IMG/VR virus record: IMGVR_UViG_3300047567_000019 | Length of the DNA stretch: 64,000 nt | From: an uncultured virus (IMG/VR IMGVR_UViG_3300047567_000019) | Taxonomy: Duplodnaviria > Heunggongvirae > Uroviricota > Caudoviricetes | Reading direction: 5' to 3' (one strand) | Shown: positions 1 to 64,000 of the stretch, piece by piece | Layout of the letters: each line of letters begins with the position of its first letter | Position numbering within the stretch: position 1 is the first letter of the stretch | The notes under the pieces: model-generated | What the model was told of the DNA's origin: nothing | Databases searched by the model: none | The model's input: only the letters and a program-made list of their open reading frames with translations | Program-made: the position numbers and the translations under genes

Positions 1-1880
1 GCGGGTCGGCTTCTATGACCAACTCATCATGGATGTGCATGACAATGGAGCAGCAGCGTAGCGTCTTCATGGCGTAACAGAGGATGTCGCGGGAGGTTGC
101 CTGTACGATGTTTTCCACAAATTTCGGGCCGTAGGAATCAAGACGTTCCCATTTCTTTGTGGAACCGATGCCTTCATAGGTGATGCATTCGCCGCCGAAC
201 TTGTTCGTCCCGACCTTCGGCTTCACATAGGCAAGGTTCCTGCCGGAAGGAAGCGTAATAAAGAGCATCCCGGAGCGGCAGGAGAAGGTCAGACCGTGGC
301 TGTTGGTTGTGTGTTTATGCTTGACCGCTTCCATAACCGCGCGGTCAACATCCCACCAGAACTGGACGATACGGGGATTTGTCTGCCGCCAAGCGTCTAC
401 CAGCGGAGGAAGCTCGTCCTCTGAAAGCCCCATCTCGATGGCACCCATAGCTTTGAGTGCACCGACCGAGCCGCCATAGCCGAGCGCCAATTCAGCAATT
501 TTGCCTTTTTGACGCAGGTGGCCGTTGATGCCGTGCTTCACGACAGGAACATGGAACATCTGACTGGCGCTGGCGCAGTAAATGTCGCCGCCATCTTCAA
601 AGACCTTCTGCCGCCAGGTCTCACCCGCATACCAGGCGATGACTCTTGCCTCGATGGCACTGAAGTCGGAGACATAAAACTGACAGCCATCCTTCGGAAT
701 AAAAGCAGTACGGATCAGCTGCGAGAGCGTATCCGGCACATCCTCATAGAGCATTTTCACTGCATCAAAGTCACCGGATTTGACAAGTGCGCGGGCATCT
801 GCGAGATCTTCCAGATGATTCTGCGGAAGATTTTGTAATTGAATCAGTCTGCCTGCCCAGCGGCCTGTGCGGTTGGCTCCGTAAAAAGCAAAGCAGCCGT
901 GCGCTCTGCCGTCATCGCATGCGGCGCGTTCCATCGTCTGGTATTTCCGGACAGAGGATTTGGCAAGCTGCTGGCGAAGTGTGAGAACGGTCTGCAGCTC
1001 TGGAGAGGCAGTTTTTAAGAGCTCTGCCACGGCCTTTTTGCCGAGTGTGTCGGTTTCGAGTCCGTTCGCGGCGAGCCATTGCTTCATCTGCTGGACGCTG
1101 TTTGGATTATCAAGGGCAGTGAGTTTTTTCATTGCTGCGGTCAGCTCCGTCCGGGAGCGGGTATCCATTTCGATGGCCTTCTGCACCAGATCCATGTCGA
1201 GGCGTACACCGCGGTCGTTGATTTCCTGATCAATGTGGTATTCATCCCAGACAGATTCCGGCACCGGAAACTTGGAGAGCCTTGCCTTGATGCCCATTTC
1301 TGTTTCCACATCCCGGAGGTTATAGCATTTAAAGGTTTCCCATTTGTCCGGCGCATCTGCAGGAAGGTTCCGGGTGCGACCACCATTTGCTTTTGTTGGA
1401 GTGCAGGGCACTGAAAAATATTTGATGAGTTCCTTGCCCTCTGAGAGCTTCTGTTTCTCAAGGCCGAGGACAGTGCCGACGCCTTCCAGCGAAAGCGGCA
1501 GTCCCATTGTTGCGGCCCAGACCATAGAGCAGCGCCAGCTTTCCTGGATTCAGAAACCGGGCGCACTCTTTTGAGAGTGGGTGGTTATCATGGAACGGAT
1601 CAAGACTTATACCAATGTCTGAAAGATACCGGGACAGGCAGACCCGTTCAAAGTTTGCATTGAACGCCCACTTGGTGACGGAATCATCGGTCAGGGCATT
1701 AATCAGATCCTGCGGCAAATGCTCGCCCTGCGCGAGGTCAATAACATGGACTTCATTGCTGTCAAAGGAATAACCGAATAGCAGGATCTCAAAGCCGAGC
1801 GAGGAAGCATATTTATAAACGCCGCACTTTGCCAGATTTACGTCGCTGTAGGTTTCAATATCGATACTGAGTGTTTTCAT
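1..1880 (-). CDS. Phage family-A DNA polymerase (runs off left edge; indel near 1545)
   Basis: N-terminus MKTLSIDIETYSDVNLAKCGVYKY (3'-5' exonuclease); downstream frame homologous to 47844-49840 (DFSAIEARV, GKIAELALGYGG, HDE motifs). Confidence 0.9.
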
Positions 1881-1937
1881 GGATTTCACCTCAATTCAAA
1901 CAAGCGGCAGAGAATGCTCCCCGCCGCCTGTGCTGTG

Positions 1938-2108
1938 TTAGTTGTCAGAGTCCTTTTTGGCCTCTGCTTCCTTGTCTTTCTTAGCAAGACGCTTTTTCTC
2001 ATGCCTGTCTTCAATCCAAAACTTGATGGAGAGGAAAACACCGCCGATTAAATAGCCTACCGTTGCTCCAAAGCAGACCGAGAGCATCATTGACTGATAT
2101 GTTGTCAT
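1938..2108 (-). CDS. Small membrane protein, 56 aa (MTTYQSMMLSVCFGATVGYLIGGVFLSIKFWIEDRHEKK...)
   Basis: Translated by hand; GGAGG RBS upstream; one hydrophobic helix and a charged tail. Confidence 0.7.
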   Translation of the reverse strand: MTTYQSMMLSVCFGATVGYLIGGVFLSIKFWIEDRHEKKRLAKKDKEAEAKKDSDN

Positions 2109-2121
2109 AGTCGCGCCTCCC

Positions 2122-2694
2122 TTAATTCAAAAAGTCTTCATCGTCTTCAGTGACGAAGTCAGACTCAGCACTTGCCTTGCCGCCCAGAGGCTCTCCATCG
2201 CGGATTTTCTGCAGGTTATTGAGGCCGCAGGCGATTCCCTTGTTGCCAGAAGAGTTGAAAGCGTAAAATGTAATGCTGGCTCTGCCGTAGACACCGGAGT
2301 ACACTTCGGAACGGGTCAGGATTGGATTCAGGTCTACATCCACGATACCGGGAGCAGAGGTGGCATTGGCGTTTACAAAGTAGGCATTCTTGTAGGCTTC
2401 ATCGTCCGGGCGTTCCGCATCGCCATCGCGAAGCGGGGTTTTCAGTACAGAGAGCGCAGGGACAATCTTGCCGTTGCCCTTGAGCTTTGCTTCACCTTCT
2501 TTATAAGCGGCTTCAATGGCAGCATGAATCTTGGCTACCGTTTTGGTATCTGACTTCGGGATAATGAGGCTCACGCTGTACTTCGGTGTGCCGCCGTTGA
2601 TGGACTTCGGTTCCCAGACGTTTGAGTAGCTCCAACGGGTGTCGGTACCTGTGATAACCTTCATGGGATTGCTGATTTTCATATTCTTACTCAT
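2122..2694 (-). CDS. DUF2815 family protein (Gp2.5-like ssDNA-binding)
   Basis: PKYSVSLIIPK, LRDGD, GIACGLNNLQK motifs; acidic C-terminus EDDEDFLN. Confidence 0.9.
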   Translation of the reverse strand: MSKNMKISNPMKVITGTDTRWSYSNVWEPKSINGGTPKYSVSLIIPKSDTKTVAKIHAAIEAAYKEGEAKLKGNGKIVPALSVLKTPLRDGDAERPDDEAYKNAYFVNANATSAPGIVDVDLNPILTRSEVYSGVYGRASITFYAFNSSGNKGIACGLNNLQKIRDGEPLGGKASAESDFVTEDDEDFLN

Positions 2695-3826
2695 AATGTT
2701 TTTCCTCCATAAAATCATTTTTTGCTGTGTTCATGGCCGGGCGTTTATCGCTTTCCGGCGCAAGAGTGGGTTTTCCCTGCGGCTTTTCGATGTAAGCCGT
2801 CAGGAGTTCATCGAAGCGGGACTTTCCGAGGAGCTTCTGCATGGCAGTGACGCCGAGCAGCTTCTTTTCATACGGATCAAATCCTGCTTCCTCGACCGTC
2901 TGGATAACAGCGGCCTCGTTACTGTATTTACGGTTGGAGCGGCCTTCGACCAGCTTCCAGCCGTTCCATTCCTTCCCGGAGAGCGCCTGCTGCAGGGCAT
3001 ATTCCTTGATGTCAGATGCCCAGCTGATCAGCTCGTCCACCTTGTAAAGAATGACTTCGATTTCGGTGTCCGTCAGGAGCGGCGGGAGTTTGAAATCGTA
3101 CTGTGCCAGCTGCAGATTGGCTTCGGCTCTGGCGCGGCACTCGTTTCTTGCCTTACAAAAGCCGCACCATTCTCCGCAGAGAAAGTTACCGTCCCCGGCA
3201 AATGCAAGCTCTGCTGTGGGTTTCAGGACTTCGTCTGCCCAGCGGTACAGATTGTCCTTACTGATATCGAAGGTGCTGACATTTTGCCGTCTTGGCTGGT
3301 AGATGGTCATGCTGACCTGATCGATGTCGTAGATGTCATCAAAGAGTTCAAGAGCACCGAGGGCGTAGCACTTCATTTGCGGATTCTCTTCAGCGGAAAC
3401 AAGAACGCCGAGGCCGTATTTGAAATCAATAACCCGGAGCGTGCCATCTGCGATGACGACGCAGTCGGCGGTACCGAAGCCCTGTTCTACCCAGCGGGAG
3501 AAGTCAACTCGCTGCTCAATCAGGACAACCGGATCAGCGCAGGTCTTCTTTGCGGCCTCGACCTGCTCCAGCACGAATTCGGCATAGCCACTGGTGCAGT
3601 CGTCCATCTCTTCGGAATACCAGGAAAGTCCATCTGTCGGATCGTCTGCCGGGAGCCCCAGCACTTTCTTAAGCTTGAACTCCGCGAGTGCATGAGCATC
3701 AGTGCCTTCCGCTGCGTAGTCGCTTCCTTTATCCTCGTAGGTTTCGCAGAGCCGTGCCGATGGCGGACAGTGAATCCATCTGTCAGCGCCGGATGCGGAA
3801 AGGATCGCGTGCTGCTTACTTGCCAT
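2687..3826 (-). CDS. DUF2800 family Cas4-like PD-(D/E)XK nuclease
   Basis: HAILSAS..RW..CPPS, GFGTAD, IDFKYG, QMKCYALG, WCGFC motifs. Confidence 0.9.
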   Translation of the reverse strand: MASKQHAILSASGADRWIHCPPSARLCETYEDKGSDYAAEGTDAHALAEFKLKKVLGLPADDPTDGLSWYSEEMDDCTSGYAEFVLEQVEAAKKTCADPVVLIEQRVDFSRWVEQGFGTADCVVIADGTLRVIDFKYGLGVLVSAEENPQMKCYALGALELFDDIYDIDQVSMTIYQPRRQNVSTFDISKDNLYRWADEVLKPTAELAFAGDGNFLCGEWCGFCKARNECRARAEANLQLAQYDFKLPPLLTDTEIEVILYKVDELISWASDIKEYALQQALSGKEWNGWKLVEGRSNRKYSNEAAVIQTVEEAGFDPYEKKLLGVTAMQKLLGKSRFDELLTAYIEKPQGKPTLAPESDKRPAMNTAKNDFMEEKHYE

Positions 3827-4154
3827 TTCCGATTGCCTCCGAGTCCTTCATAAGGGCTTCATAGTTTGCCGGGTCGATAGCGGAGAGCTTTGTCGCTCCG
3901 TATTTCTGGAGCAGGTCACGCACCTCAGCAGTGTGTCCGGCGCGGGATTTCCCGGCGAGAACGGATCTTACGTTCTCCAGCTTTAATTCCGGCTTGGGTT
4001 CTTCTTTTGTAGCAGCAGATTTAGAAGTTTGCTGCTTATCAGAATTGTCTGTACCTGAGAACTGCTGGTAAAGCCAGTCGGCTGCGTCGTTAATAACGGC
4101 AGCAGCATTGTGGAGATCTTCGATTGTTTGTTCCATGTCTGCCATTTTGCTCAT
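3816..4154 (-). CDS. Conserved phage hypothetical protein
   Basis: LENVRSVLAGKSRAG...LLQKYGATKLS; paralogue at 51836-52158. Confidence 0.8.
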   Translation of the reverse strand: MSKMADMEQTIEDLHNAAAVINDAADWLYQQFSGTDNSDKQQTSKSAATKEEPKPELKLENVRSVLAGKSRAGHTAEVRDLLQKYGATKLSAIDPANYEALMKDSEAIGNGK

Positions 4155-4299
4155 AGGTTCTTTCTCCTTTCTCGGATTGTCTTGCTGTGGCGAGGACTTT
4201 AAGGTTTCTCGCCAGCCGGGCGGATACGCGGCTGATGGAGTTCAGAAGCTGAATCTCATCGCGGACGTTCCCGCCGGTGTCTGTGTAACTTGTTTGCAT
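4090..4299 (-). CDS. Small phage hypothetical protein
   Basis: YTDTGGNV..EI.LLNSIS.VSARLARNL conserved with 52093-52311; RBS present. Confidence 0.65.
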   Translation of the reverse strand: MQTSYTDTGGNVRDEIQLLNSISRVSARLARNLKVLATARQSEKGERTYEQNGRHGTNNRRSPQCCCRY

Positions 4300-4343
4300 C
4301 GTGTTTACCTCGCTTTCTGAAGGTCTTTTCTCTGTCCTTCAAC

Positions 4344-4376
4344 TTCCACTGGAGATGAGCAGGCAATTTGAGCGGA
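4344..4376 (-). promoter_or_regulatory. Motif A copy 1: TCCGCTCAAAT-N7-TCATCTCCAGTGGAA (minus strand)
   Basis: Identical bipartite motif at four intergenic sites, each upstream of a minus-strand operon. Confidence 0.75.
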
Positions 4377-4377
4377 G

Positions 4378-4431
4378 AAAAAAATAGAAAAATTCCGACC
4401 ACCATCCTGATGAGGGACAGTGGCCGGAAAG
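4378..4431 (-). terminator. Hairpin plus T-tract after the sigma-like gene
   Basis: Imperfect inverted repeat ttccgaccacc...agtggccggaa with an adjacent A-run on +; equivalent at ~52388-52434. Confidence 0.6.
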
Positions 4432-4441
4432 GGTTGTGGTT

Positions 4442-4954
4442 TTACTTGTTCTCGATCCTATGAAGCTCTGTGCAAACGCGCTTCATCTGGTCTGCAAAGG
4501 TGCGCTGCTTACGTCCGAGAGCCTCTGCAATCTTGCGATCAGAAATTTTTGGATTGTCGAGACGCATCTGGATGATACGGTCAGCATCAGGGTCAAGTTC
4601 GCGGAAACGAGCAATGAGATGTTCCAGAAGATCATGATCCGCGATAACGGCCTCAATGGAAGGCCGATCATCAGGAATATAATCCGCGAGGGTGCCTTCA
4701 CCGTCTGGAAGTGGATCATCGAGAGATACGGTGTCAGGAGCATGGTATTCACAGAGATCACATTGGCCGTCACACTTCCATAAATAATGTTTAGGGCACA
4801 TGCATCTGCCATGATACTGCTCGCGTTTCTGGGTCGCCCAGATTTCCGGGTAAAGGGAGCGGTATTGCTCCTCTGTGATGGGTACGAGAGTGACCTTGGA
4901 AGTGTTCTCCGGGTCACGAAGTGGATAGTAACGCTGTTTTTCATTGTTTTGCAT
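4442..4954 (-). CDS. Sigma-70 region-4-like phage transcriptional activator
   Basis: Cys cluster (CMCPK..WKCDGQCDLCEY), SLD motif, C-terminal HTH SDRKIAEALGRKQRTF. Confidence 0.75.
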   Translation of the reverse strand: MQNNEKQRYYPLRDPENTSKVTLVPITEEQYRSLYPEIWATQKREQYHGRCMCPKHYLWKCDGQCDLCEYHAPDTVSLDDPLPDGEGTLADYIPDDRPSIEAVIADHDLLEHLIARFRELDPDADRIIQMRLDNPKISDRKIAEALGRKQRTFADQMKRVCTELHRIENK

Positions 4955-5201
4955 TTTAAAACCTCCGATTGTCGATTTCTCGAACCGGAGGTCTCAAAAG
5001 GGCGCAGTTATCCTATAGAAAAAGAATGCAGTCCTTCGGATTACTCCGATTCGGATTGCAGCTTTCTTGCTCATCAGATAGCTGTGTTACATATTTACTT
5101 GTCTGCCGAATAACGTGAGCCATCGTTGATCGGACGATGCATTACACGACAGTAGCCTCATTCAAAACGCGAACTTGATATCCATATTTCGAACATAATA
5201 T

Positions 5202-5230
5202 TTGACTTTTGGCCTTCGGCGTGATATAAT
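5202..5230 (+). promoter_or_regulatory. Sigma70 promoter for cargo operon
   Basis: TTGACT-17 bp-TATAAT with extended -10 TG. Confidence 0.8.
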
Positions 5231-5383
5231 ATTTAAGGCCGTTTATTGCGTCCAAGGATATGCGGAACGCGCTTCCCTGAAGCTGTACTCAGTATATAAA
5301 ATGGGTACCTTCAATCTGGATCTCGTTTAGTTCAACGTGGTTCAGCGTGGTTCAAATCTTACGGAGAAAGGAGACGGATAGCA

Positions 5384-6496
5384 TTGTATTTCAAAACGCT
5401 TTTTTCAATCTTGAAGAAGCATATGGCCGACGGTGATGATGTGCCGTATTTTTTCCGTGAGATTATGGCTATGATTACAACCGTGACGGAGGAGGAATGG
5501 GGATCGAGTAAAGATCCTTCTGTCAAGACTAAGGACGAAACTCTCCGGAATTATGCAAAACGTGGTCTGTCTAAAAAACTTGCCCAGACGATTGTTTACA
5601 GGCTTACGCCAGAAATCCTTACAGAAAGAATCAACGAGAGAAATGAGACACAGCGGTCATTACTTGCAGATGATTTGAGGGGATATGATGCGACAGTAGA
5701 TGCCGATAATGTTGCGGATAAAGTCGCCGAATGGATGGTTGAGATTATTCAGACAACGGCTGGCCTTGTTCAACAGGACGCGCTTGAAAAACAGAAACAG
5801 CAACAGCTGGCTGCAGAGTTAAAAAATAAGTACGGAGAATACCTACTCACAGAATCGGCAGGTTTCTGTCCTAATTGTGGAAGAGAACTTACAGTATCAA
5901 ATAATGGGCAGACTCAGAAAGTCTATGAAGTCAGCCTTATAGATAAAAGTGCCGAAGCAACACCTGATAATCTTCTTGCCTTGTGCCCTATGTGTCATGC
6001 CACGTATTTGATAGATGATAATAAAAAGCTCTGCAAAGAGCTGCAAGACAAGAAAAGTGTTCTTACAACTCACAAGCAGAGCGTTAGATTACTGGACGAT
6101 CTTCCTCTTGAGAAAGGAATCACCGGTGTTATTACAAGGATAAAAAAGCTCAAGGAGAAGGATCTTGTTCAAGCAGCTCTTGATCCAAAAGAGCTGAATA
6201 AGAAGATTGATCCGGCACAGGATTTAGCACTGTACCTGTCGGTCAATAATTATGTGACTACATACTTCCTGAAAATTCATGAAATCATGATCAGCCTTGA
6301 TAAACGAAAGGTGATCGACTATGAAGAAGTTCAGGATCAGATGAAGGCTATCTACAGACGCTTGAAGAAAGCCAACAAGAGCAAGCTGGAAATCTTTACA
6401 GAGATATCCAATAAGATTCATAGGGTGACGCTTCAGGACGATATATTCTGTCAGATTGTGGTTTCATATTTCATTCAAAGCTGTGAGGTGTTCTAA
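5384..6496 (+). CDS. lmuA: Lamassu/ABC-three-component effector with HNH-like Zn domain and C-terminal CTD
   Basis: CPNC...NLLALCPMCH; C-terminal VVSYFIQSCEVF typical of ABC-3C CTDs; coupled to a small middle gene and an ATPase. Confidence 0.7.
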   Translation: MYFKTLFSILKKHMADGDDVPYFFREIMAMITTVTEEEWGSSKDPSVKTKDETLRNYAKRGLSKKLAQTIVYRLTPEILTERINERNETQRSLLADDLRGYDATVDADNVADKVAEWMVEIIQTTAGLVQQDALEKQKQQQLAAELKNKYGEYLLTESAGFCPNCGRELTVSNNGQTQKVYEVSLIDKSAEATPDNLLALCPMCHATYLIDDNKKLCKELQDKKSVLTTHKQSVRLLDDLPLEKGITGVITRIKKLKEKDLVQAALDPKELNKKIDPAQDLALYLSVNNYVTTYFLKIHEIMISLDKRKVIDYEEVQDQMKAIYRRLKKANKSKLEIFTEISNKIHRVTLQDDIFCQIVVSYFIQSCEVF

Positions 6497-6720
6497 TGCA
6501 ATTGCCAAATAAACTTTATTCATATGAGAACAGCACCTTGGCTTTGATTCCGAAGGTGCTGAAAGAACTACAGTACGGCTCGAAGGCAGTAAAGGATTTA
6601 TATGATGACGTTAAGCCATCACTTGATGATCCGACAGATTTCCTTTCCGCAATGGATTGCCTGTACGCGCTTCGAGCAGTTGATATTAACGAAGAGGGGG
6701 AAATATACAAATGCTTGTAG
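6496..6720 (+). CDS. lmuC: ABC-three-component middle component
   Basis: 74 aa, MQLPNKLYSY..S.L, L.AMDCLYAL; overlaps both neighbours. Confidence 0.7.
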   Translation: MQLPNKLYSYENSTLALIPKVLKELQYGSKAVKDLYDDVKPSLDDPTDFLSAMDCLYALRAVDINEEGEIYKCL

Positions 6721-8369
6721 AAATGATGTCTCCCGCATTTAAGGAAAAAGGAGAGGTTAGACCGCCGATAAGATTTAAGGACGGCCTGAATGTCGTCCTT
6801 GGAAAAGAAGACGGAACAAATTCCATCGGTAAATCATCAGCGTTACTTGCCATTGACTTTGTTTTTGGCGGGAATACGTATATTGCCAGTGATGGTGTAA
6901 AGCACATTGGTGACCATACCATCTTCTTTACGTTCAAATTTGAAGGAAAAGAATATTATTTCGCCAGAAATACTGCCTCTGCAGAGGAAGTTCAGGTTTG
7001 CACAAAAGGCTATGAACTTACGGGTGAAGTGAAAACAAGGCAGGAATTCGTAGACTGGCTTAAAGAAAAATACAATATGGATTTTCCGGGGTTGTCGTTC
7101 AGATCTACAATAAGCAGTTTCTTTAGGGTGTACGGCAAAGATAATACCAATGAAAGAAAGCCTCTCTATGGTATTCCCGGAGATGGAATGCAGAAATCCA
7201 TAGACAGGCTTGTAAAACTTTTTGACCGGTACAGGGATATTGAAGACTATACAAGCCGACTTGAAGAACAGAAGAAAAAACTTGCCGCCTACAGAGAAGC
7301 TCGTAAGTACCGCTTTGTGTCAGATCTTGTCGGCGGTAAAGATAAGTATGATGAGAATCTTGCAGAGATTCACTCCCTGCAGATTGAACTTGATACATTG
7401 ACTTCCGAGCATGTAGAGACACATTCGGAAGAAGATATAGAGAAAAATAAAATGAAGTCCGATTTGAAGGATAAAAAATTCAGATTGGAAGAAAGCATCG
7501 AGACAAAGAAACGTAGATTGAGTTTGCTGGACATGAGCCTCAGCTATGGATTATATCCTACGGAAGCTGATCTTTCTGGTCTACAGGAGTTTTTCCCGGA
7601 AGTAAACCTCAGAAAGCTTTACGAAGTAGAAGGATACCATAAGAAATTGGCGGCTATACTTGATGGACAGTTTGCTGCCGAACGTGAGAGCGTCCAGCGT
7701 GAAATTGAAAGTATTCAAGGTCAGGTGGACATAGTAAACGACCAGATCAGAGAACTTGGCATGGTCGGGAATCTGTCAAAGGAATTCCTTGACAGGCATT
7801 CTGAAATCAAAGGAAAGATAGATGCCCTGAAAACCCAGAATGAAGCGTACCTGACATTGACGGATCTTCAGGATGCGAAGAAAAAAGCAGACGATATGCT
7901 GAAGAATGCGATTGAGACGATTCTTTCAGATATTCAGCAGGCAATCAATGACAAGATGAAGGAGTATAACGATTCGTTATTCCCTGAACCTCATAAGCCG
8001 CCGCATCTGCATTTTAACGAGTACAACAGCTATCGATTCGAGACGCCCGACGATACAGGAACCGGATCAAATTACAAAGGCATGGTGATATTTGACCTTG
8101 CAGTGTTGAATCTGACAGCCCTGCCAGCTATAGCACATGACTCGCTAATTTTGAAAAACATCAGCGACGGTTCAATTGATGGCATTATGAAAATATATGC
8201 AAACAGCAAGAAACAGATTTTTATAGCTTTTGATAAACAAGATGCATATACAACGGAAACAAGAAAAATTGTATCAGACAATCAGGTTTTGAAATTATCA
8301 AATAACCATTGTGAGCTTTATGGTCAGTCATGGAATGTAGAGGAGGCTCAAAATGAAGACGAGTTATAA
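6711..8369 (+). CDS. lmuB: SMC-like ABC ATPase (DUF2326 family)
   Basis: Walker A GTNSIGKSS, long coiled coil, GTGSNYK signature region, Walker B AIAHDS. Confidence 0.8.
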   Translation: MLVEMMSPAFKEKGEVRPPIRFKDGLNVVLGKEDGTNSIGKSSALLAIDFVFGGNTYIASDGVKHIGDHTIFFTFKFEGKEYYFARNTASAEEVQVCTKGYELTGEVKTRQEFVDWLKEKYNMDFPGLSFRSTISSFFRVYGKDNTNERKPLYGIPGDGMQKSIDRLVKLFDRYRDIEDYTSRLEEQKKKLAAYREARKYRFVSDLVGGKDKYDENLAEIHSLQIELDTLTSEHVETHSEEDIEKNKMKSDLKDKKFRLEESIETKKRRLSLLDMSLSYGLYPTEADLSGLQEFFPEVNLRKLYEVEGYHKKLAAILDGQFAAERESVQREIESIQGQVDIVNDQIRELGMVGNLSKEFLDRHSEIKGKIDALKTQNEAYLTLTDLQDAKKKADDMLKNAIETILSDIQQAINDKMKEYNDSLFPEPHKPPHLHFNEYNSYRFETPDDTGTGSNYKGMVIFDLAVLNLTALPAIAHDSLILKNISDGSIDGIMKIYANSKKQIFIAFDKQDAYTTETRKIVSDNQVLKLSNNHCELYGQSWNVEEAQNEDEL

Positions 8370-8589
8370 AAAATTATGGAAGCTGTTAATAGACAGGGAT
8401 ATGACAAAGACTCAGCTGCGAGAAGCGGCTAAGATAAGTTCATCATCCCTTGCGAAACTTGGCAAGGATGAAAACGTTACTACGAGCGTTCTTGCTAAGA
8501 TTTGCGGAGTTTTGAATTGTGACGTCTCAGACATTATGGAGATGATTCCGGATGACAGTAATGAAAGCGAGGATAAAGAAAATGGTTGA
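8353..8589 (+). CDS. Cro/C1-type HTH regulator
   Basis: SYKKLWKLLIDRDM..LREAAKIS..LAKLGKDENV..L.KIC..L.C...DI. Confidence 0.9.
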   Translation: MKTSYKKLWKLLIDRDMTKTQLREAAKISSSSLAKLGKDENVTTSVLAKICGVLNCDVSDIMEMIPDDSNESEDKENG

Positions 8590-9217
8590 AAGGAATACCG
8601 CCAATATTGGCTTTGAAAAACAGATCTGGGATGCGGCCTGCGTGCTGTGGGGACATATACCGGCAGCAGAATACAGGAATGTAATAATCGGGCTTATCTT
8701 CCTGAAATATATTTCTACTGCATTTGATAAGAAATATCAGCAGCTTGTTGCAGAGGGTGACGGATTCGAGGATGATCCGGATGCATATCTGGAAGATAAC
8801 GTATTCTTCGTTCCGGAGGATGCCCGCTGGAATAAAATAGCCGCTGCCGCACATAAACCAGAAATCGGAACCGTTATCGATAATGCTATGCGTGCCATCG
8901 AGGCTGACAACAAGAAATTGAAAAATGTGCTTCCAAAGAATTATGCAAGTCCTGATCTCGATAAGAGAGTCCTCGGCGATGTCGTAGATCTCTTTACAAA
9001 CATGGACATGGGTGAAACCGAAGGCAATCGTGATGTACTTGGCAGAACCTACGAATACTGTATCGCTCAGTTTGCTGCTAAGGAAGGCAAAGGCGGTGGA
9101 GAATTCTATACACCTTCAAGCGTGCTGAACACACTTGTTGCGGTATTGAAGCCTTACTCCAACTGCCGTGTGTATGAAATTAAGACGCCGTATTTAATAC
9201 AATTTAAGGTTGCCTGA
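8582..9217 (+). pseudogene. hsdM: Type I RM methyltransferase subunit M, 3'-truncated
   Basis: IWDAACVLWG, GLIFLKYIS, LGRTYEY, GGEFYTP; homology stops at RVY-E where RVYDPxCGSGG is expected. Confidence 0.9.
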
Positions 9218-9221
9218 CCGT

Positions 9222-9276
9222 AAGGGTTTCGGTTTTGACTTAGGGGTTTCGTTTTAGGCCAGGGGTTTCGTTTTTG
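9222..9276 (+). repeat. Three direct repeats GGGTTTCG(G)TTTT at 19-20 bp spacing
   Basis: GGGTTTCG at 9224, 9244 and 9263. Confidence 0.85.
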
Positions 9277-9337
9277 AATGTATATGTGTCGGTCGAAGAT
9301 GAGACCGGCGCGTTTTGTATAAAGAAGAGGTACAGGT

Positions 9338-9526
9338 ATGCCGACAATAACAAAGAAGCAGCTGGCAGATTATGAGCAGCTGTGTAAAGATAGAAATAAC
9401 GGTCGGATTCTCACGCCGGATGGGCTTCGGTTTATCTGTGAGGCTTACGATTATGATGCCGAGAAAATAGGAAAACATTTTCTGGAGACTTTGCCGAGGA
9501 TACTTCAGAAGGAAAATGGAAGGTGA
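9338..9526 (+). CDS. Hypothetical protein, 62 aa
   Basis: GAGG RBS; stop lies next to the start of the following gene. Confidence 0.7.
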   Translation: MPTITKKQLADYEQLCKDRNNGRILTPDGLRFICEAYDYDAEKIGKHFLETLPRILQKENGR

Positions 9527-9531
9527 ACACC

Positions 9532-10110
9532 ATGAGTGAAAGCAAAAAGGATATATCCAAGAAAAAGGATACCTATGTCAAAAAGAAAAAGGACATGAAC
9601 TTTCAGAGTGTTGAATCTATGCAGTCTGTCGTTAATGTTGTGAATGAGGCTGCGGAGGCACTAAATGATAAGAATCGCACTATAAGAGAAAGTGCTATTC
9701 CAGAAGTGCTGGCCGGTGCGCTGGGTGCTGGTATTGGTGGAGTGGGTTCCTTTGCAGCGCTTTATGGGCTCGGAGTTGTTGGACTCTCAGCAGCAGGTAT
9801 TACGTCCGGTTTGGCTACGGCAGGAGCCCTTGTCGGAGGTGGTATGGTTGCTGGCGTATTTGTGCTCGCTGCTCCGGTAGCCGGTCTCGCTGCTGCAGGC
9901 GTTGGTGTTGCCTCTCATCTGAAGAATAAACAGCTTAGACAGGAAAAAGAGCGTTTATACAAAGAGGCGCTGAAAAAACACGAGGCTATTATTAAGGCTA
10001 TGAAATCAGAAGCTGATGCAGACAAGGAACGAATGGATTATCTGCAGAGTCTCAATATTCTGTTACAGCAGGCTATCAAGGATTTGCAACATGATTTAGG
10101 AGTTGCATAA
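9532..10110 (+). CDS. Glycine-zipper membrane protein with C-terminal coiled coil
   Basis: Long Gly/Ala hydrophobic stretch (LAGALGAGIGGVGS...GVGVAS). Confidence 0.8.
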   Translation: MSESKKDISKKKDTYVKKKKDMNFQSVESMQSVVNVVNEAAEALNDKNRTIRESAIPEVLAGALGAGIGGVGSFAALYGLGVVGLSAAGITSGLATAGALVGGGMVAGVFVLAAPVAGLAAAGVGVASHLKNKQLRQEKERLYKEALKKHEAIIKAMKSEADADKERMDYLQSLNILLQQAIKDLQHDLGVA

Positions 10111-10124
10111 AGTGAGGAGAAGCG

Positions 10125-10523
10125 GTGAGCAAATTCAATTTAAATAAGCTGGCACCCATGCTTGATAAGGCTGGTGACGGTTTGGTAAAGGCGGGGAAAG
10201 CAGTCGTTGATGTCGTGAAAGATCGGAACTTTCAGATAGGCGTTTTGACTGGATTGCCTGCGACAATAAGTGCATTCTTTTTAATCAGAAAATACCAAAA
10301 GCAGGCTGAGGAAAAGGAGGAGCTTTATAAAAAGGCTCTTGCAAAACACAATGCTGTTATAAAGGAACTGGATGCCAAGGCTGAGATGGACAAAGAAAGA
10401 CAAGATCGGCTTCTTGCTTATGATTCCAGATTAAAGAAAGAGATGAGCGGCTTGCAATCAGAGATTCAGGAACTGAAGAATCAGATCGCAGAGCTTGAAA
10501 AAAAGAAGGCTGACGATGAGTAA
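10125..10523 (+). CDS. Single-TM coiled-coil protein, paralogous to the upstream gene
   Basis: GAGGA RBS with GTG start; hydrophobic IGVLTGLPATISAFFLI; shared LYK.AL.KH.A.IK...DKER motif. Confidence 0.8.
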   Translation: MSKFNLNKLAPMLDKAGDGLVKAGKAVVDVVKDRNFQIGVLTGLPATISAFFLIRKYQKQAEEKEELYKKALAKHNAVIKELDAKAEMDKERQDRLLAYDSRLKKEMSGLQSEIQELKNQIAELEKKKADDE

Positions 10524-11880
10524 ATACAAGTATTCTGAAACTGAACAACAGATAAATGATGTTCTAAAATACCAAGATGAGGAGCTTAAGAAGATTAAGG
10601 CTACTATGCCTTCAACGACCGAGCTTGATAAAAGGATTCAGGAAAGTGAAGACTTGCTCCGTATGTTGGGGTATACAGAAATGCCGACGGTACCAAAGCA
10701 CGATGTAGTAAAAAAGGTAATGGTGGTACCTTCTTGGGAGCAACTATGCCTTGAAGCGGAAAACTCTGTAGGCACGGGGCATCCGCTTGAATCAATTTTT
10801 ACAGAAGCAGAGCTGAAGCGCAACAGCCAAGAAATCCGGATGCTAAATGCTGAGTATAATCAGTTGCACCATCTGGACAAATATGACATTGCAATCAGTG
10901 TTGCAGCTGGTCTGCTTGGAGCGGCTGTTGATGTTTTGTTGGTAGGCATTCCGCAGAAAACTCCAGATGGGTTAAAAGGTGGGACACTGGCCAACTATGT
11001 AAGAGACTGGTTCGATAAGAAATTTCCTGAAGAGGAAATGGAGAAGTTGGCAAACTCGAAGGTCAGCAAGGTTCCATACGACGCTCAGGATAACCGGAAC
11101 ACTACGCAGTATGTTGACGGGCTTTCTGCATATTACCATCGCCTGCTTTCTCTTGGTCACGATCCATTGCTTGGATTGATTTTTGGTGTGGCAGATATTC
11201 TTACTGGGAGAATGACCACCATTGATAAAACCGGAAAGATTGTAGTTCAGGTTATGGAGAATTATGCTGACCGCAAGGAGACAGATGTTTTTGCAGCTAT
11301 AGCCAAGCAGATCATACATTTCAAATCGGATATCACGACATCAATGGGACTACCGGCTCCTATGATGGCACTGTTTAATCTTCTGCAATTTGGGAAAATC
11401 GGTGAGTACGAACAGACCATAGCGGAAATCGTGCAGGGCATGTATTACGAGGGGTATGACTTTATACATTTCTGCACGCTTTCGATTCCGGTAATGATTG
11501 TAGAAGTAGTAACCCGGATTGGATATGCCTTCAAGCGCATTAAGGAAGGACATTCTGTAAAAGAGTCAATTCCATTTTCCCTGAACCGCGAAAAGCATCC
11601 CAAGCTCGCAACAATGCTGTTTATAGGCCACTCGGCTGCAACAGCTGTTAATGCCGGGAAGGTTTATTTTACGCAGAATCCGATGGCAATTAACTATCCG
11701 CAGTGGATTGCCTTCGCAAAATATTCATATCAACAGTTGAAATGGGTGCTGCTTGACAAGCCAAATGCCAGAGATGCATATGTGCGCGGCATTTTGTATG
11801 AAGAACTAAATGAGGTAATTGCTTCGGTCGATACAACATTTGATGATATGACTGCGGATTACATAGTTGTCTTTGAATAG
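10516..11880 (+). CDS. Uncharacterised ~454 aa protein with hydrophobic segments
   Basis: Long ORF overlapping the previous stop; YHRLLSLGHDPLLG motif. Confidence 0.8.
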   Translation: MSKYKYSETEQQINDVLKYQDEELKKIKATMPSTTELDKRIQESEDLLRMLGYTEMPTVPKHDVVKKVMVVPSWEQLCLEAENSVGTGHPLESIFTEAELKRNSQEIRMLNAEYNQLHHLDKYDIAISVAAGLLGAAVDVLLVGIPQKTPDGLKGGTLANYVRDWFDKKFPEEEMEKLANSKVSKVPYDAQDNRNTTQYVDGLSAYYHRLLSLGHDPLLGLIFGVADILTGRMTTIDKTGKIVVQVMENYADRKETDVFAAIAKQIIHFKSDITTSMGLPAPMMALFNLLQFGKIGEYEQTIAEIVQGMYYEGYDFIHFCTLSIPVMIVEVVTRIGYAFKRIKEGHSVKESIPFSLNREKHPKLATMLFIGHSAATAVNAGKVYFTQNPMAINYPQWIAFAKYSYQQLKWVLLDKPNARDAYVRGILYEELNEVIASVDTTFDDMTADYIVVFE

Positions 11881-11892
11881 CGAGTTGATTTT

Positions 11893-12078
11893 ATGGGAAT
11901 GGGATATGGCTGGGAGTGCCCAGATTGTAAATACAGTTTTGGCGCAAATGTTGGTGTTGGTTTTTTATATAATAAAAGCGAGCATCAGGTGTCCAGAGAA
12001 ACTGGTGTTCCACAGCGGACCATTCACGACCGAAAGATAAAAATCTTGGCGAAATTAAAAAGACTCATGAATGAATGA
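11893..12078 (+). CDS. Chimeric ORF: N-terminus of a Zn-finger gene fused to the C-terminal HTH of a sigma-like gene
   Basis: MGMGYGWECPDC...GVGFLY | NKSEHQVSRETGVPQRTIHDRKIKIL. Confidence 0.75.
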   Translation: MGMGYGWECPDCKYSFGANVGVGFLYNKSEHQVSRETGVPQRTIHDRKIKILAKLKRLMNE

Positions 12079-12361
12079 AGCTCTCGGCTCCCCCTCGCTG
12101 CATAAAGGCGAGGGGGAGCTATCCTTTGGGAGATGATAGTAAAATAGGGACAATTAGTATTGTTCGTATGGTAATGTAGAACATGGCGAGTGCGGCACAA
12201 CTCCGAGGAACACCTGAACATGACGTGGGGTCAAAACGTTTGCTGGTTTGATTGGGAAATGATTTTTTCAATAAGGAAAAAGTAATTATTTTTTTATGCT
12301 CACCATCTAAGATAACCCTATCGAATTAGCATTTTAAAACATGCCCTATCAGATTTTCGTC

Positions 12362-12411
12362 TTGACAACCGTTCGATTTTGAACTATAATTTTACGTGTT
12401 CAAAATCGAAC
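12362..12411 (+). promoter_or_regulatory. Consensus sigma70 promoter with two probable MarR operators
   Basis: TTGACA(12362)-17-TATAAT(12385); GTTCGATTTTGAAC at 12371-12384 and its exact reverse complement at 12398-12411. Confidence 0.9.
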
Positions 12412-12436
12412 ACTAAGGTGCGTGAGGTAATTACAT

Positions 12437-12889
12437 ATGAAAAACAATTTTTGGAACATGCTCAAAGAAGTTGAAAGCGCCTATAATTTTCACCGCAGAA
12501 AAGTTATGAACAAATATTCTCTCTCGGCAATAGAAGTAGATGTTATGTTATTCCTTGCGAACAACGGCGGCCTTAATACGGCTGCCGATATTGTATCTGT
12601 ACGAAAAATATCCAAATCTCACGTCTCACTGGCGACAGACGAGCTTTATAAAAAAGGGTACATTTGCAAAAAAGTAGACTCGGCGAATAGAAAGCGGATT
12701 TGTTTGTTTATTACTCCAAAGGCCGATGAGATAGTCCGTTATGGGCAAGAACAACAGGAAGAATTCATGAAAAAGATCGGTGACGGGTTTTCGGAAGATG
12801 AGAAAAGGCAGTTCTTCGACTCTTTTGATCGAATCATTGACAATGTCCGCCGCTTCTACAACGTGAAACCGAAAGAATCAACGGACTGA
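12437..12889 (+). CDS. MarR-family transcriptional regulator
   Basis: Winged HTH SKSHVSLATDELYKKGYI...D..NRKR..L..T.KA. Confidence 0.9.
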   Translation: MKNNFWNMLKEVESAYNFHRRKVMNKYSLSAIEVDVMLFLANNGGLNTAADIVSVRKISKSHVSLATDELYKKGYICKKVDSANRKRICLFITPKADEIVRYGQEQQEEFMKKIGDGFSEDEKRQFFDSFDRIIDNVRRFYNVKPKESTD

Positions 12890-14304
12890 TGGAAAGACAA
12901 AAGAAACGGAGGACAATTATGGAAAAGGCACATAATGAAGATAAGAGTTTCCTCGGTACAGAACCAATCAGGCCGCTTATGTTTCGCCTTTCTGTACCAG
13001 CAATTCTTGCCCAACTGATCAATGTTCTATACAACATTGTGGATCGTATCTACATCGGCCATATGCCAGAGGTTGGCGGGTTGGCGCTTACCGGTCTGGG
13101 CGTGTGCACACCGCTCATTATCATCGTGTCGGCTTTCGCCATGCTGGTTGCGATGGGAGGAGCGCCCAATGCTTCCATTGAGATGGGCAAAAAAAACGAC
13201 GAGGGAGCCGAGCACATTATGGGCAGCTGCGTTGCCTTGCAGCTTGTAATCTCCGCTGTGCTTACCGCAGCCCTGCTAATTTGGAACCGACCCTTGCTTT
13301 TAATGTTTGGGGCCAGTGAAAACACCATCGGCTATGCATCCCAGTACATGAACATCTATGCGATTGGTACCGTCTTTGTACAATTAACCTTGGGCATGAA
13401 TGCATTTATCACGGCGCAGGGTTATGCAAAAGTAAGCATGTACACGGTTTTGATCGGGGCAATCTGTAATATTATCCTTGACCCAATCATGATCTTCGGC
13501 ATGAACATGGGGGTGCGCGGAGCAGCTCTGGCGACAATCATATCTCAAGGAATCAGTTGCGTGTGGGTAATTCATTTTCTCACTTCCCCAAAAAGCAGCA
13601 TCAAGCTCCGGATGAAAAATATCAGATTTGACAATGTCCTTCTGTCCTGCGTAGCACTGGGTGCAGCTCCGTTTATAATGCAGGCAAGCGAAAGCATCAT
13701 TTCTATCTGCTTCAATTCCTCCTTGCTGAAATATGGCGGAGATATTGCCGTGGGTGCCATGACGATTCTGAGCACTGTGATGCAGTTTGCCATGCTGCCG
13801 ATGCAGGGTTTTGCGCAAGGTGCTCAGCCGATCTCCAGCTACAACTTTGGTGCTCACAATTCAGCTCGTGTCAAGCAGACCTTTCGACTGCTTTTGATCT
13901 GTTGCTGTACCTATTCCGTATTGCTGTGGGTTGCCGTGCAGATATTTCCGCAGGTTTTTGCCTCATTATTTACAAATGATACCGCAATGGTGGCGTATAC
14001 TAAAAGTGCATTACGTATCTACGCCGGTGCCATGTTTATTATGGGCGTTCAGATAGCCTGCCAGATGACCTTTATCTCCCTCGGGAATGCCAAGACTTCA
14101 ATTTTCGTAGCAGTATTCCGAAAATTTATCATGTTGGTCCCACTCATCTATCTTCTCCCCATGCTGCTACCTGATAAGACAGTAGCCGTGTATCTTGCCG
14201 AACCGATTTCAGATACTGCTGCGGTGATCTGTACTGGTATTGTGTTTGCGAAAGAATTCAGAAAAGCGATAAAAAAGTTGGATGAAGGCCCGCACGACAA
14301 TTGA
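12889..14304 (+). CDS. MATE-family efflux transporter (MepA-like)
   Basis: LYNIVDRIYIG, NIILDPI, GVRGAALAT motifs; about 12 hydrophobic segments. Confidence 0.95.
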   Translation: MERQKKRRTIMEKAHNEDKSFLGTEPIRPLMFRLSVPAILAQLINVLYNIVDRIYIGHMPEVGGLALTGLGVCTPLIIIVSAFAMLVAMGGAPNASIEMGKKNDEGAEHIMGSCVALQLVISAVLTAALLIWNRPLLLMFGASENTIGYASQYMNIYAIGTVFVQLTLGMNAFITAQGYAKVSMYTVLIGAICNIILDPIMIFGMNMGVRGAALATIISQGISCVWVIHFLTSPKSSIKLRMKNIRFDNVLLSCVALGAAPFIMQASESIISICFNSSLLKYGGDIAVGAMTILSTVMQFAMLPMQGFAQGAQPISSYNFGAHNSARVKQTFRLLLICCCTYSVLLWVAVQIFPQVFASLFTNDTAMVAYTKSALRIYAGAMFIMGVQIACQMTFISLGNAKTSIFVAVFRKFIMLVPLIYLLPMLLPDKTVAVYLAEPISDTAAVICTGIVFAKEFRKAIKKLDEGPHDN

Positions 14305-14330
14305 GATGAATCATGCCGACCTTCAATACT

Positions 14331-14390
14331 GAAAAAGGAACTGGACTTGGGCTGATCATTGCCAAGGGAGATATACAGCTATTAGATGGT
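14331..14390 (+). pseudogene. Histidine kinase HATPase remnant
   Basis: Translates as EKGTGLGLIIAKGDIQLLDG (G2 box) without the rest of the gene. Confidence 0.6.
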
Positions 14391-14719
14391 GTTTTTTCAC
14401 GCGGCGCAATTCGTTTGTTTCGATCAAATTAAAAAAAGCGCTACAAAAAAGCGTGAGTTTGGCGGGTCTATCTTCATGCCTGAATAAGCAATACCGTAAC
14501 CCTTCAAGCTCACCAGTCTGGAGGGTTTCTATGTCTGCTCAATTTACCATGAATTTCAGGCGACCGCTATTAAGTAGCGGTCGAGCGTGATGCAACGGAT
14601 CACAATCCGCTACACACCGCTTTTCTAACCGATAGCTCGTCAAAAAAACCTGTGCTTTTCAAGGAAACAGCGCGGGCAGCAGCACGAACCATCAGAGCAG
14701 ATAAAATATGAAATAATTT

Positions 14720-14771
14720 ACAGGAGCATACCTGTGGGCAACCGTGCTCACAAGTACGTTCCTGTTTTTTT
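14720..14771 (+). terminator. Long hairpin plus T-run upstream of the sigma-like gene start
   Basis: acaggagcatacctgtgggca...tgctcacaagtacgttcctgt followed by a T-run. Confidence 0.6.
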
Positions 14772-14856
14772 GCTTGCAGTTATATCATGCTGCCGAGTTC
14801 CGTCGCTTATTTTTCATTTTCAGATTTCAACAATCACGAGATGGATGACAGACACT

Positions 14857-15630
14857 ATGGCAAAATATCAGAAAATAACGGATTATCAAGCAAAATATCC
14901 CGGTGTGAGCAAAGAAATCATTGAGGTTTTAGAAAAGAGCGACCGTCAGATGGAATACCTGCAGTATGACATCAAAGCCGAGCGATGCCGAATCGATTCC
15001 ACCAGCGGAACTGTTACATATCTCCCCAGCCGAGAAGACTCATACGAACGGCTTCTGGAGGGAAACAAGCAGTTTCCCTCCGATGACGAAGATGTGGACG
15101 ATGCCGCGATTAAGGCCGTGATGATCGAAAAAATGCTAACCTGCCTCAAGCGTCTCAGCCCGGAAAAACAGAAGTTGATTACCGCTCTGTTTTTTGATCC
15201 TAAAGTTTATGAGGAAACCATCGAAGCAGCAAAAAACGGAGAGTTTGGTAATGAACTCAAGGAGTTATTAAGCGCTCATCCAGATGCCGCGATTGATCCA
15301 GAGGTCGTTATTTTGCAATGCTGCGATTGCGGTGAGTATGATTCCAGACCGATTTTGAATGCGTATGTACCGAAAGAGGATAAGCAACGACCGCCAAAAG
15401 AAAAAGGAAGAAGGTGGTCAGTAGCTTTTCCGTTTGAGGACGCTTCATATGTAACCAGTTACGACATGCAGGAATATTATGATCTGTATGCGGAGTATGA
15501 CCACAGATGTGAAAAATGTGGCGGCAAAATGACTGTTGTCCCGGAATCAAGCTATGAAAAGAAAAATGGCATGATTTGCCCTAAATGCAAAAAGCCACTT
15601 AAGTTGGTTGATCTTATTAATTGGGATTAG
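14857..15630 (+). CDS. Chimeric ORF: N-terminal 114 aa of a sigma-like protein fused to the C-terminal 143 aa of a Zn-finger protein
   Basis: ...REDSYERL...LKRLSPEKQKLITALFFD | PKVYEET...CCDC...CEKC...CPKC. Confidence 0.75.
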   Translation: MAKYQKITDYQAKYPGVSKEIIEVLEKSDRQMEYLQYDIKAERCRIDSTSGTVTYLPSREDSYERLLEGNKQFPSDDEDVDDAAIKAVMIEKMLTCLKRLSPEKQKLITALFFDPKVYEETIEAAKNGEFGNELKELLSAHPDAAIDPEVVILQCCDCGEYDSRPILNAYVPKEDKQRPPKEKGRRWSVAFPFEDASYVTSYDMQEYYDLYAEYDHRCEKCGGKMTVVPESSYEKKNGMICPKCKKPLKLVDLINWD

Positions 15631-15639
15631 TTGAAAACG

Positions 15640-15687
15640 AAAAAAGGCTCCCCAGTCACCGGAGAAATCCAGTGGTGAGGAGCTTTC
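15640..15687. terminator. Hairpin between convergent genes
   Basis: aaaaaaggctccccagtcaccgga-gaaa-tccagtggtgaggagcttt. Confidence 0.6.
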
Positions 15688-15688
15688 C

Positions 15689-17100
15689 TTATGCCTTGAT
15701 GGTCTGGCCGTTGCGGAAGGTTACGCTGATGTCGCCCTCGCCATTGACCGTGAGGTAATCCGTCAGGGCGTTAAATGCGTCAAGGGAGAACGCGGTCAGG
15801 GTTTCCGGCAGTTTCTCAAAGGCGGCAAGGAAATCCTCGACGCTGCCTTTTTGCGACTGCGTCTGGTTGATCTGTTCGTTCAAATCCTCGATGCGGGTCT
15901 TGAGCGACTCGTACCGGGTGGTCAGGTCATCGTACTTTTTTTGGTATGCCTTCTGGTCGAGAGCAACGTGGGCGTTTTCGTAGATGTTCTGCTGGACGGC
16001 ATCGGAAACAACCTGCGCTTCTTCCAGCAGTTTGTCGCGCTCGGCTTCCTGCTCTACTTGTGATTGCACTGCCAGATGACCTGCCGGTACTTATCTGTGG
16101 AGTGCCAGACCTTTGAGCCATACCAGCTTCCGCACTGTCCGCACTTGATTTTCCCGGAGAAAAGGTGGACGCCGCTGTGCCGGTTTCGGCCTTTGCCGCG
16201 CCGCTCAAGCTCACGCTGAACCATGCCTCAAAAACGTCAGGCGCAATGATGGCCTCGTGGTTTCCTTCCACATAATACTGCGGGATTTCACCATTCGTTC
16301 TTCTTCTTCTTTTTCGTGAGGAAATCCACGGTATAGCTCTTCTGCAGGAGCGCATCGCCCTTGTATTTCTCGTTTGAAGATGCTCCGGACGGTCCCGGCG
16401 TTCCACTTATCCTTGCCGCCCGGTGTCGGATGCCGTCAGCGGTGAGCTTGGGATGCGATGCCGAAGGGTGTCATGCCCTGCAGGAACATACTGTAGATGC
16501 GCTTTACACTTGGCGGCTTGCTCCGGATTCACCACAAGGTTGCCATCCGGCGCCTCGGTCGTAGCCAAGGAAATGGCCAAACGGAACGGTGACCTTTCCG
16601 TCTGCAAAACGCTTCCTCTGGCCCCATGTGCAGTTCTCGGAGATGGAGCGGGCTCTTCCTCCTGCGAGGGAGCTCATGATGGTAATCAGCAGCTCGCCCT
16701 TGGAATCCAGCGTCCAGATGTTTTCTTTTTCAAAGTAGATCTCCACGCCTTTTTCCTTGAGCTGGCGGATGGTAGTCAGGCTGTCGACCGTGTTGCGGGC
16801 AAAGCGGCTGACCGACTTGGTGACGATCAGGTCAATCTTACCATCAAGGGCATCGGTGACCATACTTTTGAAGCCCACGCGCTTTTTGGTGTTCGTGCCT
16901 GTAATGCCCTCGTCGGTATAAACACCGACGAACTCCCAATCGTCGCGGCCCTTGATATAGTTGGTGTAATAGTCGATCTGCGCCTCGTAGCTGGTGAACT
17001 GCTCGTCGCTGTCGGTGGAGACACGGGCGTACCCAGCCACCCGCCGCTTTTTCTGCTCCGTGATGGGAGAAGCAGTGAAGCGCGTCAGCGTGGCCGGGAT
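15689..17100 (-). pseudogene. Large serine recombinase 2 (frameshifts, apparent internal deletion, start missing)
   Basis: AGYARVST, YTDEGITGT, KSVSRFARN, SISEN; Zn-ribbon CGQCG; C-terminal VTFRNGQTI. Confidence 0.85.
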
Positions 17101-18602
17101 GCGGTCAGTTCCCGGAGCGTGTCCTCATGGATGCAGTTATTGCTGCAGGTGTTCGTTGTAGCGCAGACGAAAAGGTGGTACTTTTCGCCGGAGGCTTTCG
17201 TTCTGGTCTGCCTGCGGTAGTTGTTGCCGCAATCGGCACACTTGATCTTGCTGGTAAAGCAGGTCACGTCGTCACGCTTCATGGCATGGTTCCGGCGGTA
17301 GGAGGATGCCTTCTTCCGGGCTTCCGGAGTCCATGCATCCTTCTTTGCCGTGCTCACCCATGTGAGGGTTTTCTCTGTGCCGTCCGCCATGTGAAAATTG
17401 AGGATGCCCTGCTCCGGAACCGTGATCACCTCGACCTGTTCCGCAAAGGCATCCTCGTCAAATTCCTCAAGGCCAAGTGCCTCGGCGCATTTCTGCCGGA
17501 GAATGTATTCCGGGATCTCCATCGCCTTGCACTTGCCGTTTTTCGTCTTGCTGGAACCGCAGACCCAACCGACCAGCTGATCGCCGAGCTGTGAGACCTT
17601 TGCCCGGTTCTTACGGGTGTTGCGAACGTAGCTCTTGCCGCATTTCTCACACTTGATTTTGCTGGTGAAGCAGGTGATGTTCAGGCTCTTGTTGGCAAGA
17701 GCACCGAGCTCCTTCCGTCTGGCCATCTCGCTTTGCACATACTGGAAGGTCTCCATATCGATGATGGGCTCGTGGGTGTCCTCGACATAGTATTGTTTCA
17801 GCTCGCCGTGGTTCTTTTTACGCTTCTTGCTGATCGGGTCTGCGATGTATTCCTTCTGCAGGAGCATGTTACCGGTGTAGGTGATGTTGGAAAGCACCAC
17901 CTTGATATTGGAATCCACCCAGCGGCAGCCTTCGCGAGTCGTGATGCCCTCGGCGGCAAATTCCCGCTCTGTCTCAAGGCGGGACTTCCCATCAAGGAAG
18001 TTCTGGTAGATGCGCTTTACGATGGCGGCTTCCTCCGGAACGATGACCAGCTGGTCGCCTTCCCAGCGGTATCCGAATATCCTGAAGTGCCCGTTCGGGA
18101 TTCCACGCTCCATGCGCTTGCGAACTCCCCATTTTACATTGTTGCTGATGCTTTCTGATTCTGATTGCGCGAAGGAGGCCAGAAGTGTCAGCATGACTTC
18201 GCCGTCGCCGGAGAGGCTGTCGATGTTTTCCTTCTCAAACCGGACGCTGATACCCAGCTCCTTTAGGTGCCGGACGGTCTCTAAGAGGTCTACGGTGTTG
18301 CGGGCAAAACGGGAGATGCTCTTACAGAGAACAATGTCGATCTTGCCAGCGTCGCAGTCGGCAATCAGCCGCTTGAACTCATCACGCTTCTTGGCGATGG
18401 TGCCTGTGATGGCTTCATCAGCATAGACGCCGACATATTCCCACTCCGGGTTCTTCTGAATAAGCTCCGAGTAGTAGCTCACCTGAGAGGAGAGGGAATG
18501 GTGGAGCCGCTCGGTTTCCATTGACACGCGGGCGTAGGCTGCGACCTTTTTTCTGGTCGGCAGCGCTGGTATCTGCGGCTCTATCTTCGTGATTTTCGCC
18601 AT
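17085..18602 (-). CDS. Large serine recombinase 1 (C-terminus apparently truncated)
   Basis: AAYARVS, KSISRFARN, AQSESESIS; two Zn-ribbon repeats TCFTSKIKC..CG. Confidence 0.92.
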   Translation of the reverse strand: MAKITKIEPQIPALPTRKKVAAYARVSMETERLHHSLSSQVSYYSELIQKNPEWEYVGVYADEAITGTIAKKRDEFKRLIADCDAGKIDIVLCKSISRFARNTVDLLETVRHLKELGISVRFEKENIDSLSGDGEVMLTLLASFAQSESESISNNVKWGVRKRMERGIPNGHFRIFGYRWEGDQLVIVPEEAAIVKRIYQNFLDGKSRLETEREFAAEGITTREGCRWVDSNIKVVLSNITYTGNMLLQKEYIADPISKKRKKNHGELKQYYVEDTHEPIIDMETFQYVQSEMARRKELGALANKSLNITCFTSKIKCEKCGKSYVRNTRKNRAKVSQLGDQLVGWVCGSSKTKNGKCKAMEIPEYILRQKCAEALGLEEFDEDAFAEQVEVITVPEQGILNFHMADGTEKTLTWVSTAKKDAWTPEARKKASSYRRNHAMKRDDVTCFTSKIKCADCGNNYRRQTRTKASGEKYHLFVCATTNTCSNNCIHEDTLRELTASRPR

Positions 18603-18624
18603 TTGAATCACTCCTTTCCGGTAC

Positions 18625-18656
18625 TATACATCACTCTAAAAGCCTTATTTATCAAG
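18625..18656 (-). promoter_or_regulatory. Motif B copy: CTTGATAAATAAGGCTTTTAGAGTGATGTATA (minus strand)
   Basis: Shared with 38406-38437 and 39641-39672; directly upstream of the recombinase RBS. Confidence 0.7.
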
Positions 18657-18661
18657 CGTTT

Positions 18662-18823
18662 TCAGGAAAATAATGTGCCGAATATTGGCTGGTATTTCTC
18701 CCGCATTTTTGTATCAATTATGGCGTATTGCTCCTCGGTGATAATGCCGTCTTTGAGCATGGTCTGAAACATATTCATGCTGGCCTGATAGAGCTTCTCC
18801 CGCTCGAACTGATCCTCATTCAT
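18662..18823 (-). CDS. Small SHOCT-like protein upstream of the recombinases
   Basis: MNEDQFEREKLY...MLKDGIITEEQY..ID..M.EKY.P. Confidence 0.75.
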   Translation of the reverse strand: MNEDQFEREKLYQASMNMFQTMLKDGIITEEQYAIIDTKMREKYQPIFGTLFS

Positions 18824-19241
18824 GGCCATCACCTCCGAAGCGCCCAGCGATGTAGCAGGCGTGGGAGCAATACTTCCTGCTCCGGTTCCCGTATGCCGTG
18901 AAGGACTTTCCGCAACAGGCGCAGGTAAAGGAGTAGACCGCATCAGCGTGTCTCGTGACAGCTTCCGGGTGAGCATTCCACCAGCTCTGGCAGCACTCGT
19001 CAGAGCAGAACTTGATCTGCTTCCTGCCGGGCACTTGGACGATGGGCTTTCCGCAGTTCTTGCAGCAGCCGACATCCGGCTTGTCCTTAGTAGCTTGTGT
19101 CGATTTTTCACCGGCCAGACCGTTCCTGTGGCAGAACGATACGACCTGATTCTTGGTAAGACCGAGGGTGTTTGCTATATTGGCATAACCGAATCCGGCA
19201 GTGCGGAGCTCGGTGATTTTGGCTTTCTGTTCACTGGTCAT
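18816..19241 (-). CDS. HTH plus Zn-finger protein
   Basis: GYANIANTLGL..N.V.SFC; CKNCG, FCSDECC, CACCG, YCSHAC. Confidence 0.8.
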   Translation of the reverse strand: MTSEQKAKITELRTAGFGYANIANTLGLTKNQVVSFCHRNGLAGEKSTQATKDKPDVGCCKNCGKPIVQVPGRKQIKFCSDECCQSWWNAHPEAVTRHADAVYSFTCACCGKSFTAYGNRSRKYCSHACYIAGRFGGDGHE

Positions 19242-19259
19242 GATGCTTTCACCTCCAGT

Positions 19260-19292
19260 TTCCACTGGAGATGAGGAGCCAATTTGAGCGGA
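19260..19292 (-). promoter_or_regulatory. Motif A copy 2
   Basis: ttccactggagatga-ggagcca-atttgagcgga on +; lies just past the lysin terminator. Confidence 0.75.
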
Positions 19293-19310
19293 GGATTTTT
19301 CACAGAAACG

Positions 19311-19350
19311 AAAAAAAAGCCTGCGGGCATTCCGAAGAACACTCGCAGGC
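19311..19350 (-). terminator. Intrinsic terminator after the lysin gene
   Basis: A8 plus gcctgcgg...tcgcaggc inverted repeat. Confidence 0.75.
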
Positions 19351-19366
19351 ATAGCAGATTGGATAT

Positions 19367-20839
19367 TTACTTCACGCGGATTTTCCAGCCGGTGATGATG
19401 AGGTTGACGTTCTTGATGAGCGTCGGATTGAGCTTCTGGATCGCTGCCACGCTTGTTCCGTACTTTCGAGCAATGGCAGAGAGCGTGTCGCCGGATTTCA
19501 CGGTGTACCAGACAGCAGCAGAGGCAGGCTTCTTCAATAGCTCATTGACCTTGGCTTGAACGGCTGAGTAGTCATATCCAGCAGCGGTCAGGCGGTTCTT
19601 GCGGTCGGTGCCGTTTCCCCACTTGCCGTCGATGACTTCCTTGGCAAGCTCGTCCACGTTTTTCTTAGGCGCAGCTTCCGGTGTAGGCTTGCTATCTTCA
19701 GGGCTCTCCGCATACTTCAGCACGCCATAGCCACGGATATACTTGCCGCCGACCTTAAGCGTTCGTCTGCTGACAGAGTCGCTCTTGTTGCCCTCAATGA
19801 CGGTGATGGTGCTGCCGGAGACAGTCTCAACGATACCGACATGATCCGGCCAGCCGGTATTGTCACCGGAACCGGAGTCCTGCCAGTCATAGAAAATGAC
19901 ATCTCCGGGCTTCGGAACATAGGAGTCGTTTTCATTCCATGCGCCGAGCTTCTGGAAAAGCTCAATCATCTGGCCGCAGCCGCACTCGGTAGGGATGATC
20001 CTTGTCAGGCCGCACTTGATGGAAACCGCCGAGACGAAGGTCGCGCACCATGCGTCCGTGTATTTTACCTTATATCCTCTGGCGAGAGGCTTGTGGCTGT
20101 TGTAGACATCGATAATCTCTCTGTGGCTGCCGTCCGCCTCGTTCTTTCCAAGCCATGCTCTGGCCTGAGCGATGATCTGATCTCTCTCGGAACTTACGAC
20201 AGGCGCAGGCTTGTTTTCCTTCGTATAGCCGTTGAAGCCTCCGGTCTTGATGATGGACGGATAATCGATGTAGCCATAGTCCAGATCCACGTTACCGGAG
20301 ATGCCATCGACCTTGCCCTTGGAAGAATACTGCCAGATGCCGTATTCGCCCTTATAGGAGCACTTGCTGGCGTACTGCGCTACCCAGTGCGCGTAGTCCG
20401 TGAGCTTGCTATCGTCCATCCGCTCCTTGAAACCAGAAACAACGGAGCCGTAGATGCCGACGAAGTATCCAGCAGCTTCCATTGTCTCGCAGAAAGCGAT
20501 GGTGGCCTCTGTGATCCCGGCTTTGGCAGAGGCAGGCTGTGCCTCGTTATCCATGTAGACCGGGTACTCCAGCTGCTTGCCTTTGAGGAGCTGAATGAAA
20601 CGCTCAGCATCTGCTTTTCCTGCAGCAGCCGTCACGCAGTCTTTCCCGACGAAGTAATATGCGCCGATAGGGATACCGGCAGCCTTGGCTCCCTTGTAGT
20701 TTGCTTCCCACTTGCTATCGGTATAGGTTCCTGCATCCGAGCCGCCAGCCTTGATGATGGCAAATTCGATGCCAGCGGCTTTGACCTTGTTCCAGTCTAT
20801 CGTTCCCTGCCAGTGGGATACGTCAATTCCTTTAATCAT
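19367..20839 (-). CDS. Endolysin: GH25 muramidase, CHAP, Cpl-7 repeat, LysM
   Basis: GIDVSHWQG, DNE, WQYSS; WCATFVS and HVGIV; LAKEVIDGKWGNG..RK; YTVKSGDTLSAIA. Confidence 0.92.
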   Translation of the reverse strand: MIKGIDVSHWQGTIDWNKVKAAGIEFAIIKAGGSDAGTYTDSKWEANYKGAKAAGIPIGAYYFVGKDCVTAAAGKADAERFIQLLKGKQLEYPVYMDNEAQPASAKAGITEATIAFCETMEAAGYFVGIYGSVVSGFKERMDDSKLTDYAHWVAQYASKCSYKGEYGIWQYSSKGKVDGISGNVDLDYGYIDYPSIIKTGGFNGYTKENKPAPVVSSERDQIIAQARAWLGKNEADGSHREIIDVYNSHKPLARGYKVKYTDAWCATFVSAVSIKCGLTRIIPTECGCGQMIELFQKLGAWNENDSYVPKPGDVIFYDWQDSGSGDNTGWPDHVGIVETVSGSTITVIEGNKSDSVSRRTLKVGGKYIRGYGVLKYAESPEDSKPTPEAAPKKNVDELAKEVIDGKWGNGTDRKNRLTAAGYDYSAVQAKVNELLKKPASAAVWYTVKSGDTLSAIARKYGTSVAAIQKLNPTLIKNVNLIITGWKIRVK

Positions 20840-20840
20840 G

Positions 20841-21263
20841 TCACTTGTCCTCCTTCGTATCTGTGCTCTCGCGGTCGTGGAGCTGCTCCAAGACCTCCTT
20901 CAGCTTGTCCGGAACCGGCAAACCGAGATGGACGCTGTTTTCTACAAGGGACAGTCCCTCATTCGAGATGTAGAAAAAGATGATCGCTGTCCGAAGCACT
21001 CCGGCATGGTTAAGCACATAGATGTCGAGAGCGTTTGCGATGCCGACCATAATGAAGATCAGCACCTTGCGGCAGATCCCCTTGAAGCCGACCGCCGAAG
21101 ATAGCTTCTTGTCAGCCACAGCGCACATGAAGCCGGTGATGTAGTCCGTCACGGCAAAGAGGATGAGCGCGATGAGCAGGCCGTCGCAGCCGCCAAGGAA
21201 CCAGCCGAGCCAGCCTCCGATAGCAGCAAAAGCAAATTGAATGGTGTTCCAGAATTCTTTCAT
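20841..21263 (-). CDS. Phage holin
   Basis: DYITG, S..GFKGICRK, NEGLSLVEN..LGLPVP. Confidence 0.9.
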   Translation of the reverse strand: MKEFWNTIQFAFAAIGGWLGWFLGGCDGLLIALILFAVTDYITGFMCAVADKKLSSAVGFKGICRKVLIFIMVGIANALDIYVLNHAGVLRTAIIFFYISNEGLSLVENSVHLGLPVPDKLKEVLEQLHDRESTDTKEDK

Positions 21264-21338
21264 GTCGTGATTCCTCCTTTGAATTTGTGCATGAAAAAAG
21301 CAGCTGCCACTGTGGCGCTGCCTCCATAAAAAAACGGG

Positions 21339-22145
21339 TTACAGGTTGTAGTATTCTCTTGGCTTTCCTCCGCTTCCTGTGCGGTTTGCATAGGAGTAGA
21401 GGTTATTGAAAATCACATCCGTATCGTCGTATCGGTCGACCAGCTTATAGCAGGAAACATACGGGTCGAAATAACCGAGGTCTTCCGGTTCGATATAAGC
21501 GGACTGTTGTTTTCCTTTGGCAAGAAGCGCCGTGCAGCTTGCGCAGATCCTTTCGGATTCCTTGCTGTAGGCCTCCGGGTTATCCGGATGCAAAAACCAG
21601 TGCGCGTCATGCCATTTGCAGTCATGGAAGCAGGCGCTGTTTGCGATCATGGTGTATTGATGGCCTGCCGGAAGCAGAGAAAGAGCGTCCAAGTGTCTCG
21701 CAAACCAGTGGAAAAGTACGATGCGGTCATACATCGAAAAGTCGCCGGTCTGGAGTTCTTCAAGCGTCAGCGCCCGCGTGATGGAAAGAGTCAGTCGTAT
21801 CTCCGGATATTCCTGCTTGATCCTTGCGGCCAGCTTGTCATCGTTTAGGATGAACTGATGGATGCCAAGGGAGCGGTATTTCCGGATCATGGTGATGTTC
21901 GCCTTCTTCTGGGCGAGGATACAGACCGGAATACCAAGAGCCAGCAGGGCTTTGATGCGCGAGGCATATTCCTCATAGGACTTCGGGTAGTTGTCCCGGT
22001 AGGTGATATCAAAGCGGGTGTTTTCGCAGTCGTCCTTCCAAGCAGCAGCATAGATGCAGTCGATATAGGGAATCAGGGCTGGCCGCTGCAGGAGCTTTTC
22101 CGGGTATTCCGGGTCAAGGTTATATGGCACTTCAAACTGTTTCAT
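21339..22145 (-). CDS. U32 peptidase-like / Fe-S TIM-barrel protein
   Basis: LSIT motif, ANSACFHDC...H, a further Cys, KLVDR near the C-terminus. Confidence 0.55.
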   Translation of the reverse strand: MKQFEVPYNLDPEYPEKLLQRPALIPYIDCIYAAAWKDDCENTRFDITYRDNYPKSYEEYASRIKALLALGIPVCILAQKKANITMIRKYRSLGIHQFILNDDKLAARIKQEYPEIRLTLSITRALTLEELQTGDFSMYDRIVLFHWFARHLDALSLLPAGHQYTMIANSACFHDCKWHDAHWFLHPDNPEAYSKESERICASCTALLAKGKQQSAYIEPEDLGYFDPYVSCYKLVDRYDDTDVIFNNLYSYANRTGSGGKPREYYNL

Positions 22146-23560
22146 GCTTCCTCCGTTTCCGTCAGCGTATAAGTGATTTTCATTGTTTTATCCGCTGTCT
22201 TGATTACCGGCGATGACAGGTTGTTGATGGTGGCGAGATATGGTGTGTACAAATAAAGCTCCTTGCGGAAGTGGTATCCGTAGTAGCTGTAGAAGTATTC
22301 CTGATAGGCGTAGGTCTTGTACCGGGAGATCATGCGCTGTCCCCATACCTCACCGTCCGTATTTGTGGCCTTGTTTCGCACATAGAGCTTTGGCTCTCCG
22401 TTGTGGAAATACCAGCCGTTTATGACCACATCGTCATCCACGCAGAAGGTGAACTGCTGCGCATTGTTATAGGCGACATTCGGCACGACCTCGACATTGG
22501 CCACGTTCGTGGTATCGAGGCGGTAGACCGTATTTCCGATGGCAAACATCAGCCATTTGCCGCTCATGCCGATGTTGTAGATATCCGTGGTATTAGAAGG
22601 AAGCACGATCTTCTGTGTCGTACACCTGCCGTCGCTGATCTTATCCATGAACCACTCAAAGCCGGTGCGGTCGTAACGCTCCGAGCCATAACTCATGCCG
22701 ACATAAGTGCGGATTTCCTTTCTGGCGATGCCGTACCAGTTGCCGTCCGCAGCGTGAAAAAGATAATCCATCCGGGTTTCGTCGTTCCAATAGGGCTCGT
22801 CCGTATCATCCTTGCTGCCGCCGACGAAATGCACCCAGTAAGGATAGTGGTTCAATTCGACGGTGGTTTCCTCTGCTGGCCTCAAACGCCATCTGCGTGA
22901 AAGTCCGGATCATAAGCCGGGCGTGGATATAATCCTCCGGGACTTTCCGAAGCGTCACGGATGTCTGATTATGGATCGCCACAAGCTCCAGCCGGTAGCC
23001 CTCGCCGATGAAGGTTCCTGTGGTTATGGCGGTAGTTGTTGTTATTGATGTCGCCATCGTTTATATTGTTGGACTTCAGCAGCACAAAGTAGTTGTTGGT
23101 GTACTTGCAGCCGCGTCCGGCGAGGATATTCGTGAGAGCAAATGCAGGAGATGGTGCCGTTGGCCTGCGAGGTAGCAAAGTCCCAGACATACTTAAAGCC
23201 GCCATCGACCGCCTTGCTCTCGGTTAGGTTCCGGCTGCCACGCTGCACGTCCTCTGTGGTATTTACATCGTTGGAGGCGTAACCGACCAGAGGGTTATCG
23301 AGCGGAGCATAAATCAGAGTCGGGTCTTCCTCAATCTCATTCTGGTAGAGAAGGACGCCGCCCGTAAGTCTTGAATAGATCGGAAGGAGCCAAGCCTCTC
23401 CGCTTTGACTGTCGAAGCTGGGACTGTCGTACATCAAGCCCTGCAGGTTGGTGTTTAAGACATCAAAAACGGCCTCCGTTACAAGGTTCTCATCCTCATA
23501 TATTTCTTTCTCACCGGTATGGATGTTGGTGAGCTCTATAACGCTTTTTCCTTTGAGCAT
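22142..23560 (-). CDS. Tail/receptor-binding-type protein (frameshifted near 23130 and 22880)
   Basis: MLKGKSVIELT..; YVWDFATSQANGTI; C-terminal TPYLATINNL..PVIKT..KTMKITYTLTE. Confidence 0.7.
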
Positions 23561-23562
23561 AC

Positions 23563-24674
23563 TCATTCCTCCGTGTTCAGATAGTCTGTGGTGATGGATC
23601 GCACGAATCCATACTCGCCGCTGATGATAATGCGGTACATCAGCTGACCGGTGATGGCTTTCTGCGACCATGCATCCGTGCTGATTGCTTCAAGCGCTGC
23701 CTTAGTCATGCCGGACTGTTCTTCGGAAAGAGCTGCCCATGTGTTATTGGCATATGTCCACCATGTTTCTCCGGCATCAAAGGAAACGGCAAAGAGCGCG
23801 GCATCGTCCGCATCGACAGTGACCTTTTCAATGCCAATGATCGAGGCGTCGGACATATCGATGTTTTCCGAGTAGATCGTCTGCGGTTTCGGGATGCCGG
23901 AAAAGGACGCTCGAAACGGCGGGAACCGGTTCTGGGAATCGTGCCAGTACAGGATCGTCGGGTCGGTCAGTGTCAGAAGCAAAGCACCGTCCGGGATATC
24001 CTGTACGCCGTAGGTCTCAAAAACCTCTGCAGAAAGCTCTGTCTCTGCAAGCCTTAAGAGCGCTCCGCCCTCAACGGTATAAAGATCTCCGTTGGCATCC
24101 GTGATAAGGTACCGGCGGTTGTACGGGTCGAGCAGCACAGGGAGCGTATTGCCGAGCGAAGGAAAGCCGTCCCGGTATCATCCTGATGCAGAAAGGTGAT
24201 GGTCGTTCCAGCTGCCGGTGTGAAGGAGATATTCCCGGAGCCAGTTACGAGAACGCACTCTCCGAAGTAGGAAGTGTTCGTAGGTACGGTCTCAAAATTC
24301 AGGACGATGTCGCCGGTATCGAGAAGCAGCAGATCCCAGACGAGCCTTACATCCGCACTGGTTGCGCTGTAATTCGTATAGCCCTCCCAGCGGATACGAA
24401 GGAAGTTGTAGTAGCCGTAGATCGTGCCTTCCTCGCGTCGGATCGTCCAGACCTTGGCATCCCGGCGATGGACTTTTACCTGTTCTGCGTTTGTGCCGAT
24501 GCCCATCCATGAGTTTCCGTTCACATAGATGTTCGCAGCTGTGACGCCGTTATAGGTAAACCAGCTGACGCCGGTCAGGGTATCGGTGCCGTCATCGTTT
24601 CCGGAGTTGTTCCGGGTGATGGTCATATTATCAGTGCCTGAAAGCACTTCTTGGATAGAGAAATAATCAGCCAT
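23563..24674 (-). CDS. Putative minor tail protein (frameshift ~24140)
   Basis: Two overlapping ORFs join into one reading; position in the tail module. Confidence 0.6.
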
Positions 24675-26941
24675 TTTGCACCTCCAGTTCTGATATGCTT
24701 TCAAAGGCTCCAAGGCCGAGGTGGTATGCCGCAAGGCTTCCACGCTCGATCTCTTGAAGCTCGCCTTCGATGGTTTCGCTGTATTCTGTCTTTGGCTTTA
24801 CGCAGTCGTCATCAAGCTCGGTATAAGCGGTCTTTATGAGCTTCTTTGCCGGAAGGTTTATGCCTCCGATAAAAGGCTCCGTCTCAAACGGAAGGATCAC
24901 AAGGCCGGTTAGAGACACGAAGTCCGAAGTGGAGATCGTAAGTGAATCCATCCGGCCACGGTCAAGGCTTCGCTCGGTGCCGCCGGAAATCTCAAAGGAC
25001 TGCCGGAGCCGGAAATCCGTATCGTCCATGACATAGACCCGGCTGTAGGACATTTTCCGCTTGTCGCTTACATCCACCACGTCGTGGACGACAGGAGCAA
25101 AGATGCGAAGTGCATCCGAAAGCGTGTAAAGCGGCATGCCGGAAAGCAGCACCTTTGAAATGGCATCGGAGCTTCCTGCTGGTGTTGGCGTAATCAGCCT
25201 CGTTTCCACGGAGCCCTCCAAGGCCAGATGTTGCATACCGGATAGCAGGATCATGGTCATATCGTCGCTTGCCGTAATGCGTCCGTCCCATCTGTCCTGT
25301 GCGCCCAAGCCCTGACCTGAGATGACTGCGAGGATGTTCTGCGCGGCTATCGCAGCAGAGCCGGAGCCGACAGAAATCCAGACCTCGAAGGTGTGCAGCA
25401 TCTTTTCTGCCATATCAAGGAGTGGATAGAACAGATTTAGGACATGCATCCCGGAGTGCCATGTTTCCTGCGGATGGAACTCCGCTACCTCCGTACCGTC
25501 CTTGACATAGGTGACCGTGATATGAGCCTGTCCGTCCTCGTCCCATTCGACAGGAACCGTGACGGTGGTGGCAAGCTCCCGGTCAGTGGTAACAGTCTCA
25601 TTCGTCTCTTCGTTGGTGGATTCCTCCGGAAGTATCGTCGTTCCTGTGCCTTCTGCGGTAACGGAGCGATCCACAGGGTTTGCCGTGACGTTCATGAGGA
25701 TCGCGGCTTTGAACTCACAATCCGTTTCCTCCTGCGTTGCAAACTCGATGTTTACGATCTGTACCCGTTCTTCGCCAAGGGTATAGGGCATCGAATTGAT
25801 GTAGGAGTAGGTTGCCATTTTCGTGGCTTCAACGGAGTTCATCAGACCGCTAATGTTCTTATCGTTTTTGCTTTTCGCTTCTGCAAGGCGAGGGTTCTTT
25901 CCTACGCACTTTAAGGAGCACTTCCCGTTGATTTTTATGGTGATGGAGGTGATTGCCGCCATCTGGGAAGCGTCTGCCTGCCCGCCGGTGAAAACGAGCA
26001 CATCGCCGGGATCGAGTGCCGGGTCCCCGATGGTCTCGGAATCGAACGGCACATAGTTTATGACCGAGATGGTATTAAGGAGCGTGGTCAGAATCCGCCG
26101 CCTCGTTTCCTCAAGACCGAACTGCAGGAGGTAGTTGACCTCAAGGTTCATGGTCAATCCATCGTCCGGGTCAAGGGAATAATACTCGGCGGTTTCCGTC
26201 CGCTTATTTGTGGAATTGATCGCCGTATAGCGCGTCACAAAATCCGAAAAGCTGGAGGAATACCGATGGGTATTGTTTATCGTGACCGCAGGCTCCGCCG
26301 TATACTGCACGAGCACCAGCTTTCCTTCCCGGTTGATCTGGGCAAAACAGCCGAGCGCCTGCGCCAGATAGTGCAGAAAATCACGCCAAGTCTCGATGTC
26401 GTTTTCCGGGTAGATGCCAAGAAGCTCCGTGCCGTTTGGCAGGGCTTCGATTTCTGCCTGCGTCTGGGCAAGCTCCACACCGCAGGTGGTACACATGACA
26501 GAGAGAAAGTCATAAGGATAGCCGCTGGACTGCGCCTCGTTGTATTCCTTATCGAAGTTCAGCATGGCATCGTAAGCTTTAAGTTCGAGCGTTTTTACCT
26601 GTCGGTTCGCCTCGGCCACATAGAAGATGCCCATCGGGACATCCTCGACCACGCCGCCCGGAAGGTTCAGGTGGAAATACAGCCTGACCTCTGCGTTCTC
26701 CAAGTGAGTAGCGGTCGACACTTGAAAAAAGAGAAATGCCCAGCTCCGCAGCAAAGACGGAGCCGAGCTCGATTTCAGAGGAACCGGAACATTGACGGGA
26801 GACATACCCGGAGCCCTTTACGATGTCCTCGTTTGTGAAAGGGTATTCTCGACCGGCGGTCGTGGTGATCTTCCCAGACCATGTGAAGGAGCGGGTGTTT
26901 TCCTGTATCGCTGTTTTATATGCGTCTGATACGCTGTACAT
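24667..26941 (-). CDS. Tail/baseplate hub-like protein (frameshift ~26700)
   Basis: MYSVSDAYK..., EIELGSV, VPMGIFYV, GDPALDPGD; position after the tape measure. Confidence 0.7.
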
Positions 26942-26959
26942 GAGAATCGCTCCTTCCCG

Positions 26960-27322
26960 TTAATATTCCTTCAGCGTGAAGCTGACCTTCCATAAGCCCT
27001 TATTACTGGTGTCATGGGCAAGGGAAACCTTGAAACCGTCCATATACATCTCGCGGTTTTCCCTGACCATCGTCTCTGTATTGAAAAAGTCCACGGAGAG
27101 CCGAGGAAGGCTCCGCATCGCAGACAGGGTTTTAAGCCATGCGGGAGACACCTGAAAGGCCACGGATATTTCTGCCACGCCGGAACGGACAATATCCCTC
27201 TGGGTAGTGCCTGCCTCGGTCTCTCCGGAAGAATCTGCCTCCACATCGGTAAGAGATAAATCGTATGAAGTCGGAAGCGGCATCTCCGTGCCGTCAATCC
27301 GCAGATATTTTGTAAATGCCAT
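26960..27322 (-). CDS. Distal-tail-like protein
   Basis: GETEAGTTQRD; C-terminal VSFTLKEY; directly follows the tape measure. Confidence 0.6.
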   Translation of the reverse strand: MAFTKYLRIDGTEMPLPTSYDLSLTDVEADSSGETEAGTTQRDIVRSGVAEISVAFQVSPAWLKTLSAMRSLPRLSVDFFNTETMVRENREMYMDGFKVSLAHDTSNKGLWKVSFTLKEY

Positions 27323-30083
27323 CATCTGCCTCCTGACCGGAGCGCCATCCGCTGCTGGGCTGTGACAATCGTCTCGTCAAGCAACGTGCCTCCAAGATAA
27401 ACCGGGATGGTGATATCGCCTCCGCCGCCGACTCCTGCAAGAGCGGTAACGATAGCCGAGGTCTGTCCGGCCACGGCATCCTGAATCATCCCGCGAAGGG
27501 AATCGACGCCTACCACAGCCTCGGCACCGGCTTCTCCTCCGCCGAGAAGGTTTCCGTTCTTATATCCGAAGATGGTCGGCGAGTTCAGTATCATGCCGTT
27601 TCCCATCGCCTTCTTGTACCATTCCACAGAAAAATGCGGGATAGACGGCGGGTTTAGAGAGAAGCTCCCGGAGATGGAGAAGTGCGGCAGTTTGATCTTT
27701 GGCAGCTCCCAGTGGAAGTTGAATACGTTCTTCAGCTTGTTCACGATGCCGGAAATAAAGTTCCAGATCCCGTTGAACACATTAGAGACGGTATTCTTGA
27801 TGCCGTTTAGGACATTCGATATCGTATTTTCTTTATGGCGTTGAAGGCTGTGGTGATGCCGTTTTTCACGGTATTTACCACAGTCATGATGGTGGTCTTT
27901 ATCCCGTTCCAGACCGTAGATGACCACAGTTTTTATGGCATTCATCACAGTAGTGACCGCTAGTCTTTATGGCATTCCATGCCGTGGTGATGAAGGTCTG
28001 GATGCCGTCACGACTGTTGTGACAACACGGTTTTTATAGCGTTCCAAACCGTAGTAACCACGAGTCTTTATCACATTCAGGACGGTTTCGATGATCGTCT
28101 TGTAGATATTGAAATAGGTGGTGACTACAAGTTTTGATTGCATTGAAAACGGTCTCAAAAACAGCTCTTGATGGCATTCCAGATCGTTTCAAAGATAACC
28201 GTCTTTATGGCATTGAATCACCGTCTGCAACCGTAGTTGTGATCGCGGTCCAAGCATTTGTAAGGAAGGTGCTGATTGCCGTTTGCCACAGCTGCTTCGA
28301 AGATGTTCTTGATTGCCTCCCATATACAGTGGACGAAGAAGCTCTTGATCGCCTCCCATGCCGTAATGGCACGGCCTGCTTGATGTTTTCCCACAGGTCG
28401 ATCCAGAACTGCCTCTGAAGCCTTCGTTCGTGTTCCAAAGATAGATGAAACGCAGCTACCAGCAGGCCGCAATGGCAGCGTAATGATTAGGACGATAGGA
28501 TTTGCCAGCATGGTCAGCGTTCAGAGCAGCCATCGCGCCTTTTACTACCGCCGATAGCAGCAGGAAACCTGCGGTATGATCGTCATAATCGTGCCGACCG
28601 CGAGATGATAACTTTCCGACCACCACCAGAATCGGGCCGATAGCAGCAGCCACAAGTGCGATCTTTACAATCGTCTGCTGATACCGGAGCCGGAATCTTG
28701 CTCCACATTTCAGCAAATGCCTTCAGGGCTGCGGAGATATCCTTTAAGACAGGAGCGAGAACGGTAGCGAGGCTGTTTCCAATGTCCGCGCCGGTTTCCT
28801 TCAGGGAGTTCATGGTCATCTGAACTGGTCAATCGGGTCGAGGGTCTCATTGAAGGTGTTCTCGACGCTTCCTTCAAAGTCACCGAGGTGCCGGAAGGTC
28901 ATCAAGGTTCAGTTTCCCGGTCTGCACGGCATTGTAAATGGCTGCACCTGCCTTGCTTCCGAAACAGGTCATAGGCCGCCTGCAGCTTTTCGGTTCCGAG
29001 CCGTTCCTTTCATGGTGTCTGGGAGAAATCCGCTTGCCTGATCCAGCGTTTTGCCGTCTTCGTCGCATTCTTCATGGCGGTCTTAAGACCCATCATGGCG
29101 GATGAGGTATCAAGACCGGACATTTCCACCATGCCCATAAATCCTGCGGCCTGCTGGGCGGTAAGTCCCATTTCCTTTAGCTGCGCGGCATTGGAGGAAA
29201 GAGTCCCGCCAGCGTGTCCATATCAATGCCGGTCGCCTGACCGGTGGCGTTTAAGCGCATCAAGAAGGGATCTGCCTCAGATCGCGTCCATACCGAAGGC
29301 GTTCATGACGGAGGACACGTTGTCGACGGATGTGGAAACATCGGTGTCGTTGAGCTGGGCAAACTTGATGAATTTTGCAGAGAGATCATCCAGCGCCTGC
29401 CCGGTTAAGCCGAAACCGGGTGTTGACCTCGCCGACAGCAGCACCGGCAGTTTCAAAGTCCGTCGGTATCTCGCGTGGCGAGGTCTTTGACGATCTGGTT
29501 CATGTCTTCGAGAGCTTTGACCGGTAGCGCCGGTTTTCTGCGCCACGATATCAAGCCCGGCATCCACCTCATTAAAGGCAGCAAGGGAAGCAGCGCCGAT
29601 GGCGGCAATCGGAGCCGTCACACCGTGGTCAGGGATTCTGTGCCGACATCCGATATCTTGCCGCCGACTTCCTGCAGCTTGGCTTCCGGTCTGCTTTAAG
29701 TGTGGCTGAGATATGGAGGAGTCTGTTTCTTTGCACTGCTGTTCGAGGTTTTTGAGTTCGTTTTCGGTCTCTATGATCTCACGCTGCCATGCATCGTACT
29801 GCTGCTGGGTGACGGTACCGTTTTTGAGGCCAGCATCCATCTGGTCCTGCACGGACTTCAGCTGTGTGAGCTTATCCTTCGTTTCGGAGACCGCCTGTTT
29901 AAGGAGCTTCTGCTTCTGCTCAAGCAGCGTGGTATTCGTCGGGTCGAGCTTAAGGAGCTTATTGACGTCCTTCAGCTGCGACTGCGTGTTTTTGATTTCC
30001 TTGTTTACGCCGGAGAGCGCTTTGGAAAGGCCGGTCGTATCGCCGCCGATTTCCACGGTTATGCCTTTTATTCTGTCAGCCAT
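27322..30083 (-). CDS. Tape measure protein (many indels)
   Basis: MADRIKGITVEIGGDTTGL; Trp-periodic amphipathic repeats; C-terminal LPKIKLPHF, WYKKA, GEAGAEAV. Confidence 0.9.
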
Positions 30084-30102
30084 GCGATGACCTCCTTCCT
30101 GT

Positions 30103-30635
30103 TAAAATCGATCCATCTGCTCCTGCGTTGCGACCTCGGGATAGGATAATCGTCGTTGCTCATTTCTGCATACATGTCGTTGACAGTCCCGATGGTGAGC
30201 AGGTCGAGCTCCGAGATGGAAAGCCCGATCTGCACGCATCGGAGCAAAAAGAGCGGGGTCGTCATTTCCCGCTCTGTCGCGATGCTGTTTTTTTTAGAGG
30301 TAACCTGCTGTTCCACATTCAGTCCCCACAGCTCGATGATCTGCGGCAGAATCTCGTAGATCGAGAAGGTATTAAACTGGTCGAGCCAGTCCTCCGGAGT
30401 ATCCGGGACATCTTTCTGGTGCTTTGCCATGAGCCACGCGATGTTCTCGAAAAGCTCCAGAGAAGGTGTCCAGATTAGAGTTTTCCGGATCGTTTTCGTC
30501 GATGCCTTTCTGCAGCTCGTTCAAGTCCTTGTAGATGTCCCGGTGAAACTTGTTTCTGTAAAGACGAGGGATGGCGGCAGAGGCGCGGAAGGTGACCTCC
30601 TTGCCGTCAATCTCGACGGTTTTTGTTACTGCCAT
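30103..30635 (-). CDS. Tail assembly chaperone G/GT pair (frameshifted)
   Basis: FRASAAIPRLYR..F, WLDQF..FSIY.ILP, then SKKN at an A-run and MTTPLFLLRC. Confidence 0.7.
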
Positions 30636-30646
30636 AGTGCGCCTCC

Positions 30647-31253
30647 TTACTCAGTCACATCTTCCGCAGGCGTCTCAGGGACATTCACAGCGGCACTGCG
30701 GCTGATAGACTGCGTTGTACCAGCGTTGTAAAGGTCGGTGGTGTTCGTGCCGGTCTTGACCTTCACGAGACCGGAAGGCAGAGGCGTTGCCGTAATGGAG
30801 AGCGTCTCCGTCTGCACCTCGGTGGAGTCCTCCTTTGTGCTGCCGGAGACAGAGGGACGGGTCGCGCTGCAGTAGTACATGCAGTGACGGATCTTCCTCT
30901 GGTCGCCGGAGAACTCAAAGAGCAGCGCAAAATGCTCAGGCTCCACGTCCTTGTTCTCAGCGATGACGCCGTTGGCATCCTCAACCTCGTGCATGACATC
31001 CGTAAGAAAGCTCTCCGGAATCAGCGCCAGCTCGAAGTCGCCGGAATAGCCGTTGTTGTTTGAGACCATGTAATATACGGAGTCGTCCGCATAGAACGGG
31101 TCGTTTTCTCCCTCTGCATCAAGCGAAAGGGATACTGCGCCGGGCATCGCTACAGGGTGTACCGAAGGTGACGGTGCCGTCCTCGGCCAGCGTTGCGATG
31201 GCGTAGTGGCAGTTTTTCAGGCCGAACTTGACCTTGTTTTTCTTGTTAGCCAT
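30647..31253 (-). CDS. Major tail protein (phi13 family; indel ~31155)
   Basis: [35 protein letters not shown]. Confidence 0.9.
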
Positions 31254-31267
31254 AGTGGTTTATCCTC

Positions 31268-31585
31268 CTATCATCTGTGTTTGATATAAGAACCTCGTAC
31301 ATCTTTTCCGATTCGATCCAGACCTCCGATTTCTCATAGGGAAGCTCATGGGAGAGGAGGATGTCCTCGATGGTGGTTTCTATCTCCGGGTCTTTTTGTC
31401 CGTGTAAATTCGATGTTCAACTGGTCGATTTTCTTAAGACCGTGTCATCAGCGAACACGTTGTCCGTTCCCGGAAACAGAAAAACGAGGAAGGGCGGGTC
31501 TGGCGACTCACCTTCGGCAAAATGGTCGTAGGCAAGTGGGAGCCCGGCTTCCTCTAAGCATTTCGATTACATTGTCGTATGTCAT
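31268..31585 (-). CDS. Tail-completion-like protein (frameshifted)
   Basis: LPLAYDHFAEGESPDPP...SEVWIESEKMYEVLY. Confidence 0.65.
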
Positions 31586-31587
31586 GA

Positions 31588-31975
31588 TCAGCCTCCTTTC
31601 AGCTTCTGCTCGATGGTCTGCACGAGCTTTTCATTTCCGCGCTGCTCGGCAGAGGCGATATGAGGCTTTGCCGCAACTCGGCCTCCGCCGCCGCGCTTGG
31701 CGTGGCCATGTTCCAAGAGGTGCGCGATCTGGTAGCGGTTCCTCGAATGCACCACAAGGTCGATGCTCTCGGAATCCTCGTGACATATTCTTGACCGACC
31801 AGCTTTTCTTGTATTTGCCGGTATCCACCGGAGCGCCTGCCTGAATATCCTTGCGGACGGAAGCTGCCGTTTCCTTCACAGCAGCTTTCAGTCATCTGCG
31901 GCGAGGTCGGCATATTTTTCAAGCTCCTCCATGATGGCGTTCGCCCATCTCGTCGATTGATACGGTTCTACTCAT
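31588..31975 (-). CDS. HK97 gp10 family protein (frameshifted)
   Basis: APVDTGKYKKSW; HLLEHGHAKR...PHI in an adjacent frame. Confidence 0.8.
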
Positions 31976-32301
31976 GCGGTTTCTCCAGCTTGCAGTTGAA
32001 TTTCAGGCTGTTATCGCTTGTAGCCCATCGGATTCACATAGGTGATGTTGTAGGTCTTGCCTTCGCGATGATCCGGTATTTTGTGGATTCCACACCGCAA
32101 GCTCGGAGCAGTAGCGGCAGGTAAAGTCCAGCGATTCCTCCGGATTGATCACGACGCCGGTGGATTCGGAACCGGAGCTTGTGCCTACGGTCGCCCAGCA
32201 GGAGAAGTAATCCGTCCAGCCGGTTTTGTGGTTTCCGTATTTGTCGACGTGACCGTATTTTTCTGGAAGGTGACGCGCACCCTCATAGCTGCTATATTCA
32301 T
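31972..32301 (-). CDS. Head-tail adaptor/closure protein (frameshifted)
   Basis: MNIAAMRVRVTFQ..DKYGNH..W.DYFSCWA..FTCRY. Confidence 0.7.
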
Positions 32302-32590
32302 GAGAAACGCTCCTTCCCGTATTGCCAAAAAGAAGAGAGCGCAGTGTCATGGTAAGCGCATGGTGGTCGGCTTCCTCCCTGTGCTCGTACAGGTAGCCTA
32401 CGGTATAGAGCACGGCCACACGGATGCGGATCAGGGCTTTTTCTTCATTTGCCATAAACTCCTCGTCGGACTGTCTTGTGATGTCCTGCACCTGCTTTGT
32501 CGCAGCAGAGATCAGGCTTTCAATCAGGCTGTCCTCGTCACCTGTAGAGACGCGGAGATAGGTCTTTGCTTCTTCCAGTGTTACTTCCAT
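32298..32590 (-). CDS. gp6-like head-tail connector
   Basis: VTLEEAKTYLRV..ED.LI..LI; YLYEHRE. Confidence 0.85.
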
Positions 32591-32660
32591 GTCCGCCTCC
32601 TTTAAATGAAACCGCCCGCAGAGAGGGTGATCCCTGCGGACGGCTGGTTACAGTAGTTTC

Positions 32661-33878
32661 TTATCCTCTCGAAGAAGAGGCCGCCTTGACGGACAGACCC
32701 TTTACAGCCTCCGGAAGGATGAGCTTGCCGTCCACGCGCTCGGAAGCAAGGAAGCCAATCTGGCCGTTTGCCGCATAGAGCTCGGAGAGGCGCTTGAAGG
32801 AGCGTCCCTGACGGTCAGCGATCCAGTAGAAGCTGAAGTCGCCAAAGAGGATCGCGGTATTGCCCGCAGCAAGCTCCGGCGCGTAGATGCTGGTCTTGTA
32901 AGGACGGTTCAAGATGGTGTCGGGCTGGCCAGCCACAACAGAGGGCTGCCAGATGTAGTTCCCGTTGTTGTCCTTGATCTTCCTGAGCGCCTTGATGGTG
33001 GTATCGTTCAAGATCCAGATGGCCTTGTTCCTGTAGACGCTGCGGAGCGAATGGAACACGTCCATGATGTCGTCGAAGGACACCGTGGCATTGTTGATCT
33101 CTGTGGTCGCGCCGGTAGTGGCTGCCACCTTGGTGAACACGCCTTCGGGCTTTTTGTTGCCGTCGCCGATCAGGAAAGCCTCCTCCTCGGCAGCACCGAT
33201 CCTGCGTGCAAACTCGGTGGAGATGTACTTTTCGAGGTCGAAAACGGAGTCGTTCATCAGCTCCTCGGAAACCTTGATCGCCGTGCCCAGCTTGTAAGCG
33301 GAAAGGCTGATCTGGTCGAAGGTATCGTCGGATTCAGGGTACAGGCCGTTCTCATCCATCCAAGCGGCAGTGCCGTGAGAGGCGACGACCGGAATGGTGT
33401 GGGTGCCGGACTGGGTCTGAATGACCGTAGCGAGGGAACGGAAGAAGTTCTCCTCCTGAAGCGCGTCGATCAGCTGCTTTTCGTACTCGTCCGGGACGAG
33501 ATATCCGCCGTTGGCATCGGTGCCGACCTCCAGCACGTTCTGGACATCGTAGTAGTTGCGCTTGCGGATGTTGTTCCAGAAGGCGGAGCGGTATGCCTTG
33601 GAAGCGATGCCGGGCTTATCCTCCGGCTCATCCTTTGGCACCGGGCTTTCCGGTGAGCGGAGCAGAGTCGGTGCGCTCATCATCTTGTCGATCTGCTCCT
33701 GACGCTGCAGGCGCTCGATATCGTGGGTGAGGTCGGTGACTTCCTTTTCCATCTTGTCGTAGGTTGCGGCATCCTCCGCAGAAACCATGCCGCCGTTCTG
33801 AGAGTGGGTGTTAAGAAAAGCCTTTGCAGCCTCCCATGCCTTCGCTCTCTTTTCCATGAGTTCCATAATCTGAGTCAT
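32661..33878 (-). CDS. Major capsid protein, HK97 fold
   Basis: GGYLVP, KVSEELMNDS, AFLIGDG..KP.G, FGDFS.Y, RVDGK. Confidence 0.95.
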   Translation of the reverse strand: MTQIMELMEKRAKAWEAAKAFLNTHSQNGGMVSAEDAATYDKMEKEVTDLTHDIERLQRQEQIDKMMSAPTLLRSPESPVPKDEPEDKPGIASKAYRSAFWNNIRKRNYYDVQNVLEVGTDANGGYLVPDEYEKQLIDALQEENFFRSLATVIQTQSGTHTIPVVASHGTAAWMDENGLYPESDDTFDQISLSAYKLGTAIKVSEELMNDSVFDLEKYISTEFARRIGAAEEEAFLIGDGNKKPEGVFTKVAATTGATTEINNATVSFDDIMDVFHSLRSVYRNKAIWILNDTTIKALRKIKDNNGNYIWQPSVVAGQPDTILNRPYKTSIYAPELAAGNTAILFGDFSFYWIADRQGRSFKRLSELYAANGQIGFLASERVDGKLILPEAVKGLSVKAASSSRG

Positions 33879-33893
33879 AATAAAAATCCTCCT

Positions 33894-34622
33894 TTAATGT
33901 GCGAGAAGCGAAAGGCGCTTCTCAAGATCGGTTACTGGTACCATGTGTTTATTTGCCTCCGGCTTTTTCTTAGGGATAAGCCGGGAAAGCAGCGAATCAG
34001 TGACGGCCTTGCGGGAGAAAAGCATCTCCGTATCGGCCTCATCGTCCGAGGCAGGTTCCTCGCCATCCTTGAACAGAATCTCGTCAGCGAAGCCGAGCTT
34101 CACGGCCTCCTTGGCGTTCATCCATGTCTCGGCATCCATCAGCTGTGAAATCTTGTGGCGGGAAAGCCCGGACTTGATTTCGTAGGCGTTCATGATGGAT
34201 TCCTTGACTTCGTTTAACATGTCGATGGCTTTCTGCATCTCCTCGGTATCACCGATGGCGATGGTCGCAGGGTTGTGGACCATCATCATGGCCACAGGGC
34301 TCATGCAGACCTTGGTACCGGCCATAGCGATGACGGATGCCGCCGAAGCAGCAAGGGCGTCGATCTTGACCGTTACGTCATGCGGGTAATCCATCAGCAT
34401 GTTGTAAATCTGTGCAGCAGCAAAAACATCACCGCCCGGAGAGTTGATCCAGAGGGTGATGTTTCCATCGCCGCTGCTTAGTTCATCTTTGAATAACTGT
34501 GGTGTTACTTCGTCGCCGAACCATGTCTCATCGGAAATTTCCCCGTCGAGGTAGAGCGTTCGGTCTGAGCCAAAGCTGTCCGGCTCCTCGTTTCGCACCC
34601 AGTTCCAAAACTTTCTGGTCAT
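33894..34622 (-). CDS. ClpP-like prohead protease
   Basis: INSPGGDV, AASAAS, MMVHNP, ETWM.A.EA..GFAD. Confidence 0.95.
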   Translation of the reverse strand: MTRKFWNWVRNEEPDSFGSDRTLYLDGEISDETWFGDEVTPQLFKDELSSGDGNITLWINSPGGDVFAAAQIYNMLMDYPHDVTVKIDALAASAASVIAMAGTKVCMSPVAMMMVHNPATIAIGDTEEMQKAIDMLNEVKESIMNAYEIKSGLSRHKISQLMDAETWMNAKEAVKLGFADEILFKDGEEPASDDEADTEMLFSRKAVTDSLLSRLIPKKKPEANKHMVPVTDLEKRLSLLAH

Positions 34623-35950
34623 AGTGCCTCCTTCTTTCGTGGCCGGGTGCGCTCACTTTGCTGTGGCTGTTCCGGCTCTTGTTCTGTTTCTTCTGTGTTT
34701 CATCTGGTTCCTCCTGCGTCCCTGAGACGTGGCTGCAAAAATGCCTGCGTCCTTGAGCTTGGTCATGTTGCCGTTTATAAGATACAGGTCGCCGCCTTCC
34801 TCCTCCGGGATACGGTCGAGGTTTTCAAGCTCCCTGATATCGTTAGCGCTCATCCAGCCGTTCTGGCGTCCGGTCGCATAGCCGTTCATGCGGCTCTGGT
34901 AGTCGCCGCGAAGCAGGCCGTCCACATTGAACTTGAAGAAGTATTCCTTCTTCTCATCCATAGAGAGCAGCGCCCGCTGCATGGACTGTTCCCAGCGGCA
35001 GACCCACGGGTCGAGCGTGTATTTCACGAACTCCAGCGACTGCTGCTCGATGTTTGAAAAGCTCGATTTCTCAAGGTCGCCGATCATGTGAGGCGGGATG
35101 CGGAAGATACGAGCGATCTCATTGATCTGGAACTTCCGCGTCTCCAGGAACTGCGCCTGCTCCGGTGAAATGGAGATAGGCGTGTATTTCATGCCTTCCT
35201 CAAGGACCGCCACCTTGTTTGCATTGGCGCTGCCGCCGAAGGCCGAGTTCCAGCTTTCCCTGACACGCTCCGGGTCTTTTACCACACCGGGATGCTCCAA
35301 GATGCCGCCGGGCGTCGCGCCGTTAGCGAAGAACTTAGCTCCGTATTCCTCACAGGCAATCGCCATGCCGATGGCGTTCTTTGCCATCGCAATCGGGCTG
35401 TAGCCCACAGACCGTCAAAGCCAAGGCCGGGAATATGCAGCACATCGCTTGGAGAGAGCCTGACGCGGCTGCCGTCCATCGTGTGCGCCTCATCCTGTGA
35501 GGTCTGGTATTCGTAGTAGAGCTGACCGTTCTCGTCGCGGTCGACCGTCATGCGGTTTGGCATAAGCGGATAGAGAGCCACGACCTCGCCCTTGCCGTTT
35601 CGGATGATCTGCGCGTAGGCGTTTCCCCACAGCAAAGCAGGTGCGTCATCAGCGTTTCCCGGAAGACAAAGGATGTCATTTCCGGGTTTGGCTCATCGTG
35701 CAGAAGGAAGTAGAGCGGATGGTCGGTCGCTTTTTCCTTGCTGCCGTCTTCGCCGTATCGGTACAGGTGATCGGCAGGCCTGCAATCGCCTCGGATAGAA
35801 TCCTCACGCAGGAGTAGACCGCCGTCATCTGCATGGCGGAGCGTTCCGTTACAGCCTTGCCGGAGGTCGTGCCGCCGAAGAAGAAGCGGTAGGAGCTTCC
35901 GGCTGGTCGAGTCCTGGGGCTTATCCCGGCTTTCCTGAAAATATACTCAT
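34619..35950 (-). CDS. HK97-family portal protein (frameshifted)
   Basis: AVYSCVRILSE, LWGNAY, GYSPI, VLEEGM, FSNIEQQ, LLRGD. Confidence 0.92.
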
Positions 35951-36021
35951 AGCCATCCCTCCAATCCGTTAAGGGCTTCCCATCACCAGAAAGCCGATTG
36001 AAAGTATCAACACCTGCCTTG

Positions 36022-37621
36022 TCATATAAATAAAATGCCTCTGCCGTCATAGACAGAAGCACCGTTGTCGTTGCCGCAGCGGATCGCCCGGTCGAGCGCC
36101 ATGATGGTGGCGATGGCGCCGTCGATCTTCTCCGTGGATTTTTCCTTGTCGGCCTTGATGTTTCCGGCCGGGTCCGTGCGGATGAAGATGTTGTCCATCA
36201 TCCAGCGGAGCACCGGATGACCGCCGTGGGCGAGTTGCCCTCCAGCGTCAGCTTCATGAGTTCCTTGGTCGGCGGGCTCATATCCTTGAAGCCCTGTCCG
36301 AAGGGAACGACGGTGAAGCCCATGCCCTCAAGGTTCTGGACCATCTGGACGGCTCCCCAGCGGTCGAAGGCGATCTCCCGGATGTTGAAGCGCTCGCCGA
36401 GCCTTCGATGAATTTCTCGATATAGCCGTAGTGGATGACATTGCCCTCGGTGGTCTGCAGGTATCCCTGCTTTTCCCAAGGTCGTAGTTGACATGATCGC
36501 GCCGGACACGGAGGTCCAGCGTTTCCTCCGGCACCCAGAAGTACGGGAGGATCACTGTATTTGTCCTCCTCATCCTTGGAGGGAACACCAGCACGAAGGA
36601 AGTGATATCCGTGGTGGAGGAAAGGTCGAGCCCGCCGTAGCAGACACGGCCTTCGAGTCGTCCTCATTCAACCGGAAAGGCACAGGCGTCCCATTTCTCC
36701 ATCGGCATCCAGCGGACGCCTGCTTGACCCATTGATTTAGGCGGAGCTGCCGGAAGGCGTTCTCCTCGCCGGGATTCTGCTTTGCCGATTCGCAGGCGGC
36801 GGACCTTGTCGATGCCGACCGTGATGCCGAGCGAGGGATTTGCCTTCTTCCACACCTTCGGGTCAGTCCAGTCCTCGATTCAGGTCCGCTCCGTAAATGA
36901 CCGGATAGAAGGTGGATCGACCTTCCTGCCTTCAGGATGTCCTGCCTTTCTGGTGGACTTCATAGCAGATGGTGTTTGTATCGTTTCCGGCCGTGGTGAT
37001 GAGGAAATACAAGCGGCTGCATTCTGGCATCGCCGGAGCCCTTGGTCATGACATCAAAGAGCTTCCGGTTCGGCTGGGTGTGCAGCTCATCGAAGACCAC
37101 GCCGTGGGTATTGAAAGCCGTGCTTGTAGGCCACATCCGCGGAGAGCACCTGATAGAAGCTGTGGTCGGCTGATAGATGATCCGCTTCTGGGAGTCCAGT
37201 ATCTTCACGCGCTTCGGTTTAAGCGCCGGGCACATCGGACCATATCGCGGCCACATCAAAAACGATGGACGCCTGATTGCGGTCGGCAGCGCAGCCGTAG
37301 ACCTCGGCGCGTTCCTCACCGTCGCCGCAGGTGAGCAGCAGCGACCGCAGCGGCAAGCTCTGACTTGCCCATCTTCTTGGGTATCTCGATGTAGGCGGTG
37401 TTGAACTGCCGGTAGCCGTTGGGTTTCAGAACGCCGAACAGGTCGCGGATGATCTGTTCCTGCCAGTCGATGAGCTCGAAGGGCTTTCCCGCCCATGTGC
37501 CTTTGGTATGGCAGAGCTGCTCGATGAACATCACAGCGAAATCCGCCATCTGCTTGCTGTAGTGAGAGGACTCGGCCATGAAGCGGGTCGGCTTGTAGTT
37601 TTTCAGTTTTCGCATTGGCAT
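36022..37621 (-). CDS. terL: Terminase large subunit (many indels)
   Basis: PKKMGKS Walker A, VFDELH Walker B, WKKANPSLG, FDRWGA, KIDGAIA. Confidence 0.92.
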
Positions 37622-37748
37622 GAAAGCCGCCTCCTTCCGGGCAAAATAAAAGACCGCCAGCCGACGTGTTCGGCATGCGATTCTTGGTATCAGTACGAGA
37701 GAAAGAGCCCTGCGGCTCAGTCTCCCGGAATATTCATTCTCAGGGGTT

Positions 37749-37997
37749 TTAGTTGTAGTTTTGCAGGAGGATCATGTAGGCGAGCTGCGTCGGCTCATCC
37801 TCCGGCTCGATGTCCCAGCCTCTGTCGTAGTTGGCTGTGACGGTTCCGTTGATCTTGATCATCAGCTTTGAAATCTTGCCGCCGTTGATCCCATATTCCT
37901 CGCTGGGCTCCTCGTAGTGCTTTACCCAGTAGTGGCAAACCGTGTATTTTCCTTTGTCCTTTGCATCCGGTATTCCGATTGTTCCTTCGCTCCACAT
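37749..37997 (-). CDS. Small conserved phage protein
   Basis: K.YEEPS..GINGGKISKL.I....NYDRGWD. Confidence 0.75.
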   Translation of the reverse strand: MWSEGTIGIPDAKDKGKYTVCHYWVKHYEEPSEEYGINGGKISKLMIKINGTVTANYDRGWDIEPEDEPTQLAYMILLQNYN

Positions 37998-38000
37998 GGT

Positions 38001-38366
38001 TTACGCCTCCTTTACCGTCATCTTGAAAGCCGGGATCAGGGCGCGGTCGTCGCTTCCGAAGTGGGTGTAGCGCTCCTTGACTCTGACGATGCCGTCCAAG
38101 GTGCAGCCGAGCTCCTCGAAGCGGGCGATGGTCTCGATCAGGCTGGAGAAGGTGGAGCTTATCGTGAATTCCTTCACTCCCAGCTTCCTGCAGTCGGAAA
38201 GGATCGTCTCGATGTCGTCGTCCCAAATGACCTCGGCGAAGTTCGGCAGGTCGTTTCCGGCTTCCTTGCTGTAAAGGTAGGCCTGTCCGAGTGTCCAGTG
38301 GCATCCGATCTCGTCCCATTTCATTCCGGGCTTTGCGTTCTCAATGGCTTCGATTGTGTACTTCAT
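38001..38366 (-). CDS. Small conserved phage protein
   Basis: AY.YS..GN...F..VIWD...GV.EFTISS; strong RBS; motif B upstream. Confidence 0.75.
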   Translation of the reverse strand: MKYTIEAIENAKPGMKWDEIGCHWTLGQAYLYSKEAGNDLPNFAEVIWDDDIETILSDCRKLGVKEFTISSTFSSLIETIARFEELGCTLDGIVRVKERYTHFGSDDRALIPAFKMTVKEA

Positions 38367-38405
38367 GGTGGTTTCCTCCTTGTTCTGTGTTCCTTTTGGT
38401 ATGTA

Positions 38406-38437
38406 CATATATCACTCTGAACGCCTGTAATAGCAAG
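38406..38437 (-). promoter_or_regulatory. Motif B copy: CTTGCTATTACAGGCGTTCAGAGTGATATATG
   Basis: Matches the copies at 18625 and 39641. Confidence 0.7.
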
Positions 38438-38497
38438 TTAATTCGGAGAATATATGTGACAATCCTGCGGGAATATCCGAGGCCGTAATTGTGTAGT

Positions 38498-38674
38498 TTA
38501 TGCCTCGCCGGTCAGGATGAATTTTGCGTATTCAGACCGGTGATCCTCAAGGTAAAGAACCAGCTCGTAGAAGTCTCTCTCGTAGGCCAGCCGCTGGACG
38601 GCGGTGACATCAAACATATTCGTGAGGCCGGTGTCCCGGATGGCGAGGATCTGCTCTTTTACTTTTTCATCCAT
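38498..38674 (-). CDS. DUF5049-like protein
   Basis: QILAIRDTGLTNMFD. Confidence 0.75.
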   Translation of the reverse strand: MDEKVKEQILAIRDTGLTNMFDVTAVQRLAYERDFYELVLYLEDHRSEYAKFILTGEA

Positions 38675-38675
38675 C

Positions 38676-38900
38676 TTAGTCCACCACCTTCCTGACAAAG
38701 TCGATGCCGTAGATCACGTTCAGGCCGCAGCCGTTATCCCAGTTCACCATAAGGCTTCCGGTATCATCGACACCCGTAACCGTTCCCTTGGTGCCAATGG
38801 GTGGAGCATGCACATCGTCCATCTGAAGAAGCTCCACGCGGGTGCCTGCCGGGTAGCGCAGGCGGAGCGCTTCAAGCTCGTGCTGCTTTATCATTCGCAT
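38676..38900 (-). CDS. DUF4314-like protein
   Basis: YPAGTRVEL..MDD...GT.GTV..VDD.G...V.WDNG. Confidence 0.8.
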   Translation of the reverse strand: MRMIKQHELEALRLRYPAGTRVELLQMDDVHAPPIGTKGTVTGVDDTGSLMVNWDNGCGLNVIYGIDFVRKVVD

Positions 38901-39586
38901 GCCGCCACCTCCTTTTCCGGTGCGCCGTTCTTCCAGCTGGAGTTGCCGGAAAGGTTCTGAAGGAGAATCTTGCGCTCGGCCTTGTACTCGTTTCCGATGA
39001 AGCCAAGCCGCAGGAGGAAGCAGCGGAAGGCGTATTTCTCGTTGTCGACTTCCTTTTCGGTGGCGCTTACCCGCTTCAAATCCTTACTCATCTTGCAAAG
39101 GGCTGCGATGAAGTGGGTGTAAGCCTTGACTGCTTCCGGCTCCGGCAGTTCGGAAAACCAAGGGAAGGTGACCTTATCCTCTGTGATCTCGATGCCGAGA
39201 TCGTCAATGCCGAGTGCCTTCTTGATGAGGCTTTCCTTGGCGGTTAGGAGGTTGGTGAGGTTTCCGACCGCAGCCTTCTCCAGCGGGAGGCTGACCGTGA
39301 GGCCGGTGCCTTCGTCCGCTTCCGGTTCCTCTGCGGTGGCTTCCTCGTCGGTGCTTTCGATTTCCTCAGCCGGAGTGAAGCCGTCCGCGATGAGGTTGTG
39401 GATCAGGCGCTCCAGCTTGTCCGCGTCCTCGCAGGTGACGCCGCCTTCCTTGTCGACCGTGATGTCGCCGATCTCGAAGGCGCAGGTGGGCATGAACTTG
39501 TAGACTGCCTTGTCGCCGGTGAGCTCTGCGATGGCTGCGACCAGTGCTTTTCTTTCTTTTCCGGTTACGTTGTAGTTTGCTTTCAT
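38891..39586 (-). CDS. Conserved phage protein (often labelled virulence protein)
   Basis: RKALV.AI; NEKYAFRCFLLRLGFIG.EYK..RKILL.NL.GNS. Confidence 0.75.
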   Translation of the reverse strand: MKANYNVTGKERKALVAAIAELTGDKAVYKFMPTCAFEIGDITVDKEGGVTCEDADKLERLIHNLIADGFTPAEEIESTDEEATAEEPEADEGTGLTVSLPLEKAAVGNLTNLLTAKESLIKKALGIDDLGIEITEDKVTFPWFSELPEPEAVKAYTHFIAALCKMSKDLKRVSATEKEVDNEKYAFRCFLLRLGFIGNEYKAERKILLQNLSGNSSWKNGAPEKEVAACE

Positions 39587-39640
39587 TGTGTGTACCTCCG
39601 TTTTTCAAATGTGGTTTTTGGCTGTGCCTTTTGGCATGTA

Positions 39641-39672
39641 TATACATCACTCTGAAAGCCTTATATAGCAAG
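39641..39672 (-). promoter_or_regulatory. Motif B copy: CTTGCTATATAAGGCTTTCAGAGTGATGTATA
   Basis: Matches the copies at 18625 and 38406. Confidence 0.7.
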
Positions 39673-39731
39673 CGTTTTCTCGATATTTCAAAGGAATATA
39701 ATCGACAAATATACAGGGCAGAAATTGTGTA

Positions 39732-40997
39732 CTATACACCCGCCGTCGGAGAGGTCTCGACCTCTTTTGCCAGAGCGGAGTAGTAGAGCTTTTCGCCGTT
39801 TCTTACTACATACACATTTTCCGTATCGCCAGTATCCTCCACATAGCGCCGGAGGATGACAGAGGCGTATTTCGGATCAAGCTCCATCATGCAGCAGATA
39901 CGGTTTAGCTGCTCGCAGGCCATGAGCGTGGAGCCGGAGCCGCCAAAGGTATCAATGACCACAGAATTCTCCTGAGAGGAGTTCTTTATAGGATAGCCCA
40001 GAAGATCCAGCGGCTTGCTGGTCGGGTGATCCTTATTACGCTTTGGTTTGTCATAGTTCCAGATGGTCGTCTGCTTTCTGTCGGAATACCACGGGTGCTT
40101 GCCGTTTTGCAAAAATCCGTAGAGCACCGGCTCATGCTGCCACTGATAATCGGAGCGACCGAGCACGAGGCTGTTCTTTACCCAGATACACACACCGGCG
40201 AGATGGAAGCCTGCGTCAATGAATGCCTTCCTAAAGGTGAGGCCTTCGGTGTCTGCATGGAAGCAGTAGGCCGCTCCGCCTTTTTCGAGGTGGTCAGCCA
40301 TGTTCTTGAATGCCGCCAGAAGGAACTTGTAAAATTCCTCGCCCTTTAAGGAGTCGTTCTGGATCGTCAGACCGTCCGAGGCTTTGAAGGATACGCCGTA
40401 AGGAGGATCGGTCAGGATGAGGTTTGCTTTCTTGCCGTCCATGAGCTTTTCCACATCTTCCGGAGAAGTGGCGTCGCCACACATGAGGCGGTGCCTGCCG
40501 ACTGTCCAGATGTCGCCGGGCTCCACGAAGGAAGCCTTCTCCAAAGCGGAAGTCAGGTCAAAGTCGTCATCGGCGATGTCCTTTTCGTTTTCGGTGCCGA
40601 GGAGCTTGTCGAGTTCACCGGCATCAAAGCCAAGGAGCGAGAGGTCAAAGGACTGATCCTGCAGGTCGGATAATTCGACCGACAGCATTTCCTCATCCCA
40701 TCCGGCATTGAGCGCCAGCTGATTATCCGCAAGGATATATGCTCGCTTCTGGGCTTCCGTCAGGTTCTCGGCAAAGACGCAGGGCACGTTTTCATAGCCT
40801 TCCTCGCGGGCAGCCTGTACACGTCCGTGTCCGACGAGGATGTTATAGTCCGCGTCAATGACCGCAGGGCTAACAAAGCCAAACTCCCGAAGGGAAGCTC
40901 TAAGCTGCGCGATCTGTTCCTTGGAATGCGTTCTGGCGTTCCGGGCGTAGGGTACCAGCTTATCTATAGGTACCTGTTCAAATCTTTCTGTATTCAT
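39732..40997 (-). CDS. ParB-N plus N4/N6 DNA methyltransferase
   Basis: PYARNAR.H, GHGR; TDPPY, HPTSKP, DTFGGSGST. Confidence 0.92.
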   Translation of the reverse strand: MNTERFEQVPIDKLVPYARNARTHSKEQIAQLRASLREFGFVSPAVIDADYNILVGHGRVQAAREEGYENVPCVFAENLTEAQKRAYILADNQLALNAGWDEEMLSVELSDLQDQSFDLSLLGFDAGELDKLLGTENEKDIADDDFDLTSALEKASFVEPGDIWTVGRHRLMCGDATSPEDVEKLMDGKKANLILTDPPYGVSFKASDGLTIQNDSLKGEEFYKFLLAAFKNMADHLEKGGAAYCFHADTEGLTFRKAFIDAGFHLAGVCIWVKNSLVLGRSDYQWQHEPVLYGFLQNGKHPWYSDRKQTTIWNYDKPKRNKDHPTSKPLDLLGYPIKNSSQENSVVIDTFGGSGSTLMACEQLNRICCMMELDPKYASVILRRYVEDTGDTENVYVVRNGEKLYYSALAKEVETSPTAGV

Positions 40998-41579
40998 TTA
41001 CATGTTCCTCCTGCTTCGAAGCAGCTGCTCCATCACGCTGTCCTGCGGACTGCCTTCAAATGGCTCGGTGCAGTTCTGCTTTACAATGTCGTAAATCTCA
41101 TACCAGAGCAGGTTGGCCTGCTTCTGGAAATTAAGAGAGAGCTGCACGAATGGACTCGCAATCGCAGCTCCCGTAGTCGGGTGTTTTCCGAGCAGGCCGT
41201 ATTTGCTGACCGCCTCGGAGCACTGAATATATCTGGCAAAGGCCTCGGAGTAGCTTTCGAGTAGGCGCTTGTTTACGAGCCTGTCGCAGCCGCGCTCCTT
41301 GAGCCACAGCCATGTTTCCTTATAGATTTCATCTGCGCCCAGCGGCTTGCCGTCCTTCTGCTGTGCAGATAGGTAGTCGTCCGGGCTTGGCATATCCATG
41401 CCTTCGAGCTCCACGCCGTCACCGATGTTCTCTGTATCGAGGTCAGTTAAGTCATCCGTGAAGTCGGGAAGCTCCATGCGCCTTGCCGGAGCTCCTCTTG
41501 TGATTTTGTCGGCGAGGGCGTCAGGCTTGGAGCCCGCTTTTACACGCCGCCCGCCGCGATTGGTTCCGTCTTTTGCCAC
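40998..41579 (-). CDS. terS: Terminase small subunit (P27 family)
   Basis: AKDGTNRGG.R..AG, KHPTTG..IASP; position between HNH and terL. Confidence 0.8.
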   Translation of the reverse strand: MAKDGTNRGGRRVKAGSKPDALADKITRGAPARRMELPDFTDDLTDLDTENIGDGVELEGMDMPSPDDYLSAQQKDGKPLGADEIYKETWLWLKERGCDRLVNKRLLESYSEAFARYIQCSEAVSKYGLLGKHPTTGAAIASPFVQLSLNFQKQANLLWYEIYDIVKQNCTEPFEGSPQDSVMEQLLRSRRNM

Positions 41580-41686
41580 GTCAATCACTCCTTGTCTTAT
41601 CGGGCTGGGCTTAATACCCTGTTTGAATTGCAATTTTTGCGAAGAAGCCCCCGCGCCGTTTTCCGGGAAAACAGGTCGTAGAGATT

Positions 41687-42043
41687 TCACCGCCCTACCG
41701 GTCGCCGCGCTCGCGGTGAATCTTCTCGTGGCACGAACGACAAAGGCTCATGAGATTGGACTCGTCGTTCGTTCCTCCTTCGGCAGAGAGGAATGATGTG
41801 GTGGACTTCCTCGACCGCGACGTAGCGTCCTTCCTTCAAGCACTGCTCACAGAGCGGATGCTTGTGGACGTACCTGTCACGGATTCGTTTCCAAGCTCTG
41901 CCGTAGCGTTTGCCGGGAGAGTAGCCGCGCTGGAACTTCTCGTAGTGCTGTTCCATGACCTTGGCGTGCTCCTCGCAGTAGACACCGTCCGTCAGGTTCG
42001 GGCAGCCGGGAAAGCGGCACGGTCGTTTTGGTTTCCTTGGCAT
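41687..42043 (-). CDS. HNH endonuclease (cos-packaging associated; frameshift near the end)
   Basis: W.RIR..Y...HPLCEQC...EEVHHIIPL; NLMSLCRSCH in the shifted frame. Confidence 0.88.
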   Translation of the reverse strand: MPRKPKRPCRFPGCPNLTDGVYCEEHAKVMEQHYEKFQRGYSPGKRYGRAWKRIRDRYVHKHPLCEQCLKEGRYVAVEEVHHIIPLCRRRNERRVQSHEPLSFVPREDSPRARRPVGR

Positions 42044-42204
42044 AAGCCGCGCCTCCTTTCGGGCAAAGAAAAAGCCCTGCAGGATAATCCCACAAGGCTT
42101 GGTGGCTGCGCGTGCAGCCGTTTCTTTATTCTGTTTCGCTGATTATATACTATCATAAGTACAGGGTGGGCATCTTAGGACAAATGTGGACATTTCGGGC
42201 GCAT

Positions 42205-42632
42205 TTCAAATTTCGATAGGATTTTCCGGGAGAGATGCATGCAGCAGTGCGTTTCCGTGCCAGCGCCTAATGGTGCGGGCGTCGGCACACAGCTCGTTGC
42301 CGATCTGCTCCCATGTATAGTTGTGGATGTACCGGTACTTCAAAACCATGCGCTCGTCGGTGTCCGGAACCGCCTCGATCACTTCCCGGATCTGTTTTTC
42401 AGGTCAGAGAGCATTTCAAGCTCCCGTGCAATTTTCTGTTCCAGTCCCAGAGCTTTTCAAGTGTCCGGACAAAGGGTGCCTCGGTATTCCTTGATGTCTG
42501 CACCCGGTCTTTATCATATTGGATAGCCGACACGCTGCCCGCCATCTCACGAAGGTTCTGGGCTTCCATCGTATCGGACTTGATTCTCTGATCAAGGCGG
42601 TAGGCCTGATGGAGATATTCTTTTACTGTCAT
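42205..42632 (-). CDS. ArpU/RinA-like late activator (frameshifted; 3' end approximate)
   Basis: MTVKEYLHQAYRLDQRI; later VLKYRY...TWEQI. Confidence 0.7.
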
Positions 42633-42858
42633 TTAGGCGTTTAGCCTCCTCTCGTAGTTTTTGTATTAGGTACTCGCCGTCCACGCTCGTCAGGGTCTTG
42701 TACCAGCCGGAGCGGAAGAACCGCTCACACTCCATCGCATCTGCCATAGCCGCCTGATTGCTGGACTTCTTTTTCAGGCGCTTTATGGCATCCCGGTAAT
42801 CCTTCACGGCCTGCAGCACGATTGCGTTGGCGAGGTTTTCATACGGATCAGCCATCAC
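42633..42858 (-). CDS. Phage hypothetical protein
   Basis: YENLANAIVLQAVKDYR...ERFFRSGW. Confidence 0.75.
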
Positions 42859-44205
42859 ACCACCTCGGCCTTGACCGCGTCGATCAGTGCGGACTGCGTC
42901 ATTTCCTTTCTTGGTGAGTGCCCTTTAGATCCGCTCATCGATGGTGCCCTTTCGTGATGATGTGCTGGATCACAACGGTGCCGGATTCTTGGCCTTGTCT
43001 CCAGAGGCGGGCGTTGGTCTGCTGGTAGAATTCCAGCGACCATGTGAGCCCGAACCAGACAAGGGTGGAGCCGCCGGCCTGAAGGTTTAAGCCGTGACCG
43101 GCAGAGGCTGGATGGATGACTGCTACAGGAATCTTTCCCGCATTCCAGTCAGCGATATCGCGGCTTGTCTTGATCTCCCGGACATTGAAGCGGTTCTTGA
43201 TGCGGGATAAGTCGTGCCGGAACCAGTAGGCCACAAGAAGCGGCTTTTCATTGGCGGCCTCGATGATATCCTCCAAAGCGTCCAGCTTCCGGTCGTGAAA
43301 CTCGATGATTTCGCCGGTATCCGCATAAATCGCGCCGTTGGCCAGCTGGGAGAGCTTTCCGGTAAGCGATGCTGCATTGGCAGCGGTGACTTCGCCGTCC
43401 GGGAGCTGCAGGATGAGCTCCTGCTTCAAATCCTCGTAGCGGTCGCGCTCGGATTCGGAAAGCTGCACCTCATATTGCGTGGAAACCAGCTCCGGCATCT
43501 TCAGGTGGTCGGTCGACTTCATGGAAATCGTGATATCCGAGATTTTCCGGTAAATGGCGTCCTCCGCATAGGGCAGCGGCTTGTAGGAGTAGATGATCTC
43601 GCCGTTTCGCTTGTCCGGCATGAAGTAATTTGTCCGGTACTGCGTGATGAAGCGTCCGAGGCGCTCTCCCATATCCAGCACCTTGAACTCTGCCCACAGA
43701 TCCATGAGACCGTTGGAGGAAGGTGTGCCGGTAAGACCGATAATGCGATGGAGCCGTGGGTCGCACCTTCATCAGGGACTTGAAGCGCTTTGACTTGTGG
43801 TTTTTGAAGGACGAGAGCTCGTCGATAATCACCATATCGTAGTCAAAGGGAAAGCCGGACTCGTCGATCAGCCACTGCAGGTTCTCACGGTTGATAATCG
43901 TGATATCCGCATTCTGCATCAGCGCCGCCTTTCGCTCCTTGGCAGTCCCGACTGCGACCGCATAGGTCAGACCCGCAAGGTGACTCCATTTCTGGATTTC
44001 CGCAGGCCATGTATCACGGGCGACTCGTAAGGGAGCGACGACCAGCACCCGGCGGACCTCGAAGCTGTCAAACAGGAGGTCTATACACGGCAGTCAGGCT
44101 GATGACCGTTTTGCCAAGTCCCATATCCAGCAGGACAGCCGCGACGGGATGCTTTTCGATATAGCGGATGGCATAGTCCTGATAATCATGTGGCGTGAAG
44201 TTCAT
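42855..44205 (-). CDS. SNF2-family helicase (frameshifted)
   Basis: DMGLGKT, IIDELS, LTGTP, SAGHGLNLQ, QTNARLWRQGQ. Confidence 0.92.
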
Positions 44206-44473
44206 CAAGCATCCCTCCAATCTGTTCTGTGTCGTCGATAACGTAAACCTTGAATCCCAGCTTCCGAAGGAGCCGGTGTCTTGCCAGCTGGAGCGGGCGC
44301 GGTTTCTTTCCCGGAGCCTTGAGCTCGGCAAAAGCAATGACTCCTCCCGGAAGAAGGACAAGCCTGTCCGGCATCCCGTCAAAGCCGGGAGAGACAAACT
44401 TGGGAGCTATGCCGCCCATTGATTTCACTGTATTTACGAGCTTTTTCTCGATTGTCTTTTCATCTATCTGCAT
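44186..44473 (-). CDS. VRR-NUC domain nuclease
   Basis: EK.IE..L, GMPDR, ELK.PG...RPLQ. Confidence 0.9.
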   Translation of the reverse strand: MQIDEKTIEKKLVNTVKSMGGIAPKFVSPGFDGMPDRLVLLPGGVIAFAELKAPGKKPRPLQLARHRLLRKLGFKVYVIDDTEQIGGMLDELHAT

Positions 44474-44612
44474 CTCATTCATCTCCTTTGAGTGGACAAG
44501 TAGGGACAAATGGACAGCTTTTTCCTATATTTACCTACGCGCGTGTACGCAGGTGCCTGTGTGGCCCCTATTTCTGTTTTCCGAATTAAATAAAGGGTAA
44601 AAGTTGTCCTTG

Positions 44613-47003
44613 TCCAGAGGTTGTCCATTACTATGTTTGCGTTCGTACAGGCGCTGACGGCCATAAAGCGGTTGGGAAGCCCTGCGATTGGTGCGCTTCC
44701 AGCCGTCCACCTGTGTCATAAGTGCCGCGATGGCATAAGAGTCGGAGGGCTTCAGAGTCAGCGATGTTCCTGCCGAAGCATTCACACCAGATTTCCGCAT
44801 TGCTGACTTCGGTGCGTTGCACGGTGCCGGAATCAGAAGTGATGTCGTCACCGTCAAGGAAATTCCGACGCTGGTACAGATCCATCTCAGACCAGTTTTC
44901 CGGCAGGAGCTTTGACAGGTACTGTTCCACGAGACCTTGACGCTCGTCTGATTCCATAGCGCTTCGCTGGGCTTCTTCAGCTTCCTCAAGAAGGTCACCC
45001 TCGAGATACAGCTTTTCGCCTTGCTCGTAGTAATACTTGGCCTCCGCCCATATCTGGTCACGTTCCTCGGGACGTGATTTTCCAGCGCACGGCATTTTCA
45101 GTCTGGCGGCATTTCACGATCCAGAAGCGGCGGTTCCCGGTGATATCACGGAGATATCCATGCTCGCCGTTGACCGTAGCGACCACGACACACTGCCTCG
45201 GATGACTTTCGACCACCTTGCCGTAGCTGGGGCGGTACTTGTCGTCCGAGGTAGAGAGGAAGGACTTGACCTTCTCGATGTCGGCCTTTTTCATACCGGC
45301 CAGCTCGCCGATCTCAATGATCCAGAAGCCCTGCAGCTTTTCCGCACCGGACTTGTCGTCCATATCGGTAAGCGAAAGGGCGTCGGAGAAATATTCATCA
45401 CCGGCCAGCGCCTTCCACATGGTGCTCTTGCCGATACCCTGAGCGCCGTCGAGGACGGGAACGGTATCGAACTTGGTGCCGGGATGGTAGATGCGGGTCA
45501 CGGCGGCCACTAAGGTCTTCCTTGTAACTGCCCGGACATATTTCGAGTCATCCGCCTGCAGGCACTTGATAAAGATCTCGAATCAACGCGAGGAACCCTG
45601 ATCCCATTCGGCAGGTCGTTTAAGTAGTTCCTGACCGGGATGGAACCGGCGGTCATCGGCCACCTTGGTAAAGCTGACATTGTGGTTTCTGTCGGAGAAG
45701 CAGACATAGCGGATGTCGATCATGGCTTTAAGCTGCGCCGTATCGGCATCGCGCCAGAACTTATTGTCAGCAGGACGATCCCACGGAACATCGCCGATGA
45801 CCTGAATGCGGTTAGCCATCTCGTTATAGGCAAAGCCCTGACAGTCCGGATCGTTGTTCAGGATCAGCATCTCATTCCATACGCTGTTCTGAAGGACAGT
45901 GCTGCGGGACTGGTATTGGAGCTTGGCTTTCCAGTCATCATCGGAGCCGTCATCTGTAGCGGCAAAGTCCTCACCGGCCTGCGCCTGTTTCTCTTTCAGC
46001 AGCAGGATTTTCACCTTGTCACAGCCGGAGGCAAAATCCATCATGGCCTTATAGGACGGCATCTTCGACGGGTTGACTCGTCCAGCACATCCTTGTCCAG
46101 ATCCCTGAAGCGGTGAATGCGGACAAGGTCAAACGCATTCAGAGCTTTTTGCAGGCAGGGTCTGAGTGAGTGGTGCGAATACAGGAACTTGTCTCCGTAG
46201 GAAACAGCACCGGCAGGGACTGTCCGCCGGGATATAGTCGTAGCGGTTCTCGTCATCGGTCGGCGCATATACATCGGAGAAGAACTCCGGGATAAGCTCC
46301 GAGATCGGATAAGCCCGGCAGAACGCACCGATGACTCCCGGCTTGGCAAGCGGATCAGCCTGCTTGCTGGCACCGTGGTCTTCCACGCAGGACTCACGGG
46401 AGGATACCGGCCATGTGCTGGAGTCCTGCCAGACATCATATTTGGCAAGGTAGTCATCCGGGTTCAGGCGACGCCGTCTTTTTCCTTGAAGACATACTCG
46501 CCGTTGACGGAAGTGGAAGGCCAGTACATGAGGCGGTTGGCCTCATAGGTGCTGTCGTCGAACATGTCGATGCCGACTTCCTTGGCGAACATTCTGGCGA
46601 CTGGCTCATATTCGGCCTCGCTGATCTCACGGGAGAGCGGGATCACCAGACGCAGCCTCGGATTTTCCGGTGTATGCTTATGCGTCGAGTGGCACAGGCA
46701 CTGGTACGGGATTTTGCTGATGGTGGTATCCCACACATCCGGCTCGCCGTAGTCCATGTCGAGAGTCAGCATGGAGCGGCAAAGCACATATCCCTTTTTA
46801 CGGCGACCGTTCCGAAGATGCCCGCCCACGAAACCGCCGATGTCTTTGATGTCTGCCTGCTGGGCTTTGGACATCTTGCGGTATTCCTCAATGGTCTCCG
46901 TGGTGCGGACGGTGTTCTGGAATCTGGCCTTTAAGGCATCCATCGAAGTGTCGCCGTTTTTCCATTTGATAGCCTTGCGGCTATTGGCGGTGGCGTATTT
47001 CAT
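44613..47003 (-). CDS. Primase/VapE (VirE) helicase (frameshifted; 3' end approximate)
   Basis: KDIGGFVGG, STHKH..PRLR, GAQGIGKST, LRDITGNRRF. Confidence 0.88.
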
Positions 47004-47329
47004 CAGTCGTACACCTCCTGCGATTCATCCTCGAGCACCTTCGTGATGAACTTCAGCGCCCGGATCATGGTTTCCAGTTCGCAGTCGCCGCCGAGGGTAA
47101 CCTCAAACTCGCTGCCGCCGATAGCTGTCCATGAAACGGACATGGATATCTGTGCTGGCTTCATCCTTGATGCGGAAATAGGTGCGTCCGCCGTGGCCGG
47201 TGTCGCCACCCTGTAGCCGTTCGTACCGGCTTCGACCTGCAGGATGTTGCAGCTGACCACCTCGCGGGTGTAAGTTGTGATCTCGGTGCCGTCTTCGAGT
47301 TTTCTGCGTTTTCTTTAACTTCATACATG
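47003..47329 (-). CDS. Phage hypothetical protein (frameshifted)
   Basis: NILQVEAGTNG..GGDTGHGGRT...LGGDCEL. Confidence 0.65.
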
Positions 47330-47755
47330 GTGTTAGACCTCCTGACATTCTTCTGTGAAATAGCGCAAGTGGTAGCCTTTCCACTTGGCACGTTTGATTT
47401 CTGCTTCCATCCCGGATGAGATGCGGCTTCCGAACACCCAGACCTCTGCGCACTTGCTCATAAGCGCATTCCCGAAGAAGAGACCGAGCTCGCGCTCCGA
47501 TCGGGTCGTCGTCGTTCAGGAACTGCGGATACAGCAGGTGCGGAGCGATGGGAATGAAGCCCTTGTCCACGGCAAAGCGGCAGTAGCGTCTGGCCGCAGC
47601 CACGTTTCCCTCCACATCTCCGGAATAGGGAGAGCAGATGTAGACGATAGGCCGGAAGGCACGAAGGACTGCTTCTCATTGGCGGCAATCCGGGAGATCG
47701 CCTCACCTGCAGTCGGGTCAGGATAGCCTTCGCTGTTTCGATAATCGTTACTCAA
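47330..47755 (-). CDS. DUF4406-like nucleoside deoxyribosyltransferase-fold protein (frameshifted)
   Basis: NSEGYPDPTA, YICSPY, PIAPHLLYPQF, ISSGM..EI. Confidence 0.7.
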
Positions 47756-47804
47756 ACCTTGAGTCCTCCTTTCCGGGCAGACTTAAAAGGCGTCCACCTC
47801 TAAT

Positions 47805-47837
47805 TTCCACTGGAGATGAACGCCTGATTTGAGCGGA
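47805..47837 (-). promoter_or_regulatory. Motif A copy 3
   Basis: ttccactggagatga-acgcctg-atttgagcgga; between the polymerase and the primase operon. Confidence 0.75.
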
Positions 47838-47843
47838 CGATAT

Positions 47844-49846
47844 TTAATCTTTTTTGTAGAAGGGCGTGGTGTAACCGTCTGCGCGGAGCTGCAAGCCGCG
47901 AGCCCACGGCGGAGTCCTGCCCATCTGCTCACAGAGAACGTCAAGGGACATGCGAGGATCAGCCTCAATGACCAGCTCGTCGTGGATATGCATGACGATG
48001 GAGCAGCAGTTCCTAAGCGTCTTCATGGCATAGCAGAGAATGTCGCGGCTGGTCGCCTGCACGATGTTTTCCACAAATTTCGGGCCGTATGAGTCGAGCC
48101 GTTCCCACTTTCTTCGTGGCTCCGACGCCTTCATAGGTGATACACTCGCCGCCGAACTTGTTCGTGCCGACCTTGGGCTTTACATAGGCGAGGTTCCTGC
48201 CGGACGGCAGCGTGATAAAGAGCATCCCGGAGCGGCAGGAAAAGGTCAGCCCGTAGGCTGGTCGTGTGCTTATGCTTTACGGCCTCCATGACCGCCCGGT
48301 CGACATCCCACCAGAATTTCACGATGTGCGGATTGGTCTGCCGCCAAGCATCCACCAGCGGAGGAAGCTCATCTTCGGACAAGCCCATCTCGATAGCACC
48401 CATCGCCTTTAATGCACCGACCGAGCCGCCATAGCCGAGCGCGAGTTCTGCGATCTTACCTTTTTGCCGCAGGTGGCCGTTGACGCCGTGCTTCTCAACC
48501 GGAACATGGAACATCTGGGACGCGCTGGCGCAGTATATGTCGCCGCCGTCTGCAAAGACCTTCTGCCGCCACATCTCACCGGCATACCAAGCGATGACGC
48601 GGGCTTCGATGGCAGAAAAGTCGGAAACATAAAGCTGCGTGCCGTCCTTCGGAATAAATGCTGTCCGGATAAGCTGCGAGAGCGTGTCCGGCACATCTTC
48701 ATACAGGAGCTTCACGGCATCGAAGTCGCCGGATTTCACAAGGGCGCGGGCATCGGCCAGATCCTCCAGATGGTTCTGCGGGAGGTTTTGCAATTGGATC
48801 AGCCTGCCTGCCCAGCGACCGGTGCGGTTGGCTCCGTAAAACATGAACATGCCGCGAGCCCTGCCATCATCGCAGACCGCCCGTTCCATCGTCTGATATT
48901 TCTTGACGGAGGATTTGGCAAGCTGCTGGCGGAGCTCCAGAACAGTCTGAAGCTTCGGAGGGAGCGGTCTTTATGAGTTCGGCCACGACCTTCTTTCCAA
49001 GGCTGTCGGTTTCGAGGCCGTTGTCGGAGAGCCACTGCTTCATTTGCTGGACGGAGTTGGGATTGTCGAGCTCCGTAATATCCTTCATGGCCGTGGTCAG
49101 TTCTGTCCGGGAGCGGGTGTCCATCTCGATGCCTTCTGCCACCAGATCCATATCAAGGCGGACGCCACGGTCGTTGATTTCCTGATCGATGTGGTATTCA
49201 TCCCAGACGAAGTCCGGTACCGGGAAATTCGTAAGGCGCTGCTGAATCGCCATCTCGACTTCGACGTCCCTTTTGTTATATGCTTTGAAGGTTTCCCACT
49301 TCTCAGGATCATGGAAGGGCATGTTACGGGTGCGGCCTCCGTTGGCTTTGGTAGGAGCGCAGGGCACGGAGAAGTATTTGATGAGCGCCTTGCCCTCGTC
49401 CATCTTCTGATCTTCGAGCTTTCAACACCTGACCGACGCCTTTCAGGGAAAGCGGCAGTCCCATCGTGGCCGCCCAGACCATAGAGCAGCGCCAGCCTTC
49501 CGGATTCAGAGAACCGGGCGCACTCTGTGGAGAGCGGGTGGTTATCATGGAAGGGATCAAGGCTGACGCCAAGATCGGAAAGATACCGGGACAGGCAGAC
49601 TCGTTCAAAGTTTGCATTGAAAGCCCACTTTGTCATGTCATCGTCTGTCAGGGCATCGATGATTTCCTGCGGGATATGTTCTCCCTGTGCAAGGTCAATG
49701 ACCTGCACCTTGCCGCCATCGACCGCATAGCCGAAGAGCAGGATCTCAAAGTTCGGAGACTCCGCGTATTTGTATACGCCGCACTTGTTCAGGTCGATGT
49801 CGGAGAAGGTTTCTATATCTATACTGATGTTTTTCAATAGGATCAC
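47844..49846 (-). CDS. Phage family-A DNA polymerase (frameshifted)
   Basis: SIDIETFS, YGANRTGRWAG, DFSAIEARV, KGKIAELALGYGG, HIHDE. Confidence 0.92.
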
Positions 49847-50148
49847 CTCAATTCAAACAGGCGGCTAAGATGCTCCTAAGCCGCCTGCCGCTACTTTATT
49901 TTCTAAGGACTTCATACGCTTCTCGTGGTACTCAACGTCGCGGGCGGCCTGTTCTTTCTCGCGCTGTTACGTTCCTCATGGCATCTTGCGGTCGCGTTCA
50001 GCGGATTCCACCTCGCGCTTTTCACGCTTGCGGTCGTTGGAAAACTCTGGACCACGCCCATAGACAGGAACGATGCTGACAGCCATGTAGCGATGAGGAT
50101 AGTTGCAGAGATTGTCTGAAGACTGTCACGTTCATAGTCGCACCTCCA

Positions 50149-50719
50149 TCAGTTCAGGAAATCTTCGTCGTCATCGGTAGCGAAGTCGGACTCAGCGCTG
50201 GCCTTGCCGCCGAGAGGCTCACCGTCACGGATCTTCTGCAGGTTGTTGAGCCCGCAGGCGATGCCCTTGTTGCCGGAAGAGTTGAAGGCGTAGAAGGTGA
50301 TGCTGGCTCTGCCGTACACACCGGAGTACACCTCGGAGCGGGTCAGGATCGGATTCAGATCTGCATCCACGATGCCGGGAGCCGAGGTGGCGTTGGCATT
50401 GACGAAGTAGGCGTTCTTGTAAGCCTCGTCGTCCGGGCGCTCTGCGTCGCCGTCGCGAAGAGGAGTCTTCAGACGGAGAGAGCCGGTACGGACTTGCCGT
50501 TGCCCTTGAGCTTGGCCTCGCCCTCCTTGTAGGCAGCTTCGATGGCGGCCTTGATCTTGGCGATGGTCTTGGTGTCGGACTTCGGGATGATGAGGCTCAC
50601 GCTGTACTTGGGAGTGCCGCCGTTGATGGACTTCGGCTCCCAGACGTTTGCATAGCTCCAGCGGGTGTCGGACCGGTGATAACCTTCATGGGATTGCTGA
50701 TTTTTACATTCTTACTCAT
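50149..50719 (-). CDS. DUF2815 ssDNA-binding protein (frameshifted)
   Basis: C-terminal half nearly identical to 2122-2694. Confidence 0.9.
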
Positions 50720-51846
50720 AATCGTTTTCCTCCATAAAATCATTTTTTGCTGTATTCATGGCCGGGCGCTTATCGGACTCCGGCACAAGTGTGGGTTTGC
50801 CCTGCGGCTTTTCGATGTAGGCCGTCAGGAGTTCATCAAAGCGGGACTTGCCGAGGAGCTTCTGCATGGCGGTGATGCCGAGCAGCTTCTTCTCATACGG
50901 GTCAAAGCCCGCGTTCTCGACCGCATCGGCGACTGCGGCCTCGTTGGTGTACCTGCGGTTGGAGCGGCCTTCGACGAGCTTGAAGCCGACCATTCCTTAC
51001 CGGAGAGCGCCTGCTGGAGGGCGTATTCCTTGATGTCGGAAGCCCAGCTGACCAGCTCGTCCACCTTTCCGAGGATGACCTCGATCTCCGTATCTGTGAG
51101 CAGCGGCGGGAGCTTGAAGTCGTGCTGCGCGAGCTTCAGGTTTGCTTCGGCTCTGGCACGGCACTCGTTCTTGGCCTTGCAGAATCCGCACCATTCGCCG
51201 CAGAGGAAGTTTCCGTCTCCGGCAAAGGCAAGCTCTGCAGTGGGCTTCAGTACTTCGTCCGCCCAGCGGTACAGGTCATCCTTGCTGATCTCGTAGGTGC
51301 TGACGTTCTGGCGTCTCGGCTGGTAGATGGTCATGCTGACCGTGTCGATGTCGTAGATGTCGTCGAACAGCTCCAAGGCGCCGAGGCGTAGCATTGCATC
51401 TGCGGATTTCCTCTGCGGAGACCAGAACGCCAAGCCGTGCTTGTAGTCGATCACCCGGAGCGTGCCGTCCGCGATGATGATGCAGTCGGCGGTGCCGAAG
51501 CCCTGTTCTACCCAGCGGGAGAAGTCCACGCGCTGCTCGATCAGGACGACCGGATCGGCGCAGGTCTGCTTGGCGGCCTCGACCTGTTCCAGCACGTATT
51601 CGGCATAGCCGGTGGTGCAGTCCTCCATCTCCTCGGAATACCAGGTGAGGTTTTCGGTCGGGTCTTCTGCCGGCAGCCCAGCGCCTTACGGAGCTTGTAC
51701 TCGGCAAGCGCGTGGGCGTCGGTGCCTTCAGCAGCGTAGTCGCTTCCTTTATCCTCATAGGACTCACAGAGCCTTGCGGACGGCGGGCAGTGGAGCCAGC
51801 GGTCAGAGCTTGATGCGGAGAGGATCGCGTGTGCTTTAGCTGCCAT
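50712..51846 (-). CDS. DUF2800 nuclease (frameshifted)
   Basis: Paralogue of 2687-3826. Confidence 0.9.
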
Positions 51847-52158
51847 TGCCGATCACCTCCGCGTCCTTGAGCAGGGCTTCGTAGTTTGCCGGATCAACAG
51901 CCGAGAGCTTATCGGCACCGTACTTCTGGAGCAGTTCGCGTACCTCTGCGGTATGACCGGCGCGGGACTTCTCGGCGAGAACGGCTCTCACGTCCTCCAG
52001 CTTGATTTCAGGCTTTTTTCCTTCTTGGCAGCACTTTTAGGCTCGGAGCGTCGTCGCCGGAAAACTGCTGGTAGAGCCAGTCGGCTGCGGCATTAATAGA
52101 AGCAGCAGCGCTTGTGAGTTCTTCGATGGTCTGTGCCATTTCTGCCATCTTTGACATT
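51836..52158 (-). CDS. Phage hypothetical protein (frameshifted)
   Basis: MSKMAEMAQTIEEL..WLYQQFS; paralogue of 3816-4154. Confidence 0.75.
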
Positions 52159-52311
52159 TGTTTTTCCTCCTTCCTCGGATTTGCTGCTTGCGGCAAGGAG
52201 TGAGAGGTTCCTTGCCAGTCTGGCGGATACGTGGCTGATGGTATTCAGGAGCTTGATCTCCTCGTTCACGTTGCCGCCGGTGTCTGCGTAACTGCGGTAC
52301 ATACTGTTCAC
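52093..52311 (-). CDS. Small phage hypothetical protein
   Basis: Paralogue of 4090-4299. Confidence 0.65.
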   Translation of the reverse strand: MNSMYRSYADTGGNVNEEIKLLNTISHVSARLARNLSLLAASSKSEEGGKTNVKDGRNGTDHRRTHKRCCFY

Positions 52312-52346
52312 CTCGCTTTCTGAAGGCGTTTTCTCTGTCCTTCACC

Positions 52347-52379
52347 TTCCACTGGAGATGAGCAGTCGATTTGAGCGGA
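52347..52379 (-). promoter_or_regulatory. Motif A copy 4
   Basis: ttccactggagatga-gcagtcg-atttgagcgga. Confidence 0.75.
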
Positions 52380-52457
52380 GGAATTTATAAAAAAGTTTTC
52401 CGACCACCATCCGAAGTGGGACAGTGGCCGGAAAGCTGTGGTTCGTGGTATGGGATA

Positions 52458-52965
52458 TTACTTGTCGTCTCGGTGATTCTGCTTAAGGTCAGTACGGTAC
52501 TTTTTCATCTGATCCGCGAAGGTCTTCTGCGGACGACCGAGTTCTCTTGCGATGGCTCTGTCGGAGATGCCTTCCGGGTGATCCTGCCAAAGCTGGATAA
52601 TGGTATCGGCTTCCGGATCAAGTTCACGGAGACGAGCAAAGAGCTGCTCCAGCAGCTACGGTCTGCAATTACATCTTCCATAGAAGGACTCTCGTCCGGG
52701 ATGTAATCGTACGATGGTACCGTTGCCGTCCGGGAGAGGCTGATCCAGAGAAGGGTGTCACCTGCCGCGTGATACTCGCAGCCGACGCAATCGCCGTCAC
52801 ACTTCCAGATGAAGCGGTAAGGGCACATGCACCTGCCGTGATTCTGTTCCTTGTCACGGATGCGGACGCTTCTCTATAGAAGGAATCGTGCTGCTCCTTT
52901 GTGACCGGAACCTTCTCACCGGTGCTGCGGATGTAGATGAAATACTGCTTTACTTCTTTTGACAT
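52458..52965 (-). CDS. Sigma-70 region-4-like activator (frameshifted)
   Basis: CMCP..WKCDGDC..CEYH; SDRAIARELG..QKTFADQMK; paralogue of 4442-4954. Confidence 0.75.
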
Positions 52966-53052
52966 AAATTTTTCCTCCTGTGATTTGCTGTTTGTGAGCA
53001 ATCGCAGAGGGAAAAATTCATAGGTCGTTCATCGCCTGTCTGTATTTGTAGA

Positions 53053-53081
53053 TTGATTTTTACAGACTTTTTCGATATAAT
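53053..53081 (+). promoter_or_regulatory. Sigma70-like promoter for the right cargo
   Basis: TTGATT-17-TATAAT. Confidence 0.7.
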
Positions 53082-53261
53082 AGGAATTAGTGGGAAACAC
53101 TTGGAATTACCACGAACCACGGAACCTATATATCGAGCCGATGCCAGAAGCCAATTAGCCCCTGTGACTACTTCACAAGAGCCATCCAATCGTTCGGTAG
53201 GTCGGCTGCTATAGTTCGTAAGGTTCTTAAGGTTCGACTTGAAAATTTGGAGAGAAAAACA

Positions 53262-54176
53262 GTGACAACAGATGAAAAACCACGGCTTTGTGGCGGCACC
53301 TTCTTTGTCCTGGTTCTTCAGGCACTGAAGCAGCGTGTCAAAGCGAGGCAGCATTATAAGGGCGAGAGGGATGGCCTCTCAGATCCGGAAGTCTTGATGG
53401 GGCTGATCAAAGTGATCAATCCTGAGTATCAGGAACCGAGAGAAGGAGCCCTTAAGGGAAAGACAAACGACTTTAAGTCATGCAAAACATCAACCGGACA
53501 GTATTTGCCGTTCGGCAACACACCCGAAATAGATACTTTTGACGAACACGTCCGGGATGCTTATCCGGATGCGCTGGGTGCCATGACGGAGTTCGTCGCC
53601 CGGTTTCTTGAGGTCGGTACGGTGGTCAAGAAAGATGAGCGGCTCGTGAAAGCACTGATCGACCTGATCCAGCAAGATGACAGTATCGAACCGGAAGAAG
53701 CGTTCTATATTGAGGAGAACGGCGACATAATAAAAAAGACCGCGCTTGGCGGTCTCGGTGATGTCTGCTTCCCAGCATTCCTGCTGGGCGTTTGGCACTA
53801 TGTGGTTGTAAATCGAAAAGACAACAGCGTAGGACGAGCTACCTATGACAAGTGGTGTCCTGAGCATGGCGGAGCTCCGAGGACGTATATCGGTGATATG
53901 GGCAAACACATCAGCAGGGATATCGATGTTCGGATGCCTGAAGTCAAAATGGATGACGAGATATACGATTTTGGAGATGAAGATGCCGATCAACCAGAGG
54001 TCGAGTACGACTTCGGCGATGAGGACAGGAAAACAGACACGCCTCCTCCCACGCAGCAGATAATAAACAATCCGCTGATCATTCAGCAGAAGGGCGACGG
54101 GAATGCGGTGATCCCCAATTATGGAACGGTGAATCTTACGCTTGGGAAGCACGGAGGTGGATCGAATGAGCAGTGA
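53262..54176 (+). CDS. Uncharacterised protein with an acidic linker and a C-terminal amyloid-like motif
   Basis: GGAGAG RBS with GTG start; ends IIQQKGDGNAVIPNYGTVNLTLGKHGGGSNEQ. Confidence 0.85.
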   Translation: MTTDEKPRLCGGTFFVLVLQALKQRVKARQHYKGERDGLSDPEVLMGLIKVINPEYQEPREGALKGKTNDFKSCKTSTGQYLPFGNTPEIDTFDEHVRDAYPDALGAMTEFVARFLEVGTVVKKDERLVKALIDLIQQDDSIEPEEAFYIEENGDIIKKTALGGLGDVCFPAFLLGVWHYVVVNRKDNSVGRATYDKWCPEHGGAPRTYIGDMGKHISRDIDVRMPEVKMDDEIYDFGDEDADQPEVEYDFGDEDRKTDTPPPTQQIINNPLIIQQKGDGNAVIPNYGTVNLTLGKHGGGSNEQ

Positions 54177-54806
54177 AGTCAAGGTCATATCTGCGACCGG
54201 CCTCCCTGCGACCGGGCAGCCGCAGGTCGTACAGACAGGAAATGATAATGTAACGATACCAAACTACGGCACAGTAAATCTCACCGTCCAGCAGCAATTT
54301 GCCACCATGCCTGCTTTCGGAGGCAGCTTCTATGTGCCAGTCAGAGTAAACCGCGAATATTACAACATCTTCGTAATTGGCGGAGAGGAATTTGATAAAC
54401 CGTATTTTAAGGTTCCGCGTGACCGGGCTCTAACGCATCTGATGTCTAAGGAGACAATGGATCGGTTTGCTGAAATGACGCAGGAGAACAAGGAAGAAAT
54501 AAAAACTATGCCCTCTCTTTTCATGGCTGAGAACCGGAACTATGGAAAAGCTGATGATGATCAGATGGTTATATATGGGTTCGTTTCAGACCTCAAAATT
54601 ATGATAACGATGTGAAAGTGTACTACTGCGGGTACAAGATAGACATTCCGCAGCAGCGGTTAAATGAGTGCCTCGAAGAGCTGGGGCTCGTTGGAGATAA
54701 TAGATTTAATGAACTGAACAGGACTCACTGGTCAATCAAGCGCTGCGACCTGATACAGGAGCTGCTTGAGGCCGGAGTTCAAATCCCGGTGTTTAACATG
54801 GGGTAA
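54166..54806 (+). CDS. Uncharacterised protein with an N-terminal amyloid-like motif (single-base frameshift ~54600)
   Basis: GGAGGT RBS; VVQTGNDNVTIPNYGTVNLT; continues in the second frame to ELNRTHWSIK..DL..EL. Confidence 0.8.
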
Positions 54807-54834
54807 ATTACGTGAAAGTAATGGAGGAAGATTT

Positions 54835-55047
54835 ATGAGTAACGAATTAGAAAATATCACAACAGAAGCAGCACCGGAAAAATGGGTAAACCTTGAGGAT
54901 ATAGCAGAACACCTCAGCGTTAGTACAGATACCGTCAGGAATTGGATAAAAGACGGCAAGCTACCATTTTATCGAGCCGGGAAACGCTATAAGTTCAAAA
55001 TATCCGAAGTCGATGAATGGCTTCGAGATGGGAAAATAACGGATTAG
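54835..55047 (+). CDS. Excisionase-like HTH DNA-binding protein
   Basis: WVNLEDIAEHLSVS.DTVRNWIK.G.LP..R.G..YKF...EVDEW. Confidence 0.88.
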   Translation: MSNELENITTEAAPEKWVNLEDIAEHLSVSTDTVRNWIKDGKLPFYRAGKRYKFKISEVDEWLRDGKITD

Positions 55048-55086
55048 TATGTCGCACGCGAAAATGTGGCAGAAGGGAGAGTGCCT

Positions 55087-57392
55087 ATGCAGGACAAAAT
55101 GCAGTCCCTCATAACAAATATAAAATTAGACGCTGCCACTTTTCATGGTGAAACTGTGGAGCCGACATATATAAATTTTTTCTTTGGCAAGAATGGCGCA
55201 GGGAAAACTACGGTTGCATCTGCATTCAAGCAGCCGGATTGCCTCGAATGGCAAACCGGAATAGTCTCCGCCGATTATACGATTCTCGTTTATGATCAGG
55301 AGTTTATCGACCGCAATCTGGCAGACTACGGTGACGTGAAGGGCGTGTTTACGCTCAGCGAGGAAAACGCCGAGATACGGAAGCAGATCGACGATAAGAC
55401 CGAAGAAAGAAAAACGGTCGTTGAAGACGGTAAGCTGGCCGCTGGAGAGCGTGACAAGAAAACTGGCGAACTCAAACCTTTGCGTGATGCATTTGAAAGC
55501 ACCTGCTGGGATGATACCGAGGACATCAGAAGGAGCTTCGACCAGACGCAGACCGGAAAGAAAAAGAAGCTGCAGTTTACGGACGAGGTGCTCTCTGGGA
55601 AGCACGCGCCGGTCGAGCACAAAAAAGAGGATATTCAAAAGCTCTACGATATCGCCTATGATCCGAATGCGCGGAAGTATCCGTTGTTCAAAACGACTGC
55701 CGAGCTGACTGGTGTGTATGACCTTTCCGGCGAGAGCCATCTCGGCGAGGAGGTGACCAGTCGCAGTGAGACGCAGTTTGCGCAGTTTATGAAAGCGCTG
55801 AATGCGACCGAGTGGGTGAAGCAAGGCCACGCAGATTATGTGGTCGGTCACGATGAAGGAAAGTGTCCCCTTCTGCCAGCGGAAGCTGCCGGATACCTTT
55901 GAAAAGGATATTGCAGAAGCTTTTGACGAAGGTTACCAGAAGGCTCTTGATGCGCTGGAAACCTTCGAGACAGAGTACACAAGGAAGATGGCTGCCCTGC
56001 TTGAGCTGCTGAAGAATAACCTGAGTGACGTATTTCCGAAGGCGCAGACCGCTGAATACGAAAAGCTGGTGGCGCAGCTGGAAACGGCCATTACAGAGAA
56101 CGAGCAGCTGATTGCAAAGAAGAGACAGGCTCCGGGCGAGCCGGTGACACTGAAAGACACAAGCTCTATTCTCGCTGACATTGATACGGCTGTGGCGGGT
56201 ATCAATAAACTGATTCAGGAGAATAACGACATTGTGGCTACCAAGCCGGAAAAGCAGCGCGAATGCTTCAATATGGTCTGGGAAGAAATAGCCTTTATCC
56301 TGAAGGATAAGGTCGCGGCCTATTTGAAGAGCAAGGGTGATATCGAAGCTGAGGTTAAACGCCTTGACGGACAGGTGAAAGCACTGCAGGGAAAGTATAA
56401 GACGCTGACCTCGGAGATAAACACGCTTAACGCAAGTGTTATCAATACGGCTGCGACGGTAGATAGCATAAATGCTCACCTGAAGGATTCCGGATTTGAA
56501 GGCTTCCGACTCCGAGAGAAGGAAGGGGTCAAAGGCACCTATGAGGTCATTCGCGAAGATGGCAAGGTTGCCGAGAATCTCAGTGAAGGAGAACGTAATT
56601 TTATCGCTTTCCTGTATTTCTACCATCTGGTGCGTGGTAGCCAGACCGAGACTGACTCCGGCAAGGACAAGATTGTGGTAATCGACGATCCGGTTTCCAG
56701 CATGGATTCCAGTGCGCTCTTTATCGTCAGTGCGCTGGTGCGTGAGATGCTGGGCGTGTGCAGCAACAATGTCCGGCTCGAAGGCCACGAATACAAGGGA
56801 AAGTACATCCAGCAGATATTCATCCTGACGCACAATGCGTTCTTCCACAGGGAGATCACATACAATCAGGTAAGCCATTACCGGTATGTGTCTTTCTTTA
56901 AGGTGAACAAGAAGAACAACGTCTCGACCGTGGAAAAGTGCGTCATTGAGGCCACGAAGATTTCTGAAAAGGATAGGAACTTCAATCCAGTTCAGAATTC
57001 CTACGCGGCTCTGTGGAGAGAATATGAGACGCTCGACGCTCCGATCCCGCTCATGAATGTGATCCGGCGGATTCTGGAGTACTACTTCCTTCAGCTTTGC
57101 GGGTTTGAAAGCAGCCGTCAATGAGTACGATACGGTGCTTGAAGCTGTAAAGAAAGAGATTGATGGAGGAAGGCCAGCCGGCATGGAGTTCCGGATTACA
57201 CGAAATACCATCTTGCGCAGGTGCCATGCTCTCCTACATAAACGGCATACGGACTCCTTTAATGACGGACTGTCATTTTGTCGATGAGAGCATCGATTGC
57301 GACCAGTATAGAGATGTGTTTCATTCACGATCTTTGATGGTGATGAATCAGGGACAGCACTTACAAGAGACATGATGGAAGAAGTCGGATAA
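55087..57392 (+). CDS. RloC-like ABC ATPase with Zn hook (frameshifts ~55870 and ~57110-57370)
   Basis: GKNGAGKTT, CPFCQ, LSEGE, IDDPVSSMD, LTH; C-terminal NVIRRILEYYF. Confidence 0.75.
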
Positions 57393-57451
57393 GGTTGTCC
57401 ACGGCACTTGGCCCACGGAATAGATTACATAAGGAAGGCGAGCACTGCTTA

Positions 57452-60400
57452 ATGAAAATCTTTGACAATGTCACGGATATAGTCCGGGACGATTTAAAAC
57501 AGACGGTGAAGCGTGGCAGCAAGGTTTCCATTGCCGCTGCATGCTTCTCCATGTACGCATATAAAGAGTTGAAGACGCAACTGGAGCAGGTGGACGAGTT
57601 CCGGTTCATTTTCACGTCTCCGACATTTATCAAGGAAAAGGCTGAGAAGCAGAAGCGCGAATTCTATATCCCGCGTCTCAGCCGCGAAAGCAGTCTGTAC
57701 GGTACGGAATTTGAAATCAAGCTGCGTAATGAGATGACGCAGAAGGCCATCGCAAAGGAATGCGCAGATTGGATCAAGCGCAAGGCGACCTTTAAGTCCA
57801 ATGTTACCGGCGAGAACATGGGCGGCTTTATGACTATTGCTGCTCCATGCTGAGGAAGTAGCATATATGCCGATGAACGGCTTTCACGACTGTTGATATC
57901 GGCTGCGAACGCGGCAACAACAGCTATAACATGGTCAACCGCATGGAGGCGCCGTTCTCCACGCAGTACATGCAGCTTTTCGAGTCGCTTTGGAATGACA
58001 AGGATAAGATGCAGGACGTAACCGATGTCATCATTTCAAATATCAGTACGGCCTACAATGAGAACTCACCGGAATTCATTTATTTCATGACACTCTATAA
58101 CGTGTTCAGTGAGTTCCTTGATGATATTTCGGAGGACGTTTTGCCGAATGAGGCGACCGGTTTTAAGCAGAGCAAAATCTGGAGTATGCTATATGACTTC
58201 CAGAGGGACGCGGTACTTGCCATCATCAACAAGCTGGAGAAGTACAACGGCTGCATTCTTGCTGACAGCGTCGGTCTTGGTAAGACCTTCACTGCGCTGG
58301 CTGTTATCAAATATTATGAGAACAGGAATAAAACCGTCCTTGTCCTCTGCCCGAAGAAGCTATCGGAAAACTGGAATACCTATAAGGATAACTATGTCAA
58401 TAATCCGATTGCGTCTGACAGATTAAATTATGATGTTCTTTTCCATACCGACCTTTCTCGTGCTGGTGGCTTTTCCAATGGGCTCGATCTCGATCGCCTG
58501 AACTGGGGAAACTATGATCTTGTGGTCATAGACGAGTCGCATAACTTCAGGAATGGTGCTGGTACCCATGCCAACACGCAGGAGAACCGCTATGTGAAAT
58601 TGATGGACAAGGTGATCCGTGCTGGCGTCAAGACGAAAGTGTTGATGCTGTCAGCGACACCGGTCAACAACAGATTCACCGACCTGAAAAATCAGCTGGC
58701 CATCGCCTATGAGGGGAACTCGGAATTTATCAATGAGAAGCTCGATACCAAAAAGCCGATTGATGAGATATTCCGTCAGGCGCAGAAAGCCTTCAATGCA
58801 TGGAGCAAGCTCGATCCGGAAGCAAGAACGACGGACGCGCTGCTTAGGACACTGGATTTCGATTTCTTTGAAGTCCTCGATAGCGTGACGATTGCCCGCT
58901 CCAGAAAGCACATAGAGAAATATTACAACACGGAAGAAATCGGCAAGTTCCCGCAACGCCTGAAGCCTATCTCAAGGCGTCCGAGCATGACCGATCTTTC
59001 GAGCGCCATAAACTATAACCAGATTTACGAGCAGTTGATGCAGCTGACGCTCGTGATCTATACTCCGTCAAACTATATCTTTCCGAGCAAGATGTCGAAG
59101 TACATCGACCTCACGCACAACAAAGGAAATAACCTTACGCAGAAAGGCCGTGAGCAAGGTATCCAGCGTTTGATGAGTATCAATCTCCTGAAGCGTCTGG
59201 AGAGCTCTGTTTATTCCTTCAATTTGACATTGAGCAGAATTCTGGCGCTGATAAAGAGCACCATCTCAGCCATTGACAGCTTTGAGAAAAATGGAAAAGC
59301 TGATCTGGATATGTATGAGGCTTCTGACAGCGATTTTGATATTGATGACGAGAATAACGATTACTTCACCGTCGGCAAAAAGGTAAAGATTGACCTTGCT
59401 GATATGGACTATAAAACATGGCGTGATGAGCTGCAGCGCGATGCGGATACGCTTGAGCTGCTGACGCTTATGATCGCCGATGTTACACCGGAACATGATC
59501 TGAAGCTGCAGACCTTGTTGCACCTGCTGGATGAGAAAATGAAGCATCCTATCAATGAGGGCAACAAGAAGGTGCTGATCTTCTCCGCGTTCTCCGATAC
59601 GGCAGAGTATCTGTACGATCAGGTGTCTGCCTACATGAAATCAAACTATGGTCTGGATACAGCGGTTATTACTGGAAGCATTGACGGACGGACTACCATC
59701 AAAGGCCTGAAAGCCACGCTCAATAATGTGCTGACCTGCTTCTCGCCTATATCAAAGAGCCGTGATGTTCTGATGCCGGGCAGTACAAAGGAAATTGATG
59801 TCCTGATTGCTACGGACTGTATTTCAGAAGGACAGAACTTGCAGGACTGCGACTATCTGGTGAATTACGATATTCACTGGAATCCTGTACGCATTATTCA
59901 GCGCTTCGGTCGAATTGACCGTATCGGCAGCAGGAACCAGTATATTCAGCTGGTGAACTTCTGGCCGGACATGACGCTGGACGACTACATCAACCTTAAA
60001 TCTCGCGTGGAGACCAGAATGAAAATCTCCGTTATGACCTCGACCGGAGACGATGACCTGATCAATCCAGAGGAAAAAGGCGACCTCGAATACAGAAAGC
60101 AGCAGCTGAAGCGTCTGCAGGAAGAGGTCGTGGATATTGAAGATATGTCCACGGGTATTTCCATCATGGATCTGGGACTAAATGAGTTCCGGCTTGACCT
60201 GCTGGAATATATAAAGACGCATGACCTTAGTACTAAGCCGAAGGGACTGCACGCGGTAGTTCCGGCCACGGAGGAGAATCCGGAGGGCGTGATCTTTGTC
60301 CTACGGAACATCAATAACAGTATCAACATTGATAACCAGAATCGCATTCACCCGTTCTACATGGTGTATATCGGTGTAGACGGAGAAATTGTCTGCGACT

Positions 60401-60681
60401 ACTTGAATCCGAAGAAGCTGCTGGACACCGTCCGGCTGTTGTGCCGAGGAAAGTCCGAACCGGTACTGACGCTGTGTGAAAAATTCAATAAGGAAACAGA
60501 TGATGGAAGAAACATGGAGGAAGTGTCGCAGCTTCTCTCCGATGCGATCAATTCCATTATTGACGTAAAAGAAGAAAGCGATATTGATAGCCTGTTCTCC
60601 GCTGGAGGGACTTCTGCCCTGATGTCAGAGATCAACGGGCTGGATGACTTTGAGCTTATTTGCTTCTTAGTAGTGAAATGA
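57452..60681 (+). CDS. SNF2-type helicase associated with type III RM (frameshift ~57850-57890)
   Basis: ADSVGLGKT, DESH, LSATP, SEGQNLQ, QRFGRIDRIG. Confidence 0.9.
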
Positions 60682-60694
60682 GGAGGTGCATCCG

Positions 60695-61363
60695 GTGATT
60701 GGATTACCGAAGAGCACGGAGTTTAACCGGCGCATCCCGAAGCAGAAGTTCTATGAGAACATTTCTGTATCGCCGACGTTAAAGCGAGTGTTCATAGATC
60801 AGATCAAGGTGATCTACTGGCGCAACAAAGTGGCCGCGACAACTATGAATCTTGCCGCCGGAGACACCGTAACGGAGCTGGAGGTCTTTGAAATAAAACT
60901 GAACGGGCAGCAGCTTGACGAGTCCGTCCTCCGGCAGATAGATAAAGAGATACCGTACCACATTCTGTTCCTGCTGGAATACGATGGCAAGTATCAGGCG
61001 TGGACAGCCTACAAAGAGGCTGCGGCTTCCGGATCAAATGCATTTAAGGTGGGTACGTACTACCACACGGATTGGCTCCCGGAAGATGAGCTGCCTCTGA
61101 AGGTAGAAGGCCTGAGTGTCGATAAGGTTTATGAGAATTTTGTGCGGCAGATCGCGGGCGATGCGCTCCGCGCCGAGGACGGAAAGACTGAATCGCTGAA
61201 GGAATCCGTAGAGCGCGATACCCGCCGTCAGGAGCTGGAAAAGCAGATCGCAGCACTTCAAACGAAAGTCCGCAAGGAAAAGCAGCTGAACAAGCAGGTG
61301 CAGCTGAACGCGGAGCTAAAGAAACTGAAAAAAGAACTGGAGGTGCTGGGTAATGGATCATGA
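60695..61363 (+). CDS. DUF4391 family protein
   Basis: LPKST.FN.RIPKQKFY, ID..IPY, C-terminal KEKQLNKQV.LN. Confidence 0.85.
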   Translation: MIGLPKSTEFNRRIPKQKFYENISVSPTLKRVFIDQIKVIYWRNKVAATTMNLAAGDTVTELEVFEIKLNGQQLDESVLRQIDKEIPYHILFLLEYDGKYQAWTAYKEAAASGSNAFKVGTYYHTDWLPEDELPLKVEGLSVDKVYENFVRQIAGDALRAEDGKTESLKESVERDTRRQELEKQIAALQTKVRKEKQLNKQVQLNAELKKLKKELEVLGNGS

Positions 61364-62432
61364 TCAAGAAGTTCGAAAAATCCTTGCAGGAAGAACTTCT
61401 TCTGGCACGATCAGGAGCAGAGAAAGTAATACTGTTGAGTTCAAACAGTCTTTCAATAAAGGAAATACTGCAGCTTATGCTAAAACGATGGCTGCTTATG
61501 CAAATAACAGCGGAGGATATATTATCTTCGGCATCACAGACTCGCCAAGAAAAATCGTAGGCCTTAAAAATGATAACTTTGAAAACTTGAAGCAGGAAGT
61601 ATTTACTGACGCCATAAACGCCCTTTTCTCACCTGCTATAGAATGGGAAATGGGGGCAATTGTTCTGGAAGAAGAAAAAGAGGATGATAACGGTGTCATT
61701 ATTACAGAGCGAAAGAAAATCGGCTGGATATATACAATCGAGTCTGAAATAAAGCCCGTGATCGCTCAAAAGGATAACAGCAGCGAAAGTATAACAGCTG
61801 GAGATGTATTTTATCGTTATCGGGCGAGAAACGGAAAAATAAAGCCTGCCGAGATGGAGCGGATTATATCGGATCGCATAAATCGAGAACGAGAAAATTT
61901 GCTTCGCGTCCTTGAGGTGATACGCAAGAGCGGGACTGCCAATTTGGGTATTGTAAATTATAGCGACGGAAAGTTTTCAACTCCGTATGGTGTGGATGTT
62001 GCCTTTGATAGAAAACTGGTCACTCAGGTTTTGAAGAAAGCAAAGTTCATAAAGGAAGGGAGCTTCAACGAGACGGATGGTATTCCGGTTATAAAGGTCA
62101 CGGGTAATATTGATCTGGCAGAGGAAGTTCCTGTTCCTGAAGGGAATCCAGACGATACTCATCCGTATATTCAGAAGCAGATGGCTGAAAAGCTGGGAAT
62201 CAGCACGCAAGATTTATACGCACTCATTTGGTACTTTAAGATGAAGGAATCCAAGAAATATCATCTGGAAATAACCGTCTCCAAGAGTGGAAAGACACAC
62301 AAGTTTTCAAACTTTGCGCTCGAATTCCTACAAGAGAAACTAAACGAGCTGAAGGGCAATGATGCAGAGTTTGAAAAAATTAGAATGGCTTATAAGAACA
62401 GAAACAAGCAGGAGGAAAAAACTAATGGATAA
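61353..62432 (+). CDS. AlbA_2 (Schlafen-like) domain protein
   Basis: RES.TVEFK, AYANNSGGYIIFGITD. Confidence 0.85.
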   Translation: MDHDQEVRKILAGRTSSGTIRSRESNTVEFKQSFNKGNTAAYAKTMAAYANNSGGYIIFGITDSPRKIVGLKNDNFENLKQEVFTDAINALFSPAIEWEMGAIVLEEEKEDDNGVIITERKKIGWIYTIESEIKPVIAQKDNSSESITAGDVFYRYRARNGKIKPAEMERIISDRINRERENLLRVLEVIRKSGTANLGIVNYSDGKFSTPYGVDVAFDRKLVTQVLKKAKFIKEGSFNETDGIPVIKVTGNIDLAEEVPVPEGNPDDTHPYIQKQMAEKLGISTQDLYALIWYFKMKESKKYHLEITVSKSGKTHKFSNFALEFLQEKLNELKGNDAEFEKIRMAYKNRNKQEEKTNG

Positions 62433-64000
62433 GATGAGAATGGAGTCAGTTGACATGACTGAGAAGAACATCGACAGGGTTGCAGACCTGTTCCCAAACT
62501 GCATCACTGAGGCCTGTGGACGAAGAGCGCAGCACTCCTGACCATAAGGTCTACAAGAAAGTTGTGAATTTCGACCTGCTCCGCCAGATGCTTTCCGGAG
62601 ATGTTCTGGAAGGCGATGAGGCTTATGAATTTACATGGGTTGGTAAGAAAGCTGCTATTGTAGAGGCAAATAAGCCTGTCCGCAAAACATTGCGTCCATG
62701 CCCGGAAGAGAGTGTTGAGTGGGATACTACGGAGAATCTGTATATCGAGGGCGACAATATTGATGTATTAAAACTCTCTGCAGGAAAGCTATCTTGGTAA
62801 GGTAAAGATGATATATATCGATCCACCTTATAATACCGGCTCGGATAGTTTTGTGTATCCTGATGATTACGGAATGTCACAGGATGAATATGAGAGTGAA
62901 AGCGGTGCTGTTGACGATGACGGTAATACTGTATTTAAGGAAAACAGCAAAACAAATCCTCGTTACCATTCCAAATGGTGCTCCATGATATATGAGAGGT
63001 TGATGCTTGCACGAAATCTTTTAAGCGACGAGGGAGCCATTTTCATACATATAGACGAACATGAAGTCTATACGTTGGAGATGATGTGCAATGAAATCTT
63101 TGGCGTGCAGAATGAACTTGGCACCATTGTATGGGACAAAAGGAATCCGAAAGGTGTTGTGGCTGGTGTTGCTTATCAACATGAATCCATTTTAGTGTTT
63201 TGCAAAAATATTTCTGTTTTTGCTGGGGTGCCTTTTACCAAAAAGAAGGAACATGCAGATGCAATGATGTCTAAAGCTGCTTCTTTGATTAGAAAGTATG
63301 GTGGTGTTACAGAGCAGGTTAGAACTGAGTTTAAGGACTGGATAAAGGCAAATAAAGCGGACTTATCAGGTGGAGAAAGTGCGTACAGCCTTATTGATGA
63401 TGCAGGAAATATATATCAACCTGTTTCGATGGCTGCACCGGATAAGCCGGAAACCCGTTCGCACCGGCCTCTGATACATCCTAAAACAGGAAAACCTTGT
63501 CCTGTTCCTGCGAAGGGGTGGCGATTTACCGATCCTACAATGGATGATTTGCTCAAAAGGGATAAGATTGAGTTTGGAGCTGATGAGTCCACCCAGCCGA
63601 GACAGAAATATTTTCTTAAAGAGAATATGTATGAGGCTGTTTCCTCGCTCCTTTACTATGGAGGATCTGACGATGCCTTAGGCTTGCCGTTTGAGAACCC
63701 TAAGCCGGTATATGTGGCGAAAAAGTTGATAAGCTCACTTGCAAAGCAAGATGGGGATATCGTTATGGACTTCTTCTCCGGTTCAGCTACTACTGCCCAT
63801 GCGGTTATGGAATTGAACGCAGAGGATGGAGTTAAGCGTACCTTTATAATGGTTCAATATCCTGAACTATTAAAGAGAAATCGCCAGCGTATAAGGAGGG
63901 GTATAGGACTATTCCTGAGATTGGGAAGAAACGTATAAAACTCGCAATTGAGAAAATTAAAGAGGAATCGAACCCAAATACTGTAGACCTTGGCTTTAGG
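62425..64000 (+). CDS. mod: Type III RM methyltransferase (frameshifted; runs off right edge)
   Basis: YEFTWVGK, NLYIEGDN, IYIDPPY, NPKP, DFFSGSATT. Confidence 0.92.

Follow-up and report, generated by a model that had tools for sequence, protein, structure and literature searches.

The inserted unit and its prophage context

The window, that is, the whole 64,000-nucleotide stretch of viral DNA that was analysed, contains a prophage whose left end lies in a type I methylase gene. The N-terminal part of this hsdM gene (8552..9175, plus strand), recognised by Pfam HsdM_N and by positions 2-52 of the 311-position N6_Mtase profile, is cut at the prophage left junction, and its frame continues into phage DNA (..CRVY|EIKTPYLIQFKVA*). 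The left end itself (attL side, 9176..9210, plus strand) begins with the common GA. The same end at 9176 was found joined to 7 different flanks (those of the window and of L152-L157). Four of these are hsdM alleles that differ in sequence, all cut at one motif I position (50-52 of the N6_Mtase profile) with GA in common.

The left arm of the phage carries a Bunzi-type defence cargo (9338..11880, plus strand, PADLOC), made up of a small ORF (9338-9526), two BnzA-like pieces (9523-10110 and 10125-10523) and a BnzB-like gene (10495-11880); the PADLOC match was strong for BnzB (E 3.4e-68) and weak for BnzA (E 5e-05). A sister provirus (G001) and two other viral records (L157 and L068) carry this arm at 99.9% identity. 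The last gene of the Bunzi-like operon encodes a protein with several CxxC motifs and lies in the cargo arm between the left end at 9176 and two genes for large serine recombinases (LSRs). The first LSR gene (15689..17040, minus strand) has broken frames, with Pfam Resolvase and Zn_ribbon_recom on separate ORFs and a match to phrog_95 'integrase'; it is intact in G001 (529 aa), and the breaks in the window may be indel errors of the assembly. The second (17085..18611, minus strand), identified by Pfam and phrog comparison, encodes 508 aa here and 599 aa in G001. The pair belongs to the prophage with the left junction at 9176.

The CxxC gene is split by an inserted unit (11971..15198, plus strand), 3228 bp long here, whose limits were set by its junctions, the empty-site alignment, metagenome contigs and the spacing of tandem copies. 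All its features lie on the plus strand. It begins with the last 35 codons and the stop of a sigma region 4 (sigma-r4) gene (11971..12078), followed by a promoter-like site (12362..12390; TTGACA, 17 nt, TATAAT, 12/12 matches) upstream of a marR-family regulator gene (12437..12889; Pfam MarR_2 and MarR) and by a MATE efflux transporter gene (12889..14304; Pfam MatE, E 8e-45), the protein of which is 100% identical across 6 MAG loci. A non-coding leader (14445..14856) precedes the first 114 codons of the sigma gene (14857..15198) and accompanies sigma even in loci that have no marR-MATE (L020-L034, where blastn alignments begin at 14445). On the ORFs of the insert Pfam found only MarR and MatE and no recombinase domain, in line with the earlier note, which had described a marR-MATE insert lacking a recombinase. 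Because one base at 12128 is missing in all four metagenome runs compared and tandem copies of the unit are spaced 3227 bp, its true length is probably 3227 bp.

Junctions, empty sites and intact homologues

The insert joins the CxxC and sigma genes twice, and the junction sequences, positions and frame given in the earlier note were reproduced. The left junction (11970/11971) reads GGT TTT TTA TAT|AAT AAA AGC and the right junction (15198/15199) CTG TTT TTT GAT|CCT AAA GTT, both in frame. Thus, the ORF at 11893-12078 (61 aa) consists of 26 aa of the CxxC protein (11893..11970, plus strand) and 35 aa of sigma, and the ORF at 14857-15630 (257 aa, or 298 aa if started at GTG 14734) consists of 114 aa of sigma and 143 aa of the CxxC protein (15199..15630, plus strand). 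Comparison of contig joints gave 2 bases common to both parents at the window junctions, and aligning attL and attR with the empty site placed the left copy of this AT at 11969..11970, bearing out the 2-bp AT proposed at the exchange point; under a cut-before-A reading the break there is T|AT.

The segment 11971-15198 is a genuine insert. The sister provirus G001 aligned to window positions 9175-11976 (99.9%) and 15190-16055 (99.8%) as abutting segments, and its intact CxxC ORF (L008:3493-4002) encodes 169 aa reading ..GVGFLYPKVYEET... The viral record L157 is a second empty copy with an intact 169-aa CxxC gene, and the flanks of both empty copies are 99.9% identical to the window. When the 257-aa chimera was used as query, 166 proteins matched at E<=0.001; among the 120 of these that were listed, none was a full-length homologue (query coverage <=58%), and 95 were exactly 149 aa long. 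Two proteins, P0006 and P0095, cross the sigma join uninterrupted, reading ..LITALFFDNKSEHQVSRETGVPQRTIHDRK.., and P0095 is identical to the window sigma across the join. P0001 (169 aa), P0004 (171 aa) and P0017 (159 aa) read ..GFLYPKVY.. instead. Intact P0006 matched Pfam Sigma70_r4 (26.1 bits, cut-off 24.1) over residues 96-145, which span the join, and no other Pfam domain; neither sigma fragment of the window gave a Sigma70_r4 match. The homologues therefore agree with the two reconstructions put forward before: removal of 11971-15198 restores a 169-aa CxxC protein, and circularisation of the removed DNA restores a 149-aa sigma-r4-like protein.

Donor forms and joined forms

In its donor form the unit lies between two diverged sigma copies in direct repeat or in tandem arrays. 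At locus L073 the direct repeats are about 0.8 kb long, 78-89% identical and spaced 3232-3235 bp, and L013 carries tandem copies at a spacing of 3227 bp. The window copy, in contrast to these long direct repeats, is bracketed by 2 common bases.

Contigs from two independent metagenome studies (X10 and X13) carry the empty site and joined sigma. The joint from 11968 to 15197, which skips 3228 bp, had a depth of 74.3 in X10 and 8.87 in X13, and the joint from 15196 back to 11969, also over 3228 bp, had depths of 251.9 and 48.5; the unit itself reached a depth of 333 in X10 and 80 in X13, compared to 74 and 8.9 for the flank. Contigs of two other runs (X1 and X4) span both junctions of the inserted form, and no empty-site or circle joint was present in the contigs of these two runs, from which rare forms can escape. 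The proposed check for circle and empty site was thus positive for the empty site, and positive for the head-to-tail joint in two of the four runs compared, a contig signal expected alike from a circle and from a tandem array. The same insert recurs in a second viral record (L068; 99.5% identity over 6883 bp), where the chromosomal DNA flanking the phage is different. The phage therefore exists both empty and filled, and filled copies of the arm occupy two different chromosomal sites.

The unit in other genes and the rule of its breakpoints

The search of other genomes that the earlier note had suggested yielded further inserts as well as the donor forms, and their breakpoints were compared. 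The unit also occurs as exact one-unit inserts in other genes, opened at three other positions: 14466/67 in L011 (site U2, within the leader), 12216/17 in L012/L074 (site U3, 12216..12217, plus strand, also used in L019 and L061) and 12051/52 in L076 (site U5, 12051..12052, plus strand, G|AAATTAA..). Sigma stays whole in all of these. Site U2 was used again in L066, and in L059 and L025 the sigma site of the window (U1, ..TTTTTTG|AT at the end of the 114-codon fragment) was joined again to other partners, which refutes a unique breakpoint from a one-off event, the alternative that had been held open. Three partners were counted for U1, three for U3 and two for U2. The openings lie mostly in the non-coding parts of the unit or in sigma, and none lies inside marR-MATE.

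A breakpoint between G or T and A (G/T|A) fitted 13 of the 16 junction classes read (4/4 two-sided and 9/12 one-sided). The three others were the right junctions of L025 and L055 and the left junction of L071; non-fitting classes come to 4/17 if the odd contig L049 is counted. Random exchange would fit the rule in both partners in 4% of cases, or in 20% given at least 2 bp in common, and at least 2 bp were common in 4/4 two-sided inserts compared to 16% of random exchanges. In L011, L012 and L076, GA/TC or TGA was common to both parents and no base was lost or gained. In five events G|A is paired with T|A. The CxxC gene and sigma have only scattered bases in common, and the same was true of target and unit in L011, L012 and L076.

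DNA encoding methylase motif I is the target in three of the other insertions, and the window target is a look-alike, although this motif was partly defined after the fact. The same methylase dinucleotide was struck in L011 and L061, and the homologous position in L076. Two further targets, T3 (a GmrSD gene) and T4, differ from methylase motif I. Homologues of the LSRs (E<=1e-150) were found in 3 of 5 unit-bearing MAGs, which bear several family labels, compared to 5 of a further 80 genomes, all from one family; no LSR gene was present within the examined flanks of L011, L012 and L076. When the 742 G/T-A sites of the unit were compared with the phage left-end sequence, U5 was the best and U1 was within the top 41, and U3 and U2 matched this half-site poorly. 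The likeness of unit sites to attP concerns one half-site, since the phage attR and the left attP half were not found.

Discussion

We consider the best reading of these data, and a moderately probable one, to be that circles resembling unconventional circularizable structures (UCS) were integrated in trans, at pseudo-sites, by LSRs of this prophage family; we infer the enzyme step from sequence. Recombination between the sigma repeats, or inside an array, would loop out a one-unit circle, as in UCS. A single conservative reciprocal exchange would then join the circle to its target, with cuts between G/T and A (at ..TTTTTTG|AT.. for sigma, at ..TTTTTAT|ATCC.. for the CxxC gene). The enzyme would most likely be an LSR of the phage family, because these LSRs place their own phage in methylase motif I DNA with GA in common, the unit's other insertions strike the same class of site and the window target resembles it. 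Entry as a circle opened in its own sigma gene, as the earlier note had it, is supported, and a serine recombinase is the strongest enzyme candidate of those it had named. Entry of the unit into other defence genes is probably a borrowing of phage serine integrases. LSRs normally act on sites that are long and specific in both partners and have the same 2-bp core; with one register for all sites, the window event pairs GA with TA, and a matched AT core needs a shift of one base. The broken LSR frames of the window count against the LSR reading. The insertion has given the window prophage a self-promoted marR-MATE operon at the cost of the CxxC gene and of this sigma in working form.

Two other ways of joining the circle to its targets deserve weight, both of them unlikely. 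Illegitimate recombination through chance microhomology of 2-3 bp could join the circle to any DNA, with selection retaining those copies that leave marR-MATE undamaged and whose target, a phage or defence gene, is dispensable. The many opening positions, all outside marR-MATE, the 2-3 bp and no more that the junctions have in common, and the non-essential cargo genes that are hit would all fit; however, individual unit positions, and one target dinucleotide, are used repeatedly with different partners, and the G/T|A rule and the common bases of the two-sided inserts exceed the frequencies given above for random exchange. Slightly less probable still is an HUH-type nick-and-join enzyme (a rolling-circle Rep, a relaxase or an IS91-type transposase), which would nick one strand before A at the T-rich ..G|AT, run one circuit and so place exactly one unit length in a nicked target, the second strand being completed by replication. 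Such an enzyme would account for the fact that what the events have in common is the cut position and not a matched 2-bp core, as in the five that pair G|A with T|A, as well as for the tandem arrays; a T-rich ..G|AT resembles the nick sites of pC194-type Rep proteins. Moreover, an IS91-family Y2 transposase lies within the L076 copy, inserted after ..TTTG, and a MobA/VirD2-type relaxase flanks the phage in the L068 contig. Against it, the window ORFs and the L011-L064 flanks that were scanned showed no HUH, Rep or relaxase domain, a fixed origin-like end is absent from the unit, and LSRs directly explain the three methylase motif I events together with the phage's own like junction.

The two remaining proposals came from the earlier note and fared worse. 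A programmed reversible switch, in which excision would rebuild and activate sigma (and the CxxC gene) with sigma intact on the circle only, would agree with the exact rebuilding of both genes, the in-frame junctions and the existence of empty and circle-type joints in nature. We regard it as very improbable: sigma is whole in the inserts opened at 12051/52, 12216/17 and 14466/67, the empty and joined forms come from other runs than the inserted form, the unit lacks both a directionality factor and a recombinase, and an equal phase in both genes is expected by chance in 1 of 3 cases. The breaking of sigma is therefore incidental, since the unit is opened elsewhere with sigma left whole. A Tn916-type tyrosine integrase with a 6-bp coupling sequence is the least credible of all. 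It was suggested by the TTTTT-N6-TAAA present in both parents, but both parents being known, the N6 of each junction can be read as a hybrid with a single split point (ATAT+AA in attL, TGAT+CC in attR) and not as inherited whole from one parent; the common stretch is 2 bp, and no Phage_integrase domain was found in the window ORFs scanned. One HTH_17 ORF lies at 54766-55047, far from the insert.

Insertion by LSRs at pseudo-sites has partial counterparts in known systems. SCC-type cassettes without ccr genes owe their movement to the serine recombinases ccrA and ccrB acting in trans, with a target in a methyltransferase gene, and likewise consist of a recombinase-less cassette that depends on an LSR pair; they keep fixed flanking att repeats, whereas the unit has none. 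Integron cassettes are promoter-poor or self-contained circles without a recombinase that are inserted by an integrase in trans; unlike the unit, which has no fixed site, they use a defined attC and a tyrosine integrase. phiC31-type serine integrases join circles to look-alike sites holding part of the true att sequence, a likeness in mechanism, but known from engineered systems whereas the unit is natural. The UCS, or translocatable units, of Gram-positive bacteria are believed to re-enter by homology with a resident repeat (Palmieri et al. 2013, via PMC7843796). Like them, the unit has no recombinase gene; in its donor form its cargo lies between long direct repeats (the two sigma copies), from which it would loop out as a circle bearing one repeat. 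It differs in sitting at non-homologous sites, with many opening positions and 2-3 bp in common. Multi-LSR elements (Streptococcus ICEs) are described as integrating into hsdM with 2-8 bp repeats (PMC4701971), and TndX of Tn5397 as requiring a central GA and targeting DNA that encodes a conserved domain (PMC4430133). The tandem LSR gene pair, the disrupted hsdM, the very short core, the GA and a target encoding a conserved protein motif are common ground; the carrier here is a prophage and not an ICE, and a passenger circle without fixed ends appears to use the same target class. No natural passenger cassette spread by LSR pseudo-site integration was found in the literature searched.

Gene gain by temperate phages is usually ascribed to random recombination that happens rarely. 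For this one cassette the sequences show its donor form, its target both empty and filled, and several independent re-insertions, with breakpoints that obey a rule. A specific mechanism that can be tested is thereby available, namely phage serine integrases acting on pseudo-sites. More tentatively, it is possible, though doubtful, that temperate phages of anaerobic Clostridia carry serine integrase pairs aimed at methyltransferase motif I DNA, so knocking out restriction or BREX-type defences, including those of a rival prophage, and that the same enzymes, on look-alike sites, stitch recombinase-less circles into cargo arms and defence genes. The off-target choice of natural serine integrases is also relevant to users of these enzymes in genome engineering. 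The pump-regulator cassette spreads among anaerobes of digesters, landfills and wastewater, in prophages, landing in defence genes. If the more tentative reading is true, phages would have a general, enzyme-driven way of acquiring host genes, and one efflux cassette would already have travelled by it among MAGs that bear the labels of several bacterial families.

Reciprocal chimeric genes at the two insert junctions

Re-reading of the sequence placed both junctions of the insert (window 11971-15198) exactly where an earlier note had put them. At each junction the CxxC gene, which the insert splits, is fused in frame to a sigma-like gene: ORF 11893-12078 joins 26 CxxC codons to the last 35 sigma-like codons, and in ORF 14857-15630 the initial 114 codons of sigma run into the final 143 of the CxxC gene. 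When the 257-aa chimera was used as a query, 166 relatives were found, and among the 120 matches listed coverage of the query never exceeded 58%, consistent with the proposal of two reciprocal chimeric genes. By our own count, 95 of these 120 listed matches were 149 aa long. Both reconstructed proteins had counterparts among the homologues: P0006 and P0095 read ..LITALFFDNKSEHQVSRETGVPQRTIHDRK.. over the join that makes the circularised insert encode an intact sigma, and P0001, P0004 and P0017 read ..GFLYPKVY.., as does the intact CxxC protein obtained when the insert is removed. The intact P0006 scored above the Pfam Sigma70_r4 threshold at residues 96-145, the stretch split by the insertion, and the sigma fragments of the window gave no Pfam match. 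Within the insert, Pfam detected MarR and MatE and nothing recombinase-like, in line with the proposed absence of a recombinase. A promoter-like site upstream of marR was a perfect match.

Empty, inserted and joined forms of the locus

In the provirus G001, the closest of the records searched, window 9175-11976 (99.9%) directly abuts window 15190-16055 (99.8%), so that this genome has the empty site and encodes the full 169-aa CxxC protein. A viral locus, L157, is a second copy with the empty site, and the 158-kb viral contig of L068 has the insert as well, with 99.5% identity across 6883 bp; this contig was the only one recovered when viral contigs were scanned with exact patterns from the sigma side of the junction. 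By megablast, the insert matched nothing in the GenBank phage collection or among the PLSDB plasmids.

Contigs of four public metagenome runs (X1, X4, X10 and X13) were placed on window 11000-16200. Two kinds of joint were recovered in X10 and X13, which derive from two studies: a joint skipping 3228 bases, the empty site, had depths of 74.3 and 8.87, and a joint going back 3228 bases, which is head-to-tail and restores the joined sigma, had depths of 251.9 and 48.5. The depth of the unit relative to the phage flank was 4.5x in X10 and 9x in X13. In X1 and X4, which are possible sources of this DNA, contigs run across the left and the right junction of the insert with even coverage. No empty-site or circle joint, and thus no excision product, appeared in these two insert-bearing runs, which says little since contigs can drop rare forms. 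At least half of the words of the stretch were present in 19 rows from 11 studies.

One base, at 12128, was absent from all four runs, and this, together with a tandem spacing of 3227 bp, indicates that the unit is probably 3227 bp long. Indel errors seem to be present in the window. Frames are broken in many of its genes (the recombinase at 15689-17040, others at 34653-35408, 48131-49846 and 55066-57124), among them those for the portal, polA and AAA_13. Because the assembly may have such errors, apparent pseudogenes in the window are not to be trusted.

The unit occurs in three forms elsewhere

We surveyed 56 metagenome loci, found with the N-terminal part of sigma as query, and six MAG loci whose pump is 100% identical. 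The unit was found bracketed by two sigma copies that have diverged from each other (repeats of ~0.8 kb with 78-89% identity, spaced 3232-3235 bp, in L073), in tandem (spacing of 3227 bp in L013) or as an exact one-unit insert that is circularly permuted, opened at 14466/67 in L011, at 12216/17 in L012 and L074 and at 12051/52 in L076. The first form corresponds to an unconventional circularizable structure, which lacks a recombinase and yields a circle by looping out between long repeats on its two sides (PMC7843796). The contigs encoding P0003 and P0005, of 3282 and 3309 bp, give at most a hint of unit-length circles. Altogether, these results show that the recombinase-less unit exists in looped or tandem form. 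The permuted one-unit inserts, the empty site and the joined sigma support the earlier claim that the segment entered as a circle, and indicate a single conservative exchange as its way into the cargo gene of the phage.

L014 carries, also in tandem, a variant unit that has the same pump but a marR only ~38% identical, as if the sigma-bracketed slot exchanged its cargo. MAGs whose labels include Lachnospiraceae, Oscillibacter, Eubacterium and Clostridia (L071-L076) share the pump protein at 100% identity, and the relatives next in line do not exceed 69%, which points to recent cross-lineage spread or to binning of mobile DNA. The unit copy of L076, on a 1.6-Mb MAG contig, was itself hit twice (5617-7265 and 9885-14533): one secondary hit is a DDE insertion sequence with a 7-bp duplication, the other is a block of 4.65 kb that encodes a tyrosine integrase and two transposases, one an IS91-family Y2 enzyme and one of the ISL3 type.

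Insertions follow a breakpoint rule and reuse sites

Sequence alignments yielded 16 junction classes, 4 two-sided and 12 one-sided. In all four two-sided inserts (window/L068, L011, L012/L074 and L076) both parents were cut between G/T and A. Nine of the 12 one-sided junctions also fitted this cut (L059, L061, L019, L055 left, L072, L063/64/75, L013 left, L066 and L015/18/67); L025 right, L055 right and L071 left did not. Kept outside the count were the diverged variant unit of L014, which lies at a contig start, the chimeric proteins P0002, P0047, P0074 and P0095, seen as proteins alone, and the allele switches that L058, L073 and the right end of L013 show within sigma, which look homologous. 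L049, in which sigma is joined 43 nt beyond the site to very AT-rich foreign DNA, was also left out; long ORFs in that DNA resemble housekeeping genes of an unrelated small-genome bacterium, and the contig is probably chimeric. When the unit was exchanged at random with the remainder of the window, both partners fitted the G/T-A rule in 4% of cases, or in 20% of those sharing at least two bases, and only 16% of the random exchanges shared that many.

The sigma site, where the unit is opened in the window, was used again in L025 and in L059, there joined to another small gene and once more in frame, while position 12216/17 was joined to three different targets and 14466/67 to two. The same methylase dinucleotide was struck in L011 and, in opposite orientation, in L061, and the insertion in L076 lies at the homologous position of a methylase ~70% related to that target. 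Comparison of the unit's breakpoints in other genomes, as the earlier note had suggested, thus showed the same sites recurring with different partners. The rule and this reuse indicate that the insertions are not random breakage, and the unit has entered repeatedly and independently elsewhere.

The prophage around the insert and its junctions with methylase genes

The block common to the window and G001 begins at window 9176 with GAAATTAAGACGCC.., and this end abuts seven different flanks, those of the window and of L152-L157, which identifies 9176 as the left junction of the prophage; two scans of viral contigs for this end returned the same six records both times. The junction lies inside an hsdM gene (window 8552-9217). 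Four of the seven flanks are hsdM genes of different sequence, each cut at position 50-52 of the 311-position N6_Mtase profile, where the motif-I residues come next in an intact relative (..TVY-DMTMGT.. in L012). The phage family thus disrupts type I methylase genes on integration. The ORF interrupted in L157 had no Pfam match; from its FTP..W motif we take this fifth flank to be methylase-like. The remaining flanks are a small gene after a relaxase and one too short to name.

The two large serine recombinases (LSRs) at 15689-18611 (phrog_95 'integrase') are the integrases of this prophage. In its relatives, only 1.8-2.1 kb separate the phage left end from the recombinase gene. Streptococcal ICEs with multiple serine integrases enter hsdM with 2-8 bp repeats (PMC4701971), and TndX uses a central GA and a target encoding a conserved domain (PMC4430133). 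Searches for attR or the left half of attP found no C-terminal part of hsdM in G001, in L068 or in the window itself, which also has no copy of the left end in inverted orientation, and no match between the L152-L157 flanks and phage right arms, and did not place the phage ends in two further genomes (G002 and G003). Near the right side of the phage, window 54766-55047 encodes an excisionase-type HTH_17 protein, a candidate directionality factor for serine integrases.

Candidate enzymes for the joining step

The targets in L011, L061 and L076 (TTT CTT|GAT CC and TTT TTG|GAT CC) encode FLDP(G/A)CK(S/T)G, motif I of an Eco57I-family methylase; in the window the unit entered at TTT TTA T|AT CC (G F L Y P), and the sequence at the sigma site is TTT TTT G|AT AA. 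The integrase pair next door has a matching target class. A single copy of the pattern TTTYTDKATCC is present in 20 kb of G001, where it falls on the target, and two are present in the window, one of them at the hybrid right junction, counts that are not independent because the pattern was drawn partly from these sites. Against the phage left-end sequence, 12051/52 (G|AAATTAA..) was the best of 742 candidate unit sites and the sigma site was within the top 41; 12216/17 and 14466/67 ranked poorly. LSR homologues (E<=1e-150) were present in 3 of 5 unit-bearing MAGs versus 5 of 80 other genomes, a rough control on one family.

The serine recombinase proposed in the earlier note is supported as the best candidate, and we infer that the neighbouring phage integrases, or close relatives, would join the unit circle at pseudo-sites. 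Several observations speak against this, namely that a single attP half-site is known and two unit sites match poorly, that some unit targets are not motif I, and that, with a single register for all sites, GA would be paired with TA in the window event. Both the cut-position rule and the tandem arrays would be accounted for by a nick-and-join enzyme, and an IS91-type transposase does lie within the unit copy of L076, but most unit copies have no such enzyme nearby. Pure chance microhomology fails, since it cannot account for site reuse. The alternative Tn916-type model of the earlier note found no support because the N6 of each junction is a hybrid, split at one point; nor did the suggested excision switch, since other insertions of the unit leave sigma whole. 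Two further schemes were discarded. An attP in the CxxC gene with sigma as attB does not fit G001 and L157, which are integrated elsewhere (in hsdM and in the methylase-like gene) with the CxxC gene whole, and capture between two prophages at neighbouring sites became unneeded once the true attL was located. The literature searched described neither the cassette nor any spread of passenger circles through phage serine integrases, an absence that is not proof.

The cassette and its phage lie among defence genes

Distant sigma homologues lie ~1.5 kb upstream of two or three LSR genes in 13 of the 56 loci. The nearest sigma alleles (L017, L073 and L013) are followed by an HTH_26 gene and an operon that encodes TerB, a BrxC/D-type ATPase and a DEAD helicase. 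The system under the control of the sigma-like protein may be one of defence and not an ICE.

Elsewhere, the host genes of the cassette are restriction methylases and a GmrSD gene. In the window too it lies in a defence operon, since the CxxC gene starts 13 bases after a BnzB-like gene (PADLOC E 3.4e-68). This Bunzi-like operon in the phage left arm (9523-11880) has a strong BnzB and a weak BnzA match, apparently split over two ORFs. The hsdM gene that the phage itself entered belongs to a defence island with Lamassu/ABC-3C-like genes, a trio of which (CTD11/LmuA-like, DUF2326/LmuB-like and HTH_26, 5384-8589) lies directly left of the cut hsdM; G002 has a similar pair after its replication module. 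The island comes after the replication module of another phage (1-4954). This module and that at 46999-52864 are related, in the same orientation (polA, Enc34-type SSB, DUF2800) and 77-85% alike to that of G001. The arrangement looks like one prophage inserted in a defence island at the end of another. Two chromosomal sites hold the filled phage arm and a different two hold the empty one, which indicates that the phage, or its arm, kept moving after capture of the cassette.
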